Shown: positions 1-64,000 of the stretch, in pieces | Numbering within the stretch: position 1 is the first letter of the stretch | Layout: the number at the start of each line of letters is the position of its first letter | Virus record (IMG/VR): IMGVR_UViG_3300002835_000011 | Source of the DNA: an uncultured virus (IMG/VR IMGVR_UViG_3300002835_000011) | Lineage: Duplodnaviria > Heunggongvirae > Uroviricota > Caudoviricetes | DNA length: 64,000 nucleotides | Direction: 5' to 3' (one strand) | Notes under the pieces: model-generated | The model's database searches: none | Told to the model about the DNA's origin: nothing | Seen by the model: only the letters and a program-made list of their open reading frames with translations | Program-made: the position numbers and the translations under genes

Positions 1-198
1 ACTCGAATACCTCATTTCGTCAAAATCTACTATTCTATCTATGTCTTTCGGAATGTAATCGAAATATGAATATAGGTTTTCACGGAAATCCTTAACTATA
101 TCTTCCTCGCTATTAGCAACATAGCAATAATAGTTGAGATAACCAGTTTGATAAGAACTCTCCATCTCTAATTCCAATATTGCATATATCTTATTCAC
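1..198 (-). CDS. hypothetical protein, runs off left edge
   Basis: GTG start at 198, open frame to position 1 (VNKIYAILELEMESS...); read manually. Confidence 0.5.
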   Translation of the reverse strand, partial: MNKIYAILELEMESSYQTGYLNYYCYVANSEEDIVKDFRENLYSYFDYIPKDIDRIVDFDEMRYSS

Positions 199-210
199 TA
201 ATCCAAGATT

Positions 211-330
211 TTATTTTTTAACACAATTAGGTACGACTTTACCGTCTTTTAATTTGGTACCAATCTGATTATACCCTTTCCAACAAGGATTTTTCTTTTC
301 AGCTATAAATTCTTTGTAACGTAGTATCAT
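211..330 (-). CDS. 39-aa putative virion peptide with PCWKGY...VPNCV motif
   Basis: manual translation MILRYKEFIAEKKNPCWKGYNQIGTKLKDGKVVPNCVKK; motif recalled from T4-like phage proteins; not in ORF track. Confidence 0.7.
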   Translation of the reverse strand: MILRYKEFIAEKKNPCWKGYNQIGTKLKDGKVVPNCVKK

Positions 331-334
331 AATA

Positions 335-1432
335 TTAACCTCCAAACCCAAATGTTTTTAGTGCAGACCCTCCTTGTATTAAATCAGAATCGCTCTTCAT
401 TAGATCCTTAACTACAGGATAAAAAATCTCAGTTTCTGATAGATCTTTTACTAATTGGGCGTAAAATAATGGATTACTTTTCTTAGTTTCTATTAAATAA
501 TTATGAATGAAGTTATAGGTATCAGTAGTAATTTCTTTTGATCCAGATTCGTAAATTGCTATTATTTGATCAGCTAATTCAATAGCGAATTTCCTTTTTC
601 CTTTATCCTCCTCAGAAAGCTGTGAAAATTGGTATCTATAATAAGTTTTATAGTTGTTCCACAGATCCTTTATTTTTTTAAGAAAAGCATTTTCTAACCC
701 CTTTAATGTTTTAACTCTGATCTTATACGTAGAAGGAACTGGTGCTCCTTCCAGGGTGATTTCAATTCTGCTTCCAAAATGTAATCCTTCGCCTTTATCA
801 AAAATACCGAAAGGCGTTTCATTTTTGAGCCTTATATACATACCATTATTCTCTAATTCTGGTTCGAAATTGAAAACACTATTGAAAAATTTATATGCCG
901 GTATTTCTAAAACTTTTGAAAGATCTGTAATATACTTGTTAGTATCCACTATCACTTTAGATATAGTTTCATCTACAGCGGGACCGTTATATTTTCTACT
1001 AAGATCCAATAAAGAAGTGTAAAATCTACTACCCTTTATCTTATTATATGTGTTAACATTTATAGATCCGTTAAAAACAAAATTCTCCAATTCTTGGGAT
1101 TTTACGCCCTGAAGATGTAGATAATTGTTAGCCAAGAAGTAGATGTATACATAATCAAAAAGTTTATCCCATGTATCCAATTCAACATTTTGAGGGCCCA
1201 CAGGATAAGAGCCATAGTAAAAAATTCCACCCACAGTAACTTTAAAACTATATCCAGAAGCCCTCCCTATTTCTAATGTTCCATTTCTAAGTATATTCAA
1301 TGAACCTCCCATAGAAGCTATTCTCTTGTAAGAATCTAGTTTCTGTAACTCCTTCAGATCCGCCTCGGTTTTTGGAAGAACCAGTTTATGATATTTGCTT
1401 TCAAAAAGTCTGAAAGATTTAACATGTTTCAT
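335..1432 (-). CDS. hypothetical protein with MKHVKSF leader and C-terminal GGSALKTFGF tag
   Basis: ORF track; start moved to MKHVK just after GATATATA motif. Confidence 0.8.
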   Translation of the reverse strand: MKHVKSFRLFESKYHKLVLPKTEADLKELQKLDSYKRIASMGGSLNILRNGTLEIGRASGYSFKVTVGGIFYYGSYPVGPQNVELDTWDKLFDYVYIYFLANNYLHLQGVKSQELENFVFNGSINVNTYNKIKGSRFYTSLLDLSRKYNGPAVDETISKVIVDTNKYITDLSKVLEIPAYKFFNSVFNFEPELENNGMYIRLKNETPFGIFDKGEGLHFGSRIEITLEGAPVPSTYKIRVKTLKGLENAFLKKIKDLWNNYKTYYRYQFSQLSEEDKGKRKFAIELADQIIAIYESGSKEITTDTYNFIHNYLIETKKSNPLFYAQLVKDLSETEIFYPVVKDLMKSDSDLIQGGSALKTFGFGG

Positions 1433-1467
1433 ATCTCTATATATCAAACTAAAAGATATATAAATGA

Positions 1468-2022
1468 ATGAAAAAGATATTAAGATACTCGCAATTTATT
1501 AATGAGATGTGGGACACAATCCCAGATCTCCGTGTCATAAAAAGAATTCCTGCAAGGGACGAGGACATGACCTACGAATTCGAGATTGATGGTGATATGT
1601 ACATGGTTTTTATTCTAGTAAGGAGATGGGAAGACAACACTGTAACTCTAGAAATACATTTCTCTTCTAAAGCTGATCCGTCCGATACAAAATACTCAGA
1701 CTCTCTCACAGGAAGAAACAACATGCAAGATGTTATGGGCAGTGTGTGGTGGGCAGTTAAGGAATGGGCTAGAGAAAGAAGTAAAGGTGGAAATTTAAGA
1801 TCTATCATAGTTGTTGCTAAATCAGAAACATTAGGTGATGATAGAAGAGCTAGAATATACAATCACTTCATAATGAAGAAAGCAAAAGAATCTGGAATGA
1901 TTATCACAAAAACCACAGACATCACAGACATGTATAACGAATTAGGACTAAGTATCTCTAATGCTATTGTAACTAAATATTCCGTTGACAATTTCCCTCT
2001 TGACAGGTTAAAAAGCCTGTGA
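1468..2022 (+). CDS. hypothetical protein (leader MKKILRYSQFINE)
   Basis: 184-aa ORF, GATATATA upstream. Confidence 0.8.
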   Translation: MKKILRYSQFINEMWDTIPDLRVIKRIPARDEDMTYEFEIDGDMYMVFILVRRWEDNTVTLEIHFSSKADPSDTKYSDSLTGRNNMQDVMGSVWWAVKEWARERSKGGNLRSIIVVAKSETLGDDRRARIYNHFIMKKAKESGMIITKTTDITDMYNELGLSISNAIVTKYSVDNFPLDRLKSL

Positions 2023-2027
2023 TCCGA

Positions 2028-2366
2028 TTACTCAGCTAATTTCTTTTCAAAGTATCTAGCTACTCCGTTGTAGTTGGTAAAGTTTCTTATATTTAATACG
2101 AGAAAGATCGTTAAAGGAATATTGATAGCAACCAAATAGTAGATAGCCCAAGTTTCACGAATTCCAAAATAACATGCGAATGAGCACAACCAAGAAACAA
2201 GCGCAAGAGCTATTTGTTTCGTAGTGTTTTTAGAATAAACACTTCCCGCTTGTTTTAATTCGTCGATCATCTCTCTCTTCTCAAAGATGTCTAATGAATC
2301 GAAATATTCTTCTAGTGTTTTCCCTTCTGGGATAGAGTTTAATACTCTTGCTTCTTTCTTTTCCAT
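2028..2366 (-). CDS. small membrane protein, 2 TM segments
   Basis: 112-aa ORF with two hydrophobic stretches. Confidence 0.7.
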   Translation of the reverse strand: MEKKEARVLNSIPEGKTLEEYFDSLDIFEKREMIDELKQAGSVYSKNTTKQIALALVSWLCSFACYFGIRETWAIYYLVAINIPLTIFLVLNIRNFTNYNGVARYFEKKLAE

Positions 2367-2495
2367 CTTGATTTTTTTTGTTAAGATAGAGACAATCTAG
2401 TTATTAAAAAAATGATTTCTATATTATTTTAATAGGGTCAAATATCTAAGACCACAAAAAAGCCCCCGAAATTTCAGAGGCTAAAATTGTAACTA

Positions 2496-2915
2496 TTAAT
2501 ACCCACCGCTCATTAACCCAGCTAATTTTTCTTTAGCTGATTTAAGGAGATATTCATAATTTCTTATATCTGCTTGTAATTGCTGTATTTTATCGCTTCT
2601 TCTAGAATCGAATTTTTCTCTCCTTATAACATCTGTTATTTCATCTAATTCAGCGAATTTATATCCCAGTAAACTTTCAATCTCATCAGCACGACTTCCC
2701 ATAAACTCATAAACTTCCGGATTATTTTTCATTGGGTTATACTTCCTAAATATTTGAAATAATGTGAAAAGTTGTTCAGCATTTTTTTCTTTTAAATATA
2801 TTTCAACGAAGGATTTAAATTCGTCAATACTCATTCTCTTAATCTCTTCAGTTGAAAGTACAGTATTATTTGGAAGAGCTGAAGAGTAAGCTTCAAAAAT
2901 TCTAATGTGCCTCAT
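2496..2915 (-). CDS. hypothetical protein with MRHIRIFE leader, C-terminal coiled coil
   Basis: ORF track; GATATATAAATA upstream; terminator downstream. Confidence 0.8.
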   Translation of the reverse strand: MRHIRIFEAYSSALPNNTVLSTEEIKRMSIDEFKSFVEIYLKEKNAEQLFTLFQIFRKYNPMKNNPEVYEFMGSRADEIESLLGYKFAELDEITDVIRREKFDSRRSDKIQQLQADIRNYEYLLKSAKEKLAGLMSGGY

Positions 2916-2928
2916 TTTATATTTTCTT

Positions 2929-2940
2929 TATTTATATATC
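2929..2940 (-). promoter_or_regulatory. putative late promoter GATATATA(A/G), representative copy
   Basis: recurs a short distance upstream of genes at 1432, 1468, 2915, 4829, 5406, 5656, 6697, 7794, 9406, 44745, 51012, 55894, 59857, 61985; resembles T4 late TATAAATA. Confidence 0.7.
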
Positions 2941-2972
2941 CATAGAAGGTCTAAATTCAGCTAATTTATCTA

Positions 2973-3332
2973 TCACAAACTTCTAACTGGCCTGGCGCTA
3001 ACATTCTTACTGATAAGAGTATTATGAAAAAGTGTACTACCATCTTTAAAAGATATACACTCCCTGTGACCTGAATAAGCACTAACCCCAACAAAATTAT
3101 CGTCCAGTGATGAGCTCCAATAATACTCTTTATTAAAATTTAAAATTCCCAGGGTACTAAGATCGTACATGTATCTAAGTTCATCTAAAGTGGGAAGTCT
3201 CCAGCCTTCTCCCTTAAGTGCTTTGCATAATAAGTAATACTGATTCCAGTTTTTATCACTCGGGAGATCTTTATAGAATATCTCCATAGTGCCATCTATA
3301 ATAATATTTTTACCCCTATACACCTGCTTCAA
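2973..3332 (-). CDS. DUF1566/Lcl-like (C-type lectin-like) domain protein
   Basis: GWRLPTLDEL...YWSSS...ARPVR motif. Confidence 0.65.
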   Translation of the reverse strand: MKQVYRGKNIIIDGTMEIFYKDLPSDKNWNQYYLLCKALKGEGWRLPTLDELRYMYDLSTLGILNFNKEYYWSSSLDDNFVGVSAYSGHRECISFKDGSTLFHNTLISKNVSARPVRSL

Positions 3333-3353
3333 AAAGCTTAATGTATCACAAGA

Positions 3354-4058
3354 TTATTTTTTAGGCTCTATATCATAGATTCCGTAAGGGATCTTTTCAA
3401 ATTTATTATCTCTTCTGAATTCTCCTATAATCTCTATAAATTTATCTACGTAAGGCTCAGGCAGCTGTAAGCAGATTCTTTTTATCTTTGTTTTAGTAAA
3501 ATCAGAGTCGCCGTCTGTTTTAAATAACTCTGGTCTATATACATTAGTATTATCACCTTGAACCCCTGTAATAGGAACATTTAAATTACCTGTTCCGGAA
3601 ACTTCAACGATAACATATTGTTCACCTTCAGCTTCTTTAGATCCTTTAACTGTTGCTTTTCCGACTGTTGCTTTTCCTTGTATAAAAACAATTCTCTTAG
3701 GATCTATAAAAGGATATTTTTTAAGAGCCTCTATTGTATTATCTCTTCTTCTTTCAGCAAGAGCCTGATTATCATATTTTCCTTGTCCTACTGCAGAAGC
3801 ACCAGCGCTAACTTTTACTTTAACAGCACCCTTTGAGTTTTGTAATAGATCATTAATAATCTCAACAATTTCCAGGAATTTTTTAGACTTAGGATCTAAG
3901 GAATCAACACCGATAGAGAAATTACCAGATCCAGTAGCTTTTACTTCTTTAGGAATATCTATACCTTTAGGGTATTTATTTTTCATTCTATCGATACTAC
4001 TAATATCTTTTCCGCCTAAATGCTCGTTTATTTCGTTAAATGGTCTAAGATGTTTCAT
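3354..4058 (-). CDS. OmpA-C-like domain protein with head-protein leader
   Basis: F..G...L, V.V.AGAS, NQALAERR motifs; leader MKHLRPFNEINE. Confidence 0.6.
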   Translation of the reverse strand: MKHLRPFNEINEHLGGKDISSIDRMKNKYPKGIDIPKEVKATGSGNFSIGVDSLDPKSKKFLEIVEIINDLLQNSKGAVKVKVSAGASAVGQGKYDNQALAERRRDNTIEALKKYPFIDPKRIVFIQGKATVGKATVKGSKEAEGEQYVIVEVSGTGNLNVPITGVQGDNTNVYRPELFKTDGDSDFTKTKIKRICLQLPEPYVDKFIEIIGEFRRDNKFEKIPYGIYDIEPKK

Positions 4059-4106
4059 CTATTTAATTTCTATTTGTTGTATATATTCTAGTGTATTGGT
4101 ATTTCC

Positions 4107-4829
4107 TTATAATTCCATTATCCATACTGTAGGATCTACATGATTATAGAAGTGCCAGAACATTCTTCTTCTACCACCTATTGTGTAATAGTTACCATTA
4201 TACAATATAAACTGAGTACAAGGTAGTTGTCCCCCGCTTTCTTCGACATTATTAAAATGTGCTATTGATCCCTTTACATAAATCCAGAATTGAGCCTTCC
4301 ATATAGTGATATCAGGATACTTTTGTACAAGACCTAAGGTATTATTAATTGTTTTATCGTCTAATCCAGCAGCAATTGCCTTTTTGTATTCAGTTTCACA
4401 CTGATCTAAAAAAGCCGGATCTTTCTCTAAAGCATCCCAATCATGATTCTTAAAATTAGATCTTAATCTCGGACGGATATAATCTAAAGGCATCTTCTCC
4501 ATTATTCCTTGTTCAAACAAATCTCTACACCAAAGTATAAAAGGAATAAATCTAGGATCTCTCTGTTCCGCTATCTTAATAAGAGAATCTGTAGTGATCT
4601 CTTCTGGTCTGCTAGGAGGATCTACGTGGTGCTCTAACCATTTAGGCTCCCCATCAAACCCATCTTCCACAACATCAAAGATCTCTTGATCAATATTAGA
4701 AGGAAGAAGTGATCTTAATTCAATATATTTCTTAAAAACCCTATAGAACTCCTTAAACTCATACTCTGGTTTTTTATAGATTGGATTTCTCTTAGAGAAA
4801 AAAGACTCAAATAGTTTAATGTACTTCAT
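4107..4829 (-). CDS. hypothetical protein with MKYIKLFE leader; possible ParB-like C-terminus
   Basis: ORF track; YYTIGGRRRM resembles ParB/Srx GxxR. Confidence 0.7.
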   Translation of the reverse strand: MKYIKLFESFFSKRNPIYKKPEYEFKEFYRVFKKYIELRSLLPSNIDQEIFDVVEDGFDGEPKWLEHHVDPPSRPEEITTDSLIKIAEQRDPRFIPFILWCRDLFEQGIMEKMPLDYIRPRLRSNFKNHDWDALEKDPAFLDQCETEYKKAIAAGLDDKTINNTLGLVQKYPDITIWKAQFWIYVKGSIAHFNNVEESGGQLPCTQFILYNGNYYTIGGRRRMFWHFYNHVDPTVWIMEL

Positions 4830-4890
4830 ACTACTATATATCACAAAAAAAGACCCTAAGGTCTTTTTAATTTTATTTTTATAAGGGGAA

Positions 4891-5406
4891 TTACATAGAA
4901 GCCCAACGGTCGCTTTCGTCGTCTAAATAATCGAAATATTCATCCACAGTCATAGATTCTACACTATTTCCTCCTTGGTAATGAGTGATCATCCCTCTTT
5001 CCAAAGCAAATAAAGGAAGACCCCCATATTTCGGCATGTTATTAATCATTACATCCGTTCCGTCTGGCATACTAATATATTCGTAATCATTTACATCAAT
5101 TTCTTGCGGTGTACAAGCTCTCCATTCATTTTCACTCTCATATTCTATATAAGCTAGTCCTTCTCTTCTGTCAGTGAAAAGTGTGTATAATTCATCATAT
5201 GATCCGTTAGAGATTGCAACATCCATATATGCTTCAGAAACATCTCTAAGTTCCGCTGCAACATCATTTGGAAATATACCATACCAAATTCGATCTTCTT
5301 CATGAAAGAAGAATACAGATTCACCCATTCTTGTAGCGTCTTTATATGGATTTTCTTGATTCTTCATAGGAGAATTGAATCCCTCGAATAATTTAATGTA
5401 TTTCAT
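4891..5406 (-). CDS. acidic hypothetical protein with MKYIKLFE leader
   Basis: ORF track; two GATATATA motifs upstream. Confidence 0.8.
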   Translation of the reverse strand: MKYIKLFEGFNSPMKNQENPYKDATRMGESVFFFHEEDRIWYGIFPNDVAAELRDVSEAYMDVAISNGSYDELYTLFTDRREGLAYIEYESENEWRACTPQEIDVNDYEYISMPDGTDVMINNMPKYGGLPLFALERGMITHYQGGNSVESMTVDEYFDYLDDESDRWASM

Positions 5407-5500
5407 TTTGTTGTTTTTATTTATATATCTTTATATATCCAATAAAATTAAAAAAATATTTTTACTTTCTGGTGTCTATTTTTAAGAATTCAAAAAAAAT

Positions 5501-5656
5501 CTATGGTTCAAGATCCTCGTCGGTAACGATGTGACGGCGAATCCATCCACTAATTCTAGCATGTGGAAATGACTTCAGGATAAGTGTTGATAATATTATT
5601 ACACCACAGAAGAGAGCAACTAAAATACTAGCAAAGATTATAATCTCGTTTTTCAT
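5501..5656 (-). CDS. 51-aa single-TM protein
   Basis: manual translation MKNEIIIFASILVALFCGVIILSTLILKSFPHARISGWIRRHIVTDEDLEP; GATATATA upstream. Confidence 0.6.
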   Translation of the reverse strand: MKNEIIIFASILVALFCGVIILSTLILKSFPHARISGWIRRHIVTDEDLEP

Positions 5657-5791
5657 ATCTTATATATCAAAGAAAATCAAAGAGTGTTCAAAGAACACAT
5701 CAACCGTAGAAAAATCTATGTAAACCGACCAGCGATAGGCACACAAAAAATCCCACTAGTTATAGCGGGATTTTATAAAAGTGTTTATGTG

Positions 5792-6697
5792 TTAGCAACC
5801 AGCAGGAGCTATCTTAGTGTCATCAAGTACCTCGTTAAGAGCTTTCATTACTTGCTTACTCACAGTGTCATTTAATTTGTCAAGTAACTTCTTTCTTAAA
5901 TCCACAGTGCCAAATGTTAAGTCAGATACTGCAATCATAAGTTCCTCAGCTATCTTAGTTAACTCATTACTATCAAAGATGTTTTCTGGTATCGATATAG
6001 TTAAATCTGTAATCTCTAAGTAATAACCATCGCCACACGTTTCTCTAAGAATACCAGTACCATTTGCTTTAACACCGGTAGTGGAAAGGGTCATATCACC
6101 TTTAATAGCAGGAGTACCATCAATCTGAAACTCGTAGTGAATCTTTGATGTTACTTCAGCAGGCACGTCCATAGAGATATTCACACTAAATAGAGTATCA
6201 TTATTTGGATCAACCACAGGGTCAGTAACATTTAGAACTCTAAGAGCTCCTAGTCCTTTAGCATTAATAACTTGGTATTCATAGTATCCGATCTTAACGT
6301 TTAAATAACCACAAAGATCCTTACAAGCATCTCTTCCTTTCTTGCACTCCTTTGTACAACAGTTGTTACAAGTCCAATCAACTGTTGAACATCCACCGTG
6401 ACAAATATCATATGCTACGTCACAAGCATCAACACAAGCTTGATCTACAACGGAAGTAGTTATATCATTCTTGCTCACAACTGAATTACAAAATTCTAGA
6501 TCATTAAGAACAGAGGGTGTACATCCACTCTCGATCACAAATTGGTAATTCTGAACGGGCTCGCTCTGAATAACCGTGTTTAATACCTCCGTAATAACCT
6601 GCCCAGAAGGAGGAGGCGTATAGGAGGATTTTTTTAATATGCCGCAACTTGAAAGGAACAAGAGTAGCATGAGTAATAAGGTAAATTTATTTTTCAT
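5792..6697 (-). CDS. Cys-rich lipoprotein
   Basis: signal peptide with lipobox LSSC; CxxxC-rich segment. Confidence 0.75.
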   Translation of the reverse strand: MKNKFTLLLMLLLFLSSCGILKKSSYTPPPSGQVITEVLNTVIQSEPVQNYQFVIESGCTPSVLNDLEFCNSVVSKNDITTSVVDQACVDACDVAYDICHGGCSTVDWTCNNCCTKECKKGRDACKDLCGYLNVKIGYYEYQVINAKGLGALRVLNVTDPVVDPNNDTLFSVNISMDVPAEVTSKIHYEFQIDGTPAIKGDMTLSTTGVKANGTGILRETCGDGYYLEITDLTISIPENIFDSNELTKIAEELMIAVSDLTFGTVDLRKKLLDKLNDTVSKQVMKALNEVLDDTKIAPAGC

Positions 6698-6823
6698 GAT
6701 TTAATATTTTAGATAAATTATATATCACTCAAAAAAATCTAGGATTATTCAAGGACATCTAAGATCACGGCCCCCAGGACCTCACACAAGAACTGTAGAA
6801 AAATCTAGAGCCCGGAGGGCTAA

Positions 6824-7318
6824 TCACAATTTATCAATACGATCTACGAAATCCCAGGTGATACCGAATCTTGGATATTTTCCAATCAATTCCCTTAGAT
6901 ACTCACTATAAGGTCTGGACTCTATCAAATCCCGGACGCTCTCTGCATAATCACCAAAACCTTCAAATACATCTGCTGCAGATTCATCCTCCATATAAGA
7001 TTCATGGAATCTAAAAGCAAAATTGAGGGTCTCACACACATTAATCTCCAACTCATAATTATCCATAAGAGGAGAAATAACATCATAGATAGCATCGGAA
7101 AGAGCACCCATTGATAAATCTGGATTTATCTTAGATAAGACTTCTTCAACATCATTATCAGGAGTACCAAAAAATTGACCCAGATCATTTATTATGGTTT
7201 CCTTGATCTCCTTTAAAGAATCTCCCGAATATAATCTATATAAAGTGAAATCATATTCTCCTGAGTAACCTAGATCTGCATACTCGTTTAATTGATATAA
7301 AGTAACTAAATAATCCAT
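6824..7318 (-). CDS. acidic hypothetical protein, paralog of 7330-7794
   Basis: shared YRLYSG.S..IK motif. Confidence 0.75.
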   Translation of the reverse strand: MDYLVTLYQLNEYADLGYSGEYDFTLYRLYSGDSLKEIKETIINDLGQFFGTPDNDVEEVLSKINPDLSMGALSDAIYDVISPLMDNYELEINVCETLNFAFRFHESYMEDESAADVFEGFGDYAESVRDLIESRPYSEYLRELIGKYPRFGITWDFVDRIDKL

Positions 7319-7329
7319 GAATCTATATA

Positions 7330-7794
7330 TTATAAAATCCTATTAATTAAAGCATCATTGATACTAACAGAATAATCATTATATAAAGAACTTACATAAA
7401 CAAGAACTTTCTCTAATTTATTAGCATATTCTCCATAGGTATAAAATCCAACCTCTGAGGTATCAAACTCCTCCAAATCATCTTCATAATTTCTATAGAA
7501 TCTGACAGCCTCCATGACATCAGTATAGGGATCACTAATCTGTATATGACAATCCGACATGTAACCATCAGAATCTTCTATAGCGGCAGTGAAGAAATCT
7601 CCTATCTCCCCGAACCCCATACCAGGATCATCTAAGTTGTCAATCTCGTCTGATACATCTATCCATGTGTCTTTTAAATCATTAACCAGATTAAATTTTA
7701 TTTTATCTGGAGATTCACCAGAATATAATCTATAGGTACGATATTCTCCTGCAGATCCATCTGTTATCTCCCAAACATTAACAAAGTAATTCAT
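7330..7794 (-). CDS. acidic hypothetical protein, paralog of 6824-7318
   Basis: shared YRLYSG.S..IK motif. Confidence 0.75.
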   Translation of the reverse strand: MNYFVNVWEITDGSAGEYRTYRLYSGESPDKIKFNLVNDLKDTWIDVSDEIDNLDDPGMGFGEIGDFFTAAIEDSDGYMSDCHIQISDPYTDVMEAVRFYRNYEDDLEEFDTSEVGFYTYGEYANKLEKVLVYVSSLYNDYSVSINDALINRIL

Positions 7795-7916
7795 AGCTTA
7801 TATATCCGAGGCGAAACCCTAGGAACACACGTTCTTCACCACACGTAAAATCTTAGTTTTAGAACACCACGTCACAGTAAAAAAATACCATAAATCTTTT
7901 TACTACGTATTGAAAA

Positions 7917-8801
7917 TTAATCTTCAGGATATCTTATTTTTCTTAGGATCTCAACCATTTTAAAATTTCTTTCATCAATTGCGCCGTCAATCAAATCATC
8001 TAATTCCATATTGGTCAAATTTTTAAAGTATTCACCTGAATCAAGGTCTCTTTTTAATTTCTCCCTATTAGCCAATCCAACTTTTCTCAACGCATTTCTT
8101 CTAAGGGTCATATGGAATTCCTTACGATCCTCATTACTCCAATTATGTATAACTGCACCTCTTACATTACCTTTAATAGACGTCTCAAGTTTGTTAAGTT
8201 CATCCTGATATGGAGTATTTGGTGAAATGTCAGGATTCGTATTTTTCATGAAAGAATCATTATATGATTCCTCCCATACAGGTTTAAATCTATCCCTAAG
8301 AGCCAAAAGTTTAACACCTATCCTAAGAGTAGGCCTTGATTTTAAAGTTCTAGGTGAATATTCCTTACGGATCCAACTGCTATTCGGTCCCTTACCAACG
8401 GATTTACCTCCTACAGAGTAAGTAAAATACTGTGTATTCCCATAATAATTATTAGCAACCTCCCATCTAAAGAAATCTGCCCAAAATCTAAAATATCCAT
8501 CTCTAGTTACCGGATAGTTCATAGACCTTTCCACTATACTTTCCAATTCATCAAGAGCTGTAGAATCTAATTCACTACCTCTCTTACCAATTTCAGGATA
8601 ATCGTCTAGGTCATCAAAACCTATCTCAGGATTAAATTTTTTATCATTCTTTGCAGCTAAACACTTAGAACATAATCCGGTCTCTATAAAAGACTTTTTC
8701 TCCGGATAAGAAAGCATTTTAATATCTACTGGCTCTAAACAATACTCACAGAAATGATCATCAGGCTCATTAAAATTCTCAAATAGTTTAATATACTTCA
8801 T
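7917..8801 (-). CDS. MKYIKLFE-leader protein with Zn-finger (CxxC..CxxC) and C-terminal UVR/IDEAL-like helix
   Basis: CEYC, GLCSKC; LIDGAIDERNF. Confidence 0.75.
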   Translation of the reverse strand: MKYIKLFENFNEPDDHFCEYCLEPVDIKMLSYPEKKSFIETGLCSKCLAAKNDKKFNPEIGFDDLDDYPEIGKRGSELDSTALDELESIVERSMNYPVTRDGYFRFWADFFRWEVANNYYGNTQYFTYSVGGKSVGKGPNSSWIRKEYSPRTLKSRPTLRIGVKLLALRDRFKPVWEESYNDSFMKNTNPDISPNTPYQDELNKLETSIKGNVRGAVIHNWSNEDRKEFHMTLRRNALRKVGLANREKLKRDLDSGEYFKNLTNMELDDLIDGAIDERNFKMVEILRKIRYPED

Positions 8802-8926
8802 AAATAAATATTAAATTTATATTCTATATATTCCTAGGAGCACATAGATTTACACAGAAAAATTTTGATTTTGGAACCAATCCCAATTTTAGGGCCCAGC
8901 CCCACCCTATTAATATTAGTGATAAA

Positions 8927-9406
8927 CTATTTTGAAAAGTATCTAACAGATACAATTTCGAATAATCCCCTATGGTCCTTTGATCCTGGTTTCACACCTT
9001 CGTCAAATTTACAATACCAGTTGTGAGTTATATTTTTTAAAGAATCAAAGTGATTTGATATATCAAAGCCTTGATTTGAATGTTCCGCAGATTGTACTAT
9101 ATTTATCTCATCACCACTATATACAATATAATACCATATGGAGTTTTTTATGTCTTTTTTATCAAATACCTTAAATAGGGGATAGTAAGAACCTTTACGC
9201 ATTTCTAATCCACCATCTCCATAATTAGTATGACCTTCTCCTTGAAGATTTTTTAAGTTAGAAGCGAAATCACTTGATTGATAAACTTTATCGCCTTCAG
9301 TTCCTTTCCAGTATTGTTCCATAAAACCATCACCGTTAAATTTTACCGTTATTGTATTTGGATAACCATCTACTTGAAAATTTTCAAATATTTTAATATG
9401 TTTCAT
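8927..9406 (-). CDS. hypothetical protein with MKHIKIFE leader
   Basis: ORF track. Confidence 0.8.
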   Translation of the reverse strand: MKHIKIFENFQVDGYPNTITVKFNGDGFMEQYWKGTEGDKVYQSSDFASNLKNLQGEGHTNYGDGGLEMRKGSYYPLFKVFDKKDIKNSIWYYIVYSGDEINIVQSAEHSNQGFDISNHFDSLKNITHNWYCKFDEGVKPGSKDHRGLFEIVSVRYFSK

Positions 9407-9699
9407 AGTTAAATATTAATGTAATCTATATATCATTATATCATAGAGAGTACGAGGCGAAGCCCTAGGAGGCTATAGTTTCCCTAGAAAAAAAAATTTT
9501 GGTTTTAGAACACACCCAATGTTTAGGGCCCAGCCCCACCCTATTAGACTATCAAAGATCCCTACGTATATGTATAGGGGTAACATATAAGACCAGCCAG
9601 GATAGTCTGGGGTAAACCCTAGGAAATCCCATTTTGGTAGGCTCGTAAAATTTTGCTTACCCTTAGGCCGGGGCCAAAATTAGAATTATCCCCCGGGGC

Positions 9700-9865
9700 C
9701 ATTGCACACTTTTAGGAGGGGCCAAAAAGGCCCTATTTTACCCCATTTTAGGCCCCTATTTTTAGCCCTTTTTGACCCCCCTAAAACCAGTGTTTTTAGG
9801 GCCCTTATTTTAGCCTTTTTGGACCCCTTATTTTAGTCATTTTAAGGCCCCCTTATTTTGCCAGA
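9700..9865. repeat. degenerate tandem T-tract/C-tract repeat with roughly helical periodicity
   Basis: TATTTTAGGCCCC-like units repeated; no ORF. Confidence 0.7.
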
Positions 9866-10150
9866 ATCATTTTTATATTTGTAGAAGTTTCTCTATATTA
9901 GCTATGTTAAAGATCTCCATATTCTTTAATTGGTTACACAGAGGAAGGCCCTATTTAAAAGGGCCTTTTTTAATGGCTTTTTTTTGAAGAAGGTAATAGC
10001 TACGGGGTGCCCCAGGAAAGCAGGGCATTTCTTAAAGAATCTTGATTCTCTGGGGTGCCCCGTAGGATCTTATTATCAACATCCAGATTTCTTAGGTCCA
10101 CAAAAAAAGGGTCTTTTTGGGACCCTTGATTTTGTGTGTGTTTATCTCTG

Positions 10151-10267
10151 TTAATTGAGGTTAATCTCTCTATGTTCCATTAGGAGTATGAATTTTGATT
10201 TACATATGTATTGTAATGCTTCAAATCCCACTTTAGGATAGAAATATAGTATTGGTTTGCCTATCAT
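10151..10267 (-). CDS. 38-aa hypothetical peptide
   Basis: MIGKPILYFYPKVGFEALQYICKSKFILLMEHREINLN, between an early promoter and a terminator. Confidence 0.5.
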   Translation of the reverse strand: MIGKPILYFYPKVGFEALQYICKSKFILLMEHREINLN

Positions 10268-10899
10268 CTCTATTAGTTTTATTTGTTACTTAAATATATG
10301 GAATTTTCCACAATAATAAAAATGATTTACTCTATTTTTTCCCTGATTTTTTTCCTTGCATCATCTAGGGACATAGAGCATTTTGTAGTAATGTATAAAG
10401 ATGTATAGAGATATTTGAATATATGTAAGATCTAGGAGGTTCCTCAGGTGATTTACCATAGATCTAGATTTCTTTACACACAAAAAACCCTAGATGATCA
10501 ATCTAGGGTTTCTGTTTTATTCCAAAGAATAAATATTTTATGAACTACAAATATAAGGATTTTTTTGAAATATAAAAATTAAATATATGGAATTCCTCCT
10601 GGGGTTCCTCAGCAGGTTATCTCTAGATGATGTGGTTTGTAGATGCACAAAAAAATCCCAAGATTGCTCTTGGGACTTTCAAAAACGACGAAATCTATGT
10701 TCGTTAATTCAAAAACGACGAAATTTATGAACCTAAACCTAAATTTCAAAAACAAATATAATAAACAATTTCTATATCACAACGATAAAACTATTGGATA
10801 TCCACTAGAAGGAACCTCCGCGGTACTAGCCAGCCTTGGATTTCTTGGTCCACAAAAAAGGCTTCCCTAAGGAAGCCCTTTTCATTTTTTTGTTCCAGA

Positions 10900-11199
10900 T
10901 TATGCCTCGGCAATTTCAGCAGGGGCTTGGAGGTGTTCTGAGGTTGTAAAGAAAGTTCTTCTTCCATTGCGGTGAACCCGGAAGACAATCTTATTATCCT
11001 CATTTTTGATTTTGGTGAATTTCAGAACAGTTCCAGGAGTTGCACAATAGGAATTTGTGTTTTCCAATTTCAGATTTCTGTATAATCTGATTTTGTGTTC
11101 AAAACTCATTTCAAACTTTTCTAAGGTCATCCAATCAGGTGTGTTGTTAACTGATTTCTTAACTGATTTTCTAACTACTGCTTTTTTTTCTGTTTTCAT
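10900..11199 (-). CDS. basic protein, NSYCA.PGT...GRRTFFTTS family, paralog 1
   Basis: near-identical domain in 11996 and 15505; start MKTEKK follows promoter. Confidence 0.85.
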   Translation of the reverse strand: MKTEKKAVVRKSVKKSVNNTPDWMTLEKFEMSFEHKIRLYRNLKLENTNSYCATPGTVLKFTKIKNEDNKIVFRVHRNGRRTFFTTSEHLQAPAEIAEA

Positions 11200-11571
11200 T
11201 TTGTATTTGTTTAATTGATTAACATAGCTAATATATGAGGTATCCCCCAATATAAAAAATGATTCTGGGAAAAAAGTGGAAATTTCTAGAAATTTTTTTT
11301 GGGGTCTCGCTGGGGTTCTTCAGGGAGCATATAAAAAATGAATATAATAAAATCCTCCTGGGGTTCCGCAGAGGAAGATGGGGGTTTTTGGTTGGCCGAG
11401 CGGATAGTCCGAGATCCCTAGGAAAAAAAGAGTAGTAGTGTGTATGTAATCTACTAGCCCTGCTTATTTCTCCTGGGGTTCCTCAGCAGGTTATCTCTAG
11501 CTGTGGATTTATAGATGCAAAAAAAAACTCAAGATTTCTCTTGAGTTTTTTTTGTTTGGGTTTGATTGGTT

Positions 11572-11727
11572 TTAGTACTGAAGAAGGTCTGCTGCAATAT
11601 CTCCGGTGGGATATCCATCTAGAGTTATTTCATAATTTGGGTCCATACCAGATAGTATAATATCTGTTAGTAGTTCATCTACTGATGTAAACCATTTTGT
11701 GTAATAATCACAGTTTAAAGAATACAT
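11572..11727 (-). CDS. 51-aa hypothetical protein
   Basis: MYSLNCDYYTKWFTSVDELLTDIILSGMDPNYEITLDGYPTGDIAADLLQY, with own promoter and terminator. Confidence 0.7.
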   Translation of the reverse strand: MYSLNCDYYTKWFTSVDELLTDIILSGMDPNYEITLDGYPTGDIAADLLQY

Positions 11728-11949
11728 TGGCTTTTGTTTAATTGATTAACATCTTAAATATAAGAATTACACACCAGGTAAAAAAATGATTTCTGAAAAA
11801 AGTGCCTACGCGTACGCACGTACGCACGCGTCCCCCAGGGAGCCCTGGTATATTAAAAGAGATAACATAGATAACATCCTAGCCTATCTCTAGTTCTCTG
11901 GGGTTCCCCGAGGAATCTTCCTAGCAACATCCAGATTTCTTAGGGCACA

Positions 11950-11980
11950 AAAAAAGGGAACCCGAAAGTTCCCCTCTTTT
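11950..11980 (-). terminator. intrinsic terminator, representative of many followed by TTTTTTGTG
   Basis: GGGAAC-loop-GTTCCC hairpin plus T-run on minus strand. Confidence 0.8.
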
Positions 11981-11995
11981 TAATTTTTAGTTTGA

Positions 11996-12322
11996 CTAAG
12001 CCTCGGCAACCTCCGGGGTTTTAAGCTCGGAGGAAGTTGTGAAGAAGGTGCGGCGACCATTGCGGTGAACCCGGAAGATAATCTTATTATCCTCATTTTT
12101 GATTTTAGTGAATTTCAAAGTGGTTCCCGGAGTTGCGCAATAAGAATTGGTTACCTCCAATTTCAGATTTCGGAATAATCTGATTTTATGGTCGAATGCC
12201 ATTTCAAATTTATCAAGGGTCATCCAATCTGGGTTTTGCGATTGAGCTTTTTTGCGCTCTCTGTAAGCCTTGTTCGCTGCTGCTTTTTTTGCTTTTTGTT
12301 CTGCTGTCATTTCCTTTTTCAT
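11996..12322 (-). CDS. basic protein, paralog 2 (AANKAYRERKK helix plus NSYCA domain)
   Basis: ORF track; paralogy. Confidence 0.9.
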   Translation of the reverse strand: MKKEMTAEQKAKKAAANKAYRERKKAQSQNPDWMTLDKFEMAFDHKIRLFRNLKLEVTNSYCATPGTTLKFTKIKNEDNKIIFRVHRNGRRTFFTTSSELKTPEVAEA

Positions 12323-12534
12323 TTTGTATTTGTTTAATTGATTAACTATACAAATATATGTAGAATATTCTAATATAAAAAATGATTCTGGGAAAAATGT
12401 AGAAATTTCTAAAAATAATTTCTGGACCAGCCTAAAGCTCCTGGGGTTCCCCGAGGAAGCAGGGCTGGCTGGTTAGATTTCTTAGGGCATAAAAAAAGCC
12501 CGAGCTGGGCTTACCAATGCTCGGGCTTTATGAT

Positions 12535-12654
12535 TTAATCCTCTTTGGATTTTTCTTTGTGTTTTTTCTTTCTTGTGTACTTCTTACTGTTTCTGTAAAC
12601 GTTTGGCCTAGTTGCCATTCTGATTTCCTGTAGAGTAACTTCTATCTTTTCCAT
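12535..12654 (-). CDS. 39-aa basic peptide resembling ArfA
   Basis: MEKIEVTLQEIRMATRPNVYRNSKKYTRKKKHKEKSKED; start overlaps upstream stop (TAATG). Confidence 0.65.
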   Translation of the reverse strand: MEKIEVTLQEIRMATRPNVYRNSKKYTRKKKHKEKSKED

Positions 12655-12788
12655 TAGAATTCAAAACTTGCTGTGCTGTGTACGTTGCCGGTTACAACTT
12701 GAAAAGTTGCATAGGCTAAAGACACTAATGTCATTGTCATTAAAGTTGCCACCCAAATTGTTGCGATTACATTGATTGTTCTTTCCAT
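12654..12788 (-). CDS. 44-aa single-TM peptide
   Basis: MERTINVIATIWVATLMTMTLVSLAYATFQVVTGNVHSTASFEF after early promoter. Confidence 0.7.
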   Translation of the reverse strand: MERTINVIATIWVATLMTMTLVSLAYATFQVVTGNVHSTASFEF

Positions 12789-13053
12789 TTTGTTTTTGTT
12801 TAATTGATTAACTTAGCAAATATAGAAAATTCTATTTATTTAAAAAAATGATTTCTAAAATTTCTGAGCATTTCCCTCGGGGTTCCTCAGAGAGTTTCAG
12901 CTGGGCATGCAGCTGGATCAGATGCTCGGAGGTTCCTCAGTATGTTTCCCCAGCAGAAGGGTAAAAAATCCTTGGTGCGCAAAAAAGGGATCCGAGCCGA
13001 GGTCGAATCCCTTTAGGGTTGTTAATCATTAAACTACGGAACAGCTTAATATT

Positions 13054-13341
13054 TTACTTATCTATAAAATGGTCTTTTGTTGAATGGAAAAAGCTTCTTA
13101 TTCTTTGACCTGTGTATTCTGTTTCTGGTTGGAGGCTTTCAAACATTACGTGAACATCTCCTTGCATTTCAAGTATTTTATTTAGTATCTCAGACATTGC
13201 TGAGTGACTTTGAAGTGTGATGTAGCAGTCAGGAAACCTTTCATCCCTTTGCACTTCTATATTTTGTATTACCTCTGGACAGTGACCCATGAATTGTATT
13301 ACATCATAAAGGCATTCTGCTCTAAATTTGTAAGTGTTCAT
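13054..13341 (-). CDS. hypothetical protein
   Basis: ORF with promoter and terminator. Confidence 0.8.
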   Translation of the reverse strand: MNTYKFRAECLYDVIQFMGHCPEVIQNIEVQRDERFPDCYITLQSHSAMSEILNKILEMQGDVHVMFESLQPETEYTGQRIRSFFHSTKDHFIDK

Positions 13342-13449
13342 AAGGTAAATGTAATTAAAATGTCTTTTTTAAAAAAATGATTCCTGATTTTATCCTCTAC
13401 GCGTACGTATGCACGCGGCCTCCTGCCGGGGACCCCGGTATATTAGGGG

Positions 13450-13626
13450 TTAGCTTCTTTCATCAATAGTGATTTTAAGAATTCTTGTTCCGATCCATGT
13501 TAATGAACCTGCAATAATAGCTACTGGTACATTGCCTGTGATTACAGAAGCAAAGAAGATAAACGCTGCTGTTAATACTAATAGAGCTGTGATAGCTAAA
13601 TTGATTGATGATGCTAGATTTTCCAT
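13450..13626 (-). CDS. 58-aa 2-TM protein
   Basis: manual translation MENLASSINLAITALLVLTAAFIFFASVITGNVPVAIIAGSLTWIGTRILKITIDERS. Confidence 0.65.
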   Translation of the reverse strand: MENLASSINLAITALLVLTAAFIFFASVITGNVPVAIIAGSLTWIGTRILKITIDERS

Positions 13627-13666
13627 AGATGTTTAATTGATTTACTTAGCTAATATATAGAATCTT

Positions 13667-13933
13667 CTACATTAATAAAAATGATTTCATGAAAAAATAA
13701 GTAATTACAGAACCGATGGCGTAGCCAACTGCGGAGGCTAGAGCCATTCTTAGTCTCTCATTCCAGCTCTTACTCTCAACCATATAACCAACGAAGGGTA
13801 GTCCTAAGAAAGGTCCGATGAATGCAAAGATCATCATACCTATGAGGTTCTTTTCTGAAACATAAGTGATGTAAAAAGTTGCACCAATCTCAAGTACTAA
13901 TGCAGCTGTTCCTATAATTAAGTATTTCTTCAT
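13667..13933 (-). CDS. small 3-TM membrane protein
   Basis: hydrophobic 88-aa ORF. Confidence 0.75.
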   Translation of the reverse strand: MKKYLIIGTAALVLEIGATFYITYVSEKNLIGMMIFAFIGPFLGLPFVGYMVESKSWNERLRMALASAVGYAIGSVITYFFMKSFLLM

Positions 13934-14102
13934 TGATTATGTATGATACAAATATATAGATTTTTCTATAAAATAAAAAATGATTACAAAAATAAACCTA
14001 TAGGTTAAGTCTGATCAGACTTCCTGGGGTTCCTCAGAGAATCTAGCATATGCTGCTTGAAAATCTTGGTCCACAAAAAAAGACCCTTTGTGGGTCTTTC
14101 TT

Positions 14103-14330
14103 TTAACTTGAGTTTTCTTTGGGCTCTCCCTTGTTACGTGGGAGTGGTTTGTTTGGATTTATAATAGAAGCCCTTAATCCGGGCTGGCCTCGAGGTAGGA
14201 TAAAGTTGTGATTTGGGTATCCTACCGATTGCTCTCCGTTGTAGCTATAATTGGGTTGGTCAATCCCTTGTAGTTGCTGTGTTACGGGGACCAGGAGAGC
14301 TAAGATGAAAAGTGTTATTAAGTATATCAT
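14103..14330 (-). CDS. hypothetical peptide with hydrophobic N-terminus; 3' part may be structured RNA
   Basis: ORF after promoter; several internal hairpins. Confidence 0.4.
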   Translation of the reverse strand: MIYLITLFILALLVPVTQQLQGIDQPNYSYNGEQSVGYPNHNFILPRGQPGLRASIINPNKPLPRNKGEPKENSS

Positions 14331-14442
14331 GTGCCTTTGTGTTATAAGGTAAATGTAGAAAATTCTATTTAATTAAAAAAATGATTTCTTAAAATATTAT
14401 TTTCTCTTCCACTCTGGCCGATCTCTCTCGTAGGAAAAAAAC

Positions 14443-14916
14443 CTACACGCATTTATTTGAACGAACCCAAGATAAAAATTTACCCTCATCGTCTAAAAAA
14501 AGATGCTGATTTTTTTTCTTTTGATCGAATTCATACATATTTGTGACTTTTGCAATTTCTTTATCAGTCATATAAATCCAATCTTGATTGGCACCGTCTA
14601 TTACAAATTTTTTTCCGTTATCGTCATTCAATATTTGGAGGCATATTCTAAATCCTTTTAATGGTTTCCCATAAGCTTCCATATAGCAACACGAGCGATT
14701 TCTTATAGCATCTTTCCTTAAATCGTCAAAAAACTTCGTAGCCTCTTTAACATCGTAAAAAGTATAAGTCTTTTTAGGATAGTGTTGAAATAACTCATAT
14801 ATTTCAACGGTTATCTTTTCTTTCTTCAAAGAATCGGATAAAGATTTTTTTATAAATACAATATCTTTCTTACTATAATTTGATAAAATATCCTTGACTA
14901 ATTCTTTTTTTGTCAT
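14443..14916 (-). CDS. hypothetical protein
   Basis: ORF track, promoter upstream. Confidence 0.8.
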   Translation of the reverse strand: MTKKELVKDILSNYSKKDIVFIKKSLSDSLKKEKITVEIYELFQHYPKKTYTFYDVKEATKFFDDLRKDAIRNRSCCYMEAYGKPLKGFRICLQILNDDNGKKFVIDGANQDWIYMTDKEIAKVTNMYEFDQKKKNQHLFLDDEGKFLSWVRSNKCV

Positions 14917-14981
14917 TTTTTATTATTTAATTGATCTACTTAGCTAATATAGAAAATTCTACATAAATAAAAAAAATGATT

Positions 14982-15356
14982 TTAGTAAATAATATACAGC
15001 TTGCTACCTCGGCTTTCTATGAGATGGAAATCTTTACCGTCAACATTGACATCCCTAAAGTTCCAGTTTGCAGCTACCCTGGGGTTGTACCGTAGTCTTT
15101 GCACTTCTTCTAAATCTTCCGGTAGCTTATCTTTTATTATGACATCGTCGCAAAGGATCCATGCACACACGCTTTTATTTGCGCCTAATAAGATTTTATT
15201 GGCAGTCTTAGGATTATTCCTGAGACGACATTTTTTAAGCGTTAAATCGCTTTTATTTGGATCAATGTATTCCACACTGCCATCAGGATAAGCTATCTTC
15301 CACTTCATGTGGTTCTTACCCTTGCTTAAATTGAATCTCACTTTTATACTAGCCAT
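14982..15356 (-). CDS. hypothetical phage protein
   Basis: ORF track; VRFNL..G...KW, K.VCAW, YNP motifs. Confidence 0.8.
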   Translation of the reverse strand: MASIKVRFNLSKGKNHMKWKIAYPDGSVEYIDPNKSDLTLKKCRLRNNPKTANKILLGANKSVCAWILCDDVIIKDKLPEDLEEVQRLRYNPRVAANWNFRDVNVDGKDFHLIESRGSKLYIIY

Positions 15357-15504
15357 ATCCTAAAGGTAGAATTATCTCGTTAAGATAAAAAATGATTTCT
15401 GATCAGAACTCCTGGGGTTCCCCGAGGAATCTTCCTAGCAACATCCAGATTTCTTGGGCCACAAAAAAAGGAGCCCGAAGGCTCCTTTCCAGGAAGTGCC
15501 GAGA

Positions 15505-15810
15505 CTAAGCCTCGACTAGAAATTCGGAGGTGGTGAAGAAGGTTCTGCGCCCAGTTCTTTTAACTCGGAAAAGGATTTTGTTATCCTCATTTTTAATTCG
15601 AGTAAAGGATAGTACGGTTCCAGGACTCGCACAATAGGAATTTGTTATTTCCAATTTAAGGTTTTTGAAAAGTCGAACTTTGTGAGCGAAGCTCATTTCG
15701 AATTTTTCTAATTCCATCCAATTTTGTGATTGCATTTTTTTGCGCTCACGATAAGCTTTGTTCGCTGCTGCTTTTTTTGCTTTTTGTTCTGCTGACATCT
15801 CCTTTTTCAT
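15505..15810 (-). CDS. basic protein, paralog 3
   Basis: nearly identical to 11996-12322. Confidence 0.9.
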   Translation of the reverse strand: MKKEMSAEQKAKKAAANKAYRERKKMQSQNWMELEKFEMSFAHKVRLFKNLKLEITNSYCASPGTVLSFTRIKNEDNKILFRVKRTGRRTFFTTSEFLVEA

Positions 15811-16029
15811 AAATAAATAATTTAATTGGTTAACAATACAAATATAAGTAGATTATTCTACATATAAAAATGATTCTTGGAAAAATGTGGAATTTTCTAA
15901 AAATAATTTCCAGGCCAGCCTAAAGTTCCTGGGGTTCCCCAAAGAATCTTGAATCGGGCGAAGCAAAAGCTGCGAGCACGAAAAAGGCCGGATGCGAGTC
16001 CGACCTTTCCCTGTTAATCAATCAAACTA

Positions 16030-16353
16030 CTAAGAAGCAGAACGATACTTAGCAGCATCCTCGTTATTCATCCCCCAATAGAATATCTCCCAATATCCGG
16101 AAAGAGAATAACCAATATCTCTATAAAGCTTTCTCCAAGCTTCATCATTTTTTGTTATACCTGTTGCAAAGAAAAGAGATACAATGTTATTTAAACCACC
16201 CATATCATCAACTAGTTTACAGACCATAGGATCTTCTTTCCATCTTGGACCATGTCCTTCGTCGATGATTTCATGATCGTGGTGAGATTCTTTAGTCATG
16301 ATTTCTGCAAAGAGTTCATGGGATTCAAAAGTGTCTCTTGGTATTGTTTCCAT
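16030..16353 (-). CDS. hypothetical protein (IGYSLSGY.E motif)
   Basis: ORF track. Confidence 0.8.
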   Translation of the reverse strand: METIPRDTFESHELFAEIMTKESHHDHEIIDEGHGPRWKEDPMVCKLVDDMGGLNNIVSLFFATGITKNDEAWRKLYRDIGYSLSGYWEIFYWGMNNEDAAKYRSAS

Positions 16354-16483
16354 ATAGCTAATGTAGTAAAAACTATTTGATTAAAAAAATGATTTCTCTC
16401 TCGCACGTATGCGAGGCCTCCTGCCGGGGACCCCGTAAAAAAAGGAGACCGAAGCCTCCTTTCTTTTTTGTTAATCAACCAAC

Positions 16484-17329
16484 CTATGAAACGTATTGCT
16501 TTAATAATCTTGAGCGGTTCGTAGCTTTAAGCTTGCGAATTCCTTTGTGATAAATTTGTTCTACGCGTTCTTCTGAAACGCCTAGGTCTTTTGCTATTCC
16601 GTCTTTAGACTTTTGCGCTTGACCGTTAATTCCAAACCAGGTAGAGATAACATAGTTTTCTCTTTCGTCCAGTGTGGAAAGTACTGCGGAGATTTGTTTG
16701 ATGAAGCCTAGTTTTTCTATAGCCGCATCTGAAACTGATCCATCTGATAATGTATCCCCGAGTGTGAAGTCCTCTTCCCCGATAGGAGTACTGAGCGAGA
16801 CTGAGGATTGTGTTTGATACTTTTCCGGCTCGAACCCTAATGATGCTGTTGCCAAGTCAACCGAGGTGAACCCTTCCTCCTTCATTATCTGGTCCATTTG
16901 TCGGGAAATTTTCTTTTGGATGTTGATTTGATTTAGCGGTAACTTTACCAATCGCCCTTTCTCTTTTAGCGATTCCATAACCGCCTGACGAATCCACCAA
17001 ACCGCAAATGAGATAAAGCGAACTCCTTTTGTTGGGTCGAAGAAGTTGGAAGCTTTAACTAATCCCACATTACCTTCGTTTATCAAATCCATTAGTTCCA
17101 AGCCCGAACCCTGATACTGCTTAGCAACCGATACGACAAATCTTAAGTTGCCCTCGACAAATCTCTGACGAGCTTTCTCGTCTAATCCATTCTGCCCCGA
17201 TACAATACGATCGCAAAGAACTTTTTCTTCTTCTGCGCTAATCATCGGGATTTTAGTTATCTCACTTAAGTAAGCATCTACTACTTCGTTACGTCCTGTA
17301 ACTGATTGTTGGAAAGAATGATGTTTCAT
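16484..17329 (-). CDS. sigma70-family RNA polymerase sigma factor, Bacteroidota SigA/RpoD-like
   Basis: YLSEI (region 1.2); NLRFVVSVAKQYQ..G..L.DLINEGN.GL..A...FDP.KG.RFISFAVWWIRQ (region 2); region 4 HTH GVSEERVEQI. Confidence 0.93.
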   Translation of the reverse strand: MKHHSFQQSVTGRNEVVDAYLSEITKIPMISAEEEKVLCDRIVSGQNGLDEKARQRFVEGNLRFVVSVAKQYQGSGLELMDLINEGNVGLVKASNFFDPTKGVRFISFAVWWIRQAVMESLKEKGRLVKLPLNQINIQKKISRQMDQIMKEEGFTSVDLATASLGFEPEKYQTQSSVSLSTPIGEEDFTLGDTLSDGSVSDAAIEKLGFIKQISAVLSTLDERENYVISTWFGINGQAQKSKDGIAKDLGVSEERVEQIYHKGIRKLKATNRSRLLKQYVS

Positions 17330-17413
17330 TTTGTATTGATTTAATTGATTAACAAAGCAAATATAGAAATTTCTACTTAAACAAAAAAATGATTTTGGAA
17401 AAAAAATGAATTT

Positions 17414-17992
17414 TTACATAATTCTATTCATTATGTATAAAACATTTTCCCTTCCTACACAAACTTTAAATTCTTCCCAGTTATTCCTCAATATACAAGT
17501 CTCGGGCTTTACTTCGAAAAAAATATCCCCACTATTCCATCCATACTCACCCTCAGGTCGATCTAAGCTAATTAGATTTTTTTTGTCTACATCTTCCTCT
17601 TTACATAAAGAAAAACTTTGATTATCTCCGGAGAATCTTACAAATCTATTTTCTTTACTATATTCCAGTATTTCAAGATTTTCATAGAGATCCTCGTCTA
17701 CACTCTTACCATTGAGAATATAACTTTCAACCGTTCCAACAAAAATGTAATTCTCACTCGTGAAACATGCTATAGAATAAGATTTTCTATTTTCTTCTTC
17801 TTCCCTCCATTCATCAAGCCATTCTCCCCGCAATTCCTCAAGCCATTCGTCCGTTTCTAAAGAATGGTATAATTTCTCCAACTCGACATCACTCATAGCT
17901 TCTAATTCCTTAATTTCAAAATTCGAGGTTGATGAAATTATTTCTATTCTATCCGCTCTAGTCCATGTTTTCGCTGATCCCATATTTTTCAT
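17414..17992 (-). CDS. acidic hypothetical protein
   Basis: ORF track. Confidence 0.75.
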   Translation of the reverse strand: MKNMGSAKTWTRADRIEIISSTSNFEIKELEAMSDVELEKLYHSLETDEWLEELRGEWLDEWREEEENRKSYSIACFTSENYIFVGTVESYILNGKSVDEDLYENLEILEYSKENRFVRFSGDNQSFSLCKEEDVDKKNLISLDRPEGEYGWNSGDIFFEVKPETCILRNNWEEFKVCVGRENVLYIMNRIM

Positions 17993-18318
17993 TTTTCGTA
18001 GATGTCAATATACTCGATCTTCTTATCAAGAATATCAAACAAATCTTCTAAGTAAACATTTTCGATCTTTTCTTTTATCGTACCATGAGATGAGGTAAGG
18101 TAAGCATCGAACAGGTCAGCTCCATTGACGAAAAGATACACATGTCCTGTATGGTGGTGTCCTTGAACATTAAAGCGGAGACCCCGATTTTTTATGTTAA
18201 CAAAATTGTGCGGTCCCCAAGACCAGAACTTCGACTGGTGCTCATAAAGAAACCCTACGAGTCCTTTTACGTCCATATCTCTGGAGGACCTTGCTATTTT
18301 TAGAGGATCTATTTTCAT
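17989..18318 (-). CDS. hypothetical phage protein
   Basis: WSWG..., L.F.VQG.HH.G.V motif; ATGA coupling. Confidence 0.8.
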   Translation of the reverse strand: MKIDPLKIARSSRDMDVKGLVGFLYEHQSKFWSWGPHNFVNIKNRGLRFNVQGHHHTGHVYLFVNGADLFDAYLTSSHGTIKEKIENVYLEDLFDILDKKIEYIDIYEK

Positions 18319-18320
18319 AA

Positions 18321-18542
18321 TTAAAGAATTTGAAGTTTATCGTAATCCTCGTCTACTATGAACCAATCGGTAGAATCACCATCAAAGTTAACGATGATGA
18401 AATCCTTCCGAACATCCTTTATTATGAATGAGCCCTCTGTTATTATTTGTTCGTCTGCACTAACTATGCCTTCGGAGCTTTGAGAAGGTTCACATGATAT
18501 CCAAACCTCCCCAACTATTTTACCTTTCTTTCCTTTCTTCAT
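18321..18542 (-). CDS. hypothetical protein
   Basis: ORF track, promoter upstream. Confidence 0.75.
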   Translation of the reverse strand: MKKGKKGKIVGEVWISCEPSQSSEGIVSADEQIITEGSFIIKDVRKDFIIVNFDGDSTDWFIVDEDYDKLQIL

Positions 18543-18609
18543 ATTGATTGATTACTTAGCTAATATATGGAATTTTCTACAGATAAAAAAATGATTTCTG
18601 AATGTTTAA

Positions 18610-18882
18610 TTAAAATGAAATACCGTTATTAGTAGTTTCGAATATGTCTACCGATGTCCCTTCGTTCTCTTCAACAAATTCTTCTACAGCTTGATCATAT
18701 TCATCCTCGTCATCATAATCTTCTAAACGTGGGCTAGGCTCTACGCCAATCATCGAATAAACTATTTCTCTTGCTTCATCCTCATCCGAAGCTTCAATAA
18801 TATATGTTTGAACCCCTTCCTTGTCTCCTTGTATAGTTCCTAGACAGCTTTGAAATACCACCACTGCTAAATAGTTCTTCAT
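18610..18882 (-). CDS. acidic hypothetical protein
   Basis: ORF track, promoter upstream. Confidence 0.75.
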   Translation of the reverse strand: MKNYLAVVVFQSCLGTIQGDKEGVQTYIIEASDEDEAREIVYSMIGVEPSPRLEDYDDEDEYDQAVEEFVEENEGTSVDIFETTNNGISF

Positions 18883-19049
18883 TATTCTTTTTTTAATTGG
18901 TTACTTAGCTAATATATGGAATTTTCTACAATATAAAAAATGATTCTGAAGATTCTTGCTCTGGGGTTCCTCAGGAGATTTAGGATGGCCTTAGTTTTTT
19001 CACACAAAAAAAGGAGCATAAGCTCCTTTTAGAATTAAGTTTGGTAAAT

Positions 19050-19832
19050 TTAATAAACGATTTTACTTCTTTCTATTTTAGCATCCTTCCATTTATCTTC
19101 CGCATTATTGTATTCTTCCTCTGTAATTTCAATATATTCCATTTCAAAGCCAAAGGAATCGTCCCTAACGTAATCTGAATACCAAAATTGATCCTCCCAC
19201 TCACGTAGGGTTTCAATTATGTCTGTCACTTCTTGTTCACAAATATAATCCCATATGTTTTCACTAGTATTTCCATATGTATCAACAATAAATTCTAAGC
19301 TATCAGGATCTGATGAATTTGCTTTGGCTATAAAGTCTATTAATGGTCCATCAGGACTTAATATAATCGCCTCTATCCTATAAAATTTTTGTTGTAGTGT
19401 GTTTGTTAGCTCTAATATACTATTAATTTCTTTCTCATCTTCTATAAATAAAATATCCTCTAATTCCCTAAATATTCTTTTCATCTCGGATTTGTTTTTT
19501 TCGCCATAATTAATATCATCAATATCATGGCCTTCATTTTCCTCAATAGCGGATTTAATCCAATCAGGAGCTTTTTCTGAATCTATATAAACGGTTTCTA
19601 GTAATTCATAATAAGAATGCCCTCCATCTTGGTCTCTACATTCCATAGATTCTAGATCTCCATAAGCATATTCCCCGTGTCCTGCCATACATGCATGTAT
19701 TAGAAGATTATTGGAGAGCTTATCGTTATTCCCTATTATTATTGCTTTTCCCCCCGAGTACTCAAACCCTCCAGATCCGTAATTCATCGAATGATTACAC
19801 TCGTATACTCTTACCTTAATTTTTTTTCCCAT
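19050..19832 (-). CDS. acidic protein sharing its C-terminal domain with 21449-21955
   Basis: KFYRI...IDFIAK..S.DP.SLE...EITEEEYN..DKWKDA. Confidence 0.85.
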   Translation of the reverse strand: MGKKIKVRVYECNHSMNYGSGGFEYSGGKAIIIGNNDKLSNNLLIHACMAGHGEYAYGDLESMECRDQDGGHSYYELLETVYIDSEKAPDWIKSAIEENEGHDIDDINYGEKNKSEMKRIFRELEDILFIEDEKEINSILELTNTLQQKFYRIEAIILSPDGPLIDFIAKANSSDPDSLEFIVDTYGNTSENIWDYICEQEVTDIIETLREWEDQFWYSDYVRDDSFGFEMEYIEITEEEYNNAEDKWKDAKIERSKIVY

Positions 19833-20043
19833 GTTTATATTATTTTATTGGTTACTTAGCTAATATATAGAATTTTCTACAGATAAAAAAATGATTCTGA
19901 AGATTCTTGCTCTGGGGTTCCTCAGGAGATCTTCATAGCTTACCAAAAAATTTACCATAAAAAAAGAGGACTTAAAAGTCCTCTCTTAGTTTTGCCATCT
20001 CTCAACCCCTCGGTGTATTGTAGCGGCTATATTACGTTCATGT

Positions 20044-20406
20044 CTACATGAACCATCCGGATTCTATTCTTTTATTTCTAAGGTGAGCTTCTTTCTTTGC
20101 TTCTTCCTCAATCTCTCTTGCTATCAAGTCTCTAACCGATGCTATCTTATCACAAAGACCGAGAGCCATATTCATATTTTCAAGTTCTTCTAGCTGATCG
20201 ATCTTTCTTTGAATATGAGGTGGATAAACCTTTTGTATGTGTAGCTCTTCAACGTGTGGATTCTCACCGAAAGATACCATTCTTCCAGTTATATCGTCGC
20301 AATCACATTCAAACATTTCTACGTATTGGAGCATACCTGTTAAATCACAAGATGCTAATTTCTTTACACTCTTCTTATCGTCCCCACAGTTTTTGCACTT
20401 TTTCAT
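20044..20406 (-). CDS. hypothetical Cys-containing protein
   Basis: CKNC...CDC. Confidence 0.75.
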   Translation of the reverse strand: MKKCKNCGDDKKSVKKLASCDLTGMLQYVEMFECDCDDITGRMVSFGENPHVEELHIQKVYPPHIQRKIDQLEELENMNMALGLCDKIASVRDLIAREIEEEAKKEAHLRNKRIESGWFM

Positions 20407-20475
20407 GTTCTTTATTTTTTTGGTTACTTAGCTAACATAGAAAATTCTACTTAATAAAAAAAATGATTTGTGGAA

Positions 20476-20994
20476 TTATCCTCTCTGTTCCGCCCAGGAC
20501 TGGTTGTCCCACTTCACCTCATCAATCGGATAAATGCAATTCAATTTCGAGTAATCTTTGGATTCCAGGTCCAATATTTCGTTTACCTCTTCTACGGAAT
20601 TACCAAGGATACCTACATATTTCTCTGCTTCACTTTCGGAGTAGCCCATCTCTTTCAAGTTGCTTAACTCGTCCAATTGCTTGTCCATCCATTCGGGGTT
20701 CTGCCAATTTTGTAATCTTTCGTGTTTTATAATGCGAGCTTCCATCTCCTGCATCATAGTAGGGATAAGTGAAGGATCAACGTCAAAGTAAAGGTTCGGT
20801 TTTTTTGATCCCTTTTCCTTATGGAATTTTTCGATTTCTCCTAGAGCACTATTTACGAGTTCTAGAGCTTTCTTTTTTTCGTCCAAAGTTTTTGCATCAT
20901 TCCAAGCGAATTCAGCTTCAATTAGATTATTTTCTAGCTCTTGTTCCTTAATTAATACAGGACTAGCTCCGTGAGGGTTTAAGTGGTTCTTCAT
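20476..20994 (-). CDS. hypothetical protein
   Basis: ORF track. Confidence 0.8.
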   Translation of the reverse strand: MKNHLNPHGASPVLIKEQELENNLIEAEFAWNDAKTLDEKKKALELVNSALGEIEKFHKEKGSKKPNLYFDVDPSLIPTMMQEMEARIIKHERLQNWQNPEWMDKQLDELSNLKEMGYSESEAEKYVGILGNSVEEVNEILDLESKDYSKLNCIYPIDEVKWDNQSWAEQRG

Positions 20995-21056
20995 ATTGAT
21001 TTATTATTGGTTACATAACAAATGTAGAAAATTCTACTCAAACAAAAAAATGATTT

Positions 21057-21251
21057 CTATAATAGTCCTCCCATTAGAGAAACTACCAACTTAGCTATAT
21101 CCTCCAAATCATTTCCCTCGTACCCATAGCTTTCAACCGTATCACGTGCTTCATCTAGAGTAATGCTACCGAAAGGCGCAAACTCACCATGCTCATCAGA
21201 AATATCATCCACGATATTCTGTGCTTCCAACATTTTTTCATCTTCACTCAT
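21057..21251 (-). CDS. small acidic protein
   Basis: ORF track, promoter upstream. Confidence 0.75.
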   Translation of the reverse strand: MSEDEKMLEAQNIVDDISDEHGEFAPFGSITLDEARDTVESYGYEGNDLEDIAKLVVSLMGGLL

Positions 21252-21448
21252 TTTTCCTTTTTTGTTTACTTAGCTAATATATAGAATTTTCTACAAATAA
21301 AAAAATGATTCTGAAGATTCCTGCTCTGGGGTTCCTCAGCAGATAATCCAGGGTTGCAGAAAAAATCTCAACACACAAAAAAAGGAGCATAAGCTCCTTT
21401 AGTGTAATTGTTTATTTTTTAATCTTCGTCTTCTAGTATTTTAATTAT

Positions 21449-21955
21449 CTAATCAGTGAGTATTTGAGTAAACCCACTAGATACGATCTTGAATTTCGCT
21501 CGTGTATACTCCACATCAGCATCTTTCCATTTATCTGAATCATTATATTCTTCCTCTGTAATTTCTTCGACATCTGTATAGAAGCTTGTACCGGAGTCCA
21601 TACCAGCCCCTTGCGGGTTTTCACAAGAACTATACCACTTTAAGTTGAATCCATTTTCCTCGATATATGACTTTAACGTATCAAAATCAAAGAACCCAGT
21701 ATCACTTGAGATACACTCTAAACTATTAGGATCATCAGATCTTATCTTAGCTATAAAATCTATCTCAACCCCTGTCTCCATATCATCTGCTCTATACCAA
21801 CACGTACTAATTATCCTATAGAATTTAGGTGCTTTGTCCTTCGATGATTCTACCACTACCGGTTCTTCTTTTTTTGCTACTCTAAATCCATCAGCTACAG
21901 ATTCTAGCAATTTTATTTGCTCTGGTGTTAGTCCTTCTAACGATAAATTTTCCAT
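21449..21955 (-). CDS. paralog of the C-terminal domain of 19050-19832
   Basis: shared motif and identical terminator GGAGCATAAGCTCC. Confidence 0.85.
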   Translation of the reverse strand: MENLSLEGLTPEQIKLLESVADGFRVAKKEEPVVVESSKDKAPKFYRIISTCWYRADDMETGVEIDFIAKIRSDDPNSLECISSDTGFFDFDTLKSYIEENGFNLKWYSSCENPQGAGMDSGTSFYTDVEEITEEEYNDSDKWKDADVEYTRAKFKIVSSGFTQILTD

Positions 21956-22130
21956 TTTAAATTATTTTATTTGGTTACTTAGCTAATATATGGATTTTTC
22001 TACAATAAAAAAAATGATTTCTGATCAGAACTCCTGGGGTTCCCCTGAGGCACGAATCGGGAATCGTTCGGAAACCTTAGCCCACAAAAAAGCCTGGGTG
22101 TTCACCCAGGCCGACGCGGATAGTATCCGA

Positions 22131-22451
22131 CTAATGATAAGGATCCAAGTCGGGATTCGGTATTAGTCCCCAGCTTTTTTCTGCTCCTGGGAGGCTTGTT
22201 AATTGAAGTTCCTTAACTGAACCTTTTAAGTGTACAAGAGCATCGATGTATTTTCCTCCTATAATAAGATCGTCAACTTCTTCTGCAACGTCTTCAGGAA
22301 TGTCAACAACATATACTACTGCATGTCTTTGACGATTAGCTCCAGCCCTAAGGTGAAGCATCATAGCTTTATTTGCATTTTCTTCAGAGGCTGGATCACC
22401 TTTAATAAAGCTTTCTATTCCGTGAGCATCTGCAATTCCGAAGTATTTCAT
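22131..22451 (-). CDS. hypothetical phage protein (GIAD.HGIESF...IPNP.LDPY)
   Basis: ORF track. Confidence 0.8.
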   Translation of the reverse strand: MKYFGIADAHGIESFIKGDPASEENANKAMMLHLRAGANRQRHAVVYVVDIPEDVAEEVDDLIIGGKYIDALVHLKGSVKELQLTSLPGAEKSWGLIPNPDLDPYH

Positions 22452-22549
22452 GGGCTGTTTTTTTATGTTAAGGCTAATGTAGAAAAAACTATTTGATTAA
22501 AAAAATGATTCCTCCTTCGCGTATACGCAAGGCCTCCGGGGTGGGACCC

Positions 22550-22747
22550 CTATCGTAATAGAGCCTTTAACTCCATCAGAGATAACTCCTGAGCTACTAT
22601 GATATCCGATAATCTCTTTTGTGGTTTGATATCGTAGCTTAAACGAAGCTGGTGTAGAAGCTCTTCGCAGTTTGCTACTGCACTACCGATTCTTTGGTTC
22701 AATTCATCTTGTGGGGTTACTTCCACTTCTTTTGTTTTAGGAGACAT
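22550..22747 (-). CDS. small helical protein
   Basis: ORF track. Confidence 0.7.
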   Translation of the reverse strand: MSPKTKEVEVTPQDELNQRIGSAVANCEELLHQLRLSYDIKPQKRLSDIIVAQELSLMELKALLR

Positions 22748-22809
22748 ATTATTTGATTTAATTGGTTAATGTAAATGTAGAAAATTCTATTTAAAGAAAA
22801 AAATGATTT

Positions 22810-23163
22810 CTAGATATCTCTAACTAATATAAGATGAAACTCTCCCTCGTGTAATCCTATGTACCATCCACAATTCAAATCGAAAATGTAAAGCGTACAT
22901 GCCTCTCCCTTATTTGAGTGTTTAATATCACCTCCTTTCATATCTGACATACCGGGCGTCCAGTACATTTTTTTCTTGAAGTTTCTTCCCCCTAAATTAA
23001 TCTTGTTCCCTTTGACGTAATACTTGTCGTGAAATTTTCTTAACTCTGGTATCGTAGATATTCTCCATCCGTCTTTACACAGCTTCTTAACATCTGCAAA
23101 TGTCATAGGATCTTTATACGAAAGATCATACTCGATATTATCTATGATCACTCTTGGTTCCAT
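22810..23163 (-). CDS. divergent DUF1566/Lcl-like protein
   Basis: GWRIST..EL...YW...LILVR. Confidence 0.55.
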   Translation of the reverse strand: MEPRVIIDNIEYDLSYKDPMTFADVKKLCKDGWRISTIPELRKFHDKYYVKGNKINLGGRNFKKKMYWTPGMSDMKGGDIKHSNKGEACTLYIFDLNCGWYIGLHEGEFHLILVRDI

Positions 23164-23342
23164 CCGATTCCTTCAAAATTAAGATTTCCCTTTTGTACCT
23201 CCTCCCATTCTCTTCTCACAGCTTCATCATATCGAGGGTGTTGTGTTTCCTCTTTCTTACAATTCATACAGATCATGTCCGTATTAAACATAGAACCTGT
23301 AGTGACACTAGTTTCGTTATGACATCTTTGACACTTGCTCAT
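23148..23342 (-). CDS. small Zn-finger protein
   Basis: CQRC...SMFNTDMICMNC. Confidence 0.75.
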   Translation of the reverse strand: MSKCQRCHNETSVTTGSMFNTDMICMNCKKEETQHPRYDEAVRREWEEVQKGNLNFEGIGWNQE

Positions 23343-23351
23343 GATATAGAG

Positions 23352-23600
23352 TTATTTATTAAGTATTATTGAAGCAAGAATACCGAAAGACTCAACGTAT
23401 CTAAAAGTCTTCGCATTAAAACTTAAATCCTCAAGAGGCTCCATTTTACCAATATAAGATTCACGATAAAGACGTACCGTCTTGATTGGTATGAATAAGA
23501 AGAAAAGTTTTACCGCTATCAAATCGGAGGTAGTGTATCCTCCTCTCTCATAAAAATTGAAGGATCCTTTTTTAATTCTTTTTAATTTTATTAATTTCAT
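23352..23600 (-). CDS. hypothetical protein
   Basis: ORF track. Confidence 0.65.
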   Translation of the reverse strand: MKLIKLKRIKKGSFNFYERGGYTTSDLIAVKLFFLFIPIKTVRLYRESYIGKMEPLEDLSFNAKTFRYVESFGILASIILNK

Positions 23601-23769
23601 ATTATAGTTGATTACAATATAAATGTAGAAAATTCTACATAAAGAAAAAAATGATTTTCTGATCAGAGTTCCTGGGGTTCCTCAGGGATTTTCCCATGGT
23701 TACGTGGGAAAACCTTACCCCACAAAAAAAGAGGACCAATGTCCTCTTTAAAAATGATAACCTTCCTTT

Positions 23770-23967
23770 TCAGACGTCCCAATCTATAACGTCATTATCT
23801 ACCTGAGCTTTTCGTTTCGTCTCTTCTTTCTTTTTGTCAGGGATAATAAAAGGGTAAGCTAGGCCAACTCCGAAAGATGCTAAAGAAGCTATTAGTGGAT
23901 ATTCCTGTAGGATAAATGCGATCCCGATTACAGCTAAAATGGAAATAATTAAATGATAGTTCTTCAT
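23770..23967 (-). CDS. small 2-TM protein
   Basis: hydrophobic ORF. Confidence 0.7.
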   Translation of the reverse strand: MKNYHLIISILAVIGIAFILQEYPLIASLASFGVGLAYPFIIPDKKKEETKRKAQVDNDVIDWDV

Positions 23968-24155
23968 ACACTTTCTTTTTTTGTTTTGTCGCCTGGAGCC
24001 TTACCAGACTCATCATGCCATCTCTCTGGTGACAATTAACAATGCCTAGCGGTTTTCATTTTTAGTTTTTTAACAACCCCCAGTAGCTAGCTGGGGGGTT
24101 AAGCGTTCATCCTGTGGAGTTAGTCGACTGTGTCCAGCAGGAGTGACGTTACTCT

Positions 24156-24404
24156 TTAATCCACCCAGATTTCCTGGGTTTCCGAAACGCTTCTCCAAGC
24201 TCCTTTTTCAAGGTCGTAGTAAGCAGTTTGAGCTCCCGAGACCTTTCCACCTTTAGGGTGATTTGCGTTTGGAATTCGACTAAGGTCCAAAGTTCCAATT
24301 GCTTCTCGAAGTTCTCCACCGACCTTACGGAAGTAGAATTTAAGCGATCCTGTTTTTAATTTCGTTTTTAAGTCCGAGTGACTAATCTTTGTTTTACTTG
24401 CCAT
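24156..24404 (-). CDS. SH3-fold / WYL_2 (DUF2693)-like protein
   Basis: F.F.K.GG.LREA.GT...YYDLEK..WRS. Confidence 0.8.
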   Translation of the reverse strand: MASKTKISHSDLKTKLKTGSLKFYFRKVGGELREAIGTLDLSRIPNANHPKGGKVSGAQTAYYDLEKGAWRSVSETQEIWVD

Positions 24405-24522
24405 ATCCCTTTCTTATTATATGCTAATGTAGAAATTTTGAGTTAGATAAAAAAATGATTTTTCAGATTTTTCTAAAGGAACCCAGGGGACGAAATTCCC
24501 CCGGGCCGCTTACATTAACCAA

Positions 24523-24960
24523 TTAATCATCGTCACTATCGTCGTCACTATCGTCGCTCTTCATAAGACCTTCCAACAAGTCTCGTAATTCCTTAGGCAT
24601 ATCGGATGCGTCAATAGCACCTCCGAAGATTGGACTTCCGTCCTTATTCTTGCCGATCTTCTTAGACATCGCCATAAGCGACATGACCAATTTAAGCTCG
24701 TCAAGCTTCTGGGTCATCATGGACTCGGTTCTGACGCACCCCATAATGAATCCGGACAAGATTAATTTTTTCTCGTAATCAGAAACCCTAAAGTTGGATT
24801 CGCCCAACTCCTCGTCTCTGACATCCTCCGCTGCGGCTTCCAAAGCTTCCGAGATAGTGTCGTACTCCTTGAGCTTACCGACGACAATTTCCTTTGCTGC
24901 TTCGAAGAAGGCTTCTTCCAGTCCGAGACCTTCAGTAACTGTTTGTGTTTTTTCTGACAT
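24523..24960 (-). CDS. acidic hypothetical protein
   Basis: ORF track. Confidence 0.8.
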   Translation of the reverse strand: MSEKTQTVTEGLGLEEAFFEAAKEIVVGKLKEYDTISEALEAAAEDVRDEELGESNFRVSDYEKKLILSGFIMGCVRTESMMTQKLDELKLVMSLMAMSKKIGKNKDGSPIFGGAIDASDMPKELRDLLEGLMKSDDSDDDSDDD

Positions 24961-25033
24961 GACTTAAAAGATTTAATTGGTTTATATAGCTAAAGTAGAA
25001 AATTCTATTTAAAGTAAAAAATGATTTTTGAAA

Positions 25034-25366
25034 TTATTCCAAAATTGTTTCATCAATTTCAAATCGAGCTATAGCATTAATTTGATCCGGGGTGAATCCC
25101 ATATCACGTAAAGCATTACGGAACGGAATCCAAACATTCTCTTCGGTGTCATCCTTACCGTCATAGTCATTGGTACTCCATACTCCAACTACAGCTTTAG
25201 ATCGCCTTACCAGCTTTAGCGGATCCTTGATTAGCTTTGACATCTTCATCGCCTTAGAAGTTGACGGAACAGCATCATCATAATCTGACGCAAGCCCTAG
25301 TGCTCTCTCGTAGTCCTTATTCTCTGGTTTTACTAAGGCTATAGGAATATCTATTACTATAAACAT
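25034..25366 (-). CDS. hypothetical protein
   Basis: ORF track. Confidence 0.75.
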   Translation of the reverse strand: MFIVIDIPIALVKPENKDYERALGLASDYDDAVPSTSKAMKMSKLIKDPLKLVRRSKAVVGVWSTNDYDGKDDTEENVWIPFRNALRDMGFTPDQINAIARFEIDETILE

Positions 25367-25376
25367 GGGTTTTTTT

Positions 25377-25712
25377 TTAAATTTTAATTTTTATACCGAT
25401 ATTATTCCTCAGCATCGATTCACCGTCCTGATCTCTGAAAAACCGATTCTCTAATTCTTTAGCTATCTTATTAAGGTCCGTTTCTAAAGAATCGTCTAGC
25501 TTTCTACCCTTCATTCCTTCTAAAGCTAGAGAGAATTCCTTATTAGCTTCACTGCAAAGATTATATTCGCTGGTGTATACGTATTCTAATTCCTTTAATA
25601 AATTATCGACTAGCTTTGGATCATCATCCTCGAATTTGAACTTATGCTTCGCTTCTAAAAAATCTTCGACACTTTCTTTAGTAAACGTGATTTTTAATTT
25701 TACCTTTCCCAT
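25377..25712 (-). CDS. hypothetical protein
   Basis: ORF track. Confidence 0.75.
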   Translation of the reverse strand: MGKVKLKITFTKESVEDFLEAKHKFKFEDDDPKLVDNLLKELEYVYTSEYNLCSEANKEFSLALEGMKGRKLDDSLETDLNKIAKELENRFFRDQDGESMLRNNIGIKIKI

Positions 25713-25883
25713 GATCTTCTTATTTGGTTACATAGCTAATATAGAAAAATCTACTTAAAGAAAAAAATGATTCTTGAATCAATCTTCCTGGGGTTCCTCA
25801 GAGAGTTTAGCATATGCTGCAAAACCTAAGCACACAAAAAAGCCTAGGATAAATCCTAGGCTTCTCTTTTTAATCAATCGGAC

Positions 25884-26321
25884 TTATAAACCAATAAACG
25901 GTCTGATTATACCTTCTCCCCAGTAATCCGTTCTGAAGTGTGTCATGAATATGTCTAATAATATTAGCATCGAAACAAGTGCGTCTAATACCTTTAGAGC
26001 CTTCACCGGAGTTCCTTCTCCGTAGCCTGCTTTCTTCATTCCCCTTCGGGTAAATCCAAAGATAAAACCGACTACTAATATTACAAGGAAAGACACCCAC
26101 TGCCATGCAAAAGCTATTCCTAGCATCGTCCATAAAAAGTAGGACATTTGTAGTAGAGCAAACATACACGATCCCGCCTTTTCACTAGATGGAGCGTCGG
26201 AGGTGTAGTAGTCTTTAGTGGAGATCCTGTTGATCCGAGCCAGCTCTTCACCTGGCTTTAGTAAGACATTAAGTTCGTAAAAGAAAAATACGATGGTCAA
26301 AAAGAAAAATAAACTCGTCAT
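25884..26321 (-). CDS. multi-pass membrane protein
   Basis: about 4 hydrophobic segments. Confidence 0.8.
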   Translation of the reverse strand: MTSLFFFLTIVFFFYELNVLLKPGEELARINRISTKDYYTSDAPSSEKAGSCMFALLQMSYFLWTMLGIAFAWQWVSFLVILVVGFIFGFTRRGMKKAGYGEGTPVKALKVLDALVSMLILLDIFMTHFRTDYWGEGIIRPFIGL

Positions 26322-26331
26322 AAACCCAGTT

Positions 26332-26607
26332 TTAATTTAAACATAAAGGAACATCGTTCTTAAAGTGGTCCGATACCTTCTTAACTCCCTTTCTCATCTC
26401 CAACTCGTTGAGATAATTGATAATGTGATCCGAAAAAAGCTTTGCCGTTTCAGGGTCACTCCCCGACATCAATACTAGCTTGAATGTCTCCGCAATAAAT
26501 TGGGTTTGCTGATCCTCAGTTGCATCACCCAATGCACTTGCTACTTTGACTAGCTCTGCGATCTTGTTTAAGATTTCGTGCTTTTTCTCTCTTTCCTCTT
26601 GGTTCAT
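26332..26607 (-). CDS. hypothetical protein
   Basis: ORF track. Confidence 0.75.
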   Translation of the reverse strand: MNQEEREKKHEILNKIAELVKVASALGDATEDQQTQFIAETFKLVLMSGSDPETAKLFSDHIINYLNELEMRKGVKKVSDHFKNDVPLCLN

Positions 26608-26675
26608 TTTTTAATGATTTAATTGGTTATCCTAAATATAGAAAATTCTAATTAATCTAAAAAATGATTTAGAGC

Positions 26676-26966
26676 TTATTTAAGCACGATAGATTTTGTT
26701 TCAACAATAGCGTCTCCCTCTTTTAAAAGCACCTTGTATGTACCCCTCTCTGAGACGTTCAGGTGGAACTCCCTGGCTTGCATCACAGGAGTATAGGGAA
26801 AGTATAGCTCGTTATCTTTTAGTACGGAGATAGAATCTACTTCTCTGTCCCAGGTAACACTTCCATATGCGTCGCATGGTTCCTTTGACGATTTGCATGA
26901 AGATACAATCGCTGATAGTAAACACAAGAAAAGAAGTATGAGTATTATTCTTCGGTTATCAGACAT
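26676..26966 (-). CDS. small lipoprotein
   Basis: signal peptide plus VSSC lipobox, then CDAY. Confidence 0.7.
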   Translation of the reverse strand: MSDNRRIILILLFLCLLSAIVSSCKSSKEPCDAYGSVTWDREVDSISVLKDNELYFPYTPVMQAREFHLNVSERGTYKVLLKEGDAIVETKSIVLK

Positions 26967-27005
26967 AATAGTTTTTCCGATTATAGATAAAACCACGGAA
27001 AAGTT

Positions 27006-27413
27006 TCAAAAGAGAGTAACACCCATTTTATTTCGGCTGAGCATAGCCTCGATTATCTCTTGCACCTTGTGGTACCTCCGTGTTTCAACTATTGTCTTTG
27101 AATCGATCCTTATCTTAAGTACTAAGCCACTGTGTACCGCTCGCCAGTAATCTAATTCGTGATCCGAGCCGCAAAATCCGAGCTTGTCTGAATTCTCTAT
27201 TGACGCTCCGCAGTAGTTACACCATCTTAGCTTTTCACCCTCCTCCTTAGGAATGTGTATGTTTTTCTCTTCTTCTGAATTTAGACCCGATGAGGTATTA
27301 GGAGATTTGCCTTCCTTTACCTTCTTTCTTTCTCTATAGGCTTTATCATTGCATCTTTTAGAGCAGTACATACCTTTCCTATCATGTTCTATCCCACATT
27401 GTACACATTGCAT
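27006..27413 (-). CDS. double Zn-finger protein
   Basis: CVQCG...YCSKRC; CNYCG...FCGSDH. Confidence 0.8.
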   Translation of the reverse strand: MQCVQCGIEHDRKGMYCSKRCNDKAYRERKKVKEGKSPNTSSGLNSEEEKNIHIPKEEGEKLRWCNYCGASIENSDKLGFCGSDHELDYWRAVHSGLVLKIRIDSKTIVETRRYHKVQEIIEAMLSRNKMGVTLF

Positions 27414-27746
27414 ATCTATATCAATAATTTTAAGATGTTATACTCTTCTTATAGAGCAAGAATAAGATAAAATTACAAGAAATAAAGAAGGTATTTTACT
27501 GAGGATCCCCAGGGATTTTCACATGCAGAGGAATTATTAGAGATAAAATAGTGGTTTTTGACCCCTTCGCGTACGTATACGCTAGCCCCCCTTCTAAGGA
27601 CCCCGTTAATTATTGTTTATTTTACGTATAAGACACTTTCGTCCATCAACCAATAATAACACTTATAACACACAAAAAAAGAGCCTAAACGATGTCTAGG
27701 CTCTTACTGGCAGTTTAACGAGTGGCAGTTTTTCTCGTTGTCTTTA

Positions 27747-27962
27747 TTATAACTCTTCGAGTACGTAATAGTTTCTTGTATTTTTCCGAAGTCGGAGAAC
27801 TTTACATTCTTTACCTTCGGAATTCATATGAACCTTGCCTGTTTCTTCGAATGTTACTGTTTCACCCTCTTTTAATCGTGTAATACCTTTTTCTTCGAAT
27901 TTAAGGCTAGCGTATAACTTAACTGACTCGGTTAATGTTACTGTTAATTTTCGATTCATCAT
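27747..27962 (-). CDS. small basic protein
   Basis: ORF track. Confidence 0.7.
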   Translation of the reverse strand: MMNRKLTVTLTESVKLYASLKFEEKGITRLKEGETVTFEETGKVHMNSEGKECKVLRLRKNTRNYYVLEEL

Positions 27963-27977
27963 CTCTTGTTTTTTAAT

Positions 27978-28208
27978 TTAAATTTGTCTGTAATTATTGA
28001 ATCCGTTCATTATATAAACTCTGGGATATCCCGATGTGTCGACGCCTTTTATAACTAGGTTATCTCCTTGCCAGTATGCGTCTTGAACTTGAAGAAATGA
28101 CGGATTGCCTGCTAAGCAATAACCGAACTGATTGTAATATAATCGAATGACGTTATTACTTTCTATTGTAGTTAATCCGTAATTTCTGCATTGTTCCCAG
28201 TTGCTCAT
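27978..28208 (-). CDS. hypothetical protein
   Basis: ORF track, promoter upstream. Confidence 0.75.
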   Translation of the reverse strand: MSNWEQCRNYGLTTIESNNVIRLYYNQFGYCLAGNPSFLQVQDAYWQGDNLVIKGVDTSGYPRVYIMNGFNNYRQI

Positions 28209-28275
28209 TTTTGTCCGGTTTTATACCGTAAAGGTAATAGTTTTTTCTAAAATAAAAAAATGATTTCGGATAATT

Positions 28276-28815
28276 TTAAGATATTTCTACAGCTACCACA
28301 GGTACGTCTACTATTGATCCGTCTGGACTACTACCACATATGACAACAACGTACTTATCCTTGATCGATAAGCTCCTATTGAATTCAGTAAATGATGGTA
28401 GTATTCGGGCTTTGTTTAAGGTGAACTCCGAATCGAAGTATTCCAATATGTTATCAAAGCTTTCCTTCTCCGATGCGTCCGATCCGAATAGTGCATTCTT
28501 CAGAACCATCTTTGCAAAGGGTGTTTCGTTATCAACAAATTGCTTGATTGCTAAACTCATGTTACCCGGATATTGTACTCCCATTACCGAAGTTATATGG
28601 ATATCCTTCTTTTCAAAAGTGCTAATGAGTTCCGAAACCTTGTAGGTTCCACCGAATTCTAGGCCGAGAGTATTAAAAATGCCTCGGAAAAAATCGTCTA
28701 ATGTACCACTAGAAACACCCACATCTATTATAGATAGGGCGTTCATTTTGTTCCGTGATGCGTCTCTATTACTTCTTTGGTTTGTTGATAGGCTTGGTGC
28801 CTTTAGAGATCTCAT
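28276..28815 (-). CDS. hypothetical protein
   Basis: ORF track. Confidence 0.7.
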   Translation of the reverse strand: MRSLKAPSLSTNQRSNRDASRNKMNALSIIDVGVSSGTLDDFFRGIFNTLGLEFGGTYKVSELISTFEKKDIHITSVMGVQYPGNMSLAIKQFVDNETPFAKMVLKNALFGSDASEKESFDNILEYFDSEFTLNKARILPSFTEFNRSLSIKDKYVVVICGSSPDGSIVDVPVVAVEIS

Positions 28816-28921
28816 AATAATTAAATTTCGTCTTCTTACTACCTTTACTTCCGCTCATTTTTTAATTGTTTTCCGATCTCACCCAAGATAGCTAAAAAAG
28901 CCGAACTAAAAAAACGATTTC

Positions 28922-29371
28922 TTAAATAATTCCGGTTCTATAAAAGAAAGCGTCCTTACTTTGAAGTCCCGAGGTCATTTTAAGAACATCGGCTACTTTT
29001 TTAATTCCATCGTTTATAGTACTAACTGAAGGAGGATAATTCTCCGCTTGATCCGCCATGTCGAAAGGCAATATCATTAATCTCGGAGAAAGAGCCGTTT
29101 CTGTCCAAATTTTAAAACACAATTCGACAACGTTATTCGGTGCTCTTTTCTTGATCTCCTCGACCAACTTCATTTGTTCCTCTATCTCCATAGGCGAAGC
29201 TTGAGAGTCCATGGCATCCATAACCTCTTCGATGTTGGGGTTATCCATAATGAAGTTTAAACCTCTCAGTGGACCATACATGTGATGTACCATTCCCATA
29301 AAGATTTTGCCTCCATTAGCATCCGCCATGTTCTTAATCTCTTCAGCAGCTTTATTTCTTTCTTCTGACAT
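28922..29371 (-). CDS. hypothetical protein
   Basis: ORF track. Confidence 0.8.
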   Translation of the reverse strand: MSEERNKAAEEIKNMADANGGKIFMGMVHHMYGPLRGLNFIMDNPNIEEVMDAMDSQASPMEIEEQMKLVEEIKKRAPNNVVELCFKIWTETALSPRLMILPFDMADQAENYPPSVSTINDGIKKVADVLKMTSGLQSKDAFFYRTGII

Positions 29372-29428
29372 ATCCTTTTTGATTACATAGCTAATATAGA
29401 AAATTCTAATTAAAGTAAAAAATGATTT

Positions 29429-30025
29429 CTAAGGATTTAAAAACAATCCCAATACAGAGCTACCATTTATTACATCATCGCTTAGCTTATCAGAGATACC
29501 TTCAGACAACTTATTCCATTCATCCGTAGACATTTTAGATTTAAACCAACACAAAGCTTCCCAATAATCTTTACCCTCTTTTATCATAATCTCATGGATC
29601 GCTGTTAGGGTTGTTGACGACACTCCTTGGTTCCTATGGAAATCGCAAGGGTGTTTCTGATTCTCAGTAGGAAAGCCATCAAGATTCGTAATTGAATTGG
29701 ATTGGCAATAGAAGTCACCTTTTACCTTACCAAGTTTTAAACCATGCAAGCTAGTCAATCCCAATCCAGAACAATTGAAATAACCGTTGACGTTTATTTT
29801 GCCATCTCTCCTAATGTGTATAGAAGCGTCAGTAGACATTGCTAAGATTTTTATTTGCATCTCAGTTAAATTCTCAGCTCCTTTCAAATCCTTTATGCTG
29901 TCTTTGAATGCTTGTACTCTAACCTCAGCTATAACCTCAATTATAGGATCTCTATACTGTTTAGGAAGCCAACGTAGCTCATTATATTCTTTTATCTTTC
30001 TTAATGATATTAATTCCTGTGGCAT
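29429..30025 (-). CDS. LRR-like protein (G.F.C..N.LTSL.G.P)
   Basis: repeat motif; paralog of 37630-38370; C-terminal GSSVLG tag. Confidence 0.75.
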   Translation of the reverse strand: MPQELISLRKIKEYNELRWLPKQYRDPIIEVIAEVRVQAFKDSIKDLKGAENLTEMQIKILAMSTDASIHIRRDGKINVNGYFNCSGLGLTSLHGLKLGKVKGDFYCQSNSITNLDGFPTENQKHPCDFHRNQGVSSTTLTAIHEIMIKEGKDYWEALCWFKSKMSTDEWNKLSEGISDKLSDDVINGSSVLGLFLNP

Positions 30026-30207
30026 ATCTTTTTGTTTTATTGGTTACATAGCTAAAGTAGAAAATTCTATATAAAGAAAAAAATGATTCTTGGTATCCAA
30101 ATCCCTGGGGTTCCTCAGAGATTTTCCCATGGTTACGTGAAAAAACCTTAGCCCACAAAAAAAGACCCGAAGGTCTTTTCTTGTATATGATGGATTTGGA
30201 TTGGATT

Positions 30208-31758
30208 CTATTTGAACTCGGATCGAACCACTTGATTGATAATTCCCGATACCTCTTTAGGTAGAGTTGAAAGATCCCATACCGGTTTGGCGTAGGTATA
30301 AAGAGAGGATACGTGTCCTGCTTCGATACCGATACCTACTGTAACGAATGAGTCTCGTCTAGCTCTTTCGAGAATTCTTTTAAGCTCTTCGTTATCAGAT
30401 TTACCACCGTAGTTGTTACCTGCTGGCTCGCCGTCAGATAGTGAGATGAAGATTATACGATCTTCTGAATTCTCTCGTATCTTTTTGTGGATTGACTCGA
30501 TAACAGGACCATCGTAATTCTGACACCAATCTACACCGTTACGATAAAACTTTATATTCCTTTCGTAGTCGGGATCATAAGGTGTGTAGAAGGAATAAAT
30601 CTCGGGTTGATAATCTCCGCTATGCCCATAAATATAAAGCTTGTCCGGCGGAAGTATTTGACTCATCGCTAGGTATAGCGAGTTCATAATATGTAGTTGA
30701 GAAGCTATACGATTTCCTTGACCCATACTACCAGACATATCCGCCAAGATACAGACCGAGAAAGGTTTTGTGTCCTGTTCCTCTACGATTTGTTTATAGA
30801 CGGAGACATTTCCTGCAGGTACCTCGGCTATCTTAGAAACGTCAAGCTTACCTAACTTTAGGTTTTTAACTTCCGCACTAGTTGGATCGAAGCTAATATC
30901 AAGTAGTTTAATGAGAGCTTCTGCGTCTTTTATTTCGGATCTAGTAAACTTGTAAGGCTCGGTCTTTTTTTCCTTAATCAAGCTAGAGAAAGAAACGAAT
31001 TTGGGTACTCCATCGAATTGACTAAGTGAGCCGCTGTAAGTGTAGGGTTTAGACTCGCTTATATTCTTCATCCATTCCTGAATGGTTTTACCGTTCTTTG
31101 TTGGCATTCCGTTTCCTCCAGGTCTACCTTGACCTTCACCTTGTGTCTCGCCTTGTCCTTTACCCTCTCCTTCTCCTTCACCTTCTCCCTCACCTTCTCC
31201 CTCGCCTTGACCTTCTCCTTGTTGCTCACCTTCTCCTTGTTGCTCACCCTGTCCTTGACCTTGACCTTCGCCCTCTCCTTCACCTTTTTCCTCTCCTCCT
31301 TCTTCGCCTTGGCCATTCTCCTCGTCTTTGATTTCCATCTCGATGCTACTACCGAATATACCTTTCTTATAGTTCTCGAACATAGGAGCTAATTCGGTAT
31401 AGGAATCGCATACGTATTTAAAAATTCCATTGTCCTTTAAACTAGCTACGATATATTTTTTTGACTTACCGAGAAAGGATGTCTTTTCTATGACCTCCGT
31501 TTCTAAGCGGTCGATAAGTCCTAATTCCTTCATCTTTAAGACGTAAAGCTTAATTAGCTTCTCACCCATCCAAACACCTAAGTCTTCAGATATAGACGAG
31601 TGTGCATTAATATCCAACTCGAAATCTACCTTAATGTGAGGGTAGTCGCTAAGCACACGTGTATATCCACCAAAGTGAGACTTCTCCCACCCCGATACAC
31701 TATCGTATTTGTTCTTTTTCCCGTGTCCCCACGAATTCCAATATCCATATCCAGCCAT
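30208..31758 (-). CDS. vWA (CobT/CbbO/NorD-like) protein with GE/GQ-rich linker
   Basis: MIDAS DMSGSM, SDGEP, GKLD motif, V..VGIG. Confidence 0.88.
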   Translation of the reverse strand: MAGYGYWNSWGHGKKNKYDSVSGWEKSHFGGYTRVLSDYPHIKVDFELDINAHSSISEDLGVWMGEKLIKLYVLKMKELGLIDRLETEVIEKTSFLGKSKKYIVASLKDNGIFKYVCDSYTELAPMFENYKKGIFGSSIEMEIKDEENGQGEEGGEEKGEGEGEGQGQGQGEQQGEGEQQGEGQGEGEGEGEGEGEGEGKGQGETQGEGQGRPGGNGMPTKNGKTIQEWMKNISESKPYTYSGSLSQFDGVPKFVSFSSLIKEKKTEPYKFTRSEIKDAEALIKLLDISFDPTSAEVKNLKLGKLDVSKIAEVPAGNVSVYKQIVEEQDTKPFSVCILADMSGSMGQGNRIASQLHIMNSLYLAMSQILPPDKLYIYGHSGDYQPEIYSFYTPYDPDYERNIKFYRNGVDWCQNYDGPVIESIHKKIRENSEDRIIFISLSDGEPAGNNYGGKSDNEELKRILERARRDSFVTVGIGIEAGHVSSLYTYAKPVWDLSTLPKEVSGIINQVVRSEFK

Positions 31759-31950
31759 GCAATTGTTTTTTTGTTCTAAGCTAATATAGAGATTTTTCTA
31801 CATTTAAAAAAATGATTCCAAAAATAAACTTATAGTTCAAGTTAGTTCATGTTTCCGGGGGTTCCCCAAAGATTACGAATCGGAGCCAGATTCTTACGCA
31901 CAAAAAAAGGGAAGTACTAAGACTTCCCCCTTTCGGATATGGATATGGAT

Positions 31951-33489
31951 TTATTTGAATTCGCTTTTTACAACGTGGTTGACGATACTAGCAACCTCTC
32001 TCGGCATCTCCTTAAGTTTTCCGTCCTGAACTACTCTTGAGAATGTGTAAAGGTTTTTGACGTAGTCTGTACCAATACCGATACCTACTGTTACGAATTG
32101 ATCTCGTCTAGCTCTTTCGAGAATTTGTTTCATAGCTTCAACGCTATCACAAGGCTGACCGTCGGATAGACTAATAAGAATTACCGGGCGGTCTGTCTTC
32201 TCTCGTATCTTCTTATGCACCTCTTGAATTACCACCCCGTCGTAATTCGAATTATTGTAGATCTCGTAGTAGCCTTGAATATTTTTACGATAGTCAGGAC
32301 TATACGGATTACAGAAGGTGTATATTCTTGGCTCGGATGAATTTCCGGTGTGTCCGTATATGTGAAGATCATCGACCGGAATAATCTCGCTTAGTGCTAG
32401 GTATAACGAGTTCAGTACTGTGAACTGGGTGTTAAGACGTCTACCTTGCATACTTCCAGACATGTCGGCTAGTACACATACAGCGAATGCTTTCGTATCT
32501 TGGTCTTCGAGAGTCTGCTTGTAGACGGAGATGTTACCTGCGGGTACTTCAGCCAATTTCGAAGTATCAAGCTTACCGAGTTTAAGGTTCTTTACCTCCG
32601 CACTCTTCGGATCAAAGTTAATGTCGAGCTGTTTAAGTATCATATCGGCATTTATCTTTTCCTCCCTCGTGAATTCGTAATCCGTGTATCCCTTGGAGTC
32701 TATCGGGATGAACTTAGGTGTACCACATTCGCTACCTATTGAAGAGAATTTTTCGAAAGGCTTCTGTTCCGCCATCTCGCTTAGTAACTTCTCTAAAGCT
32801 TTGAATTCAGGAACTTCCGATGACGAACTTCCCCATCCTCCACCTTCAGATTTTTTACTTTCTTTGCCTTCACCTTTGCCGTCATCTTTACCTTTACCCT
32901 TTCCTTTACCTTTACCCTCGCCGCCTTGTCCTTGACCTTCTCCGTCTTCGTCCCCTTGGCCTTCACCTTGGCCTTCACCCTCGCCTTGACCTTTTTCTTT
33001 CTCACCTTCTCCCTCACCCTGTCCTTGACCTTTGCCGCCTTCTTGTTCTTGTCCGGGAGGAGGTACTTCTATTTTGATTGACGTTGCTAAAAGGTCCTCA
33101 CGGTAATGGTCGAATAGCGGTGAGAATTCTTTGTAATCTCTCATAACCGCTTCGAGTACATCCTCTCGGTTTAATTTGAGAACCTCGTAGTGTTTCTCCT
33201 GACCGAGAAAATTTCTTTCTGTCGTTCTCACCCTCTCGAAATTGTCTAGATATTTTTTCTCCTTACATTTCATAAGATACATCTTAACGAGCTTCTCGGC
33301 AGAATAAATTCCTAATGAAGATCGGAGCTTATTCGTGATATCAATCGTTGCCTTAAAGTCGAACTTGACGTAGGGGTAGTCGTAAATTATTCTTGTGAAG
33401 CCACCGAAGTGCGAGTTTTCCCAACCCGATGTGGAAGTCCATACCTTCCCGCTGTGCTTGTTCCATGAGCCATATCCGTATCCAGCCAT
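31951..33489 (-). CDS. second vWA (CobT-like) paralog
   Basis: DMSGSM, SDGQP; same architecture as 30208-31758. Confidence 0.88.
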   Translation of the reverse strand: MAGYGYGSWNKHSGKVWTSTSGWENSHFGGFTRIIYDYPYVKFDFKATIDITNKLRSSLGIYSAEKLVKMYLMKCKEKKYLDNFERVRTTERNFLGQEKHYEVLKLNREDVLEAVMRDYKEFSPLFDHYREDLLATSIKIEVPPPGQEQEGGKGQGQGEGEGEKEKGQGEGEGQGEGQGDEDGEGQGQGGEGKGKGKGKGKDDGKGEGKESKKSEGGGWGSSSSEVPEFKALEKLLSEMAEQKPFEKFSSIGSECGTPKFIPIDSKGYTDYEFTREEKINADMILKQLDINFDPKSAEVKNLKLGKLDTSKLAEVPAGNISVYKQTLEDQDTKAFAVCVLADMSGSMQGRRLNTQFTVLNSLYLALSEIIPVDDLHIYGHTGNSSEPRIYTFCNPYSPDYRKNIQGYYEIYNNSNYDGVVIQEVHKKIREKTDRPVILISLSDGQPCDSVEAMKQILERARRDQFVTVGIGIGTDYVKNLYTFSRVVQDGKLKEMPREVASIVNHVVKSEFK

Positions 33490-33605
33490 TTTGTTTTTTG
33501 TTAATTGGTTTACATTGCTAAAGTAGAATATTCTACTTAATTAAAAAAATGATTTCAAAAAAAAAGACTGGCGGATATTCCCGCCAGTCCTTTTCGATCC
33601 TTTAC

Positions 33606-34619
33606 TTAGGATTCGCTATCAGTCGAGGTTTTAGCATCGTCTAAGATTGCCTTAATCGCTTTCAGACCTTCTTGGCTTCCGAGACCTTTACAAAGAGCGA
33701 CATAACCGTCGTAGATCGTAAAGCCGTTAGAGACCAACTTCGCAATTGTCTTAAGGTGACGAACTGAGAGGTTGAAAGAGATTTTGAATTCATCGTGCTC
33801 CTTGTTGATTTTCTCGAAGACGCTTACCAACTTGTTGATTTTCGTCTTGGTGATTTTCGGGAATTCTGCGACCAAGGTTGCTACGATGTCGTCTTTCTTG
33901 ATCGAGTCAACTTCGATGAGCATGAAGCGGTCAAGTAAGGCACGGTCCAATTTGTGCGTTCCTGTATATTGGCTACCCATGTTAGCCGTTGAGAAGAATA
34001 CGCACTGAGGGTGGATTGGTACTGGAGTCGTATCGTGGAACGAGTACTCCATCGGTAACTCTCTACGGAAGTCGAGACAAGGGAAGAGAAGGTTGTTAGC
34101 CATCGCTCCAGCTCGGGAGATCTCGTCTAAGAGAATGATACCTGGTTGTTGTATGAGTTCGGAAAAGCGAGAGCGTTTGAACTCCGACTTAGTCACCCCG
34201 TTTTCGACCGTGATGACGTGAGTACCCACAAGTCCCATTACCGGATCGGTCATTGTACCCATGTCGAAGATGGTGAGAGGAACGTTGAACACCTTAGCGA
34301 TGTTGGCTACCACTTCCGTCTTCCCGGTTCCCGTAGCACCGATGAGCATCGTATTGATACCATACTCGATGTTGTGCTTGAGGATTTCGAAAGTACCCTT
34401 CTCGACTTTGAAATAGCCGTTGAGAGTTACAATGTTGCCCGACTCCTTGATCTTGGACGTATCAGCGACCAACTTTGGAACCTCGTCGGCTGCATCGATA
34501 ACTACCGATTTTTTTCGACGTAGCGCTTCCGAGATTTTAGCTTTTGTTTCCTCGCTAAGAGCTTTCTTAGTCGTTCCCTCAGTCGTTACCGACCCTTCTG
34601 CTTTTTTTGTTCTTGCCAT
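33606..34619 (-). CDS. MoxR-type AAA+ ATPase (CbbQ/NirQ/CobS-like)
   Basis: Walker A GATGTGKT, Walker B ILLDEI, TAN...Y.GT..LD.ALLDRF. Confidence 0.92.
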   Translation of the reverse strand: MARTKKAEGSVTTEGTTKKALSEETKAKISEALRRKKSVVIDAADEVPKLVADTSKIKESGNIVTLNGYFKVEKGTFEILKHNIEYGINTMLIGATGTGKTEVVANIAKVFNVPLTIFDMGTMTDPVMGLVGTHVITVENGVTKSEFKRSRFSELIQQPGIILLDEISRAGAMANNLLFPCLDFRRELPMEYSFHDTTPVPIHPQCVFFSTANMGSQYTGTHKLDRALLDRFMLIEVDSIKKDDIVATLVAEFPKITKTKINKLVSVFEKINKEHDEFKISFNLSVRHLKTIAKLVSNGFTIYDGYVALCKGLGSQEGLKAIKAILDDAKTSTDSES

Positions 34620-34684
34620 TTTTATTTGTGTTTATTGGTTTACATTGCTAAAGTAGAATATTCTACTTAATTAAAAAAAGGATT

Positions 34685-35002
34685 TCAGAAATTATTTTGA
34701 TTTTTTTTACCAAAGTCATATCCGCTATCTGTACGGCTAATAACAGAGATAGGGTAGATATTAGAGTGCACGCAAAACATTCTAAAAATAATCTCCGACC
34801 CATCTCTACCCTCGCTATCAAAACGTATAACAGTATCAACCGTTCCGTCTCTACGTGTGATATCCTCTACAAATTCTACGCGGACGTCAAACTCACTCCG
34901 CATACATTCTTCGAATTCTCTTATTGCTCCGGGGTCTGTACCAATCGGACCAACTCCCGGCCAAATTAGTAACTCACCTTTTATATTTGATTTGTTGTTC
35001 AT
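34685..35002 (-). CDS. hypothetical protein
   Basis: ORF track; start moved to follow the promoter. Confidence 0.65.
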   Translation of the reverse strand: MNNKSNIKGELLIWPGVGPIGTDPGAIREFEECMRSEFDVRVEFVEDITRRDGTVDTVIRFDSEGRDGSEIIFRMFCVHSNIYPISVISRTDSGYDFGKKNQNNF

Positions 35003-35094
35003 AATGCTAATATAGAAAATTCTACATAAAGAAAAAAATGATTTCAAAAAAAAGCCTGGGCGTTTTACCCAGGCTTGTTGAGTCGTCTGACCCC

Positions 35095-35445
35095 TTAAAG
35101 TTCCTGAAGCTCTCGGCTTGAGGTGAAGAAGTTACGCTTTCCTCTTCGAACCCTGTAGATCACTCGTCCGCCCACTTTAGTTATCTGCTCGAACTCTAGT
35201 ACTGTCCCGGCTTTGGCGCAAGAGGAGTTCTTTGACTCCAGTCTTCGATTCCAGAATAGTCTGACAGGGAACCCGAATGCTTTTGTAAATTTCTCGACCA
35301 CTACCTCTGGGTCGGTTACTGAAGCCTTTGGCTCTATCGGTCCCGCTTTCTTTCTAGCTCGATACGCAGCATCTGTACATTTTTTAGAGCAGTATAACCC
35401 TTTTCTTTCATGAATGGCGCCGCAGTGTGTGCAATGGTTTTTCAT
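35095..35445 (-). CDS. Zn-finger fused to NSYCA/RRNFFTSS domain
   Basis: N-terminus like 27006, C-terminus like 10900/11996/15505. Confidence 0.85.
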   Translation of the reverse strand: MKNHCTHCGAIHERKGLYCSKKCTDAAYRARKKAGPIEPKASVTDPEVVVEKFTKAFGFPVRLFWNRRLESKNSSCAKAGTVLEFEQITKVGGRVIYRVRRGKRNFFTSSRELQEL

Positions 35446-35653
35446 TAGAAGCGTTTTGATTTACATAGCTAATATAGAAACTTCTACTTAAAATAAAAAA
35501 GGATTTCTAGATTTTTCCAAAAAAAATTCTGCGGCCGCTACCGGTGGTTTCCTGAGGAACCCCAGGGTCAGTGCAGAAGAGCTACACAAAAGCAAGGGCC
35601 ACAAAAAAAAGGGACCGATTTCTCGATCCCCTCAGCGTTAAACCAATTAAACA

Positions 35654-36160
35654 CTAAGTCTCTTTTGCTAAAGCCTCGTTAACTGGTCGTGGGATATAGC
35701 CTTCGTCACCCTCTTCTGAATAGCCGGATTTATACAGCCACACTCCGTCAAGGGTAAACGCATATCCATATTCTTCAATGTCGTTTTGGAAGTAATCGTC
35801 TAAAGATTTATCAACTCTCGGTGAAATATAATCCTCACCCCGATCTCGATGGTAAGCCACTGTCACACCCTCCATCGGTTTATCAAAAGTGTGATTCCTA
35901 CTCATTACGCCAAACTTAGTCAATATCTTCTCTCCATTAACGACATTCTCGTCGTCTGTATCAAATACTGGCGGAGGAGCAACCTCTTGTCTTAAACAAC
36001 TTATAGCACCCAAGTCGATTAGAGATTTTACTTTATCTCTGTCGGTGTAAAAGTTTACGAGATAAGCTCCCACTCCCTCTACGTATCCGTCCCAGTGACA
36101 ATATATCGAGGAAACTGTTCCGTCCTCATTTACTATTCCTATTCTACTCCTTGTTGCCAT
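35654..36160 (-). CDS. conserved phage protein (M.TRS.IG...IYCHWDGY)
   Basis: motif recognised from phage hypothetical family. Confidence 0.85.
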   Translation of the reverse strand: MATRSRIGIVNEDGTVSSIYCHWDGYVEGVGAYLVNFYTDRDKVKSLIDLGAISCLRQEVAPPPVFDTDDENVVNGEKILTKFGVMSRNHTFDKPMEGVTVAYHRDRGEDYISPRVDKSLDDYFQNDIEEYGYAFTLDGVWLYKSGYSEEGDEGYIPRPVNEALAKET

Positions 36161-36218
36161 ATCCTAAATGTAGATAATTCTATTTAATTAAAAAAATGAT
36201 TTAATTATATCAATACAT

Positions 36219-36503
36219 TTAATCAACATATTTTTTTTCAAGCTCCTCCCAGACTTCACCGTTCTTAATATACAATGTTGAATCGTCGAAATAATCTTTC
36301 CAATAAGAATCTACGTCAAACCATTCTTTGACGTTTGACATTTTACCCTCCATAACCATGTAATAACCATCACTTTCGTCCTTGACGAATTTGAGTTCAT
36401 GCTCTTCCATTCGGGCTTTGATCAGAGAGGTGTAATAAGGATCGACTAGAATTCCGCAACGTACTAAGGTTTCAGAATCAAGTATAGGATTTTTAATTTT
36501 CAT
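36219..36503 (-). CDS. hypothetical protein
   Basis: ORF track. Confidence 0.75.
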   Translation of the reverse strand: MKIKNPILDSETLVRCGILVDPYYTSLIKARMEEHELKFVKDESDGYYMVMEGKMSNVKEWFDVDSYWKDYFDDSTLYIKNGEVWEELEKKYVD

Positions 36504-36560
36504 CTTTTTTTATTTGGTTACTTAGCTAATATAGAAAATTCTATTTAATTAAAAAATGAT

Positions 36561-36785
36561 TTATTCAATAATAAACCAATTCTCTTCAAGCACCTTAACC
36601 TCATCGTCGTTGAATACCTCGTTGAAGTTATCTACGTAGCAGTCAACCTTTCCGAAACAAGTTTCTTCAATAGCCTTGTCAGATTTCTCGATGAACTCAT
36701 CCAAAGTTTCAAAGGATATTGTTTTACTAATAGTGGGATAGCCTTCGATCTTTCTTCCCGATATTTTGATATCTGCTCTTCTCAT
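36561..36785 (-). CDS. hypothetical protein
   Basis: ATGA overlap with stop of 36782-37015. Confidence 0.7.
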   Translation of the reverse strand: MRRADIKISGRKIEGYPTISKTISFETLDEFIEKSDKAIEETCFGKVDCYVDNFNEVFNDDEVKVLEENWFIIE

Positions 36786-37015
36786 TTTTTCAGTTTTTCG
36801 TATTCTTCCTCGGTAATTTGTATTGCTGTACACCATCGTTGCTCCCATTCAGCGATCTCTTCTTCAATGATATAGTCGATTACATTCTGGTCCATCTCAT
36901 CTTCCTCACGGACATCTTCTATGTCCTCCCGATAAATGGTGTGCTCCTCGTACTTTATTCCTTCTGGTAAGTACTCCTTCGGACCTGTGATCCTCAAATA
37001 AAATTTCATATACAT
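36782..37015 (-). CDS. small acidic protein
   Basis: ORF track; ITEEEY motif. Confidence 0.75.
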   Translation of the reverse strand: MYMKFYLRITGPKEYLPEGIKYEEHTIYREDIEDVREEDEMDQNVIDYIIEEEIAEWEQRWCTAIQITEEEYEKLKK

Positions 37016-37026
37016 CTTGATTTAAT

Positions 37027-37317
37027 TTATTCTGCGCTTAAACCCCATGGCTCTACATCCATGATATTAGTCTCGTCCAGTTCCAAACACTCACATATAA
37101 ACTCCGCAAGTCTCTTGTTACCAGGTTGCCCTTCCGAGATCTCTCCCGTACCAATAGCTTCAACTACATCTCTCGGCGTCATACCAAGAACTCTCGAACA
37201 AAACTTTACGTCCTGCCCAAGATAAAAACTCTTAGTGTGCTCGGGAGTCTTAACTAGTAAGCTCCAGTTCCTTCCGAAGCCATAAGGGTTAGGTGTTATG
37301 ATTATTGATGTTTCCAT
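37027..37317 (-). CDS. hypothetical phage protein (F.LGQD.KF..RVLG)
   Basis: ORF track. Confidence 0.8.
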   Translation of the reverse strand: METSIIITPNPYGFGRNWSLLVKTPEHTKSFYLGQDVKFCSRVLGMTPRDVVEAIGTGEISEGQPGNKRLAEFICECLELDETNIMDVEPWGLSAE

Positions 37318-37320
37318 ATA

Positions 37321-37572
37321 CTATTGATAAAATTGAATTTCGTCCTCTATAAAAAATCTTTCTAAAATTAATACGCTTCTCAGATTGTGGAATTGTACAA
37401 AATCATCAATGTCGTGAACATCCCATCCGTCATCCTCTCCTATTTCAGAAAAGAGCTTTAATGACCTACTAATAATATCGCCATATGACTCAGGAGACCA
37501 TTTATTCCCTAAACACTCTACGACTTTTAAAAGTCCTACATCGTCGCTATCGTTTTTTATCTGAAATATCAT
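37321..37572 (-). CDS. hypothetical protein
   Basis: ORF track. Confidence 0.7.
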   Translation of the reverse strand: MIFQIKNDSDDVGLLKVVECLGNKWSPESYGDIISRSLKLFSEIGEDDGWDVHDIDDFVQFHNLRSVLILERFFIEDEIQFYQ

Positions 37573-37629
37573 ATCTTATTATTTGTTAATGCTAATATAG
37601 AAAATTCTATTTAATTAAAAAAATGATTC

Positions 37630-38370
37630 CTATTCTTTTATTAAAACTCCTAATAGCGAAGCTCCCATAAGAGTCTCGCTGGAGAACTCACCCAGCTTTT
37701 TTAAATCGGAAGCCTTTATCTGGTCTTTAACCATTCCTAAAGCTATGAGATAAGGAACTTTCTTTTCCGCCATAGTGAAGTGTATTAAATCTAGTACCTT
37801 ACTCGATACACCTCTATTACCGTAATATGAGATATGATGTTCCTTAATTCCGTGATAACTATGTCCTAAAATAACCGGAGCTCCTTCTAAGCTTATTATT
37901 TCATTTCTTCGGCAAAAAAATTCCTGAATTTTAATTGTATCACTGATAGGCATCAAATCCTTTAACTTGTTATCCGAGCAATCTATTTTATACCCGTAAG
38001 ATGATTCAAGGGTAGGTAAACCCTTTAAACTTACGAGCTGATTTTTCGAGCATTTATAATCTCCCCACCAAACTCTATCTGGTCCACCCTCCAAAGTCGT
38101 TAATTTATTATTTGAGCAATCAAAGGACTTTACTACGTATCTTGGAGCTCCTTCAAGACTTGTGAGCTCGTTATTAGAGCAGTAGAAATGTCCATCTATC
38201 TTTCCAAATTTAACGCCCTTAAAATCTTTTAGTCCCTGATCTGCGCAATTGAAATCACCCCATACATCTACACGATCATTCTCCTCATCATATTTCCAAC
38301 CTCCTTGCGGAGCAATACCCCGGTTGAGGAACTCTATCATTTCCGATTGTTCTTTGCTAAATAGTGGCAT
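37630..38370 (-). CDS. LRR-like protein with CS.N.LTSLEGAP repeats
   Basis: about 6 repeats of 22-24 aa; C-terminal GASLLG. Confidence 0.85.
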   Translation of the reverse strand: MPLFSKEQSEMIEFLNRGIAPQGGWKYDEENDRVDVWGDFNCADQGLKDFKGVKFGKIDGHFYCSNNELTSLEGAPRYVVKSFDCSNNKLTTLEGGPDRVWWGDYKCSKNQLVSLKGLPTLESSYGYKIDCSDNKLKDLMPISDTIKIQEFFCRRNEIISLEGAPVILGHSYHGIKEHHISYYGNRGVSSKVLDLIHFTMAEKKVPYLIALGMVKDQIKASDLKKLGEFSSETLMGASLLGVLIKE

Positions 38371-38555
38371 AATTCTTTTTTAATTGGTTACAGCACAAAT
38401 GTAGAAAATTCTACATAAAATAAAAAATGATTTGCCAAGAAAACTTTTTAGCATCCTCCCTGGGGTTCCTCAGAGAAAACAGCATATGCTACGGTTGAAA
38501 ACACCACAAAAAAAGCCGAGCTTATGCTCGGCTTCCTAAGGGTTGTTAAACGTTA

Positions 38556-38975
38556 TTACCCTTTATTATGAATTTCTCTTATTTGACCTACCTCGTCTAA
38601 GATAGAGTCTAGGGTGTGGTTGCTTTTGTTTTTTATCTTCTCTTCGATCTTTGCTCTTCTCGCCTCAAGGATGTTGAACACTCTCGATCTGAATTTGCGT
38701 CTCTCCTTATCAGTATACGGGATGTCATATTGGAACTTACCGTTGATGACTTGAAGATCGAGATGATCTAAGATTAGGTATATGTCGTCAACCTCTATGT
38801 ATATAGTATCGCTAAGGGGTGAAAGAAAAATCTCGGCATCTTTGACGCTGACCATTCTTTCAAATATACGGATACCTTTCTTTTGCTCTTCGGTTAGCTC
38901 TTCTCTCGTCTTGAAGATCCTTCCCATAAATCGAGATGTTTTGAGCCAAGCAATTTTGATCTTTCTTCTATTCAT
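38556..38975 (-). CDS. hypothetical protein
   Basis: ORF track; start MNRRK. Confidence 0.75.
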   Translation of the reverse strand: MNRRKIKIAWLKTSRFMGRIFKTREELTEEQKKGIRIFERMVSVKDAEIFLSPLSDTIYIEVDDIYLILDHLDLQVINGKFQYDIPYTDKERRKFRSRVFNILEARRAKIEEKIKNKSNHTLDSILDEVGQIREIHNKG

Positions 38976-38985
38976 GTTATTGGTT

Positions 38986-39237
38986 TTACGATAGCAAATT
39001 AACTTTTGAAACAACAGCAGAAATCGAACGCCACTCTTGAATGTCCAAATCAAAATAAGCCGTACCCGCATGAGCTAAAGTGCCTCCGCTAGGCTTCCAC
39101 TCTTCTGGTATCATGTCGGTATTCGTAGTACCTCTAACCTCTCTAACACTTCCGTCCAACTTCTCATAAGAGAATTTAACCTCGCCTTTTAATAGCTTTT
39201 CTTCAAGTCTTTTTCTAGATATCTTTCTCTTAGCCAT
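38986..39237 (-). CDS. SH3-fold / WYL_2 (DUF2693)-like protein
   Basis: F.Y.K.DGS.R...GT...YFDLD..EWRS. Confidence 0.8.
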   Translation of the reverse strand: MAKRKISRKRLEEKLLKGEVKFSYEKLDGSVREVRGTTNTDMIPEEWKPSGGTLAHAGTAYFDLDIQEWRSISAVVSKVNLLS

Positions 39238-39364
39238 ATTATTTATAGCCTTTTTTGTGCTGTTTGTTCCATACAAACATAGATAGATTTTTCTAATCAA
39301 AAAAATGATTCCACAAAAAAAGCCCAAGATCACTCTTGGGCCTCGATGAGGAACAAAGCAGGAA

Positions 39365-40204
39365 TTACTCATCGAAAATAATATTATACGGATTGTCTTT
39401 ACTTAGTATTTGTTTCGCCATGTCTTCCACTTCGGAATGACTAAATTTGACTTCCGATTCGTATCGGACATCCCCAGTAGACGAAAGGTCGTAATAGAGT
39501 TTCACATTAACATTACCTCTCCGATTCTTTGTGAACATCGCATATCTTTTTCCGTCTGGAGTAAAGCGAAGCTCCAACATCCCGGTCGTATTATGCTTGA
39601 GCTTGTTCGATCCGACAAACACACCCTCTTTAGTTACTTGTTGGATACACAAGAACGAAGTGTAAACGCCTCTGGTGTTGCTTCCCGAGTTGTGCTTTCG
39701 CATAAGATCTATCAACCATTTCTCGGTGGAGTTCGAAGTCATTTTAGTGGCTTCTTTAACCGTGTCCTGTACTTCGACAAAAGAATCTATAAGTACCACG
39801 TCATATCCGCGATCTAGCATTTCCTCTATAATGTCCTTCGGATTGCTATCGACATATTCACCTAAGAAAAGGATGTCGAGATTACCAAACTTCGGATACC
39901 TCTTAACATAGCCGTACAAATCCACTCGGTCCATTTCACCAGATATAAAAAGCACCGATGCGCCATTGTTCTTAAGATCGGATAGGATATCCATCGACAC
40001 CGTACTCTTACCGACACCAGGATCTCCGACCAACATAAAATTGGTGGATCTCGGGAATCCACCATCGGCACTTAATAAATCATCGATTAATTTCCCAGTC
40101 TTCATCGTCTCGAAGAGAGTAGGATCGAAAGTAAGATCACTCATTCGGACACTCTTAGGTGTCACCCTCTCTTCTTCTCCCCTTCCTTTTTCTATAGCAC
40201 CCAT
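39365..40204 (-). CDS. RecA-superfamily ATPase, RadA/Sms- or KaiC-like
   Basis: GDPGVGKST, LFISGEM, VLIDS, VTKEG...G...LKH, KNRRG. Confidence 0.85.
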   Translation of the reverse strand: MGAIEKGRGEEERVTPKSVRMSDLTFDPTLFETMKTGKLIDDLLSADGGFPRSTNFMLVGDPGVGKSTVSMDILSDLKNNGASVLFISGEMDRVDLYGYVKRYPKFGNLDILFLGEYVDSNPKDIIEEMLDRGYDVVLIDSFVEVQDTVKEATKMTSNSTEKWLIDLMRKHNSGSNTRGVYTSFLCIQQVTKEGVFVGSNKLKHNTTGMLELRFTPDGKRYAMFTKNRRGNVNVKLYYDLSSTGDVRYESEVKFSHSEVEDMAKQILSKDNPYNIIFDE

Positions 40205-40254
40205 TAATTAGATTTTCCTAAATATAGCTAATAAACCTCGTCTAAAAAAACGAT

Positions 40255-41133
40255 TTACTCGCTTTCATCATTACAAGCTATCGCATCACGTATCTGCTTA
40301 GCCATCTCGTAATTCTCATCCTCAACCGCTAACTTCTCCATCACGTTCAGTACCACTCTCGGGAAATCCTGAACGACTCCTTTTCGGTAAGCGACTGAAA
40401 TATATTTCTTCTCGTATTCTTCAAGCTCCTCTTCGCTCTCTGCTTCGATATCGTACATACGGTCAATGAAGTAATCCTCGTACCCTGTAATATCAGCGGC
40501 CATTTCATAAGCCTCTTCGGAACCATCCTCTGGGATGTTCTCGTCTATCACATCGCCGTTCTTCAAAGAATACTCTCCGACATTATGACCAAAATCCTCA
40601 TCGGCGAATCTCACATGAAATGTCGCATCCGGATACTTGGCGCTTAAAGCAACCATTACTGGATACGGATTACTCCACGCGGTCTGAAAGTAAATACCAT
40701 CGCCGTCATTCTCATTGGTGTCGTACGCATTCCATTTGGTACCCCAATTTGCGATACTCCAACTGTACCAATCCATGTGACCGTAATCCCTAATGTTATC
40801 CAAAGCTTTCTGCGCCTCTTCCAAATTAGCCGATCCCTTCTCCAACATGTGATCGACTAAATCATCCGGCGTGGCGAACTCCTGTGCCCAAGCGTATTCC
40901 ATGATCTGTCGGATCTCACTATCGTCACCAGCACGGTACTTTAAAATAGCAAGCCCGTTACTCGTACTACTCCCACTCGTGATATCCAAAGAATCTGGCC
41001 GAGGAATAATCTTATTGAAATCGATATGTCTGATATCACCCTCCTCGTCGACAGAAATAATATCACCCTTAATCTTTGCGACCAATTCAGGATCACCCTC
41101 GATGGTCAAAATGTTTGAAATGTGATTTGGCAT
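40255..41133 (-). CDS. DUF1281/YubB ferredoxin-like protein with C-terminal UVR motif
   Basis: MPNH..N, WY.W...NWGTKWNA, F.TAWS; AVEDENYEMAKQIRD. Confidence 0.85.
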   Translation of the reverse strand: MPNHISNILTIEGDPELVAKIKGDIISVDEEGDIRHIDFNKIIPRPDSLDITSGSSTSNGLAILKYRAGDDSEIRQIMEYAWAQEFATPDDLVDHMLEKGSANLEEAQKALDNIRDYGHMDWYSWSIANWGTKWNAYDTNENDGDGIYFQTAWSNPYPVMVALSAKYPDATFHVRFADEDFGHNVGEYSLKNGDVIDENIPEDGSEEAYEMAADITGYEDYFIDRMYDIEAESEEELEEYEKKYISVAYRKGVVQDFPRVVLNVMEKLAVEDENYEMAKQIRDAIACNDESE

Positions 41134-41184
41134 TTTTATTGGTTTTTACAAATGTAGAAATTTCTATTGAATTAAAAAAATGAT

Positions 41185-41715
41185 TTAGGAAGCTTTTGGG
41201 TCGTACTTAGATAATATCTTAAGCACACGGTCACGGTGTGAGCTCTCGTATAAAGAAAGGAAAGTCACCCACTGTGCAAACTCTACCTTTTCGACAAAAT
41301 CTAATTCGGGTGATTTCATCGGAGTAAACGCTCCTAGCGACATCTTAAGCTCTCGGAGGGATTTATTAGATATCTGGAGCAGCATAAATCCGTTAACACT
41401 TAAGCCCTCGGTTAGCTTCTCAAAGTTAACTGAGGAGCGTCCCTGTGCTTCTTTAACATCCGCTGTGATAAATTCTCCGGATCCGAGTGTGCCACCCATT
41501 TGTTGAAAAATCTTATTGTGGGCTCGGCTCATCTCTCCATAAACACTTTCGAGCTCACCTCTCATATGTTCAAAACGTGCATTGCTTTTCTCGAGCACGT
41601 CCATCATAATATTAAGCATGCGTCCCATGCGCTGGCTAACGTCGTTACCGTCGTAAAGCTCCTTGGCTATTTCACGGGATCTCTCCAACATCCCGGATTT
41701 TAACGATTCATTCAT
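41185..41715 (-). CDS. hypothetical protein
   Basis: ORF track; start MNESLK after promoter. Confidence 0.75.
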   Translation of the reverse strand: MNESLKSGMLERSREIAKELYDGNDVSQRMGRMLNIMMDVLEKSNARFEHMRGELESVYGEMSRAHNKIFQQMGGTLGSGEFITADVKEAQGRSSVNFEKLTEGLSVNGFMLLQISNKSLRELKMSLGAFTPMKSPELDFVEKVEFAQWVTFLSLYESSHRDRVLKILSKYDPKAS

Positions 41716-42068
41716 ATTCTTTAATTTGTGTAAAGATAGAAATTTCCATACAAATAAAAAAATGATTTCCAAAAAAATCCATTCCGTTGTCGGACTATTA
41801 TCTCCCTGGGGTTCCCCTGGGTACGAATCGCGGATTGGTGTCCGAAGAGTGTCCGATTCGTATTCCGATCGGGATTCCGCTTGGATTTTCTGGGATTTTT
41901 GTGGATGTCCGAATTTCTGCGCACAACAAAAAACCGAGTCCTTTCGGGACTCGGTCTTATGATAACCAATTAAAACCTAAATAATATGTGCAAAACAAAG
42001 AATTGTTTGACATCGCAAATATACGGTATGTAATCGGAATTAAAAAACAATTATCGGATAAATAACAT

Positions 42069-42518
42069 ATGAAACGCATTAAATCATTTGATTCCGTATC
42101 GGAATCCGTATCGGACTCGGATATATTCCGAACAAAGGTCTCCACCTACCGCAGGCAAAATCCCACTATGATAGAATTCTATAAAGAACCAAAGGAACTC
42201 TATATGGCAAACGTTGTGGACGGTGAAGCTGAATGGACGATAGATATCCAGGCAAGACGCTGGGGTATCGAAATAGGACCACAAGAAGCTAGACTAAAAT
42301 CCCTACGTCTTGAACTAGAGATAGACGACGAGGAGACAGGGGAAACACACGAAGACACCCTCGAACTCTCAGAGGATGACTTTAATCCAGAAAGATATGA
42401 GACTGAGATCAATCAGTTCCCTCTGGAGCTTGACACTATAGAGATCACAATGAACAACTCATTGAACCCTAAGGACTGGAATATCAAACTCGTGTTAGGA
42501 AAAATATCCGACTATTAG
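42069..42518 (+). CDS. acidic protein with head-protein-type leader; only plus-strand gene in the early array
   Basis: MKRIKSFDSVSES; GATAAATA upstream. Confidence 0.75.
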   Translation: MKRIKSFDSVSESVSDSDIFRTKVSTYRRQNPTMIEFYKEPKELYMANVVDGEAEWTIDIQARRWGIEIGPQEARLKSLRLELEIDDEETGETHEDTLELSEDDFNPERYETEINQFPLELDTIEITMNNSLNPKDWNIKLVLGKISDY

Positions 42519-42634
42519 AAAAATCCACCTCTCGCACGTGCATACCCGCAAGGGGTCCCAATTGGGGCTCCCCACAAAAAAGACCAGCCTAAGAGACCGG
42601 TCTTCTTTTTTTATAATCCCGAGGGGTATTGGGA

Positions 42635-43318
42635 TTAGTTGCTCATTTTAACTTCCATACCTTTATCGGTTACAGAGACTGTGATGTTGACACCATATTC
42701 TCTAACGACCTTAGCAAGTTCTGAAAGTTCGATATTTTGTTGCACTCCCATTCTGGTTGGTTCTTCAGTAGGGGTTGGCTTTGCAGCAAGCACATCTTCG
42801 ATAACTGCTTCCACCTCTGCACCTTCGTAAGGAGCCTCCATTTTTTTACGGATTCTCTTAATCCCAGTAGGCACGATGAAGCGTGTGTCCTCGTTGATAA
42901 AGCCGTTGTCAGTAAGATAGTTCTTACGACAGTAGATAGCAACTGAGGTTCTTCCTAGAAGTTCAACGGTCTCCTTAACAGTCATCTTGCTAAGTACCGC
43001 GTCTCTTAGTAGTTCATCCTCCGTCATTGACCATCTCTTATTAGAGCGGTTAAGTAGCTCAGAAGCTTTAGAAGTTCTAGGCTTACGATTCGGCTTCATC
43101 GGAGGAGCAGAGAAAACAATAGCATTGGTCTCCTCCTTAGTCACTCGATTCTCCTTTCTCAAATGAGTACCTCTCTTACGAACCTTGCTCCCTAACCATT
43201 GGCGAAGACTCTCTGGATTAACCCCGTTCTCCATCGCCGCTTGTCTTAAAGTTTTACCGTCTGCTACGTAAGACTTCATAGCAGCTACCTTTACATTTTT
43301 TGGAATCATTTTTCCCAT
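42635..43318 (-). CDS. DNA-binding protein with HTH and Myb/SANT-like domains
   Basis: TLRQAAMENGVNPESLRQW; RWSMTEDELL...LGRT..AI..R. Confidence 0.75.
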   Translation of the reverse strand: MGKMIPKNVKVAAMKSYVADGKTLRQAAMENGVNPESLRQWLGSKVRKRGTHLRKENRVTKEETNAIVFSAPPMKPNRKPRTSKASELLNRSNKRWSMTEDELLRDAVLSKMTVKETVELLGRTSVAIYCRKNYLTDNGFINEDTRFIVPTGIKRIRKKMEAPYEGAEVEAVIEDVLAAKPTPTEEPTRMGVQQNIELSELAKVVREYGVNITVSVTDKGMEVKMSN

Positions 43319-43337
43319 ATTATTTGATTTTAATTGT

Positions 43338-43724
43338 TTATAAATCCTCAACAAAAAACATAGCCATCGTAATGCGCTTACCATTACTTCGGGCTATACC
43401 TCTGGCAACACTCGCCATCTCTTTAGCTTTATCTCTCGGGCTCTTATCTGAATCCGCAGGGAGTACCTCAGAAGAAACTTTAACCTCGATCTTCTTACCC
43501 TCCTTAGTCTTCATCTTCACCTTCTTCTCCTTCACCTTCTTAGTAGTAGCCAATCCCATCGAACTCTTCTGATATAACACAGCCGCCGGGGTTCGCCCAA
43601 GAGCATCGGCTATCTCCTTGGTGGTCTTACCCTCCTTGAGCATCACCTTCAATTGCTTGCGATCATTCTTCGTCCATTGATAGTTATGATTGCCCGGAGA
43701 TTCTTTCTGTCTTTTAATAATCAT
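43338..43724 (-). CDS. Myb/HTH-like DNA-binding protein
   Basis: WT......L......GKTTKEIADALGRTPAAV. Confidence 0.75.
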   Translation of the reverse strand: MIIKRQKESPGNHNYQWTKNDRKQLKVMLKEGKTTKEIADALGRTPAAVLYQKSSMGLATTKKVKEKKVKMKTKEGKKIEVKVSSEVLPADSDKSPRDKAKEMASVARGIARSNGKRITMAMFFVEDL

Positions 43725-43799
43725 ATCTTTTTCTGTTTTTAACTTTTTTAATTTAATGCAAATTTAGCGGATCATTTCAGAACAAAAAAACGATTTCTT

Positions 43800-44730
43800 G
43801 AATTTCCTAATCCTTCTATCATAATTATAACAAAAGTTTATCCTAAAGTAAATCCCCCGCATCAAACTTTTTCTACTTAGAATCTCGGGGAACCTCCTGG
43901 TGCACCCGGGATTGCCCCGAACGCACACGCATACACGGGGGTTTCCAAGAGATTCCAAGAAATTCCCCAGGGATCCATTCAAGGATACCCAAGATATCTA
44001 AGAAAATCCCAGAAATCGCCCGCATACATCCGCGTGGGGACCCCCTGGGGGCCTTCCGAGGCGCACGTAGAAAGTGGGTTTAACCTTGCACACTTTGTGG
44101 TATATTCTACGGGACTTTCCCACGGGATGGACACGGGATCTATTGGGGATGTTTTAAGGGGATTATACTATGTGGGTTTTGTATGCCTTAGGTCTATCTA
44201 TATAGTATGCGTATACGGGTATGCGCGGGGTCTTCTATACGTCCCCTTTCTATGTTATAGGGATATGGGTATTGTATACTATAGGGGTAGGTGTCTATAC
44301 ATGTATGGGTGGATGCTTATATACTGTGATTACGTGTGTATCTTTATTTATTGATGTGTTTTTAATAGTTTGGAATATTGTTATGGGTATAGTGTATAGT
44401 ATAGGGGTAGGTACTAGTACATGTATAGGTGGATGTCTATGTGGTATAACATGTATGTGTATATGAGTGGTAATAGTGATGATAAGAGCGGGGGCGTGTT
44501 TGGGGGTTTTTCGTGTTTTGTCCCCCCCCATTTTTAGGGTAGAAAATTCTCGTTAAAAGGGTAGAAAAATCGGGGGGCAAATGGGGAAAATTCTATTCCT
44601 CGCTTTTTGGTGTGGTAGCTTAAGGTAATCGGGGCGAGCTGAGTAAAATGATGAAATGAGGCGAGAAACCGGGGCGAAACGGGGCAAGTTTATATGTGCC
44701 TGCCTCGGGGTAATGAGGCAATGCGAATAG
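43800..44730. other. about 0.9 kb non-coding divergence point; candidate replication origin or genome-end region
   Basis: genes diverge; + strand switches from C/A-rich to G/T-rich near 44.04 kb; direct repeats. Confidence 0.5.
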
Positions 44731-44744
44731 AGATATATAGTGTA

Positions 44745-45134
44745 ATGACACAGAAAGAATTTATCAAGGTATTAGACAAGAAAGGTTACTCCTACGAGAT
44801 TGAAGGAGATCGGATAGTTGTTACCCATGAAGGGGATGTTGATTTGGGATCACTGAAGAGTTTACCCTCTGGAGTTAATTTCAGGAATATAGGGTATGTC
44901 GATTTGGAATCACTAGAGAGTTTACATCCCAACTTGGAGTTTAGAAATGAAGGAGATGTCTTTTTGAAGTCGATAACGAGTATACCTCGTGGAGTTGTTT
45001 TTAGAAATGTATGGGGTGATGTCTTTCTATCAATAATAGAAGATTGGTTTAGCGATTGGGAAGGTAATATGGAAGGTATAGATAGCAAAAGATTACTGAA
45101 CTCGATGATAAATAAAGGAGTATTTGAAAGATGA
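44745..45134 (+). CDS. LRR-like array gene 1
   Basis: MTQKEFI N-cap, 20-aa repeats, LLN.MI.KGVFER C-cap; GATATATAG upstream. Confidence 0.85.
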   Translation: MTQKEFIKVLDKKGYSYEIEGDRIVVTHEGDVDLGSLKSLPSGVNFRNIGYVDLESLESLHPNLEFRNEGDVFLKSITSIPRGVVFRNVWGDVFLSIIEDWFSDWEGNMEGIDSKRLLNSMINKGVFER

Positions 45135-45760
45135 CTAGAGAAGCTTTTATAGAGGTATTAAAGAGGCAAGAATACCCCTACGAGATTCTAGGGAACAAGG
45201 TGGTTGTTACTTATAGAGGGAATCTCTATTTGGTGTCTCTTACTAGTATTCCTCCTAATGTGGTGTTTAGAAATACAGGGAATGTCGAATTGTATCGTCT
45301 CACTTCTCTTCCTCCTGGTGTGGAGTTTAGTAATGGAGGTGGTGTCTTTTTTAGTGATCTCACTTCTCTTCCTTCTGGTGTGGAGTTTAGAAATGGAGAG
45401 GGTGTCAGTTTGAATTCTCTCACTTCTCTTCCTCCTGGTGTGGTGTTCGAGAATGGAAGGGATGTCAGTTTGAGTTCTCTCACTTCTCTTCCTCCTGGTG
45501 TGGTGTTTAGAAATAGAGGGTATGTCAATTTGGGATCACTCACTTCTCTTCCTCCTGGTGTGGAGTTTAGAAATGGTGGTAATGTCTTTTTGGATTCTCT
45601 CACTTCTCTTCCTACTGGTGTGGTGTTTAAGAACGGAGGAGATATCAGATTAAAATCACTAACAGGTGGATATTTTACTAATTGGAAAGGTAATATAGAA
45701 GGCATAGACGAAAAGAGATTATTGAACAAGATGATTAAAGACGGAGTATTTGAAAGATGA
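45131..45760 (+). CDS. LRR-like array gene 2 (7 repeats)
   Basis: LTSLPPGVEFRNGG.V.L.S repeats. Confidence 0.9.
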   Translation: MTREAFIEVLKRQEYPYEILGNKVVVTYRGNLYLVSLTSIPPNVVFRNTGNVELYRLTSLPPGVEFSNGGGVFFSDLTSLPSGVEFRNGEGVSLNSLTSLPPGVVFENGRDVSLSSLTSLPPGVVFRNRGYVNLGSLTSLPPGVEFRNGGNVFLDSLTSLPTGVVFKNGGDIRLKSLTGGYFTNWKGNIEGIDEKRLLNKMIKDGVFER

Positions 45761-46152
45761 CACAGAAAGAATTTATCAGTATATTAGACAAGATAGAATA
45801 CTACCCCTACGAGATTCTAGGGAACAAGGTGGTTGTTACTCATGATAGGGATGTCGATTTGTTGAATGATCTTACTTCTCTTCCTCCTGATGTGGAGTTT
45901 AGAAATGAAGGTCATGTCTATTTGAGTAATCTCACTTCTCTTTCTCCTGGTGTTGTGTTTAAGAATGTAGGGTATGTCGATTTGGGGTCTCTCACTTCTC
46001 TTCCTCCTGGTGTGGTGTTCAATAATAGTGGGAGCGTCTATTTGGGATCTTTAATAGGTGGATATTTTGATGAAGAGGAAGAAGATATAGAAGGGATAGA
46101 TCCAAAGAGGCTATTGAATCTGATGATTAAACAAGGAGTATTTGAAAGATGA
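45757..46152 (+). CDS. LRR-like array gene 3
   Basis: same architecture, ATGA overlap. Confidence 0.9.
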   Translation: MTQKEFISILDKIEYYPYEILGNKVVVTHDRDVDLLNDLTSLPPDVEFRNEGHVYLSNLTSLSPGVVFKNVGYVDLGSLTSLPPGVVFNNSGSVYLGSLIGGYFDEEEEDIEGIDPKRLLNLMIKQGVFER

Positions 46153-46547
46153 CACAAGAAGAGTTTATCAAGGTATTAAAAGATGATAGAATTTACTACA
46201 AAATAGATGGTGATAATATTATAGTTACCAAGGGAGATGAACATGGGATATCTTTGAATATTCTAAAGAGTTTACCTCCTAATGTACATTTTAAGAATCC
46301 TGGTACGGTCGATTTAACTAGGGTGGAAACTATTCCACCTGGTACAGTGTTTAGTAATAGTGGGAATGTCAATTTGGCAGGGGTCCAAAGCATACCACGT
46401 AATAATGTGGAGTTCCGAAATGGAGGGTATATCTGGTTAATGTCTCTCATGACACTTAACACTGAAGAATTTGAAGGTAATATACCAGGTATAAATAATA
46501 AGAGATTACTGAACCTTATGATAAATAAAGGACTATTTGAAAGATGA
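46149..46547 (+). CDS. LRR-like array gene 4 (divergent)
   Basis: same caps. Confidence 0.85.
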   Translation: MTQEEFIKVLKDDRIYYKIDGDNIIVTKGDEHGISLNILKSLPPNVHFKNPGTVDLTRVETIPPGTVFSNSGNVNLAGVQSIPRNNVEFRNGGYIWLMSLMTLNTEEFEGNIPGINNKRLLNLMINKGLFER

Positions 46548-47056
46548 CACAATCACAAGAAAAATTTATAAAGAAATTAAAGAGAGAAGATTACTCCTAC
46601 GGGATAGAAGGAGATAAGGTGGTTGTTACTGATAGAAGGAGTGTCTCTATAAAATCACCTACTTCTCTTCCTCCTGGTGTGGTGTTTAAGAACAAAAGTT
46701 ATGTCGATTTGGAATCACTCACTTCTCTTCCCCCTGGTGTGGAATTTAAGAATGGAGGGAATGTCTATTTGAATTCTCTCACTTCTCTTCCTCCTGATGT
46801 TGAGTTTAAGAATGTAGGATATGTCTATTTGCAATCTCTCACTTCTCTTCCCCCTGGTGTGGAGTTTAGTAATGATGGGAATGTCAATTTGGGATCACTC
46901 ACTTCTATTTCTCCTGGTGTGGAGTTTAGAAATGGAGGTGATGTCTTTTTGGATTCTCTAATAGATGGATGGTTTAGTGAATGGGATGGTAATATAGAAG
47001 GGGTAGATAGTAATGGATTACTCAACCTTATGATTAAACAAGGGATGTTTATATGA
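46544..47056 (+). CDS. LRR-like array gene 5 (5 repeats)
   Basis: same architecture. Confidence 0.9.
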   Translation: MTQSQEKFIKKLKREDYSYGIEGDKVVVTDRRSVSIKSPTSLPPGVVFKNKSYVDLESLTSLPPGVEFKNGGNVYLNSLTSLPPDVEFKNVGYVYLQSLTSLPPGVEFSNDGNVNLGSLTSISPGVEFRNGGDVFLDSLIDGWFSEWDGNIEGVDSNGLLNLMIKQGMFI

Positions 47057-47499
47057 CTAGAGAAGAATTTATAGAGTATCTAGAAGAGCGTAAATACAAT
47101 TATAAGCTTACTGGTGATAAGATAGAGGTATTAGGTGTAGATAGAATAATATTAAGAAATGTACTTGACCTGCAGGGGGTAGATTATATTCCTAGTGGGG
47201 TGGTTTTTTCTAATAAAGGCGGAGTTAAAATGCTCGATCTTAGGGATGTACCAGCAGGAACAGAATTCAATAATAATGGACCAATATATCTAGGTAGATC
47301 TAGGGACGGCGGTATTAAGATCGATCCATCTGTTATCTTTAATAATCGATCAACTATTAATATTGGATATAGTGGACAAAGTGATAAATTTGCTATATCG
47401 ACTAAAGAGGATTATTTCACAGAAAGCGATATTGATATAGATAGAATAGATAAGAACATGCTATTTAAGCTAATGGTTAAGCAAGGGGTTTTTAAATAA
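47053..47499 (+). CDS. LRR-like array gene 6 (most divergent)
   Basis: MTREEFI...LMVKQGVFK. Confidence 0.85.
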   Translation: MTREEFIEYLEERKYNYKLTGDKIEVLGVDRIILRNVLDLQGVDYIPSGVVFSNKGGVKMLDLRDVPAGTEFNNNGPIYLGRSRDGGIKIDPSVIFNNRSTINIGYSGQSDKFAISTKEDYFTESDIDIDRIDKNMLFKLMVKQGVFK

Positions 47500-47541
47500 A
47501 TCATTTTTTACCACCAAAATAAATCACTAGATTTGCACAAG

Positions 47542-48297
47542 ATGAAGCATTTAAAAAATCAATTTAGAAGAACTATCCAATTGTACTCTCAATATAATAG
47601 TATTAGTGAGTCTGTTGAAAAGGAGGGGAGTATGCAGATCGATGGAATGGATATGGGAAACATAATTCCTGTGGACGTTACTGAATATGATTCAAGATGG
47701 GGAGATACCACACCTCATATGTGTTTTCTTTTCGGTGACGAGCGATTTAAGAACCGAATCATATTAATCCCTGGCCTTATCACATTTAAGACGTTTAAGG
47801 AGGCCGAAAGTGCCATTAAAACATATGCTAATTATCCTAAGGGTGATGTTCCTTTTACTAACGAGTGGAGACTTCCAGATTTAGAGGAGATGGAGAACAT
47901 ATACGATTTCTATGCTCAGGGAGGAATGGGAGATTACACAGAAATGCTGGATTTGTTTGGAGCGCTAGATTATGGCACTTCAGAGATAGAAGAGATAGCT
48001 GGATACAAACCAATCAAGGATAAAATATATTCATTGAATTTTAGAACCGGTAAGGTGAGGGCTAACTTCGAACATGAAGAAAAGCTTATAATCCTTATTA
48101 AAGAAGTATCTGACGAGGAGATATACAATATGGTAAACGATATCTACAAGAGAGTGCCTATTGTTCAATCCACATACATAATAGAGAGAGCTCAGAAAAT
48201 GTATCCCTCTATAGATTTTAGTAAGATCACAAACACTAAAGACTCCGACGATTTATTTAGAGGAGCAAACACCCTAAGAAAATTCGGATTTAATTAA
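47542..48297 (+). CDS. protein with Lcl/DUF1566-like segment and C-terminal GANTLRKFGF tag
   Basis: WRLPDLEE... Confidence 0.75.
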   Translation: MKHLKNQFRRTIQLYSQYNSISESVEKEGSMQIDGMDMGNIIPVDVTEYDSRWGDTTPHMCFLFGDERFKNRIILIPGLITFKTFKEAESAIKTYANYPKGDVPFTNEWRLPDLEEMENIYDFYAQGGMGDYTEMLDLFGALDYGTSEIEEIAGYKPIKDKIYSLNFRTGKVRANFEHEEKLIILIKEVSDEEIYNMVNDIYKRVPIVQSTYIIERAQKMYPSIDFSKITNTKDSDDLFRGANTLRKFGFN

Positions 48298-48384
48298 AAG
48301 TCCACGTTAATTGTTTCATTTTTTAAGAAAACGATTTTTTCTATGGATTTATTTCTCTACCTTTGCTCTGTAATTAAAAAAAAT

Positions 48385-49062
48385 ATGGGAAAATCACCAA
48401 AGGCAACAAGACTCATTTTCGGATTAGATGCACTTCTATTATCTAAGCAATTGGACTTTGTAAATGACGAGGATCCAAGGAATCAAAGAGCATCGGATCT
48501 TATAAAGAGAGCATCTATACTTTATATCCAGGGAGGCAGAAAATACGAGGATCTTATAAACGATGTGGGGGATAACGCTTTCGGAGAATACCAGGAATGG
48601 TACAAGAAAAACATTTTCGATGTGGTCAAAAATAGTCCAGAGCACTTAAGTCCAGATCGTGAAAATGTACCCTTCCCTAAGTACGATGTTAAAAAATACG
48701 AATTCGATAAATATTTCGATGGACTAAATAAGGAGGTCTTTGAGGAGCTACAAAAGATGGTAATGTTTCTATTCGATCCAAGATCCGAGGAAATACTAGA
48801 AAGAGAAAGCTCTGACGAGGATGAGGACTTTGTTAATCACACGAGACACTTCTCTGTTTTAGGACATAGCATATTAATAGCAACCCTCGAGGGTAAAGAA
48901 TTCTTAGATCGATTGGAAAAAATAATCCACAGATATGATGTAGGTAAAGAATTCGAAGAGGCTATAATGGGAGCAGCAGAAGGAAGAAGAAAAAATAAGG
49001 TCAATGAATCTATAACTGAAATAGCTTCAGATCTATTAAAAATGAAGCCATCTTATAACTAA
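48385..49062 (+). CDS. hypothetical protein
   Basis: ORF track; TAccTTTG promoter; terminator near 49107-49128. Confidence 0.8.
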   Translation: MGKSPKATRLIFGLDALLLSKQLDFVNDEDPRNQRASDLIKRASILYIQGGRKYEDLINDVGDNAFGEYQEWYKKNIFDVVKNSPEHLSPDRENVPFPKYDVKKYEFDKYFDGLNKEVFEELQKMVMFLFDPRSEEILERESSDEDEDFVNHTRHFSVLGHSILIATLEGKEFLDRLEKIIHRYDVGKEFEEAIMGAAEGRRKNKVNESITEIASDLLKMKPSYN

Positions 49063-49168
49063 AATATTGTCTCCGGACATGGGTGAGAAGCCCGATTTAC
49101 AGCTAGAGCCCCTTTTAGGGGCTTTTTTATTGGAATTTTTTTCCGAATTTTCTCTATAATAGGGATAG

Positions 49169-49729
49169 ATGGAGGGAAATATATCCGATATTTTAAATCA
49201 CTGTAATAAGTGGCACTCTCTAGGGGTTAAAACCTACATCTGTAAGGTGGAAAAGGTGTTCGGAATAAGGAAACTTTATAAAGATTCGATAGAATTTTCT
49301 CCAGAATTTATCGAATTTCCTGAAAAAATTCCCACTGGATACAATTTTTTAGGAGTCTCTTTGAGAGAATCTGGTCTTATGTGTCTAGACATAGAGGGAA
49401 CTCCTGGATCTTTGAGCGATTTTTTGGCCATCTTAGATGAAAAATCTATAAAAATTGATGATTTTTTAGTGGAAACAACACTCAATAGCGGGATCCACAT
49501 GTATTTTAAAGCACCACCAAAGAAGGTTAATAGGAATGTGTATGCTATTAAATATAATAGGATAAATTTTGATATACTTTTTAATGGTAAGTCGTTCTCA
49601 GTTCCCTCTGAGTATGGAGGTAAATCATATAAATTCATCAACAAATCCATATTTGACATTAACTCTCTGGAAGATATACAAGAATTCCCTGCTTCTTTAA
49701 ATTTTCTATTAAAAATTAGAGATAGATAG
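49169..49729 (+). CDS. standalone Prim-Pol (bifunctional DNA primase/polymerase N-terminal)-like domain
   Basis: N.LGV......MCLDIE; VETT.NSG.H.YF; S.PS. Confidence 0.7.
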   Translation: MEGNISDILNHCNKWHSLGVKTYICKVEKVFGIRKLYKDSIEFSPEFIEFPEKIPTGYNFLGVSLRESGLMCLDIEGTPGSLSDFLAILDEKSIKIDDFLVETTLNSGIHMYFKAPPKKVNRNVYAIKYNRINFDILFNGKSFSVPSEYGGKSYKFINKSIFDINSLEDIQEFPASLNFLLKIRDR

Positions 49730-49746
49730 ATCATACAATTAAAAAT

Positions 49747-50430
49747 ATGGAATTAAAGAAATTTATACTTATCCCGGATGGACATTATGGATATCCGGAA
49801 TCTGTTCAAGGAGATACTCCCCGTAGTCATTCGGAATTAGTAAAAATGTATAGAGAAGCTGGATATTCTGGATACAATATGGGTGACGGAGATTCAGAAG
49901 AGCCAGATTCAGACGATTATGAAACTGAAGAGGAATATCAAGCGGCAATGAAAGAATGGAATGAGGAGAACAATTCCAACGCAGAATGGATTTTCAATGA
50001 TTACGGAAACTTTGATGTTTTCCATAATGCCTATAGTATGTTGTGTGATCCTTCAGTGAAGCCAGATGATATTCTTGAAAGCATTTTCGATTACGATAGC
50101 ACTTCGTGTCATGAGGATTTTATGATCGAGGCTTCTAAACAGGAGGGTGTTGCTTATATTATGTCTTCAGGATATGATGATGACATTGCAATAAGTGGCG
50201 AGATATTTGGGACTAGCGAATCCGATGGGGAAGCTCCAAAAATTATATCTGATGTAATAGTAAGAGAATACAAAGAGAAAAATCCGCAGATCGGAATTAT
50301 ATACTCGGATGTGTTAAAAGAAATGCCAGAAATAGAGGATATCATATCATCTATACTTTCACCAGAGGATATGGCGAACCTTAAAAATTTAGGATCTGGA
50401 GGATCGCTACTAAGAACATTCGGATTTTAA
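49747..50430 (+). CDS. acidic protein with C-terminal GGSLLRTFGF tag
   Basis: ORF track. Confidence 0.8.
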   Translation: MELKKFILIPDGHYGYPESVQGDTPRSHSELVKMYREAGYSGYNMGDGDSEEPDSDDYETEEEYQAAMKEWNEENNSNAEWIFNDYGNFDVFHNAYSMLCDPSVKPDDILESIFDYDSTSCHEDFMIEASKQEGVAYIMSSGYDDDIAISGEIFGTSESDGEAPKIISDVIVREYKEKNPQIGIIYSDVLKEMPEIEDIISSILSPEDMANLKNLGSGGSLLRTFGF

Positions 50431-50973
50431 CTCAGGATCCCAATCTATAAGAAGGTGTATTCTATCGGATACACCTTTATTTTGTACGCTGTGTGGGCAT
50501 CTAACATTACTTATTTCCCAAATCTCTCCCTCCTTCATATTTTTTATCTCTCCATCGATCTCAAAAAAACATTGGTCATTTGATATTATTGGAATGTGTA
50601 TTCTGTGGCATCTATTAAATCTCCCACCTATCGGGTTTGCATCAATGTGTCTTCCTATTGATTTACCAGCGGGTAGGTTTATAAATATAGCACTCATAAA
50701 ATCTCCCTCCTCGCAAAGGGAACTTCTGATGAGGAATTCTATCTTTTTGAGATCCTCTTTAAATGTATTATAATAAGGCTCCCATTTCTTTTGAGATTTA
50801 AAATCCTCTGACCATATTATAGGAATGGTCTTTGTTTCGGAGTGATCTTTATATCTCAACTGTCTGAAATTGTAATCATCCCAGTCAAAATTTTGGGATA
50901 AAATCTTGTCCCTTATCTTGGAGATATCAGTCTCTCCGATAAAATTATATTTTAAGTCACCTGGAAGTATCAA
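50410..50973 (-). CDS. aspartyl/asparaginyl beta-hydroxylase-like 2OG-Fe(II) oxygenase
   Basis: I..HID, RIHIPI..N, GE.WE..N...HSV.N.G...RIHL. Confidence 0.85.
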   Translation of the reverse strand: MILPGDLKYNFIGETDISKIRDKILSQNFDWDDYNFRQLRYKDHSETKTIPIIWSEDFKSQKKWEPYYNTFKEDLKKIEFLIRSSLCEEGDFMSAIFINLPAGKSIGRHIDANPIGGRFNRCHRIHIPIISNDQCFFEIDGEIKNMKEGEIWEISNVRCPHSVQNKGVSDRIHLLIDWDPELKSECS

Positions 50974-51011
50974 TCTGTGATATATATAAGATATAAATAT
51001 AAGATATAATC

Positions 51012-51410
51012 ATGAAATATATCAAATTATTCGAGGCATTTACAAACCAGAATTACAGAGAATCTATAAAAGGAGAGGAAAACTTATCTACTAAGAGAGC
51101 TAATGGATCTATAAACTGGTTTACTGAAAACGAAATCCTAGATATAAGACACAGAGCTAAAGAATTAGGTGTATCGCACATTTCTGAAAAAAATCGTGGA
51201 GGTGTCAGGAGCTTTTTTGGTGATGCTACAGGAAGAGGAGGATTAAGAGAATCTATAATTAACTTCCTAAAAGGTGGTAATTTATGTAACGAGGTAAATA
51301 TAACAACACAAGCAGGAAGATACAATATAGTTAAAACCAAAGGGGATTTTATTCTAAACGGGAAAAATACAGGAAATTCTATTACTCCCCTTCTAAGCAT
51401 GATTAGATAA
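51012..51410 (+). CDS. hypothetical protein with MKYIKLFE leader
   Basis: GATATATA upstream. Confidence 0.8.
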   Translation: MKYIKLFEAFTNQNYRESIKGEENLSTKRANGSINWFTENEILDIRHRAKELGVSHISEKNRGGVRSFFGDATGRGGLRESIINFLKGGNLCNEVNITTQAGRYNIVKTKGDFILNGKNTGNSITPLLSMIR

Positions 51411-51411
51411 T

Positions 51412-51762
51412 ATGAAAACATACAAACTGGGTATAATCGAAATCATGGCTAACGATCTATCAATTAATATTGGTGGTCAAAATAGTTTCGGTAGATTAAC
51501 ATTCACAGAAAGCGAAGCAATAGCAGAAAGCCTTGGTAAGGGATGGAGAATACCATCCATAGAGGAACTAGAATTTATCCAGCAATACTATGATCTAGAC
51601 GTTTTAAATCTTTCAAAGGAGGCGTATTGGACTATAGATAGAGAAATAAATGACGAGCCCACAAGTGAATCATGGGCAATTGGGTATTATTTCTCATTTA
51701 AAAAGAAGGGAGGAATACCCAAATCTGAAAGAATAAAAGCAAGATTAGTCCGTTCCATATAA
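51412..51762 (+). CDS. DUF1566/Lcl-like protein
   Basis: GWRIPSIEEL...YWT...ARLVR; related to 2973-3332. Confidence 0.7.
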   Translation: MKTYKLGIIEIMANDLSINIGGQNSFGRLTFTESEAIAESLGKGWRIPSIEELEFIQQYYDLDVLNLSKEAYWTIDREINDEPTSESWAIGYYFSFKKKGGIPKSERIKARLVRSI

Positions 51763-51848
51763 TCTACATTTTTTATTGTTTGATAAAATAATATTCTAAA
51801 TCATTTTTTCTACCACTTCTATTTTTCTATCTTTGCAAAAACAAAGAT

Positions 51849-52193
51849 ATGCCTTTAAATTACGATCTTAACAGAATCAAGGGGTACAAAAGACTTTATA
51901 AGAAGAGTGATACGGGTGGTGTTGAGTTAAAGCCAATTCCTAAAACTATAATATTGTCCACAATGAGTGTGGGGATGAGAGAAATAACTGAAGATAACTA
52001 TAAAAAATTCTTCAACCGATTAAGAGTTATCGAAACCATATATGGATCTTTCTTCGTCGTAAAAACAAAGCGGGGGTTTAAACAAAAGTATATTACTGAG
52101 GACGATGTAAAGGCTATGATAGGCCTTCAAACTAATGCTTCAGAAATTAGCAGATCTAAATTTCTTGCAAGGATAGAAAAGGAACTACTATAA
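51849..52193 (+). CDS. hypothetical phage protein (VG...IT..N...F..R...IGL.TN)
   Basis: ORF track; early promoter upstream. Confidence 0.8.
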   Translation: MPLNYDLNRIKGYKRLYKKSDTGGVELKPIPKTIILSTMSVGMREITEDNYKKFFNRLRVIETIYGSFFVVKTKRGFKQKYITEDDVKAMIGLQTNASEISRSKFLARIEKELL

Positions 52194-52216
52194 CTAAACA
52201 CACAAACATAACCACT

Positions 52217-52624
52217 ATGACAAAAGAAGAAATCTCTCAATCACTAAAAGAAATTTCCAAAGAACAATTCAAACTAGAGAGCAAAAGAAGAAAATTAAAT
52301 TCCATTCTTAATAATATAGAATCGGATGAGAAGATGTCCAAAGCAAAAGAATTCGAGGGTAAGTATTTTATCGAAAAGGAGGATCGACACTTCTCTCAAT
52401 ATGTGAGATGCTTATTTATATACGCTATAGATCCTAATCTATATTCACAGATAGCTTTAAAAATTACCTACTCATCCAACCCTGATGATGGGCATTATTC
52501 AATCGAGGATTATAGGCATTTTGACCCAAAGGACACATCATGGGAAGAGACTGATAAGGAAACATTTGAGTTCCATTATAATAATGTTAAACAAATAATG
52601 GATAATTTAATCGGACAAAAATAG
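52217..52624 (+). CDS. hypothetical protein
   Basis: ORF track. Confidence 0.75.
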   Translation: MTKEEISQSLKEISKEQFKLESKRRKLNSILNNIESDEKMSKAKEFEGKYFIEKEDRHFSQYVRCLFIYAIDPNLYSQIALKITYSSNPDDGHYSIEDYRHFDPKDTSWEETDKETFEFHYNNVKQIMDNLIGQK

Positions 52625-52727
52625 TTATGCTAGATATACTGTTTGGATGGAGATTGTGGAGCAAAAAAGGTAGAATGAAATCTTCCTATTCGAAATTTTT
52701 ATCTAAATTTACAATATATAATAATAA

Positions 52728-53149
52728 GGGCCCGTTTTTGGATTTGACAGGCGGAGGTAGTTCTTTGAAGTGATGCAGGCAGGGTTAGATTGGAAATCCT
52801 TAATTACCTATCAAACAATAAACGCAAACGTTTACAACACCGAGGATATCATGAGTATCCCAACTTCTCTTACTCGCGTAGCGGTAGCAGAAGAGGCTGA
52901 GTTGCTAATGGCAGCTTAACCGGCGGGCCGCACCGGCCTAGGAACAGAAAGGTGATGGTGGAGTCAGGTCTTACCTTAAAGACCGAAACGGAAATTCGGC
53001 TCATACCGAAGAGTACACAGACTGAGCATTAAGTTTGTAATAAAAGAAATGCAAAAAAGTTTGTCCGTGTCGAACAACGGACTAAGCCTGTGAATGAGTT
53101 TCTTGAGCATTCGATCTGGACGAGGGTTCGACTCCCTCCGGGTCCACCA
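52728..53149 (+). ncRNA. ssrA: tmRNA
   Basis: acceptor GGGCCCG/CGGGTCC-A-CCA with G3.U pair; GGATTTGAC; T-arm GAGGG-TTCGACT-CCCTC; tag ORF 52824-52919 after ATAAAC, ending in MAA-stop. Confidence 0.95.
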
Positions 53150-53230
53150 GCCCACATTTCGTATTGTTTCCTAGATTATATTTCTAGGAAACAAACGATT
53201 GGGTATTCAATTTATTCTTATTTTTACATC

Positions 53231-53512
53231 ATGGATATCACACAAAAACAATTAAAGGAAGCAATCACTAAAGTATCCATCTACATAGGAGAAGATAGAG
53301 CATACGGGGAGCTATTAAAAATAGAGAACTTTCCTGAGCTATGTAAGAAAATGTCTTATGATCTTTTTGTTAGAGGTGTAACTGAATCTAATGCAATGAA
53401 TGACAATGAAGTATTTACATCTATTGTAATGATTCGCAAGTATTGTCAGGCATTACATAGAGATGGTTTTTTTGAGTTTAAATCAGATAATCCAGGACAT
53501 GCAGGACTTTAA
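53231..53512 (+). CDS. hypothetical protein
   Basis: start MDITQ downstream of tmRNA. Confidence 0.7.
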   Translation: MDITQKQLKEAITKVSIYIGEDRAYGELLKIENFPELCKKMSYDLFVRGVTESNAMNDNEVFTSIVMIRKYCQALHRDGFFEFKSDNPGHAGL

Positions 53513-53858
53513 TAAGGAAGAGGGTAAAACGTACGTTGTACACTTTAAAAAGTACTCCCACGATGTTTATATAGGAAGACCTAGTAAATGGGCTAATCCC
53601 TATACACACAAGGATCTGGATAAAACGAAAGCCAAATATCAAGTTGCATCTAGAAAGGAAGCAATAGAAGGGTACGAGAGACACCTTTCTGAGAGTGGGC
53701 TTATAAATGACATCGAAGAATTAAGAGGTAAGGTGTTAGGATGCTGGTGCTGTAATAAGCCCGCAGATGGATCAGAAAAGAATTTCCTTTGTCATGGTCA
53801 AGTCATAGCAAAATATCTTAATAACGAGCTTAAAAACAAGCAAAAACAATTACTATAA
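53499..53858 (+). CDS. DUF4326 domain protein
   Basis: DVYIGRPSKW.NP...LRGK.LGCWC...CHG.V. Confidence 0.9.
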   Translation: MQDFNKEEGKTYVVHFKKYSHDVYIGRPSKWANPYTHKDLDKTKAKYQVASRKEAIEGYERHLSESGLINDIEELRGKVLGCWCCNKPADGSEKNFLCHGQVIAKYLNNELKNKQKQLL

Positions 53859-54100
53859 TGAGCAGATACGTTGTAGATCTAGAAGAAAATAAAGAATTCG
53901 TTTATGGATGGGATCATGCACTTGGTTACTTCTATGAATTGTGGGATCACTCCCTAGGTGAAGAAGATTACGAAAAGCTAGTCGAGGATAAATCTTACTT
54001 TCTTAATAAGTTAAGCAAAGGGGATATGCTTGAAGCTATGGAGAAATATGGTGCTAAGAAGGAGCATTTAGAAAAAGCGGCTATGGATTTACCTTTTTAA
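53858..54100 (+). CDS. hypothetical phage protein (MSRY...YGWD..LGYF)
   Basis: ORF track. Confidence 0.8.
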   Translation: MSRYVVDLEENKEFVYGWDHALGYFYELWDHSLGEEDYEKLVEDKSYFLNKLSKGDMLEAMEKYGAKKEHLEKAAMDLPF

Positions 54101-54136
54101 ATTACACAAAGCTTCTTTTTATAACATATCGATTTA

Positions 54137-54553
54137 TCAAACACTCTTTATTTCGTAATCAAAATGATTAATTGATCCTGACTCGTAATGAAAGAGATCA
54201 TTAATTGCGGAACAAAAATGATCAAGTATATCTTGATCACTAATTTCCTTCCAGTACTTGTCTAAAAATTCTCTTATATTTAAATTGAGTCTACAAAATT
54301 CCTTTAACTTAAATAGATAATATCCGTGGTCTGCATCTTCAGGATCTGCCCAGTCTTCACCACCAGATAACGAACTTAGTAAATTGAAAAAAATATCTCT
54401 GAGGTCATCTTCATTTACGCTAAAATGCCCACTTTGGTGCCATTCCTCAGTTAGAATATTATAAAGCATTTCTGTTCTAGACTTTGCCTCTATTCCTAAA
54501 AAGAAAACCTCATCGTTGCTCTCCTCGTCGATAAATGTTACCTCGTATTTCAT
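54137..54553 (-). CDS. acidic hypothetical protein
   Basis: ORF track. Confidence 0.75.
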   Translation of the reverse strand: MKYEVTFIDEESNDEVFFLGIEAKSRTEMLYNILTEEWHQSGHFSVNEDDLRDIFFNLLSSLSGGEDWADPEDADHGYYLFKLKEFCRLNLNIREFLDKYWKEISDQDILDHFCSAINDLFHYESGSINHFDYEIKSV

Positions 54554-54555
54554 TT

Positions 54556-55161
54556 CTATTTCTTTATTAGGTATCCGGATAAATTACTTGAAAGATCTAT
54601 AACTTCTATCTGAAGATCTTCTGTGATTTCCACTTTGTGCTTAACCGTATGTAACTGTATGAATCCTATTAGTTGTCCAGTAAGGCTTCTTATCGGAGCA
54701 CTGAATATTTGTAATATTCCTTCTTCCGTTACTCTTCCTCTAATGTAGTCTAAAACAGGATCTTCAGCATCTACGCTAAAGAATTCTTTCTCGCTAAGGT
54801 GTTTCATGAGAGATGGGTGTTCCGTTACGAATACATTTTGATTGTGTTCCTTAGATTTAGAAACCCCGTGAGCTACTGATTCAAAAGTCTGTGAGTACTT
54901 TTTCATAGGTATTCCATGAAAAAATTTACCCCCATTATGAAACTGGAATATACCGACTCTATCGAATTTCCATTTTTCTCTGAAATTATTTAAAAACTCT
55001 TGAACCTCTAACATTGAGTCTATATCCTGTTGTGATATTCTCTCATAGTTTTCTTCGTCGCTATCTTTTTTCTTACTATCTAGGAAGTGTTTAAGCCACA
55101 CAGTTCCAAAAGCAACTACCACCGAGAAAATACCGGTGATTATAATTTGTAAGATCTCCAT
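54556..55161 (-). CDS. N-terminal TM plus GAF-like domain; putative T4 gpT-type holin
   Basis: TM at residues 3-23; DRV.IFQFHNG...K.S...E; API....Q.IGFI. Confidence 0.55.
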   Translation of the reverse strand: MEILQIIITGIFSVVVAFGTVWLKHFLDSKKKDSDEENYERISQQDIDSMLEVQEFLNNFREKWKFDRVGIFQFHNGGKFFHGIPMKKYSQTFESVAHGVSKSKEHNQNVFVTEHPSLMKHLSEKEFFSVDAEDPVLDYIRGRVTEEGILQIFSAPIRSLTGQLIGFIQLHTVKHKVEITEDLQIEVIDLSSNLSGYLIKK

Positions 55162-55177
55162 TATTATTTTCTCCTTC

Positions 55178-55894
55178 TTAGTTTTCTTCTTCTCCTCCGA
55201 ATAATCCGAAGCCTTTTAAAATTGATGATCCTTGACCGAGATCTGAGTCTTTTAAACTAGGAGGCAATGAAACCTGTTTAACAATTGTTGGTGATGAAGA
55301 AAGCTTCCCAACTCTAGGATCTGAAGGAATCTCAGCATCTTTAAAGTGCTTAATTACTGTTGGGTCATCTTTCATTTTTCTTTGAATAAGCTCTTTGTAT
55401 GTTTCTGAGCTATAAAGTTCAGTATCAGTAACAGGAAATCCTTGCTGTCTAATAGCATATTTAATCAAGAAACTCATCTTGTAGATATAATCCTCTATAG
55501 TCATACAAGATCTAGTTAAATCAGTGTTTAGTCTAGGGAATTCTGCTGAGTTGTTAGGTCCTTCGTTTACTCTAACTGCTCCATCATGCTTGATATTAAA
55601 GTGTGGATAACCTTCAGGAGCATTACCAGAAGCTCTTCTTGTTAATCTCATTCCTTTAAATACTGGGTGATAAAATGAAAGGTTACCCATTCTGTCTCTA
55701 TGACTTCTTTCCTCGTCTGTAGCCATTGCTAGGATACCCGCTGGATTATCTGCTATAACTTCGATCCATCCCATTCCAATCATATCTTGATATGTTTCTG
55801 AATCTCTTACTGGTTTAAAACTTAAAACTGGACATTTTTTAGGCCTTCTAACTTCTTGAAGGGTTCTAAAACTCTTATAATTTTTAACTTTCAT
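55178..55894 (-). CDS. hypothetical protein with leader and C-terminal GSSILKGFG tag
   Basis: start MKVKNYKSF after GATATATA. Confidence 0.8.
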   Translation of the reverse strand: MKVKNYKSFRTLQEVRRPKKCPVLSFKPVRDSETYQDMIGMGWIEVIADNPAGILAMATDEERSHRDRMGNLSFYHPVFKGMRLTRRASGNAPEGYPHFNIKHDGAVRVNEGPNNSAEFPRLNTDLTRSCMTIEDYIYKMSFLIKYAIRQQGFPVTDTELYSSETYKELIQRKMKDDPTVIKHFKDAEIPSDPRVGKLSSSPTIVKQVSLPPSLKDSDLGQGSSILKGFGLFGGEEEN

Positions 55895-56167
55895 GAGTTT
55901 TGTTTTTCTTCTATATATCAAAATTGTCGCGGGACTCCGGGGTTTTTTGACAGAAGGTGAAACTTTTCCGTCCATTACGAATAAATAATATATCCCAGCA
56001 AAAGTTTTATGACTTTTTGCTTCTCCATATCTCTAAAAAAGACCGGTTCTTCTGAGCCGGTTTTTTGTTGCTCCCTATACGATTTCTGTAGAAAAAATTA
56101 GTTAAAAAATCATTTAATTATATGGCTTTTAAGAAATTATACCAAAAAATAGTAATATATATGTTGA

Positions 56168-57175
56168 ATGCGGAGAAAAACTGTTGACGTTTATAAACAG
56201 GAATTCGAAGAATATTTTAGAACTAAACTAATTAGTTCTACTATCTCTAAAAAATTTCTAATTTCGTTCTATTCACATATAAGTGAGAATGAAAGGTCTT
56301 TTAAAAAATTCTGGGAATTCATAAAGGATAACCAGGATAAGGAGATAAGAGAGTCTTTGCTACTATTGAACAACTTTATAGTTACGGAAAAAAAACTCAA
56401 CAAAACATTCTATTTTGTAGCGGATTGGTCACATTCATACTTAGGACCAGGAGAAATAATGTGTTTATTACTATCGAATAAGACATATAGTGGGGGCAAA
56501 AGAAACCCAGATCTCCTTTTCTTAGATTCTAGCAGAAGAATAGAGATTAAATCATATGCTGAAAACTTTAGACTAACTGAAGCAACGTCATTTTTTACAG
56601 ATCTAGGAACTATAATACAGGCATTAGTACAGGGAGGGTTTTTGAATAGTCTAACTGATGCTAACAATAACGAACTAAGAAAAGGTTTAAGACATTTCTG
56701 TGAAAGCTTTCTCTGCCCAAGAGGTTACATAGAGCTAAATAGTAACATATGGAAGCTGGAGTCCAAGACAGATGACACTATAGTTTTTAAATTAAGTCCT
56801 GAATCTCCCCAGGAATACATTAACTATTCAATGGTTAGAAACTCTTTAAGAAATTGGCTCGGACGTGGCCTTTTAAGTGTAAGTCTTGCGAGTATAATAG
56901 ATCCAAACAGAACTTCAAGAATACAAAAGAAGGAGCTAAATGATTATGTAAATAATATAATGGGGGTAGGAGAGCTAGCTCCGATACCTCTGGAGCAATA
57001 TTTCATATTATGTGCTCTGGATTCTATGATCATATATGAATCTAAGAATAAGGAAGAGCCTTTCCAATATATAACGTTTGCAGATCTTAATAAGTTTATA
57101 TTAGATAGAATAGGACAGGCTAAGATCTCTTATAAAAAGAAGTCATCTATTAAGTCTAGGAGATCTAAAAAGTAG
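56168..57175 (+). CDS. PD-(D/E)XK nuclease-like protein
   Basis: GPGE...GG...PD.......IEIK. Confidence 0.6.
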   Translation: MRRKTVDVYKQEFEEYFRTKLISSTISKKFLISFYSHISENERSFKKFWEFIKDNQDKEIRESLLLLNNFIVTEKKLNKTFYFVADWSHSYLGPGEIMCLLLSNKTYSGGKRNPDLLFLDSSRRIEIKSYAENFRLTEATSFFTDLGTIIQALVQGGFLNSLTDANNNELRKGLRHFCESFLCPRGYIELNSNIWKLESKTDDTIVFKLSPESPQEYINYSMVRNSLRNWLGRGLLSVSLASIIDPNRTSRIQKKELNDYVNNIMGVGELAPIPLEQYFILCALDSMIIYESKNKEEPFQYITFADLNKFILDRIGQAKISYKKKSSIKSRRSKK

Positions 57176-57319
57176 AGGATTATCATTCTTATCTTCTTCC
57201 TTCGTATCTTTTCCCTCTAGAAACCCCATATAGCTAGGCTTCGTAGATATCCTACTAGCAGAATCTCTTGCAAGAAGCCAGTTTTTATAAGTTTTAATAC
57301 GTCTTTTTTTCTTTCTCAT
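57143..57319 (-). CDS. 58-aa basic peptide
   Basis: MRKKKRRIKTYKNWLL...; GATATATAG upstream; manual translation. Confidence 0.45.
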   Translation of the reverse strand: MRKKKRRIKTYKNWLLARDSASRISTKPSYMGFLEGKDTKEEDKNDNPLLFRSPRLNR

Positions 57320-57420
57320 CCTAATCTATATATCAAAGTACTAAACCACTTTAAAAAGCGTTTAAACGAAACTTTTTGGATGTATATGAGTATAAATTAT
57401 ATAATCAAAAAACAAAAAAA

Positions 57421-57720
57421 ATGAGCACAAAAGCAAAGAAAACCGTTAAGCCTACGGCAAAGGCTAATTCAGTTAAAGCAACTTCTAAAACAGTAAAGGT
57501 TGTTGCTAAGTCAGCACCAGCTAAAACTGTTTCTAAGAAAGCTAAAACTAATAGAAACACTATTGCAGTTATCCAATTTACTCCAAGAGGAAGAAGAATT
57601 AGAAAATACAATTCTATGTCCGATGCAGAAAGAGCAACTGGTGTTAACACTGGTTCAATCTCTAAAGTAGTTCGCGGAATCATGAAAACTGCTGGTGGTT
57701 TTGTTTGGGCTAACGCTTAA
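57421..57720 (+). CDS. K/A-rich histone-H1-like tail plus NUMOD1 HTH DNA-binding protein
   Basis: V.QFT..G..I..Y.S...A...TG.....IS........TAGGFVW; terminator 57744-57764. Confidence 0.8.
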   Translation: MSTKAKKTVKPTAKANSVKATSKTVKVVAKSAPAKTVSKKAKTNRNTIAVIQFTPRGRRIRKYNSMSDAERATGVNTGSISKVVRGIMKTAGGFVWANA

Positions 57721-57858
57721 TAAAACTCATAACTAGAAAGATAAGGTCCTTCGGGACCTTTTTTTATTGCTTATTTTTTTAGAAATTGTTAGAAATCCTT
57801 TTTTTATCCATATAGAATGCTCTATATTTGTCTTGTCTAACAATTAAAAATAAAAATT

Positions 57859-58308
57859 ATGAAAACAAACATTTTTTCTAAAGTATTAAAATCGGGAGTG
57901 ATTTTATTATTTGCTCTACTTATCAGTAAAAATTCGTTCGCATCAGATCCGCCAGTTAATAAGAACTTCAATACTATCGTTGATTCAATTTCTGTAGTAA
58001 TGAAGGAAAAGTATGGATACGATCTTAAATTGGATCCGTCGCTTAAAAATGGATGCCTTAACTATTACAACGAGATCAAGGGAAAATCTGTAGATCCGGT
58101 AGAGGGACAGGCTCATATCCATTCTTCAGCACAAATTCCCTTGGAATATTACAACGATTTTCCTTATAGTTACTTTTACCAATGCGTTTCAAGAACTATT
58201 GAAAAACCTCAATTCTCTTGGTTTTTTGAAGCCTATAAACCAACTAAATTTTGGGTAGAGGAAGTGATTGTAGGGGATCAGTGCTATTTTATAGTAGCAC
58301 TGGACTAA
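57859..58308 (+). CDS. secreted protein (signal peptide), paralog of 59967-60410
   Basis: signal peptide ending SFA; LD.SL...C, FWVE, Y..VAL. Confidence 0.8.
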   Translation: MKTNIFSKVLKSGVILLFALLISKNSFASDPPVNKNFNTIVDSISVVMKEKYGYDLKLDPSLKNGCLNYYNEIKGKSVDPVEGQAHIHSSAQIPLEYYNDFPYSYFYQCVSRTIEKPQFSWFFEAYKPTKFWVEEVIVGDQCYFIVALD

Positions 58309-58372
58309 ATAGGAGCACAATAAAAAATCCATCCCTAGGGATGGATTTTTTGTGGGTTAAAGATTTATTATT

Positions 58373-59857
58373 TTAGTTTTTACTTGTCTTAACATCAGAA
58401 TCTAGGTAGCTTACTTTTTTCTTAGCCTTATCTGGATTTATTGAAACAGTAAACGTCATTTGTATTTCTTTTATTGTAACTAGATCAGCTTTAATACCTC
58501 CGGTTTCCGGGACATATACAGTCTTTGTTCCTGTTTGTCCTGGAACTATTTGTGTACCTGTTACATTAAGAATTACCTTTCTAAAAGTTTTTCTAGTCTT
58601 CTCATCAGTTATTGCCTCCCCTTGTATTTCAGGATCTTTTGCTGTAGGATTTGCATCAGGAGAAATTTCTTTTAGGAAAGTTACTACTGAATTTGCTCTC
58701 TCGCCAGCTAATTTAAGATTTCCTGCCTTGTCCTTAGCGTATGTTGCTGCCGTATATTCAGTTTTAGAAGATGGACCTTCTTGAGAAGCCGATCCTGTAA
58801 CTTCTATTTTAGAAACTGAGCTAAAATTTTGAGTTATAGCATTAAAGATAGCTTTTTTTCCGTTTTCGGTTAGTTCAGATGATCCAGTCTTAAATAGAAT
58901 ACCATTTTCTTCAATTTCTAATGTTTTTGTTGAATCTGCTTCTTTATATGGAATTTCCACAGGAACTATATCAGTATAATAAGAAAGAACTCCTTTTCTT
59001 GATTTGACAGAATTCGGTGTTAAGCAATAGAAAACAAATGTAAATTCCGCTTTGTTTGCACCTAATTTTCCTTTAGATTTTGTTTTATATTCATCCCCAG
59101 CGACAGTTTGATCATAGAATAATTTTTTTCTTTTAACATCTCCTCTATCTAAAGACATCTTAACTGGCTCTACGCCACTGTAAGGCGTTACTTGTTCAGT
59201 GTTTGTCCATTCAGAAATAGTGATTACCTTATCTGCATCAGTTATATAGTATTGACCGCTAGATCCTGATCCGTCGATTTTATTTTTTTCCTTACCTTTA
59301 TATTTAAATCCTAAAGCTCCCCAAAGGCCTCCTCTTTTTTGCATTTCGCCTTTCGGAACATTACCAAATTCTGCTTTACCTTTTTTTGTATCTACGATTC
59401 CATATTCATTGGACTTCTGAGTGATATTTTTAAGGTTGATAAGATTTAGAAGATCTACGATTTTTATCATTCCCTTCTCGTTTGCCTCAAATTTAGATCC
59501 ATCAAGGGTAGTTCCTATAGGTGCTCCTTTAGTGACATAAACCATTCCTTGTAATAATTTATTGTACTCTATATTGTTTACAGTAACGTCAATGCCATCT
59601 ATATTTGTGTATTCGCTCTTTAGTCTCTCTGATATAATCATTCCGAATCTTTCACCAGCTTTTGCTAAAAGTTTATCAGATTCGGTATTTAAATTGTCTT
59701 GTTTGAAATTCTCCTCTATATAGGAAAGCATCTTTGCAGTTTCTTTATCTAGATCAGCTCCTAATAAGGTTTTAACATCGTCCCATGTTTTACCCTCGCT
59801 GATCATAGAATATGCTTCAAATATAAATTCATTGAAAGATAGTACTTGCTTTTTCAT
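58373..59857 (-). CDS. OmpA-C domain protein with MKKQVLSFNEFIFE leader
   Basis: LFKTGSSEL, EVTGSAS.EG, N.KLA.ERA.SV..FL, FRKV. Confidence 0.85.
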   Translation of the reverse strand: MKKQVLSFNEFIFEAYSMISEGKTWDDVKTLLGADLDKETAKMLSYIEENFKQDNLNTESDKLLAKAGERFGMIISERLKSEYTNIDGIDVTVNNIEYNKLLQGMVYVTKGAPIGTTLDGSKFEANEKGMIKIVDLLNLINLKNITQKSNEYGIVDTKKGKAEFGNVPKGEMQKRGGLWGALGFKYKGKEKNKIDGSGSSGQYYITDADKVITISEWTNTEQVTPYSGVEPVKMSLDRGDVKRKKLFYDQTVAGDEYKTKSKGKLGANKAEFTFVFYCLTPNSVKSRKGVLSYYTDIVPVEIPYKEADSTKTLEIEENGILFKTGSSELTENGKKAIFNAITQNFSSVSKIEVTGSASQEGPSSKTEYTAATYAKDKAGNLKLAGERANSVVTFLKEISPDANPTAKDPEIQGEAITDEKTRKTFRKVILNVTGTQIVPGQTGTKTVYVPETGGIKADLVTIKEIQMTFTVSINPDKAKKKVSYLDSDVKTSKN

Positions 59858-59966
59858 TATTCTGTTTTTTATTATATATCCAGATTTGAAATAAATTCCA
59901 AGAATCCTTTTTTTATCCGTAGATAATGCTCTATATTTGTTATGTCTAACAATTAAAAAGAAATTT

Positions 59967-60410
59967 ATGAAAAAGTTAAGTCTATTATTGTTATTTATTT
60001 CCTTAGTAGGGATTAATAACAAAGGTTTTAGCAACTGTCCGGATGATCCGGTACCATTATTTGTAGGATTGGAGAAAATTAAGGTTTCTTTCGACGAAAC
60101 TCTAACTAACTTCTTTAAACATGATGTTGAATTGGATTCAACTCTAAGAGAAAGTTGCATCAAATTCTTAGAAAAAGAGGTTGATGGTAAAGAAATAGTT
60201 AAGGGAAAAAACTACGCCTATTATCATCAAATGTGGGAGCTCTCAGAAAAGCCAGAAAATTACAAGGCTGATGGATTATGTAAATCCTTACTTAAGTCTA
60301 TGAGTCAGGAGGATCTAGCCAATTATATTAACTATATAGATGGAAATAGATTTTGGGTAGAGAGTATCGAGAAAAACGGCAAATATTATCTAGTAATTGC
60401 TTTAAACTAG
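59967..60410 (+). CDS. secreted protein, paralog of 57859-58308
   Basis: signal peptide; near-identical promoter and leader. Confidence 0.8.
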   Translation: MKKLSLLLLFISLVGINNKGFSNCPDDPVPLFVGLEKIKVSFDETLTNFFKHDVELDSTLRESCIKFLEKEVDGKEIVKGKNYAYYHQMWELSEKPENYKADGLCKSLLKSMSQEDLANYINYIDGNRFWVESIEKNGKYYLVIALN

Positions 60411-60473
60411 AATACTCCAATAAAAACAAAAAAGGATCCATATGGATCCTTTTTTTATGCGTAATTTGTTTTA

Positions 60474-61985
60474 TTATTTACCTCTAACTTTAGTTTTTCT
60501 AGGAGATACCTCCATTGTTATTATAGTTTGGTAGATATCAACTTTATCAGGATTGAATTGACGAAGTGTAGGTACATACTCGATGTAATCTTCTTCACCT
60601 GGTCTGGTAGTTGTTTTTGTTCCTTTAATCTTAAACTGTACCTTTCTCATTTTCTTTCTTTCCTCCTCTGTTTTATCAGGAAATTTAGGCTGGATATTAG
60701 CACTAGTAGAGCTAGTTACACTCGTTGGTGGGATATTCCATTCTTTTACACCTTTAATAAAGTCTGCAACTGCTTTAGCTCTTTCTATACAAAGTGTTGT
60801 ATTTCTATCGACTGTGCCTTCTTGTGAAGCAAATCCTAATACCTCAATGGATTCAATTGAGTAGAATCCTTCTATAGCAGCTTTAATGTTATTCTTACCA
60901 CTCTCTAAAAGACCAGATTCATCAACATTGAATAAAACTGGCTTGTCATTTACATCATTTGTATACATATCAAGGGTATATTCTATGACATCATCACCTG
61001 ATGGTCTCATCTTTTCAATTAAAGCTATATCTGTAAAAGGTATTTCTCTAGTTGATTTTTCTGAATTACCTACTGCATAAAGAACTAGTGTAAAATAAGC
61101 CTTTGGTGTTTTAGTAACTTTGCTTTTACCTTTGGTTGGTAATTTTTGATCATCCGTTAATTCAGCACCCAGAGGTAAAGCTAACTCATATCCGGTTACA
61201 ACAGTTTTATTTCCACCAATATTAGAAAATCCCTTTCTGTCCCTTCCTTTTTTAGGTGATCCTCCCAGAGCCATATCTTTGTATGTAGAAGAAGATGTTT
61301 CCACTTTGATAACTCCGCTCTCTATTCCTGTTATAACACTGTTACCTAATAATCCTGATCCATCGAGGTACATTGTATCCTTAGATTCGTTTCTTGTCTT
61401 TGTGTCTCTTTCAAAAAATGAAGCTAAAAAGTTTGCAAATTTAGCTGCTCCCTTTTTATTTATGTTTTTTCTGTAGTCTTTCATTGAAGCGGTAAATCTT
61501 CTATCAGTTTGAACCTTACTCCATTCAACTTTTCCTTTGTAACTTCCTGCTCCTATGTTTGATTTAGCATCACAGTTATTAAGATTTAAAAGATAGATAA
61601 AATCTAAAAGATTAGCCCTTGACTCTTTCTTATTCTCATTTAAAAGAACATGTCCCGCTATCAAGTTGTCGTAAGTAATGGTATTAATCTTTGAGACAAC
61701 AGAAGTTATTTCAACCACCTCATTTGTTATACCATCTAAAACACTCATCATTCTTGATCCTAATACATCCTCCGCATCTGAATTCTCTTCAGTACTAACA
61801 GATTTTGCAATACCCGATAAAGTTCCTAATTTTTCCTTAGCATCTGCAGATAATCCAGCTTTATCTAATTTGCTTATTGCCTCTATTAGATCATTAGCTC
61901 CACCGGAATCTCCCTCCATTATTCTAGATACTGAATTATATGCTTCGAATATGAATTCATTAAAGGATAATACTTGTTTTTTCAT
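60474..61985 (-). CDS. OmpA-C domain protein, paralog of 58373-59857
   Basis: LFNVDES.L, EVLGFAS.EG, N..LC.ERA.AV..FI, MRKV. Confidence 0.85.
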   Translation of the reverse strand: MKKQVLSFNEFIFEAYNSVSRIMEGDSGGANDLIEAISKLDKAGLSADAKEKLGTLSGIAKSVSTEENSDAEDVLGSRMMSVLDGITNEVVEITSVVSKINTITYDNLIAGHVLLNENKKESRANLLDFIYLLNLNNCDAKSNIGAGSYKGKVEWSKVQTDRRFTASMKDYRKNINKKGAAKFANFLASFFERDTKTRNESKDTMYLDGSGLLGNSVITGIESGVIKVETSSSTYKDMALGGSPKKGRDRKGFSNIGGNKTVVTGYELALPLGAELTDDQKLPTKGKSKVTKTPKAYFTLVLYAVGNSEKSTREIPFTDIALIEKMRPSGDDVIEYTLDMYTNDVNDKPVLFNVDESGLLESGKNNIKAAIEGFYSIESIEVLGFASQEGTVDRNTTLCIERAKAVADFIKGVKEWNIPPTSVTSSTSANIQPKFPDKTEEERKKMRKVQFKIKGTKTTTRPGEEDYIEYVPTLRQFNPDKVDIYQTIITMEVSPRKTKVRGK

Positions 61986-62014
61986 TTTGTTTTTTTTTTG
62001 TTGTTTTATATATC

Positions 62015-64000
62015 TCAAAAAGAATAACTAAAGCTCTCGAACGTGTTTACGTAATTTCTTGATTCGTTGCTTTTCTTTTTGAATCCCCCTTTAGGTTCTT
62101 TTAATTTGATCCCTTTGTCTGCACTGAATTCTCCTCTGGATTTTTTATTAGGTCCAGATATTACCGTATATTTACCATCGTTGAATAGTGTTACTGATCC
62201 TTCAGCTTCTTTCGATCTTATGGTATAAGTTGCTTTTCCACTAGGACTTGATCCCCAGCTTCCTTTCTCTTTAGAAACCCCTGGAAATTTTTTCTTGAAT
62301 TCATCCTGAGCTTTCTTAATTTTTTCTACCATCTTCTGTGTACCGCCGCCGGCTTTAACCATTGTTGCTACACCTTTGTTTCCTATCTTCTTTATAGCTG
62401 ATTTGTCTTTTGCAGTTATTACTACCTCTTTCTTTTCTATTTTAGGAGGTTCTGCTTTTTTAATACCAGCAACTGGAGATTTTAAGCTTTTATTTCCTTC
62501 GATAGCTTTAGAGATTGCAGCATTTCTTTTTCCTAATGATGTCATCCATCCAGTTAAAGGCTTAACTGTAGGTTTAATGTATTTGTCTATAAATTTTTGA
62601 GCAACTGATGTCATAGGTCTTACCGCTGTACTAAGAGCTCCCGATATTATACCTCCGATAAAAGAAGATCCTTGATCTTTTTTGAACTTATCTATACCTC
62701 CAGTTATTTTTCCAGGTAAATCCATTAATCCGTTTATAACCTTACCTATTCCAGAAATACCTTTTACTATAACATCATATAGCCATCCAAAACAAGATTT
62801 ACCGACATAAACAAGGAAATTTATAAGTAATTCACCAAATCCCCATCCTCCGCCTTCTTGTTCGTTTATATTACCATCCCAATTTTGATATTCAGATTCT
62901 TCATTATAATCATAGCTGTCTAGAATTGCTGATTTTCCTTGATCTACTCCTTTATCTATAACACCCGCAATTGTTTTTGAGTTTTTAGCGATTTTAGGAA
63001 ATTTAGATATTGCATTTTTTACGAATGGTGCTTTCTCGCAAAGAGTTACGAAAAATTCCCCGAGCCAAGCTGAACATCCTATAGCCTTTCCTGCTCCTGC
63101 AGAAGCAACTGAACCAAATGCAGTAGATGTAAATTTATTTGTCCATCCCACAACAGATGCCTTAATACCTATACCTATTGCTCCCATACCCGGTAAAGCT
63201 TCAGAAGCCGATGCTATTAAATCTCTTATTCCTAATAATAAGCTAGCGGATCCAAATATAATTTTACCACCCCCTTTTACTATCTCTCCAACTTTCTCTG
63301 CCTTACCGATAGCTTGACTAGATTTAATTAAATCTCTAGCTCCTTCATATACTGTTATGCCTCCTGCTATAGTAGCAAGTATTGGAGTTAAAAATTGTGC
63401 AACTGGAATAAAGCTTAATATTGTTCCGATTATAGTTAAAACTAGTCCAATACATGTTAGAGGATTTTCTTTTGCGAATGCAGCTACCATAGATAATATC
63501 TTTTTGCTGAATTCCCAAACTTTCTTAGCACCGTTTGATAGTGCGTCCCATGCTTTTCCAACTTTCTTACCTACATAAGCTGCAGCTTTTTTTACTGGTT
63601 GAATCACATATTTGTTAACTGCTCCTGCAGCACTTTTTACCGTGCCTTTAACCCATCCCCATAAACCCTCTTCGATTAATTCGATTCCTTCTTTAAGTTT
63701 ACTAAGAGTAGATTCTTTTATAATATGTAATCTGTTATTTTTAAACAGTATAGAATATCCCTCGTATGTAGAATTATCTTCTAAATAAATTATATTAGAT
63801 TCTCCTTCAAACCAATCCTGGTTATGCTCATATAAAACCCCAAGCTCGTAAGTATAATAAGCCTTCTCCATAAGAAGATTATTTTCCTCCTCCGTGTTAT
63901 TTTCATTTAATGTAGGGGCGAAAAAATTAGAGAATTCATTAAAATCCCATGCTGCCATACAACCTTCTCTAAGCATAGACATTTGGTTAATTTTAGCTTC
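62015..64000 (-). CDS. large Gly/Ala/Lys-rich protein with TM/amphipathic helices, probably virion-associated; may start beyond the right edge
   Basis: 655+ aa ORF open to the window edge; hydrophobic hairpin; many L/I-x-E sites. Confidence 0.75.
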   Translation of the reverse strand, partial: EAKINQMSMLREGCMAAWDFNEFSNFFAPTLNENNTEEENNLLMEKAYYTYELGVLYEHNQDWFEGESNIIYLEDNSTYEGYSILFKNNRLHIIKESTLSKLKEGIELIEEGLWGWVKGTVKSAAGAVNKYVIQPVKKAAAYVGKKVGKAWDALSNGAKKVWEFSKKILSMVAAFAKENPLTCIGLVLTIIGTILSFIPVAQFLTPILATIAGGITVYEGARDLIKSSQAIGKAEKVGEIVKGGGKIIFGSASLLLGIRDLIASASEALPGMGAIGIGIKASVVGWTNKFTSTAFGSVASAGAGKAIGCSAWLGEFFVTLCEKAPFVKNAISKFPKIAKNSKTIAGVIDKGVDQGKSAILDSYDYNEESEYQNWDGNINEQEGGGWGFGELLINFLVYVGKSCFGWLYDVIVKGISGIGKVINGLMDLPGKITGGIDKFKKDQGSSFIGGIISGALSTAVRPMTSVAQKFIDKYIKPTVKPLTGWMTSLGKRNAAISKAIEGNKSLKSPVAGIKKAEPPKIEKKEVVITAKDKSAIKKIGNKGVATMVKAGGGTQKMVEKIKKAQDEFKKKFPGVSKEKGSWGSSPSGKATYTIRSKEAEGSVTLFNDGKYTVISGPNKKSRGEFSADKGIKLKEPKGGFKKKSNESRNYVNTFESFSYSF

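Follow-up and report, generated by a model that had tools for sequence, protein, structure and literature searches.

A translationally coupled array of six repeat-protein genes with hypervariable positions in an uncultured freshwater phage

We analysed 64,000 nucleotides from the genome of a large uncultured tailed phage of lake water (hereafter the window, meaning that whole stretch) and found a run of six genes for small repeat proteins in which a constant 20-residue scaffold carries a few hypervariable positions. The array is probably an inherited repertoire of binders whose evolution proceeds through duplication, exchange and diversifying selection. The family to which it belongs is without functional annotation in any library that we searched.

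Organization of the array and its repeat units

The array spans positions 44745–47499 of the + strand, where six open reading frames of the window lie back to back (Table 1). All five junctions between them are ATGA overlaps, and the six genes are one translationally coupled operon. The design of the first junction, with AAGGAG ahead of the overlap, is repeated at 45743–45760, 46135–46152 and 46530–46547. The proteins share an N-cap, MT(Q/R)xEFI, and a C-cap, GNIEGIDxKRLLNxMIKxGVFER, which ends in FI in g5 and in FK in g6. Between the caps, 20-residue units stay in register along each protein, with three to seven units per gene; g6 has about three degenerate units that the unit pattern missed, and its best match is a similarly placed gene of the related phage L002 (10465–10908, 44%). 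At the DNA level TRF found a tandem period of 60 nt in 6.9, ~3 and 5.0 copies with 78–80% matches. The preliminary description, made from the letters of the sequence, had reported six ATGA-linked genes with common caps and 20-residue repeats, as well as an N-cap stretch of 39 nt identical between g2 and g3, and all of this was borne out.

Table 1. Coordinates and properties of the array genes and associated sequence features.
Feature	Position	Strand	Properties
Promoter-like block	44074–44110	+	TTTAAC, 16 nt, TGnTATATT; ~640 nt upstream of g1; once in window
g1	44745–45134 (alternative starts 44694/44721)	+	129 aa; 3 units, extra residue in third; HMM of A1 E 1.3e-54
g2	45131–45760	+	209 aa; 7 units at 45239–45658; HMM E 1.9e-105; SspH2 LRR region E 5.6e-7
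g3	45757–46152	+	131 aa; 3 units at 45871–46050; AlphaFold pLDDT 83.3, pTM 0.76; 753 relatives
g4	46149–46547	+	132 aa; 2 regular units and 1 with extra residue; divergent codons; HMM E 2.1e-59
g5	46544–47056	+	170 aa; 5 units at 46658–46957; AlphaFold pLDDT 87.2, pTM 0.81
g6	47053–47499	+	148 aa; degenerate terminal member; HMM E 6.9e-24
39-nt N-cap stretch	45173–45211 (g2)	+	Identical to 45802–45840 (g3)
Coupling junction, example	45117–45134	+	AAGGAG within the final C-cap codons (K-G-V-F-E-R), 11 nt ahead of the next ATG; then ATGA overlap

The encoded proteins are small and free of cysteine, have no obvious signal peptide, and are presumably cytoplasmic. The start codon of g1 is ambiguous among the three positions listed, and two relatives (P0006 and P0046) reach further upstream. 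We dismissed antisense open reading frames over the arrays, such as 45226–45729 on the – strand, as side effects of the stop-free repeat unit; the relatives and the confident fold belong to the sense frame.

The consensus unit is LTSLPPGVxFxNxGxVxLxS. Among the 20 units of the window, entropy reached 2.5–3.3 bits at positions 13, 15, 17 and 19 and 1.5–1.9 bits at positions 9 and 11, and stayed at or below 1.3 bits elsewhere. The same profile emerged from 455 family units drawn from 120 proteins. Positions 15, 17 and 19 had entropies of 3.27, 3.22 and 3.37 bits and position 13 one of 2.62 bits; positions 9, 11, 14 and 20 were intermediate at 1.4–2.0 bits, and the eleven most constant positions did not exceed 0.85 bits. 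The prevailing residues at the variable positions of these family units are D, N, Y, W, R, G and S, and W, E, K and Q are all present at positions 17 and 19. Positions 13, 15, 17 and 19 are in alternation with V16 and L18, which are buried, and should therefore form a single exposed variable stripe in the modelled proteins; the assignment to one face rests on this alternation and on DSSP strings rather than on a mapped surface. For the window units, pN was 0.54–0.56 at the hypervariable codons, compared with a scaffold pS of 0.20–0.34 and a scaffold pN of 0.10–0.18, a comparison between paralogous repeats in which gene conversion of the scaffold could lower pS and which is hence no proof of positive selection.

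A 1-kb divergent non-coding region precedes the array, which is the first operon beyond it, and genes for a PrimPol and a DnaB-like helicase adjoin the array. The promoter-like block in that upstream region is, judged by its sequence, a candidate promoter of the array operon. The larger block at 43988–44110 shares 78–88% identity with the related phages L004, L010 and L009, compared with just 57–59% for the flanking proteins. A scan of sigma-70 promoters and terminators did not rise above shuffled sequence (18 vs 15.9 and 3 vs 3.4, respectively).

Predicted fold and distribution of the family

AlphaFold modelled g3 and g5 as confident β-solenoids, each coil having short strands at V8-x-F10 and V16-x-L18. 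As predicted, the helix would be straight and right-handed, and in both models the C-cap has low confidence (pLDDT ~48–71). The label "LRR-like" in the preliminary description has partial support in profile similarity and none in the canonical LRR signature. The A1 profile matched YopM with an E-value of 1.1e-13 in five stretches, the single-repeat stretches being individually weak (i-Evalues 0.02–0.8), and SspH1 with an E-value of 1e-5; its matches to repebody and VLR sequences were weak (E 8e-5 to 0.02). A model of the SspH2 LRR region matched g2 only (E 5.6e-7). None of the six proteins matched a Pfam LRR model at E ≤ 1, and the LxxLxLxxN spacing is absent from the consensus unit even when it is read circularly: V-x-F-x precedes the invariant Asn, and x-S-L comes after the V-x-L strand.

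Fold searches did not single out LRRs either. VIA-align ranked straight β-helices level with or above LRRs for the g5 model, its rows including the EtpA β-helix (Z 9.4), the CAP C-terminal domain (8.5), Qnr (7.4, rmsd 3.3), the BT_1240 LRR (7.2), bactofilin (7.1) and Slit2 (6.8). For neither the g3 nor the g5 model did Foldseek find a PDB entry at E ≤ 1e-3, and its weak rows were mostly LRRs. The BFVD search returned a single family member, which comes from an uncultured Caudovirales phage and is uncharacterised (E 1.2e-3, TM 0.65), and otherwise nothing informative. By hhalign, the family showed no relation to the other LRR-like protein of the window (37630–38370).

The search for relatives at E ≤ 1e-3 yielded 753 proteins, none with a functional name. 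The family comprises 1186 cluster representatives (50%-identity clusters) found only in viral and metagenome data, and its Atlas clusters are labelled "Viruses 100%". An alignment-based scan of 185,579 species genomes found no relatives, and neither did single-protein scans of viral contigs and genome contigs. INPHARED phages gave no match by tblastn with g2 or by megablast with positions 30000–50000. Apart from sub-threshold rows and the SspH2 row of g2, the six proteins had no family match in Pfam (E ≤ 1), PHROGs (E ≤ 0.01), PADLOC (E ≤ 0.1) or NCBIfam. A literature search of limited coverage turned up no description of the family, and a word search of papers on freshwater jumbo phages and on polyvalent proteins gave no mention of one.

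Syntenic, ATGA-coupled arrays occur in related phages, with about 10 genes in L002, five in L004, five in L010 and about 5 to 12 overall, and repeat counts in single genes range from 2 to 12 across relatives. A gene of L003 contains three consecutive identical units, and two L002 genes have a two-unit block in common. In longer relatives the module is embedded in multidomain proteins with matches to Acid_PPase (E 1.9e-7) and NUMOD; a weak match to an Acb1/2H-phosphoesterase (E 9e-4) lies below the Pfam cut-off.

Population stability and codon usage of the scaffold

A hypervariable repeat array might be reshuffled or mutagenised within phage populations, whether by a DGR, by unequal recombination at the 25-nt scaffolds or by cassette conversion. 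At the consensus level this proposal is largely refuted, and we regard it as extremely unlikely. An independent assembly, L012, differs by nine SNPs over 8390 nt, all of them in the flanks, with no SNP and no indel in the 2755-nt array; because this second assembly carries the identical array without gaps, the repeats are no assembly artefact. Contigs from four runs of four lake studies (2016, 2020, 2023 and 2025) had no differences over 45988–48000 or in any g2 fragment, a comparison made at the level of consensus, where contigs hide rare variants and short-read contigs break in g2. At least 88% of 31-mers were present in 20 of the 23 listed runs. Invariance of the array across populations had been named beforehand as an outcome that would speak against ongoing diversification, and at the consensus level it is what we observed. 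In the X11 run, one contig joins 45298 to 45539 and so omits exactly four units (240 nt), a point in favour of reshuffling; however, 32 nt are common to both sides of this joint, at least the assembler word length, and it may be a graph artefact. Repeat-number polymorphism amounts to none in L012 and one ambiguous skip in X11, while differences from lineage to lineage are clear.

The DNA of the units does have features that would suit active diversification. Scaffold stretches of 25–32 nt are identical between units, and the third base is T at position 15 in 18 of the 20 window units and at position 17 in 17 of 20 (background 0.34). The preliminary description had seen NNT in many variable codons and compared it with DGR output while allowing that codon bias would also fit; the observation stands for these two positions, whereas codons are mostly NNA at position 13 and mixed at position 19. 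A DGR is not supported. A reverse transcriptase (RVT_1, PF00078) was found in none of the 78 (11 + 67) open reading frames of the window, beyond which the genome extends for ~115 kb (longest contig 179 kb), and in none of five related viral records that are 19–85% complete. As for a template repeat, no copy of the 25-nt scaffold lies outside g2, g3 and g5 at up to three mismatches, and the window holds no further HMM copy. The invariant Asn12 is encoded by AAT, which speaks against a DGR, since a DGR would scramble AAT; the W, E, K and Q residues at positions 17 and 19 are impossible for NNY codons. No DGR is needed for a DGR-like codon pattern here, since the NAT codons for D, N, Y and H all lie one base change apart, and we consider this a negative result of some value.

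Codon usage in the scaffold agrees with copying over evolutionary time. The 25-nt scaffold CTCACTTCTCTTCCTCCTGGTGTGG occurs 14 times at up to three mismatches, all within g2, g3 and g5, with none expected from 100 shuffles. The claim that the scaffold is nearly invariant even at synonymous sites is therefore correct for these three genes and incorrect for g1, g4 and g6, whose scaffolds are written in other codons. Units are more alike within than between genomes, as in concerted evolution: the fraction of scaffold codons that are the same was 0.72 within genomes vs 0.52 between them, and the nearest scaffold neighbour came from the unit's own genome for 62.4 of 113 units vs 15.9 with shuffled labels (maximum 26.1). 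The 25-nt scaffold is a pyrimidine-rich tract in rare codons (CTC, GTG), and genomes in which the synonymous sites of the flanking genes have been largely randomised still keep the interleaved GTC (V16) and TTG (L18). It is possible, if unlikely, that the nucleotide scaffold is itself selected as a homology tract for exchange of units or cassettes between paralogs and co-infecting phages. The array would then be an inherited, recombination-ready binder library in a bacterial virus, operating on the time scale of lineage divergence and not within a bloom.

Proposed function and comparison with known systems

In the inherited-repertoire model that we favour, each protein would be a capped β-solenoid of 20-residue coils, in each of which the scaffold residues are buried and three to four hypervariable residues (13, 15, 17, 19) are exposed around the V-x-L strand. 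Successive coils would stack these hypervariable residues into one stripe comparable with the variable face of LRR binders. Through its stripe each paralog would bind a different ligand, most probably a host-cell protein, and expression would be early. The repertoire would be inherited, not made during infection. It would evolve by duplication of units and of whole cassettes, the last codons of each cassette carrying the ribosome-binding site of the next gene, and also by exchange between paralogs and diversifying selection at the exposed positions. The preliminary description had proposed a recombination-diversified binder repertoire: a solenoid with a hypervariable stripe fits binders of differing specificity, and units and blocks have been copied over evolutionary time, so what has to be given up is the ongoing diversification. 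Its further suggestion that the binders are directed at host defence proteins is conceivable.

The C-cap may do more than close the solenoid. One could imagine, though we think it improbable, that the variable solenoid picks targets while the strongly conserved C-terminal segment (W..W.GNIEGID.KRLLN.MIK.GVFER) anchors every paralog to the same partner, e.g., a host protease or a phage enzyme. The arrangement would resemble that of F-box/LRR or IpaH LRR-NEL proteins; in SspH/IpaH, the closest sequence relatives, the LRR is the substrate receptor of an E3 ligase. The C-cap motif persists in the most divergent members (g6 and genes of L009, L010 and L003), its low-confidence model would suit a segment that folds on a partner, and the longer relatives are fused to enzyme-like domains. 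However, part of its conservation is explained by the Shine-Dalgarno sequence and ATGA junction inside it, caps are needed anyway to seal the solenoid core, and our analysis yielded no partner candidates.

The fold rows raise two further possibilities. β-Solenoids occur widely in adhesins and tailspikes (EtpA, FHA and CBA120 TSP3 are among the g5 rows) and receptor-binding proteins typically have variable surfaces, which would suit proteins that decorate the virion or fibre and bind cell-surface or environmental ligands. We consider such a role quite unlikely, since the proteins are small, lack an obvious signal peptide or anchor domain, match no PHROG structural family, and are encoded among replication and regulatory genes (HTH proteins, PrimPol, DnaB-like) rather than in the structural module. 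Very unlikely, in our judgement, is a nucleic-acid mimic that inhibits a DNA enzyme, like the pentapeptide-repeat proteins Qnr and MfpA. The straight right-handed helix that is predicted, the Qnr row and the acidity of g1, g3 and g5 (pI 4.4–4.8) agree with it, but g2 has a pI of 8.9 and g4 of 6.1, 350 of the 455 family units have K or R at position 11, and a hypervariable surface suggests many ligands, not one conserved DNA-binding enzyme.

If the inherited-repertoire model is true, large freshwater phages possess a family of small intracellular binders that is private to them and evolves fast, with specificity set by three or four positions per 20-residue coil. A repeat-binder repertoire would then be added to the means by which phages are known to take over hosts or counter their defences and would offer a natural experiment on how a binder library evolves without somatic machinery. 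A small cysteine-free scaffold with naturally marked tolerant positions may also interest engineers of repebody-like binders.

Among known systems, the short 20-residue class of bacterial LRRs (YopM, SspH1/2, IpaH) shares the 20-residue period and the L..LP.(L)PP..(L/V) motif, and supplied the YopM, SspH1 and SspH2 profile matches given above. These effectors are cytoplasmic protein binders without disulfides, as the phage proteins presumably are too. The phage unit differs in reading VxFxNxGxVxLxSL without LxxLxLxxN, in leaving the Pfam LRR models silent, and in a predicted shape that matches straight β-helices equally well; the phage proteins also have other caps, no NEL or effector domain, and tandem gene arrays. 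Large eukaryotic viruses, too, carry expanded families of repeat binders: the ankyrin/PRANC proteins of poxviruses and the LRR families of entomopoxviruses and mimivirus turn over fast and are thought to be host-range or host-interaction factors. Those involve other repeat types and other hosts, and the BFVD rows for proteins of this sort were not significant (E ≥ 0.09).

Fungal NLR repeats with high internal conservation (WD, ANK, TPR; Podospora het-d/het-e) resemble the array in being more alike within a genome than between genomes. Unlike them, the phage repeats are of another type, have an internal identity of 78–80% at the nucleotide level, below the 85% amino acid criterion used there, stand alone without NOD fusion, and showed no clear repeat-number polymorphism in the population. 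DGR targets likewise place hypervariable codons with a fixed third base inside an invariant frame, whereas for the phage array no reverse transcriptase or template repeat was found in the searches above, an invariant AAT codon is present, and the array is stable in the population. The VLRs of lampreys and hagfish and the engineered repebodies share with the phage proteins a capped solenoid and diversity at alternate strand positions of near-identical modules, and VLR A29 appeared among the fold rows (Z 4.4, 28% identity). VLR diversity arises by somatic assembly, through copying from flanking cassettes. Each of the phage genes, in contrast, is inherited in complete form and is stable within the population.

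Architecture of the coupled array

All five junctions between g1 and g6 read ATGA, each stop overlapping the next start, as the preliminary description of this array had stated. The N-cap MT(Q/R)xEFI, followed by Y.YEI.G.K.VVT, is present in all six proteins, and g1–g5 terminate in the C-cap W..W.GNIEGID.KRLLN.MIK.GVFER or a near variant. The claim of shared caps therefore stands except at the end of g6, where the C-cap is reduced to its D.IDKNMLFKLMVKQGVFK part. The region between the caps is made up of 20-residue units (consensus LTSLPPGVxFxNxGxVxLxS), which Tandem Repeats Finder recovers at period 60 (6.9, about 3 and 5.0 copies; 78–80% matches). The final C-cap codons, AAA GGA GTA TTT GAA AGA TGA, place AAGGAG 11 nt ahead of the next ATG. 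Each cassette thus supplies its successor's ribosome-binding site, so tandem duplication preserves coupling.

Coordinates of the array genes and of other features of the window
Feature	Coordinates	Strand	Basis	Description
g1	44745-45134	+	ORF call	3 units, one extra residue in the third
g2	45131-45760	+	ORF call	7 units
g3	45757-46152	+	ORF call	3 units
g4	46149-46547	+	ORF call	2 regular units plus one with an extra residue
g5	46544-47056	+	ORF call	5 units
g6	47053-47499	+	ORF call	About 3 degenerate units, missed by the unit pattern used
Promoter-like block	44074-44110	+		TTTAAC, 16 nt, TGnTATATT; within a conserved non-coding stretch
Direct repeat	44270-44320 and 44390-44440			51 nt, 80% identity, 120-nt spacing
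tmRNA	52728-53149	+	ARAGORN and Rfam RF00023 agree	97.6 bits, full length; ARAGORN tag peptide unusually long, ends LMAA
Sigma-70 family factor	16484-17329	-
CobT/VWA and ATPase genes	30208-34619	-		Two paralogous CobT/VWA-like proteins and a MoxR/CobS-like AAA_5 ATPase, consecutive
Second LRR-type protein	37630-38370	-		22-aa units, FxCSNNxLTSLEG
ORF	29429-30025	-		31% to the same L004 gene as the second LRR-type protein
Lcl_C-like small proteins	2973-3332; 51412-51762; 47533-48297	-; +; +	Sub-threshold Lcl_C matches	DUF1566-like; one immediately downstream of the array

The N-cap stretch reported as identical in g2 and g3 was found at 45173-45211 and 45802-45840 (39 nt). At ≤3 mismatches, the 25-nt scaffold CTCACTTCTCTTCCTCCTGGTGTGG has 14 copies, with 0 expected from shuffles, and every copy lies within g2, g3 or g5. 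Near-invariance at synonymous sites, claimed for the whole array, therefore applies to those three genes; g1, g4 and g6 have the same scaffold residues in different codons. Long antisense ORFs cross the array (45226-45729, 46196-46552 and 44792-45088, all on the minus strand) and appear "conserved" in relatives. We rejected them as genes: the best explanation is that the repeat unit happens to lack stop codons in an antisense frame.

The repeats could have been an assembly artefact, but an independent 91-kb JGI metagenome contig (L012) argues against this. It matches 41760-50149 at 99.89%, with 9 mismatches and no gaps, and all nine mismatches fall outside the array, at 43165-43686 and 49900-49992. 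The seven g2 units and every variable codon are thus the same in two assemblies that differ elsewhere.

Variation within the unit is concentrated where the preliminary description had placed it. Among 20 window units, entropy was 2.5–3.3 bits at positions 13, 15, 17 and 19, 1.5–1.9 bits at positions 9 and 11, and ≤1.3 bits elsewhere. Across 455 units from 120 family proteins, it was 3.27, 3.22 and 3.37 bits at positions 15, 17 and 19 and 2.62 bits at position 13; positions 9, 11, 14 and 20 had 1.4–2.0 bits and the remaining eleven ≤0.85. Residues at the variable positions of these 455 units are mostly D, N, Y, W, R, G, S and H. Because V16 and L18, the buried residues of a predicted strand, fall between positions 15, 17 and 19, these three should point outward; from this alternation and the DSSP strings, they should stack across coils into one stripe. 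In 19 window units (two units with an extra residue were left out), between-unit pN at the four hypervariable codons was 0.54–0.56, compared with scaffold values of 0.10–0.18 for pN and 0.20–0.34 for pS. This pattern is compatible with diversifying selection but is not proof of it, since the comparison is among paralogous units, between which conversion may occur.

Copying of modules and stability of the array

Relatives of the array are present at 11 IMG/VR loci, three of which (L002, L004 and L010) have the gene order of the window: on one side, on the minus strand, a DnaB-like helicase, a DUF1281_C-domain protein and two HTH proteins, then a non-coding region of 1.0–1.9 kb, the array, PrimPol and further common genes. 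Their flanking proteins have identities of 75%, 59% and 57%, respectively, to those of the window. The relatives' arrays are also ATGA-coupled and vary in size (about 10 genes in L002, 5 each in L004 and L010, about a dozen in L003), and one gene of another locus, L009, has 12 units. Three consecutive units of an L003 gene are identical, and two adjacent L002 genes have a two-unit block in common. Scaffold codons bear genome-specific signatures: L1 is CTC in the window and TTA in L002, and locus L005 uses AGC/AGT, CTG, CCA and GTC. Where the residue was the same, so was the codon in 72% of pairs from one genome and 52% of pairs from different genomes, and 62.4 of 113 units had their nearest scaffold neighbor in their own genome, versus 15.9 with shuffled labels (maximum 26.1). 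Identical units, common blocks and this codon likeness bear out the proposed module copying and indicate that unit and cassette duplication shape the arrays over evolutionary time. Conversion probably does so too.

Scaffold codons are rare in the genome (CTC 0.09, GTG 0.14, GTC 0.11 and TTG 0.12 of their synonymous sets), and the caps are written in the common codons TTA and ATA. Counting the three commonest codons per locus in the window and ten loci, GTC encodes V16 in 83 of 100 listed units and TTG encodes L18 in 76 of 96, both interleaved with hypervariable codons. Between the window and L002/L004, 0.82 (V16) and 0.80 (L18) of unit pairs have the same codon, versus 0.44 and 0.38 for conserved V and L of flanking orthologs. 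There was no such excess between the window and L010 (0.36 vs. 0.32 in flanking orthologs). This retention may mean either that the modules share a more recent ancestor or that selection acts directly at the nucleotide level.

The proposal of a recombination-diversified repertoire was not supported as an ongoing process. In 20 of the 23 runs listed (lake-water and freshwater metagenomes from 20 studies, 2016–2025, two flagged as a possible source), 88–99% of sampled 31-mers of 44000-48000 were present. Contigs of X19 (2016), X11 (2020), X3 (2023) and X16 (2025) had no differences across 45988-48000 and all g2 fragments. L012 and these contigs therefore give no sign of ongoing diversification at the consensus level; contigs hide rare variants, so minor forms may exist. 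Only X16 had a variant strain, with 11 substitutions and 2 single-base indels in 44063-44969; the two substitutions in g1 both fall in unit 2, one synonymous in V16 and one K-to-N at position 19. One X11 contig (depth 5.7) joins 45298 to 45539, skipping 240 nt, exactly four g2 units. The joint may belong to a genuine allele with three units or may be an artefact of the k-mer graph: its two sides have 32 nt in common, from which a de Bruijn graph could create it.

The many NNT codons had been likened to the output of a diversity-generating retroelement (DGR), and the bias is real: T occupies the third base in 95 of 113 position-15 codons and in 86 of 113 position-17 codons, whereas its background frequency is 0.34. 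However, it has a simpler cause, since D, N, Y and H all have NAT codons, one first-base change apart. The invariant Asn12 is AAT in 18 of 20 window units, which a DGR would scramble; positions 17 and 19 of family units include W, E, K and Q. A search of the 64-kb window found neither a reverse transcriptase (none among its 78 ORFs, in a genome of at least 179 kb) nor a template repeat, and no scaffold copies outside the array genes. Five related viral records (19–85% complete) also had no reverse transcriptase families.

Genomic context and possible function

The array is the first operon after a divergent control region and adjoins replication genes. Non-coding sequence at 43988-44110, in which the promoter-like block comes after an inverted GC-rich stretch, is 78–88% identical to L004, L010 and L009, exceeding the conservation of neighboring proteins. 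The 1-kb region between the divergent gene blocks also has the direct repeat, shorter repeats, G-runs and a GC skew sign change; the repeat-bearing stretch could be an origin or a set of regulatory iterons. Elsewhere, a palindromic motif, (T/A)GTAGAAnnTTCTAC, has 19 copies at ≤3 mismatches versus 2.0 expected (e.g., 15848, 21023, 23624, 33522, 34652 and 38400), most just upstream of minus-strand genes, and may be a phage promoter or operator.

A word-indexed search found 753 relatives of g3 at E ≤ 1e-3, all from metagenomes and typically 148–149 aa long. None had a functional name ("hypothetical protein" where the source named any), and four units were found by the unit pattern in 88 of 120 proteins among the matches listed. 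A full HMM search with our 29-sequence family alignment gave 1186 cluster representatives at E ≤ 1e-3 and 250 at E ≤ 1e-30. ESM Atlas clusters of g5 are labelled "Viruses 100%", and the one BFVD member is an uncharacterised protein of an uncultured Caudovirales phage. An alignment-based scan of 185,579 prokaryotic species, one genome each, found no relatives; Pfam, PHROGs and PADLOC have no model for the family, and we found no description of it within the literature searched. We rate it as an undescribed family of phage LRR-like binders organised as coupled cassette arrays.

The array proteins have no cysteine and no obvious signal peptide. Together with the operon position, the promoter-like block, the viral-only family and fast copy-number turnover between related phages, this fits a set of binding proteins that work inside the cell and are produced early during infection. 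Of the best 150 HMM hits, 21 exceed 300 aa, and several of these embed the module and N-cap in multidomain proteins: one has an Acid_PPase domain (E 1.9e-7), one a weak, below-cut-off Acb1/2H-phosphoesterase match (E 9e-4) with two HxT/S motifs read by eye, and others NUMOD or DUF6166. These fusions hint that the module serves for targeting next to enzymes. As for what the array proteins bind, host defence proteins would be a reasonable but purely conjectural candidate. In P0123, P0162, P0165, P0230 and P0153, which are long multidomain relatives from metagenomes, a recurring K-L-(S/D)-W motif lies between modules, among them the LRR-like one with its N-cap. The motif may be a sign of linkers between domains or of sites where polyprotein-like or polyvalent proteins are processed.

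Fold and relation to leucine-rich repeats

AlphaFold predicted confident solenoids for g3 (pLDDT 83.3, pTM 0.76) and g5 (pLDDT 87.2, pTM 0.81), each with an N-terminal helix and hairpin, short strands at V8-x-F10 and V16-x-L18 per coil, and a low-confidence C-terminal segment. The label "LRR-like" is supported by profile similarity: against PDB sequences, the family profile matched YopM (E 1.1e-13, five stretches), SspH1 (1e-5), repebodies and VLRs (8e-5 to 0.02) and IpaH (about 0.1), and g2 alone matched the LRR part of the NCBIfam SspH2 model (5.6e-7). On the other side, no Pfam LRR model matches the g1–g6 proteins, and direct reading of the units shows no canonical LxxLxLxxN spacing. Foldseek returned nothing at E ≤ 1e-3 for either model. 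Structure matches of g5 with good rmsd were unspecific: EtpA beta-helix (Z 9.4), CAP C-terminal domain (8.5), a flagellar-motor chain (8.2), Qnr (7.4), BT_1240 LRR (7.2) and bactofilin (7.1). We therefore call the fold an LRR-like beta-solenoid, not a canonical LRR family. The second LRR-type protein of the window (sub-threshold LRR_4, an internalin J row and a phrog_7816 match) showed no relation to the array family by hhalign.

By profile comparison, the nearest sequence relatives appear to be 20-residue bacterial LRRs, namely the substrate-binding LRRs of YopM, SspH and IpaH. VLRs follow the same logic of diversity on a constant module, but they assemble somatically. The nearest evolutionary analogue of the array is found in fungal NLRs, whose repeats are highly alike within a protein and undergo concerted evolution together with positive selection on a small number of surface positions (PMC4986451).
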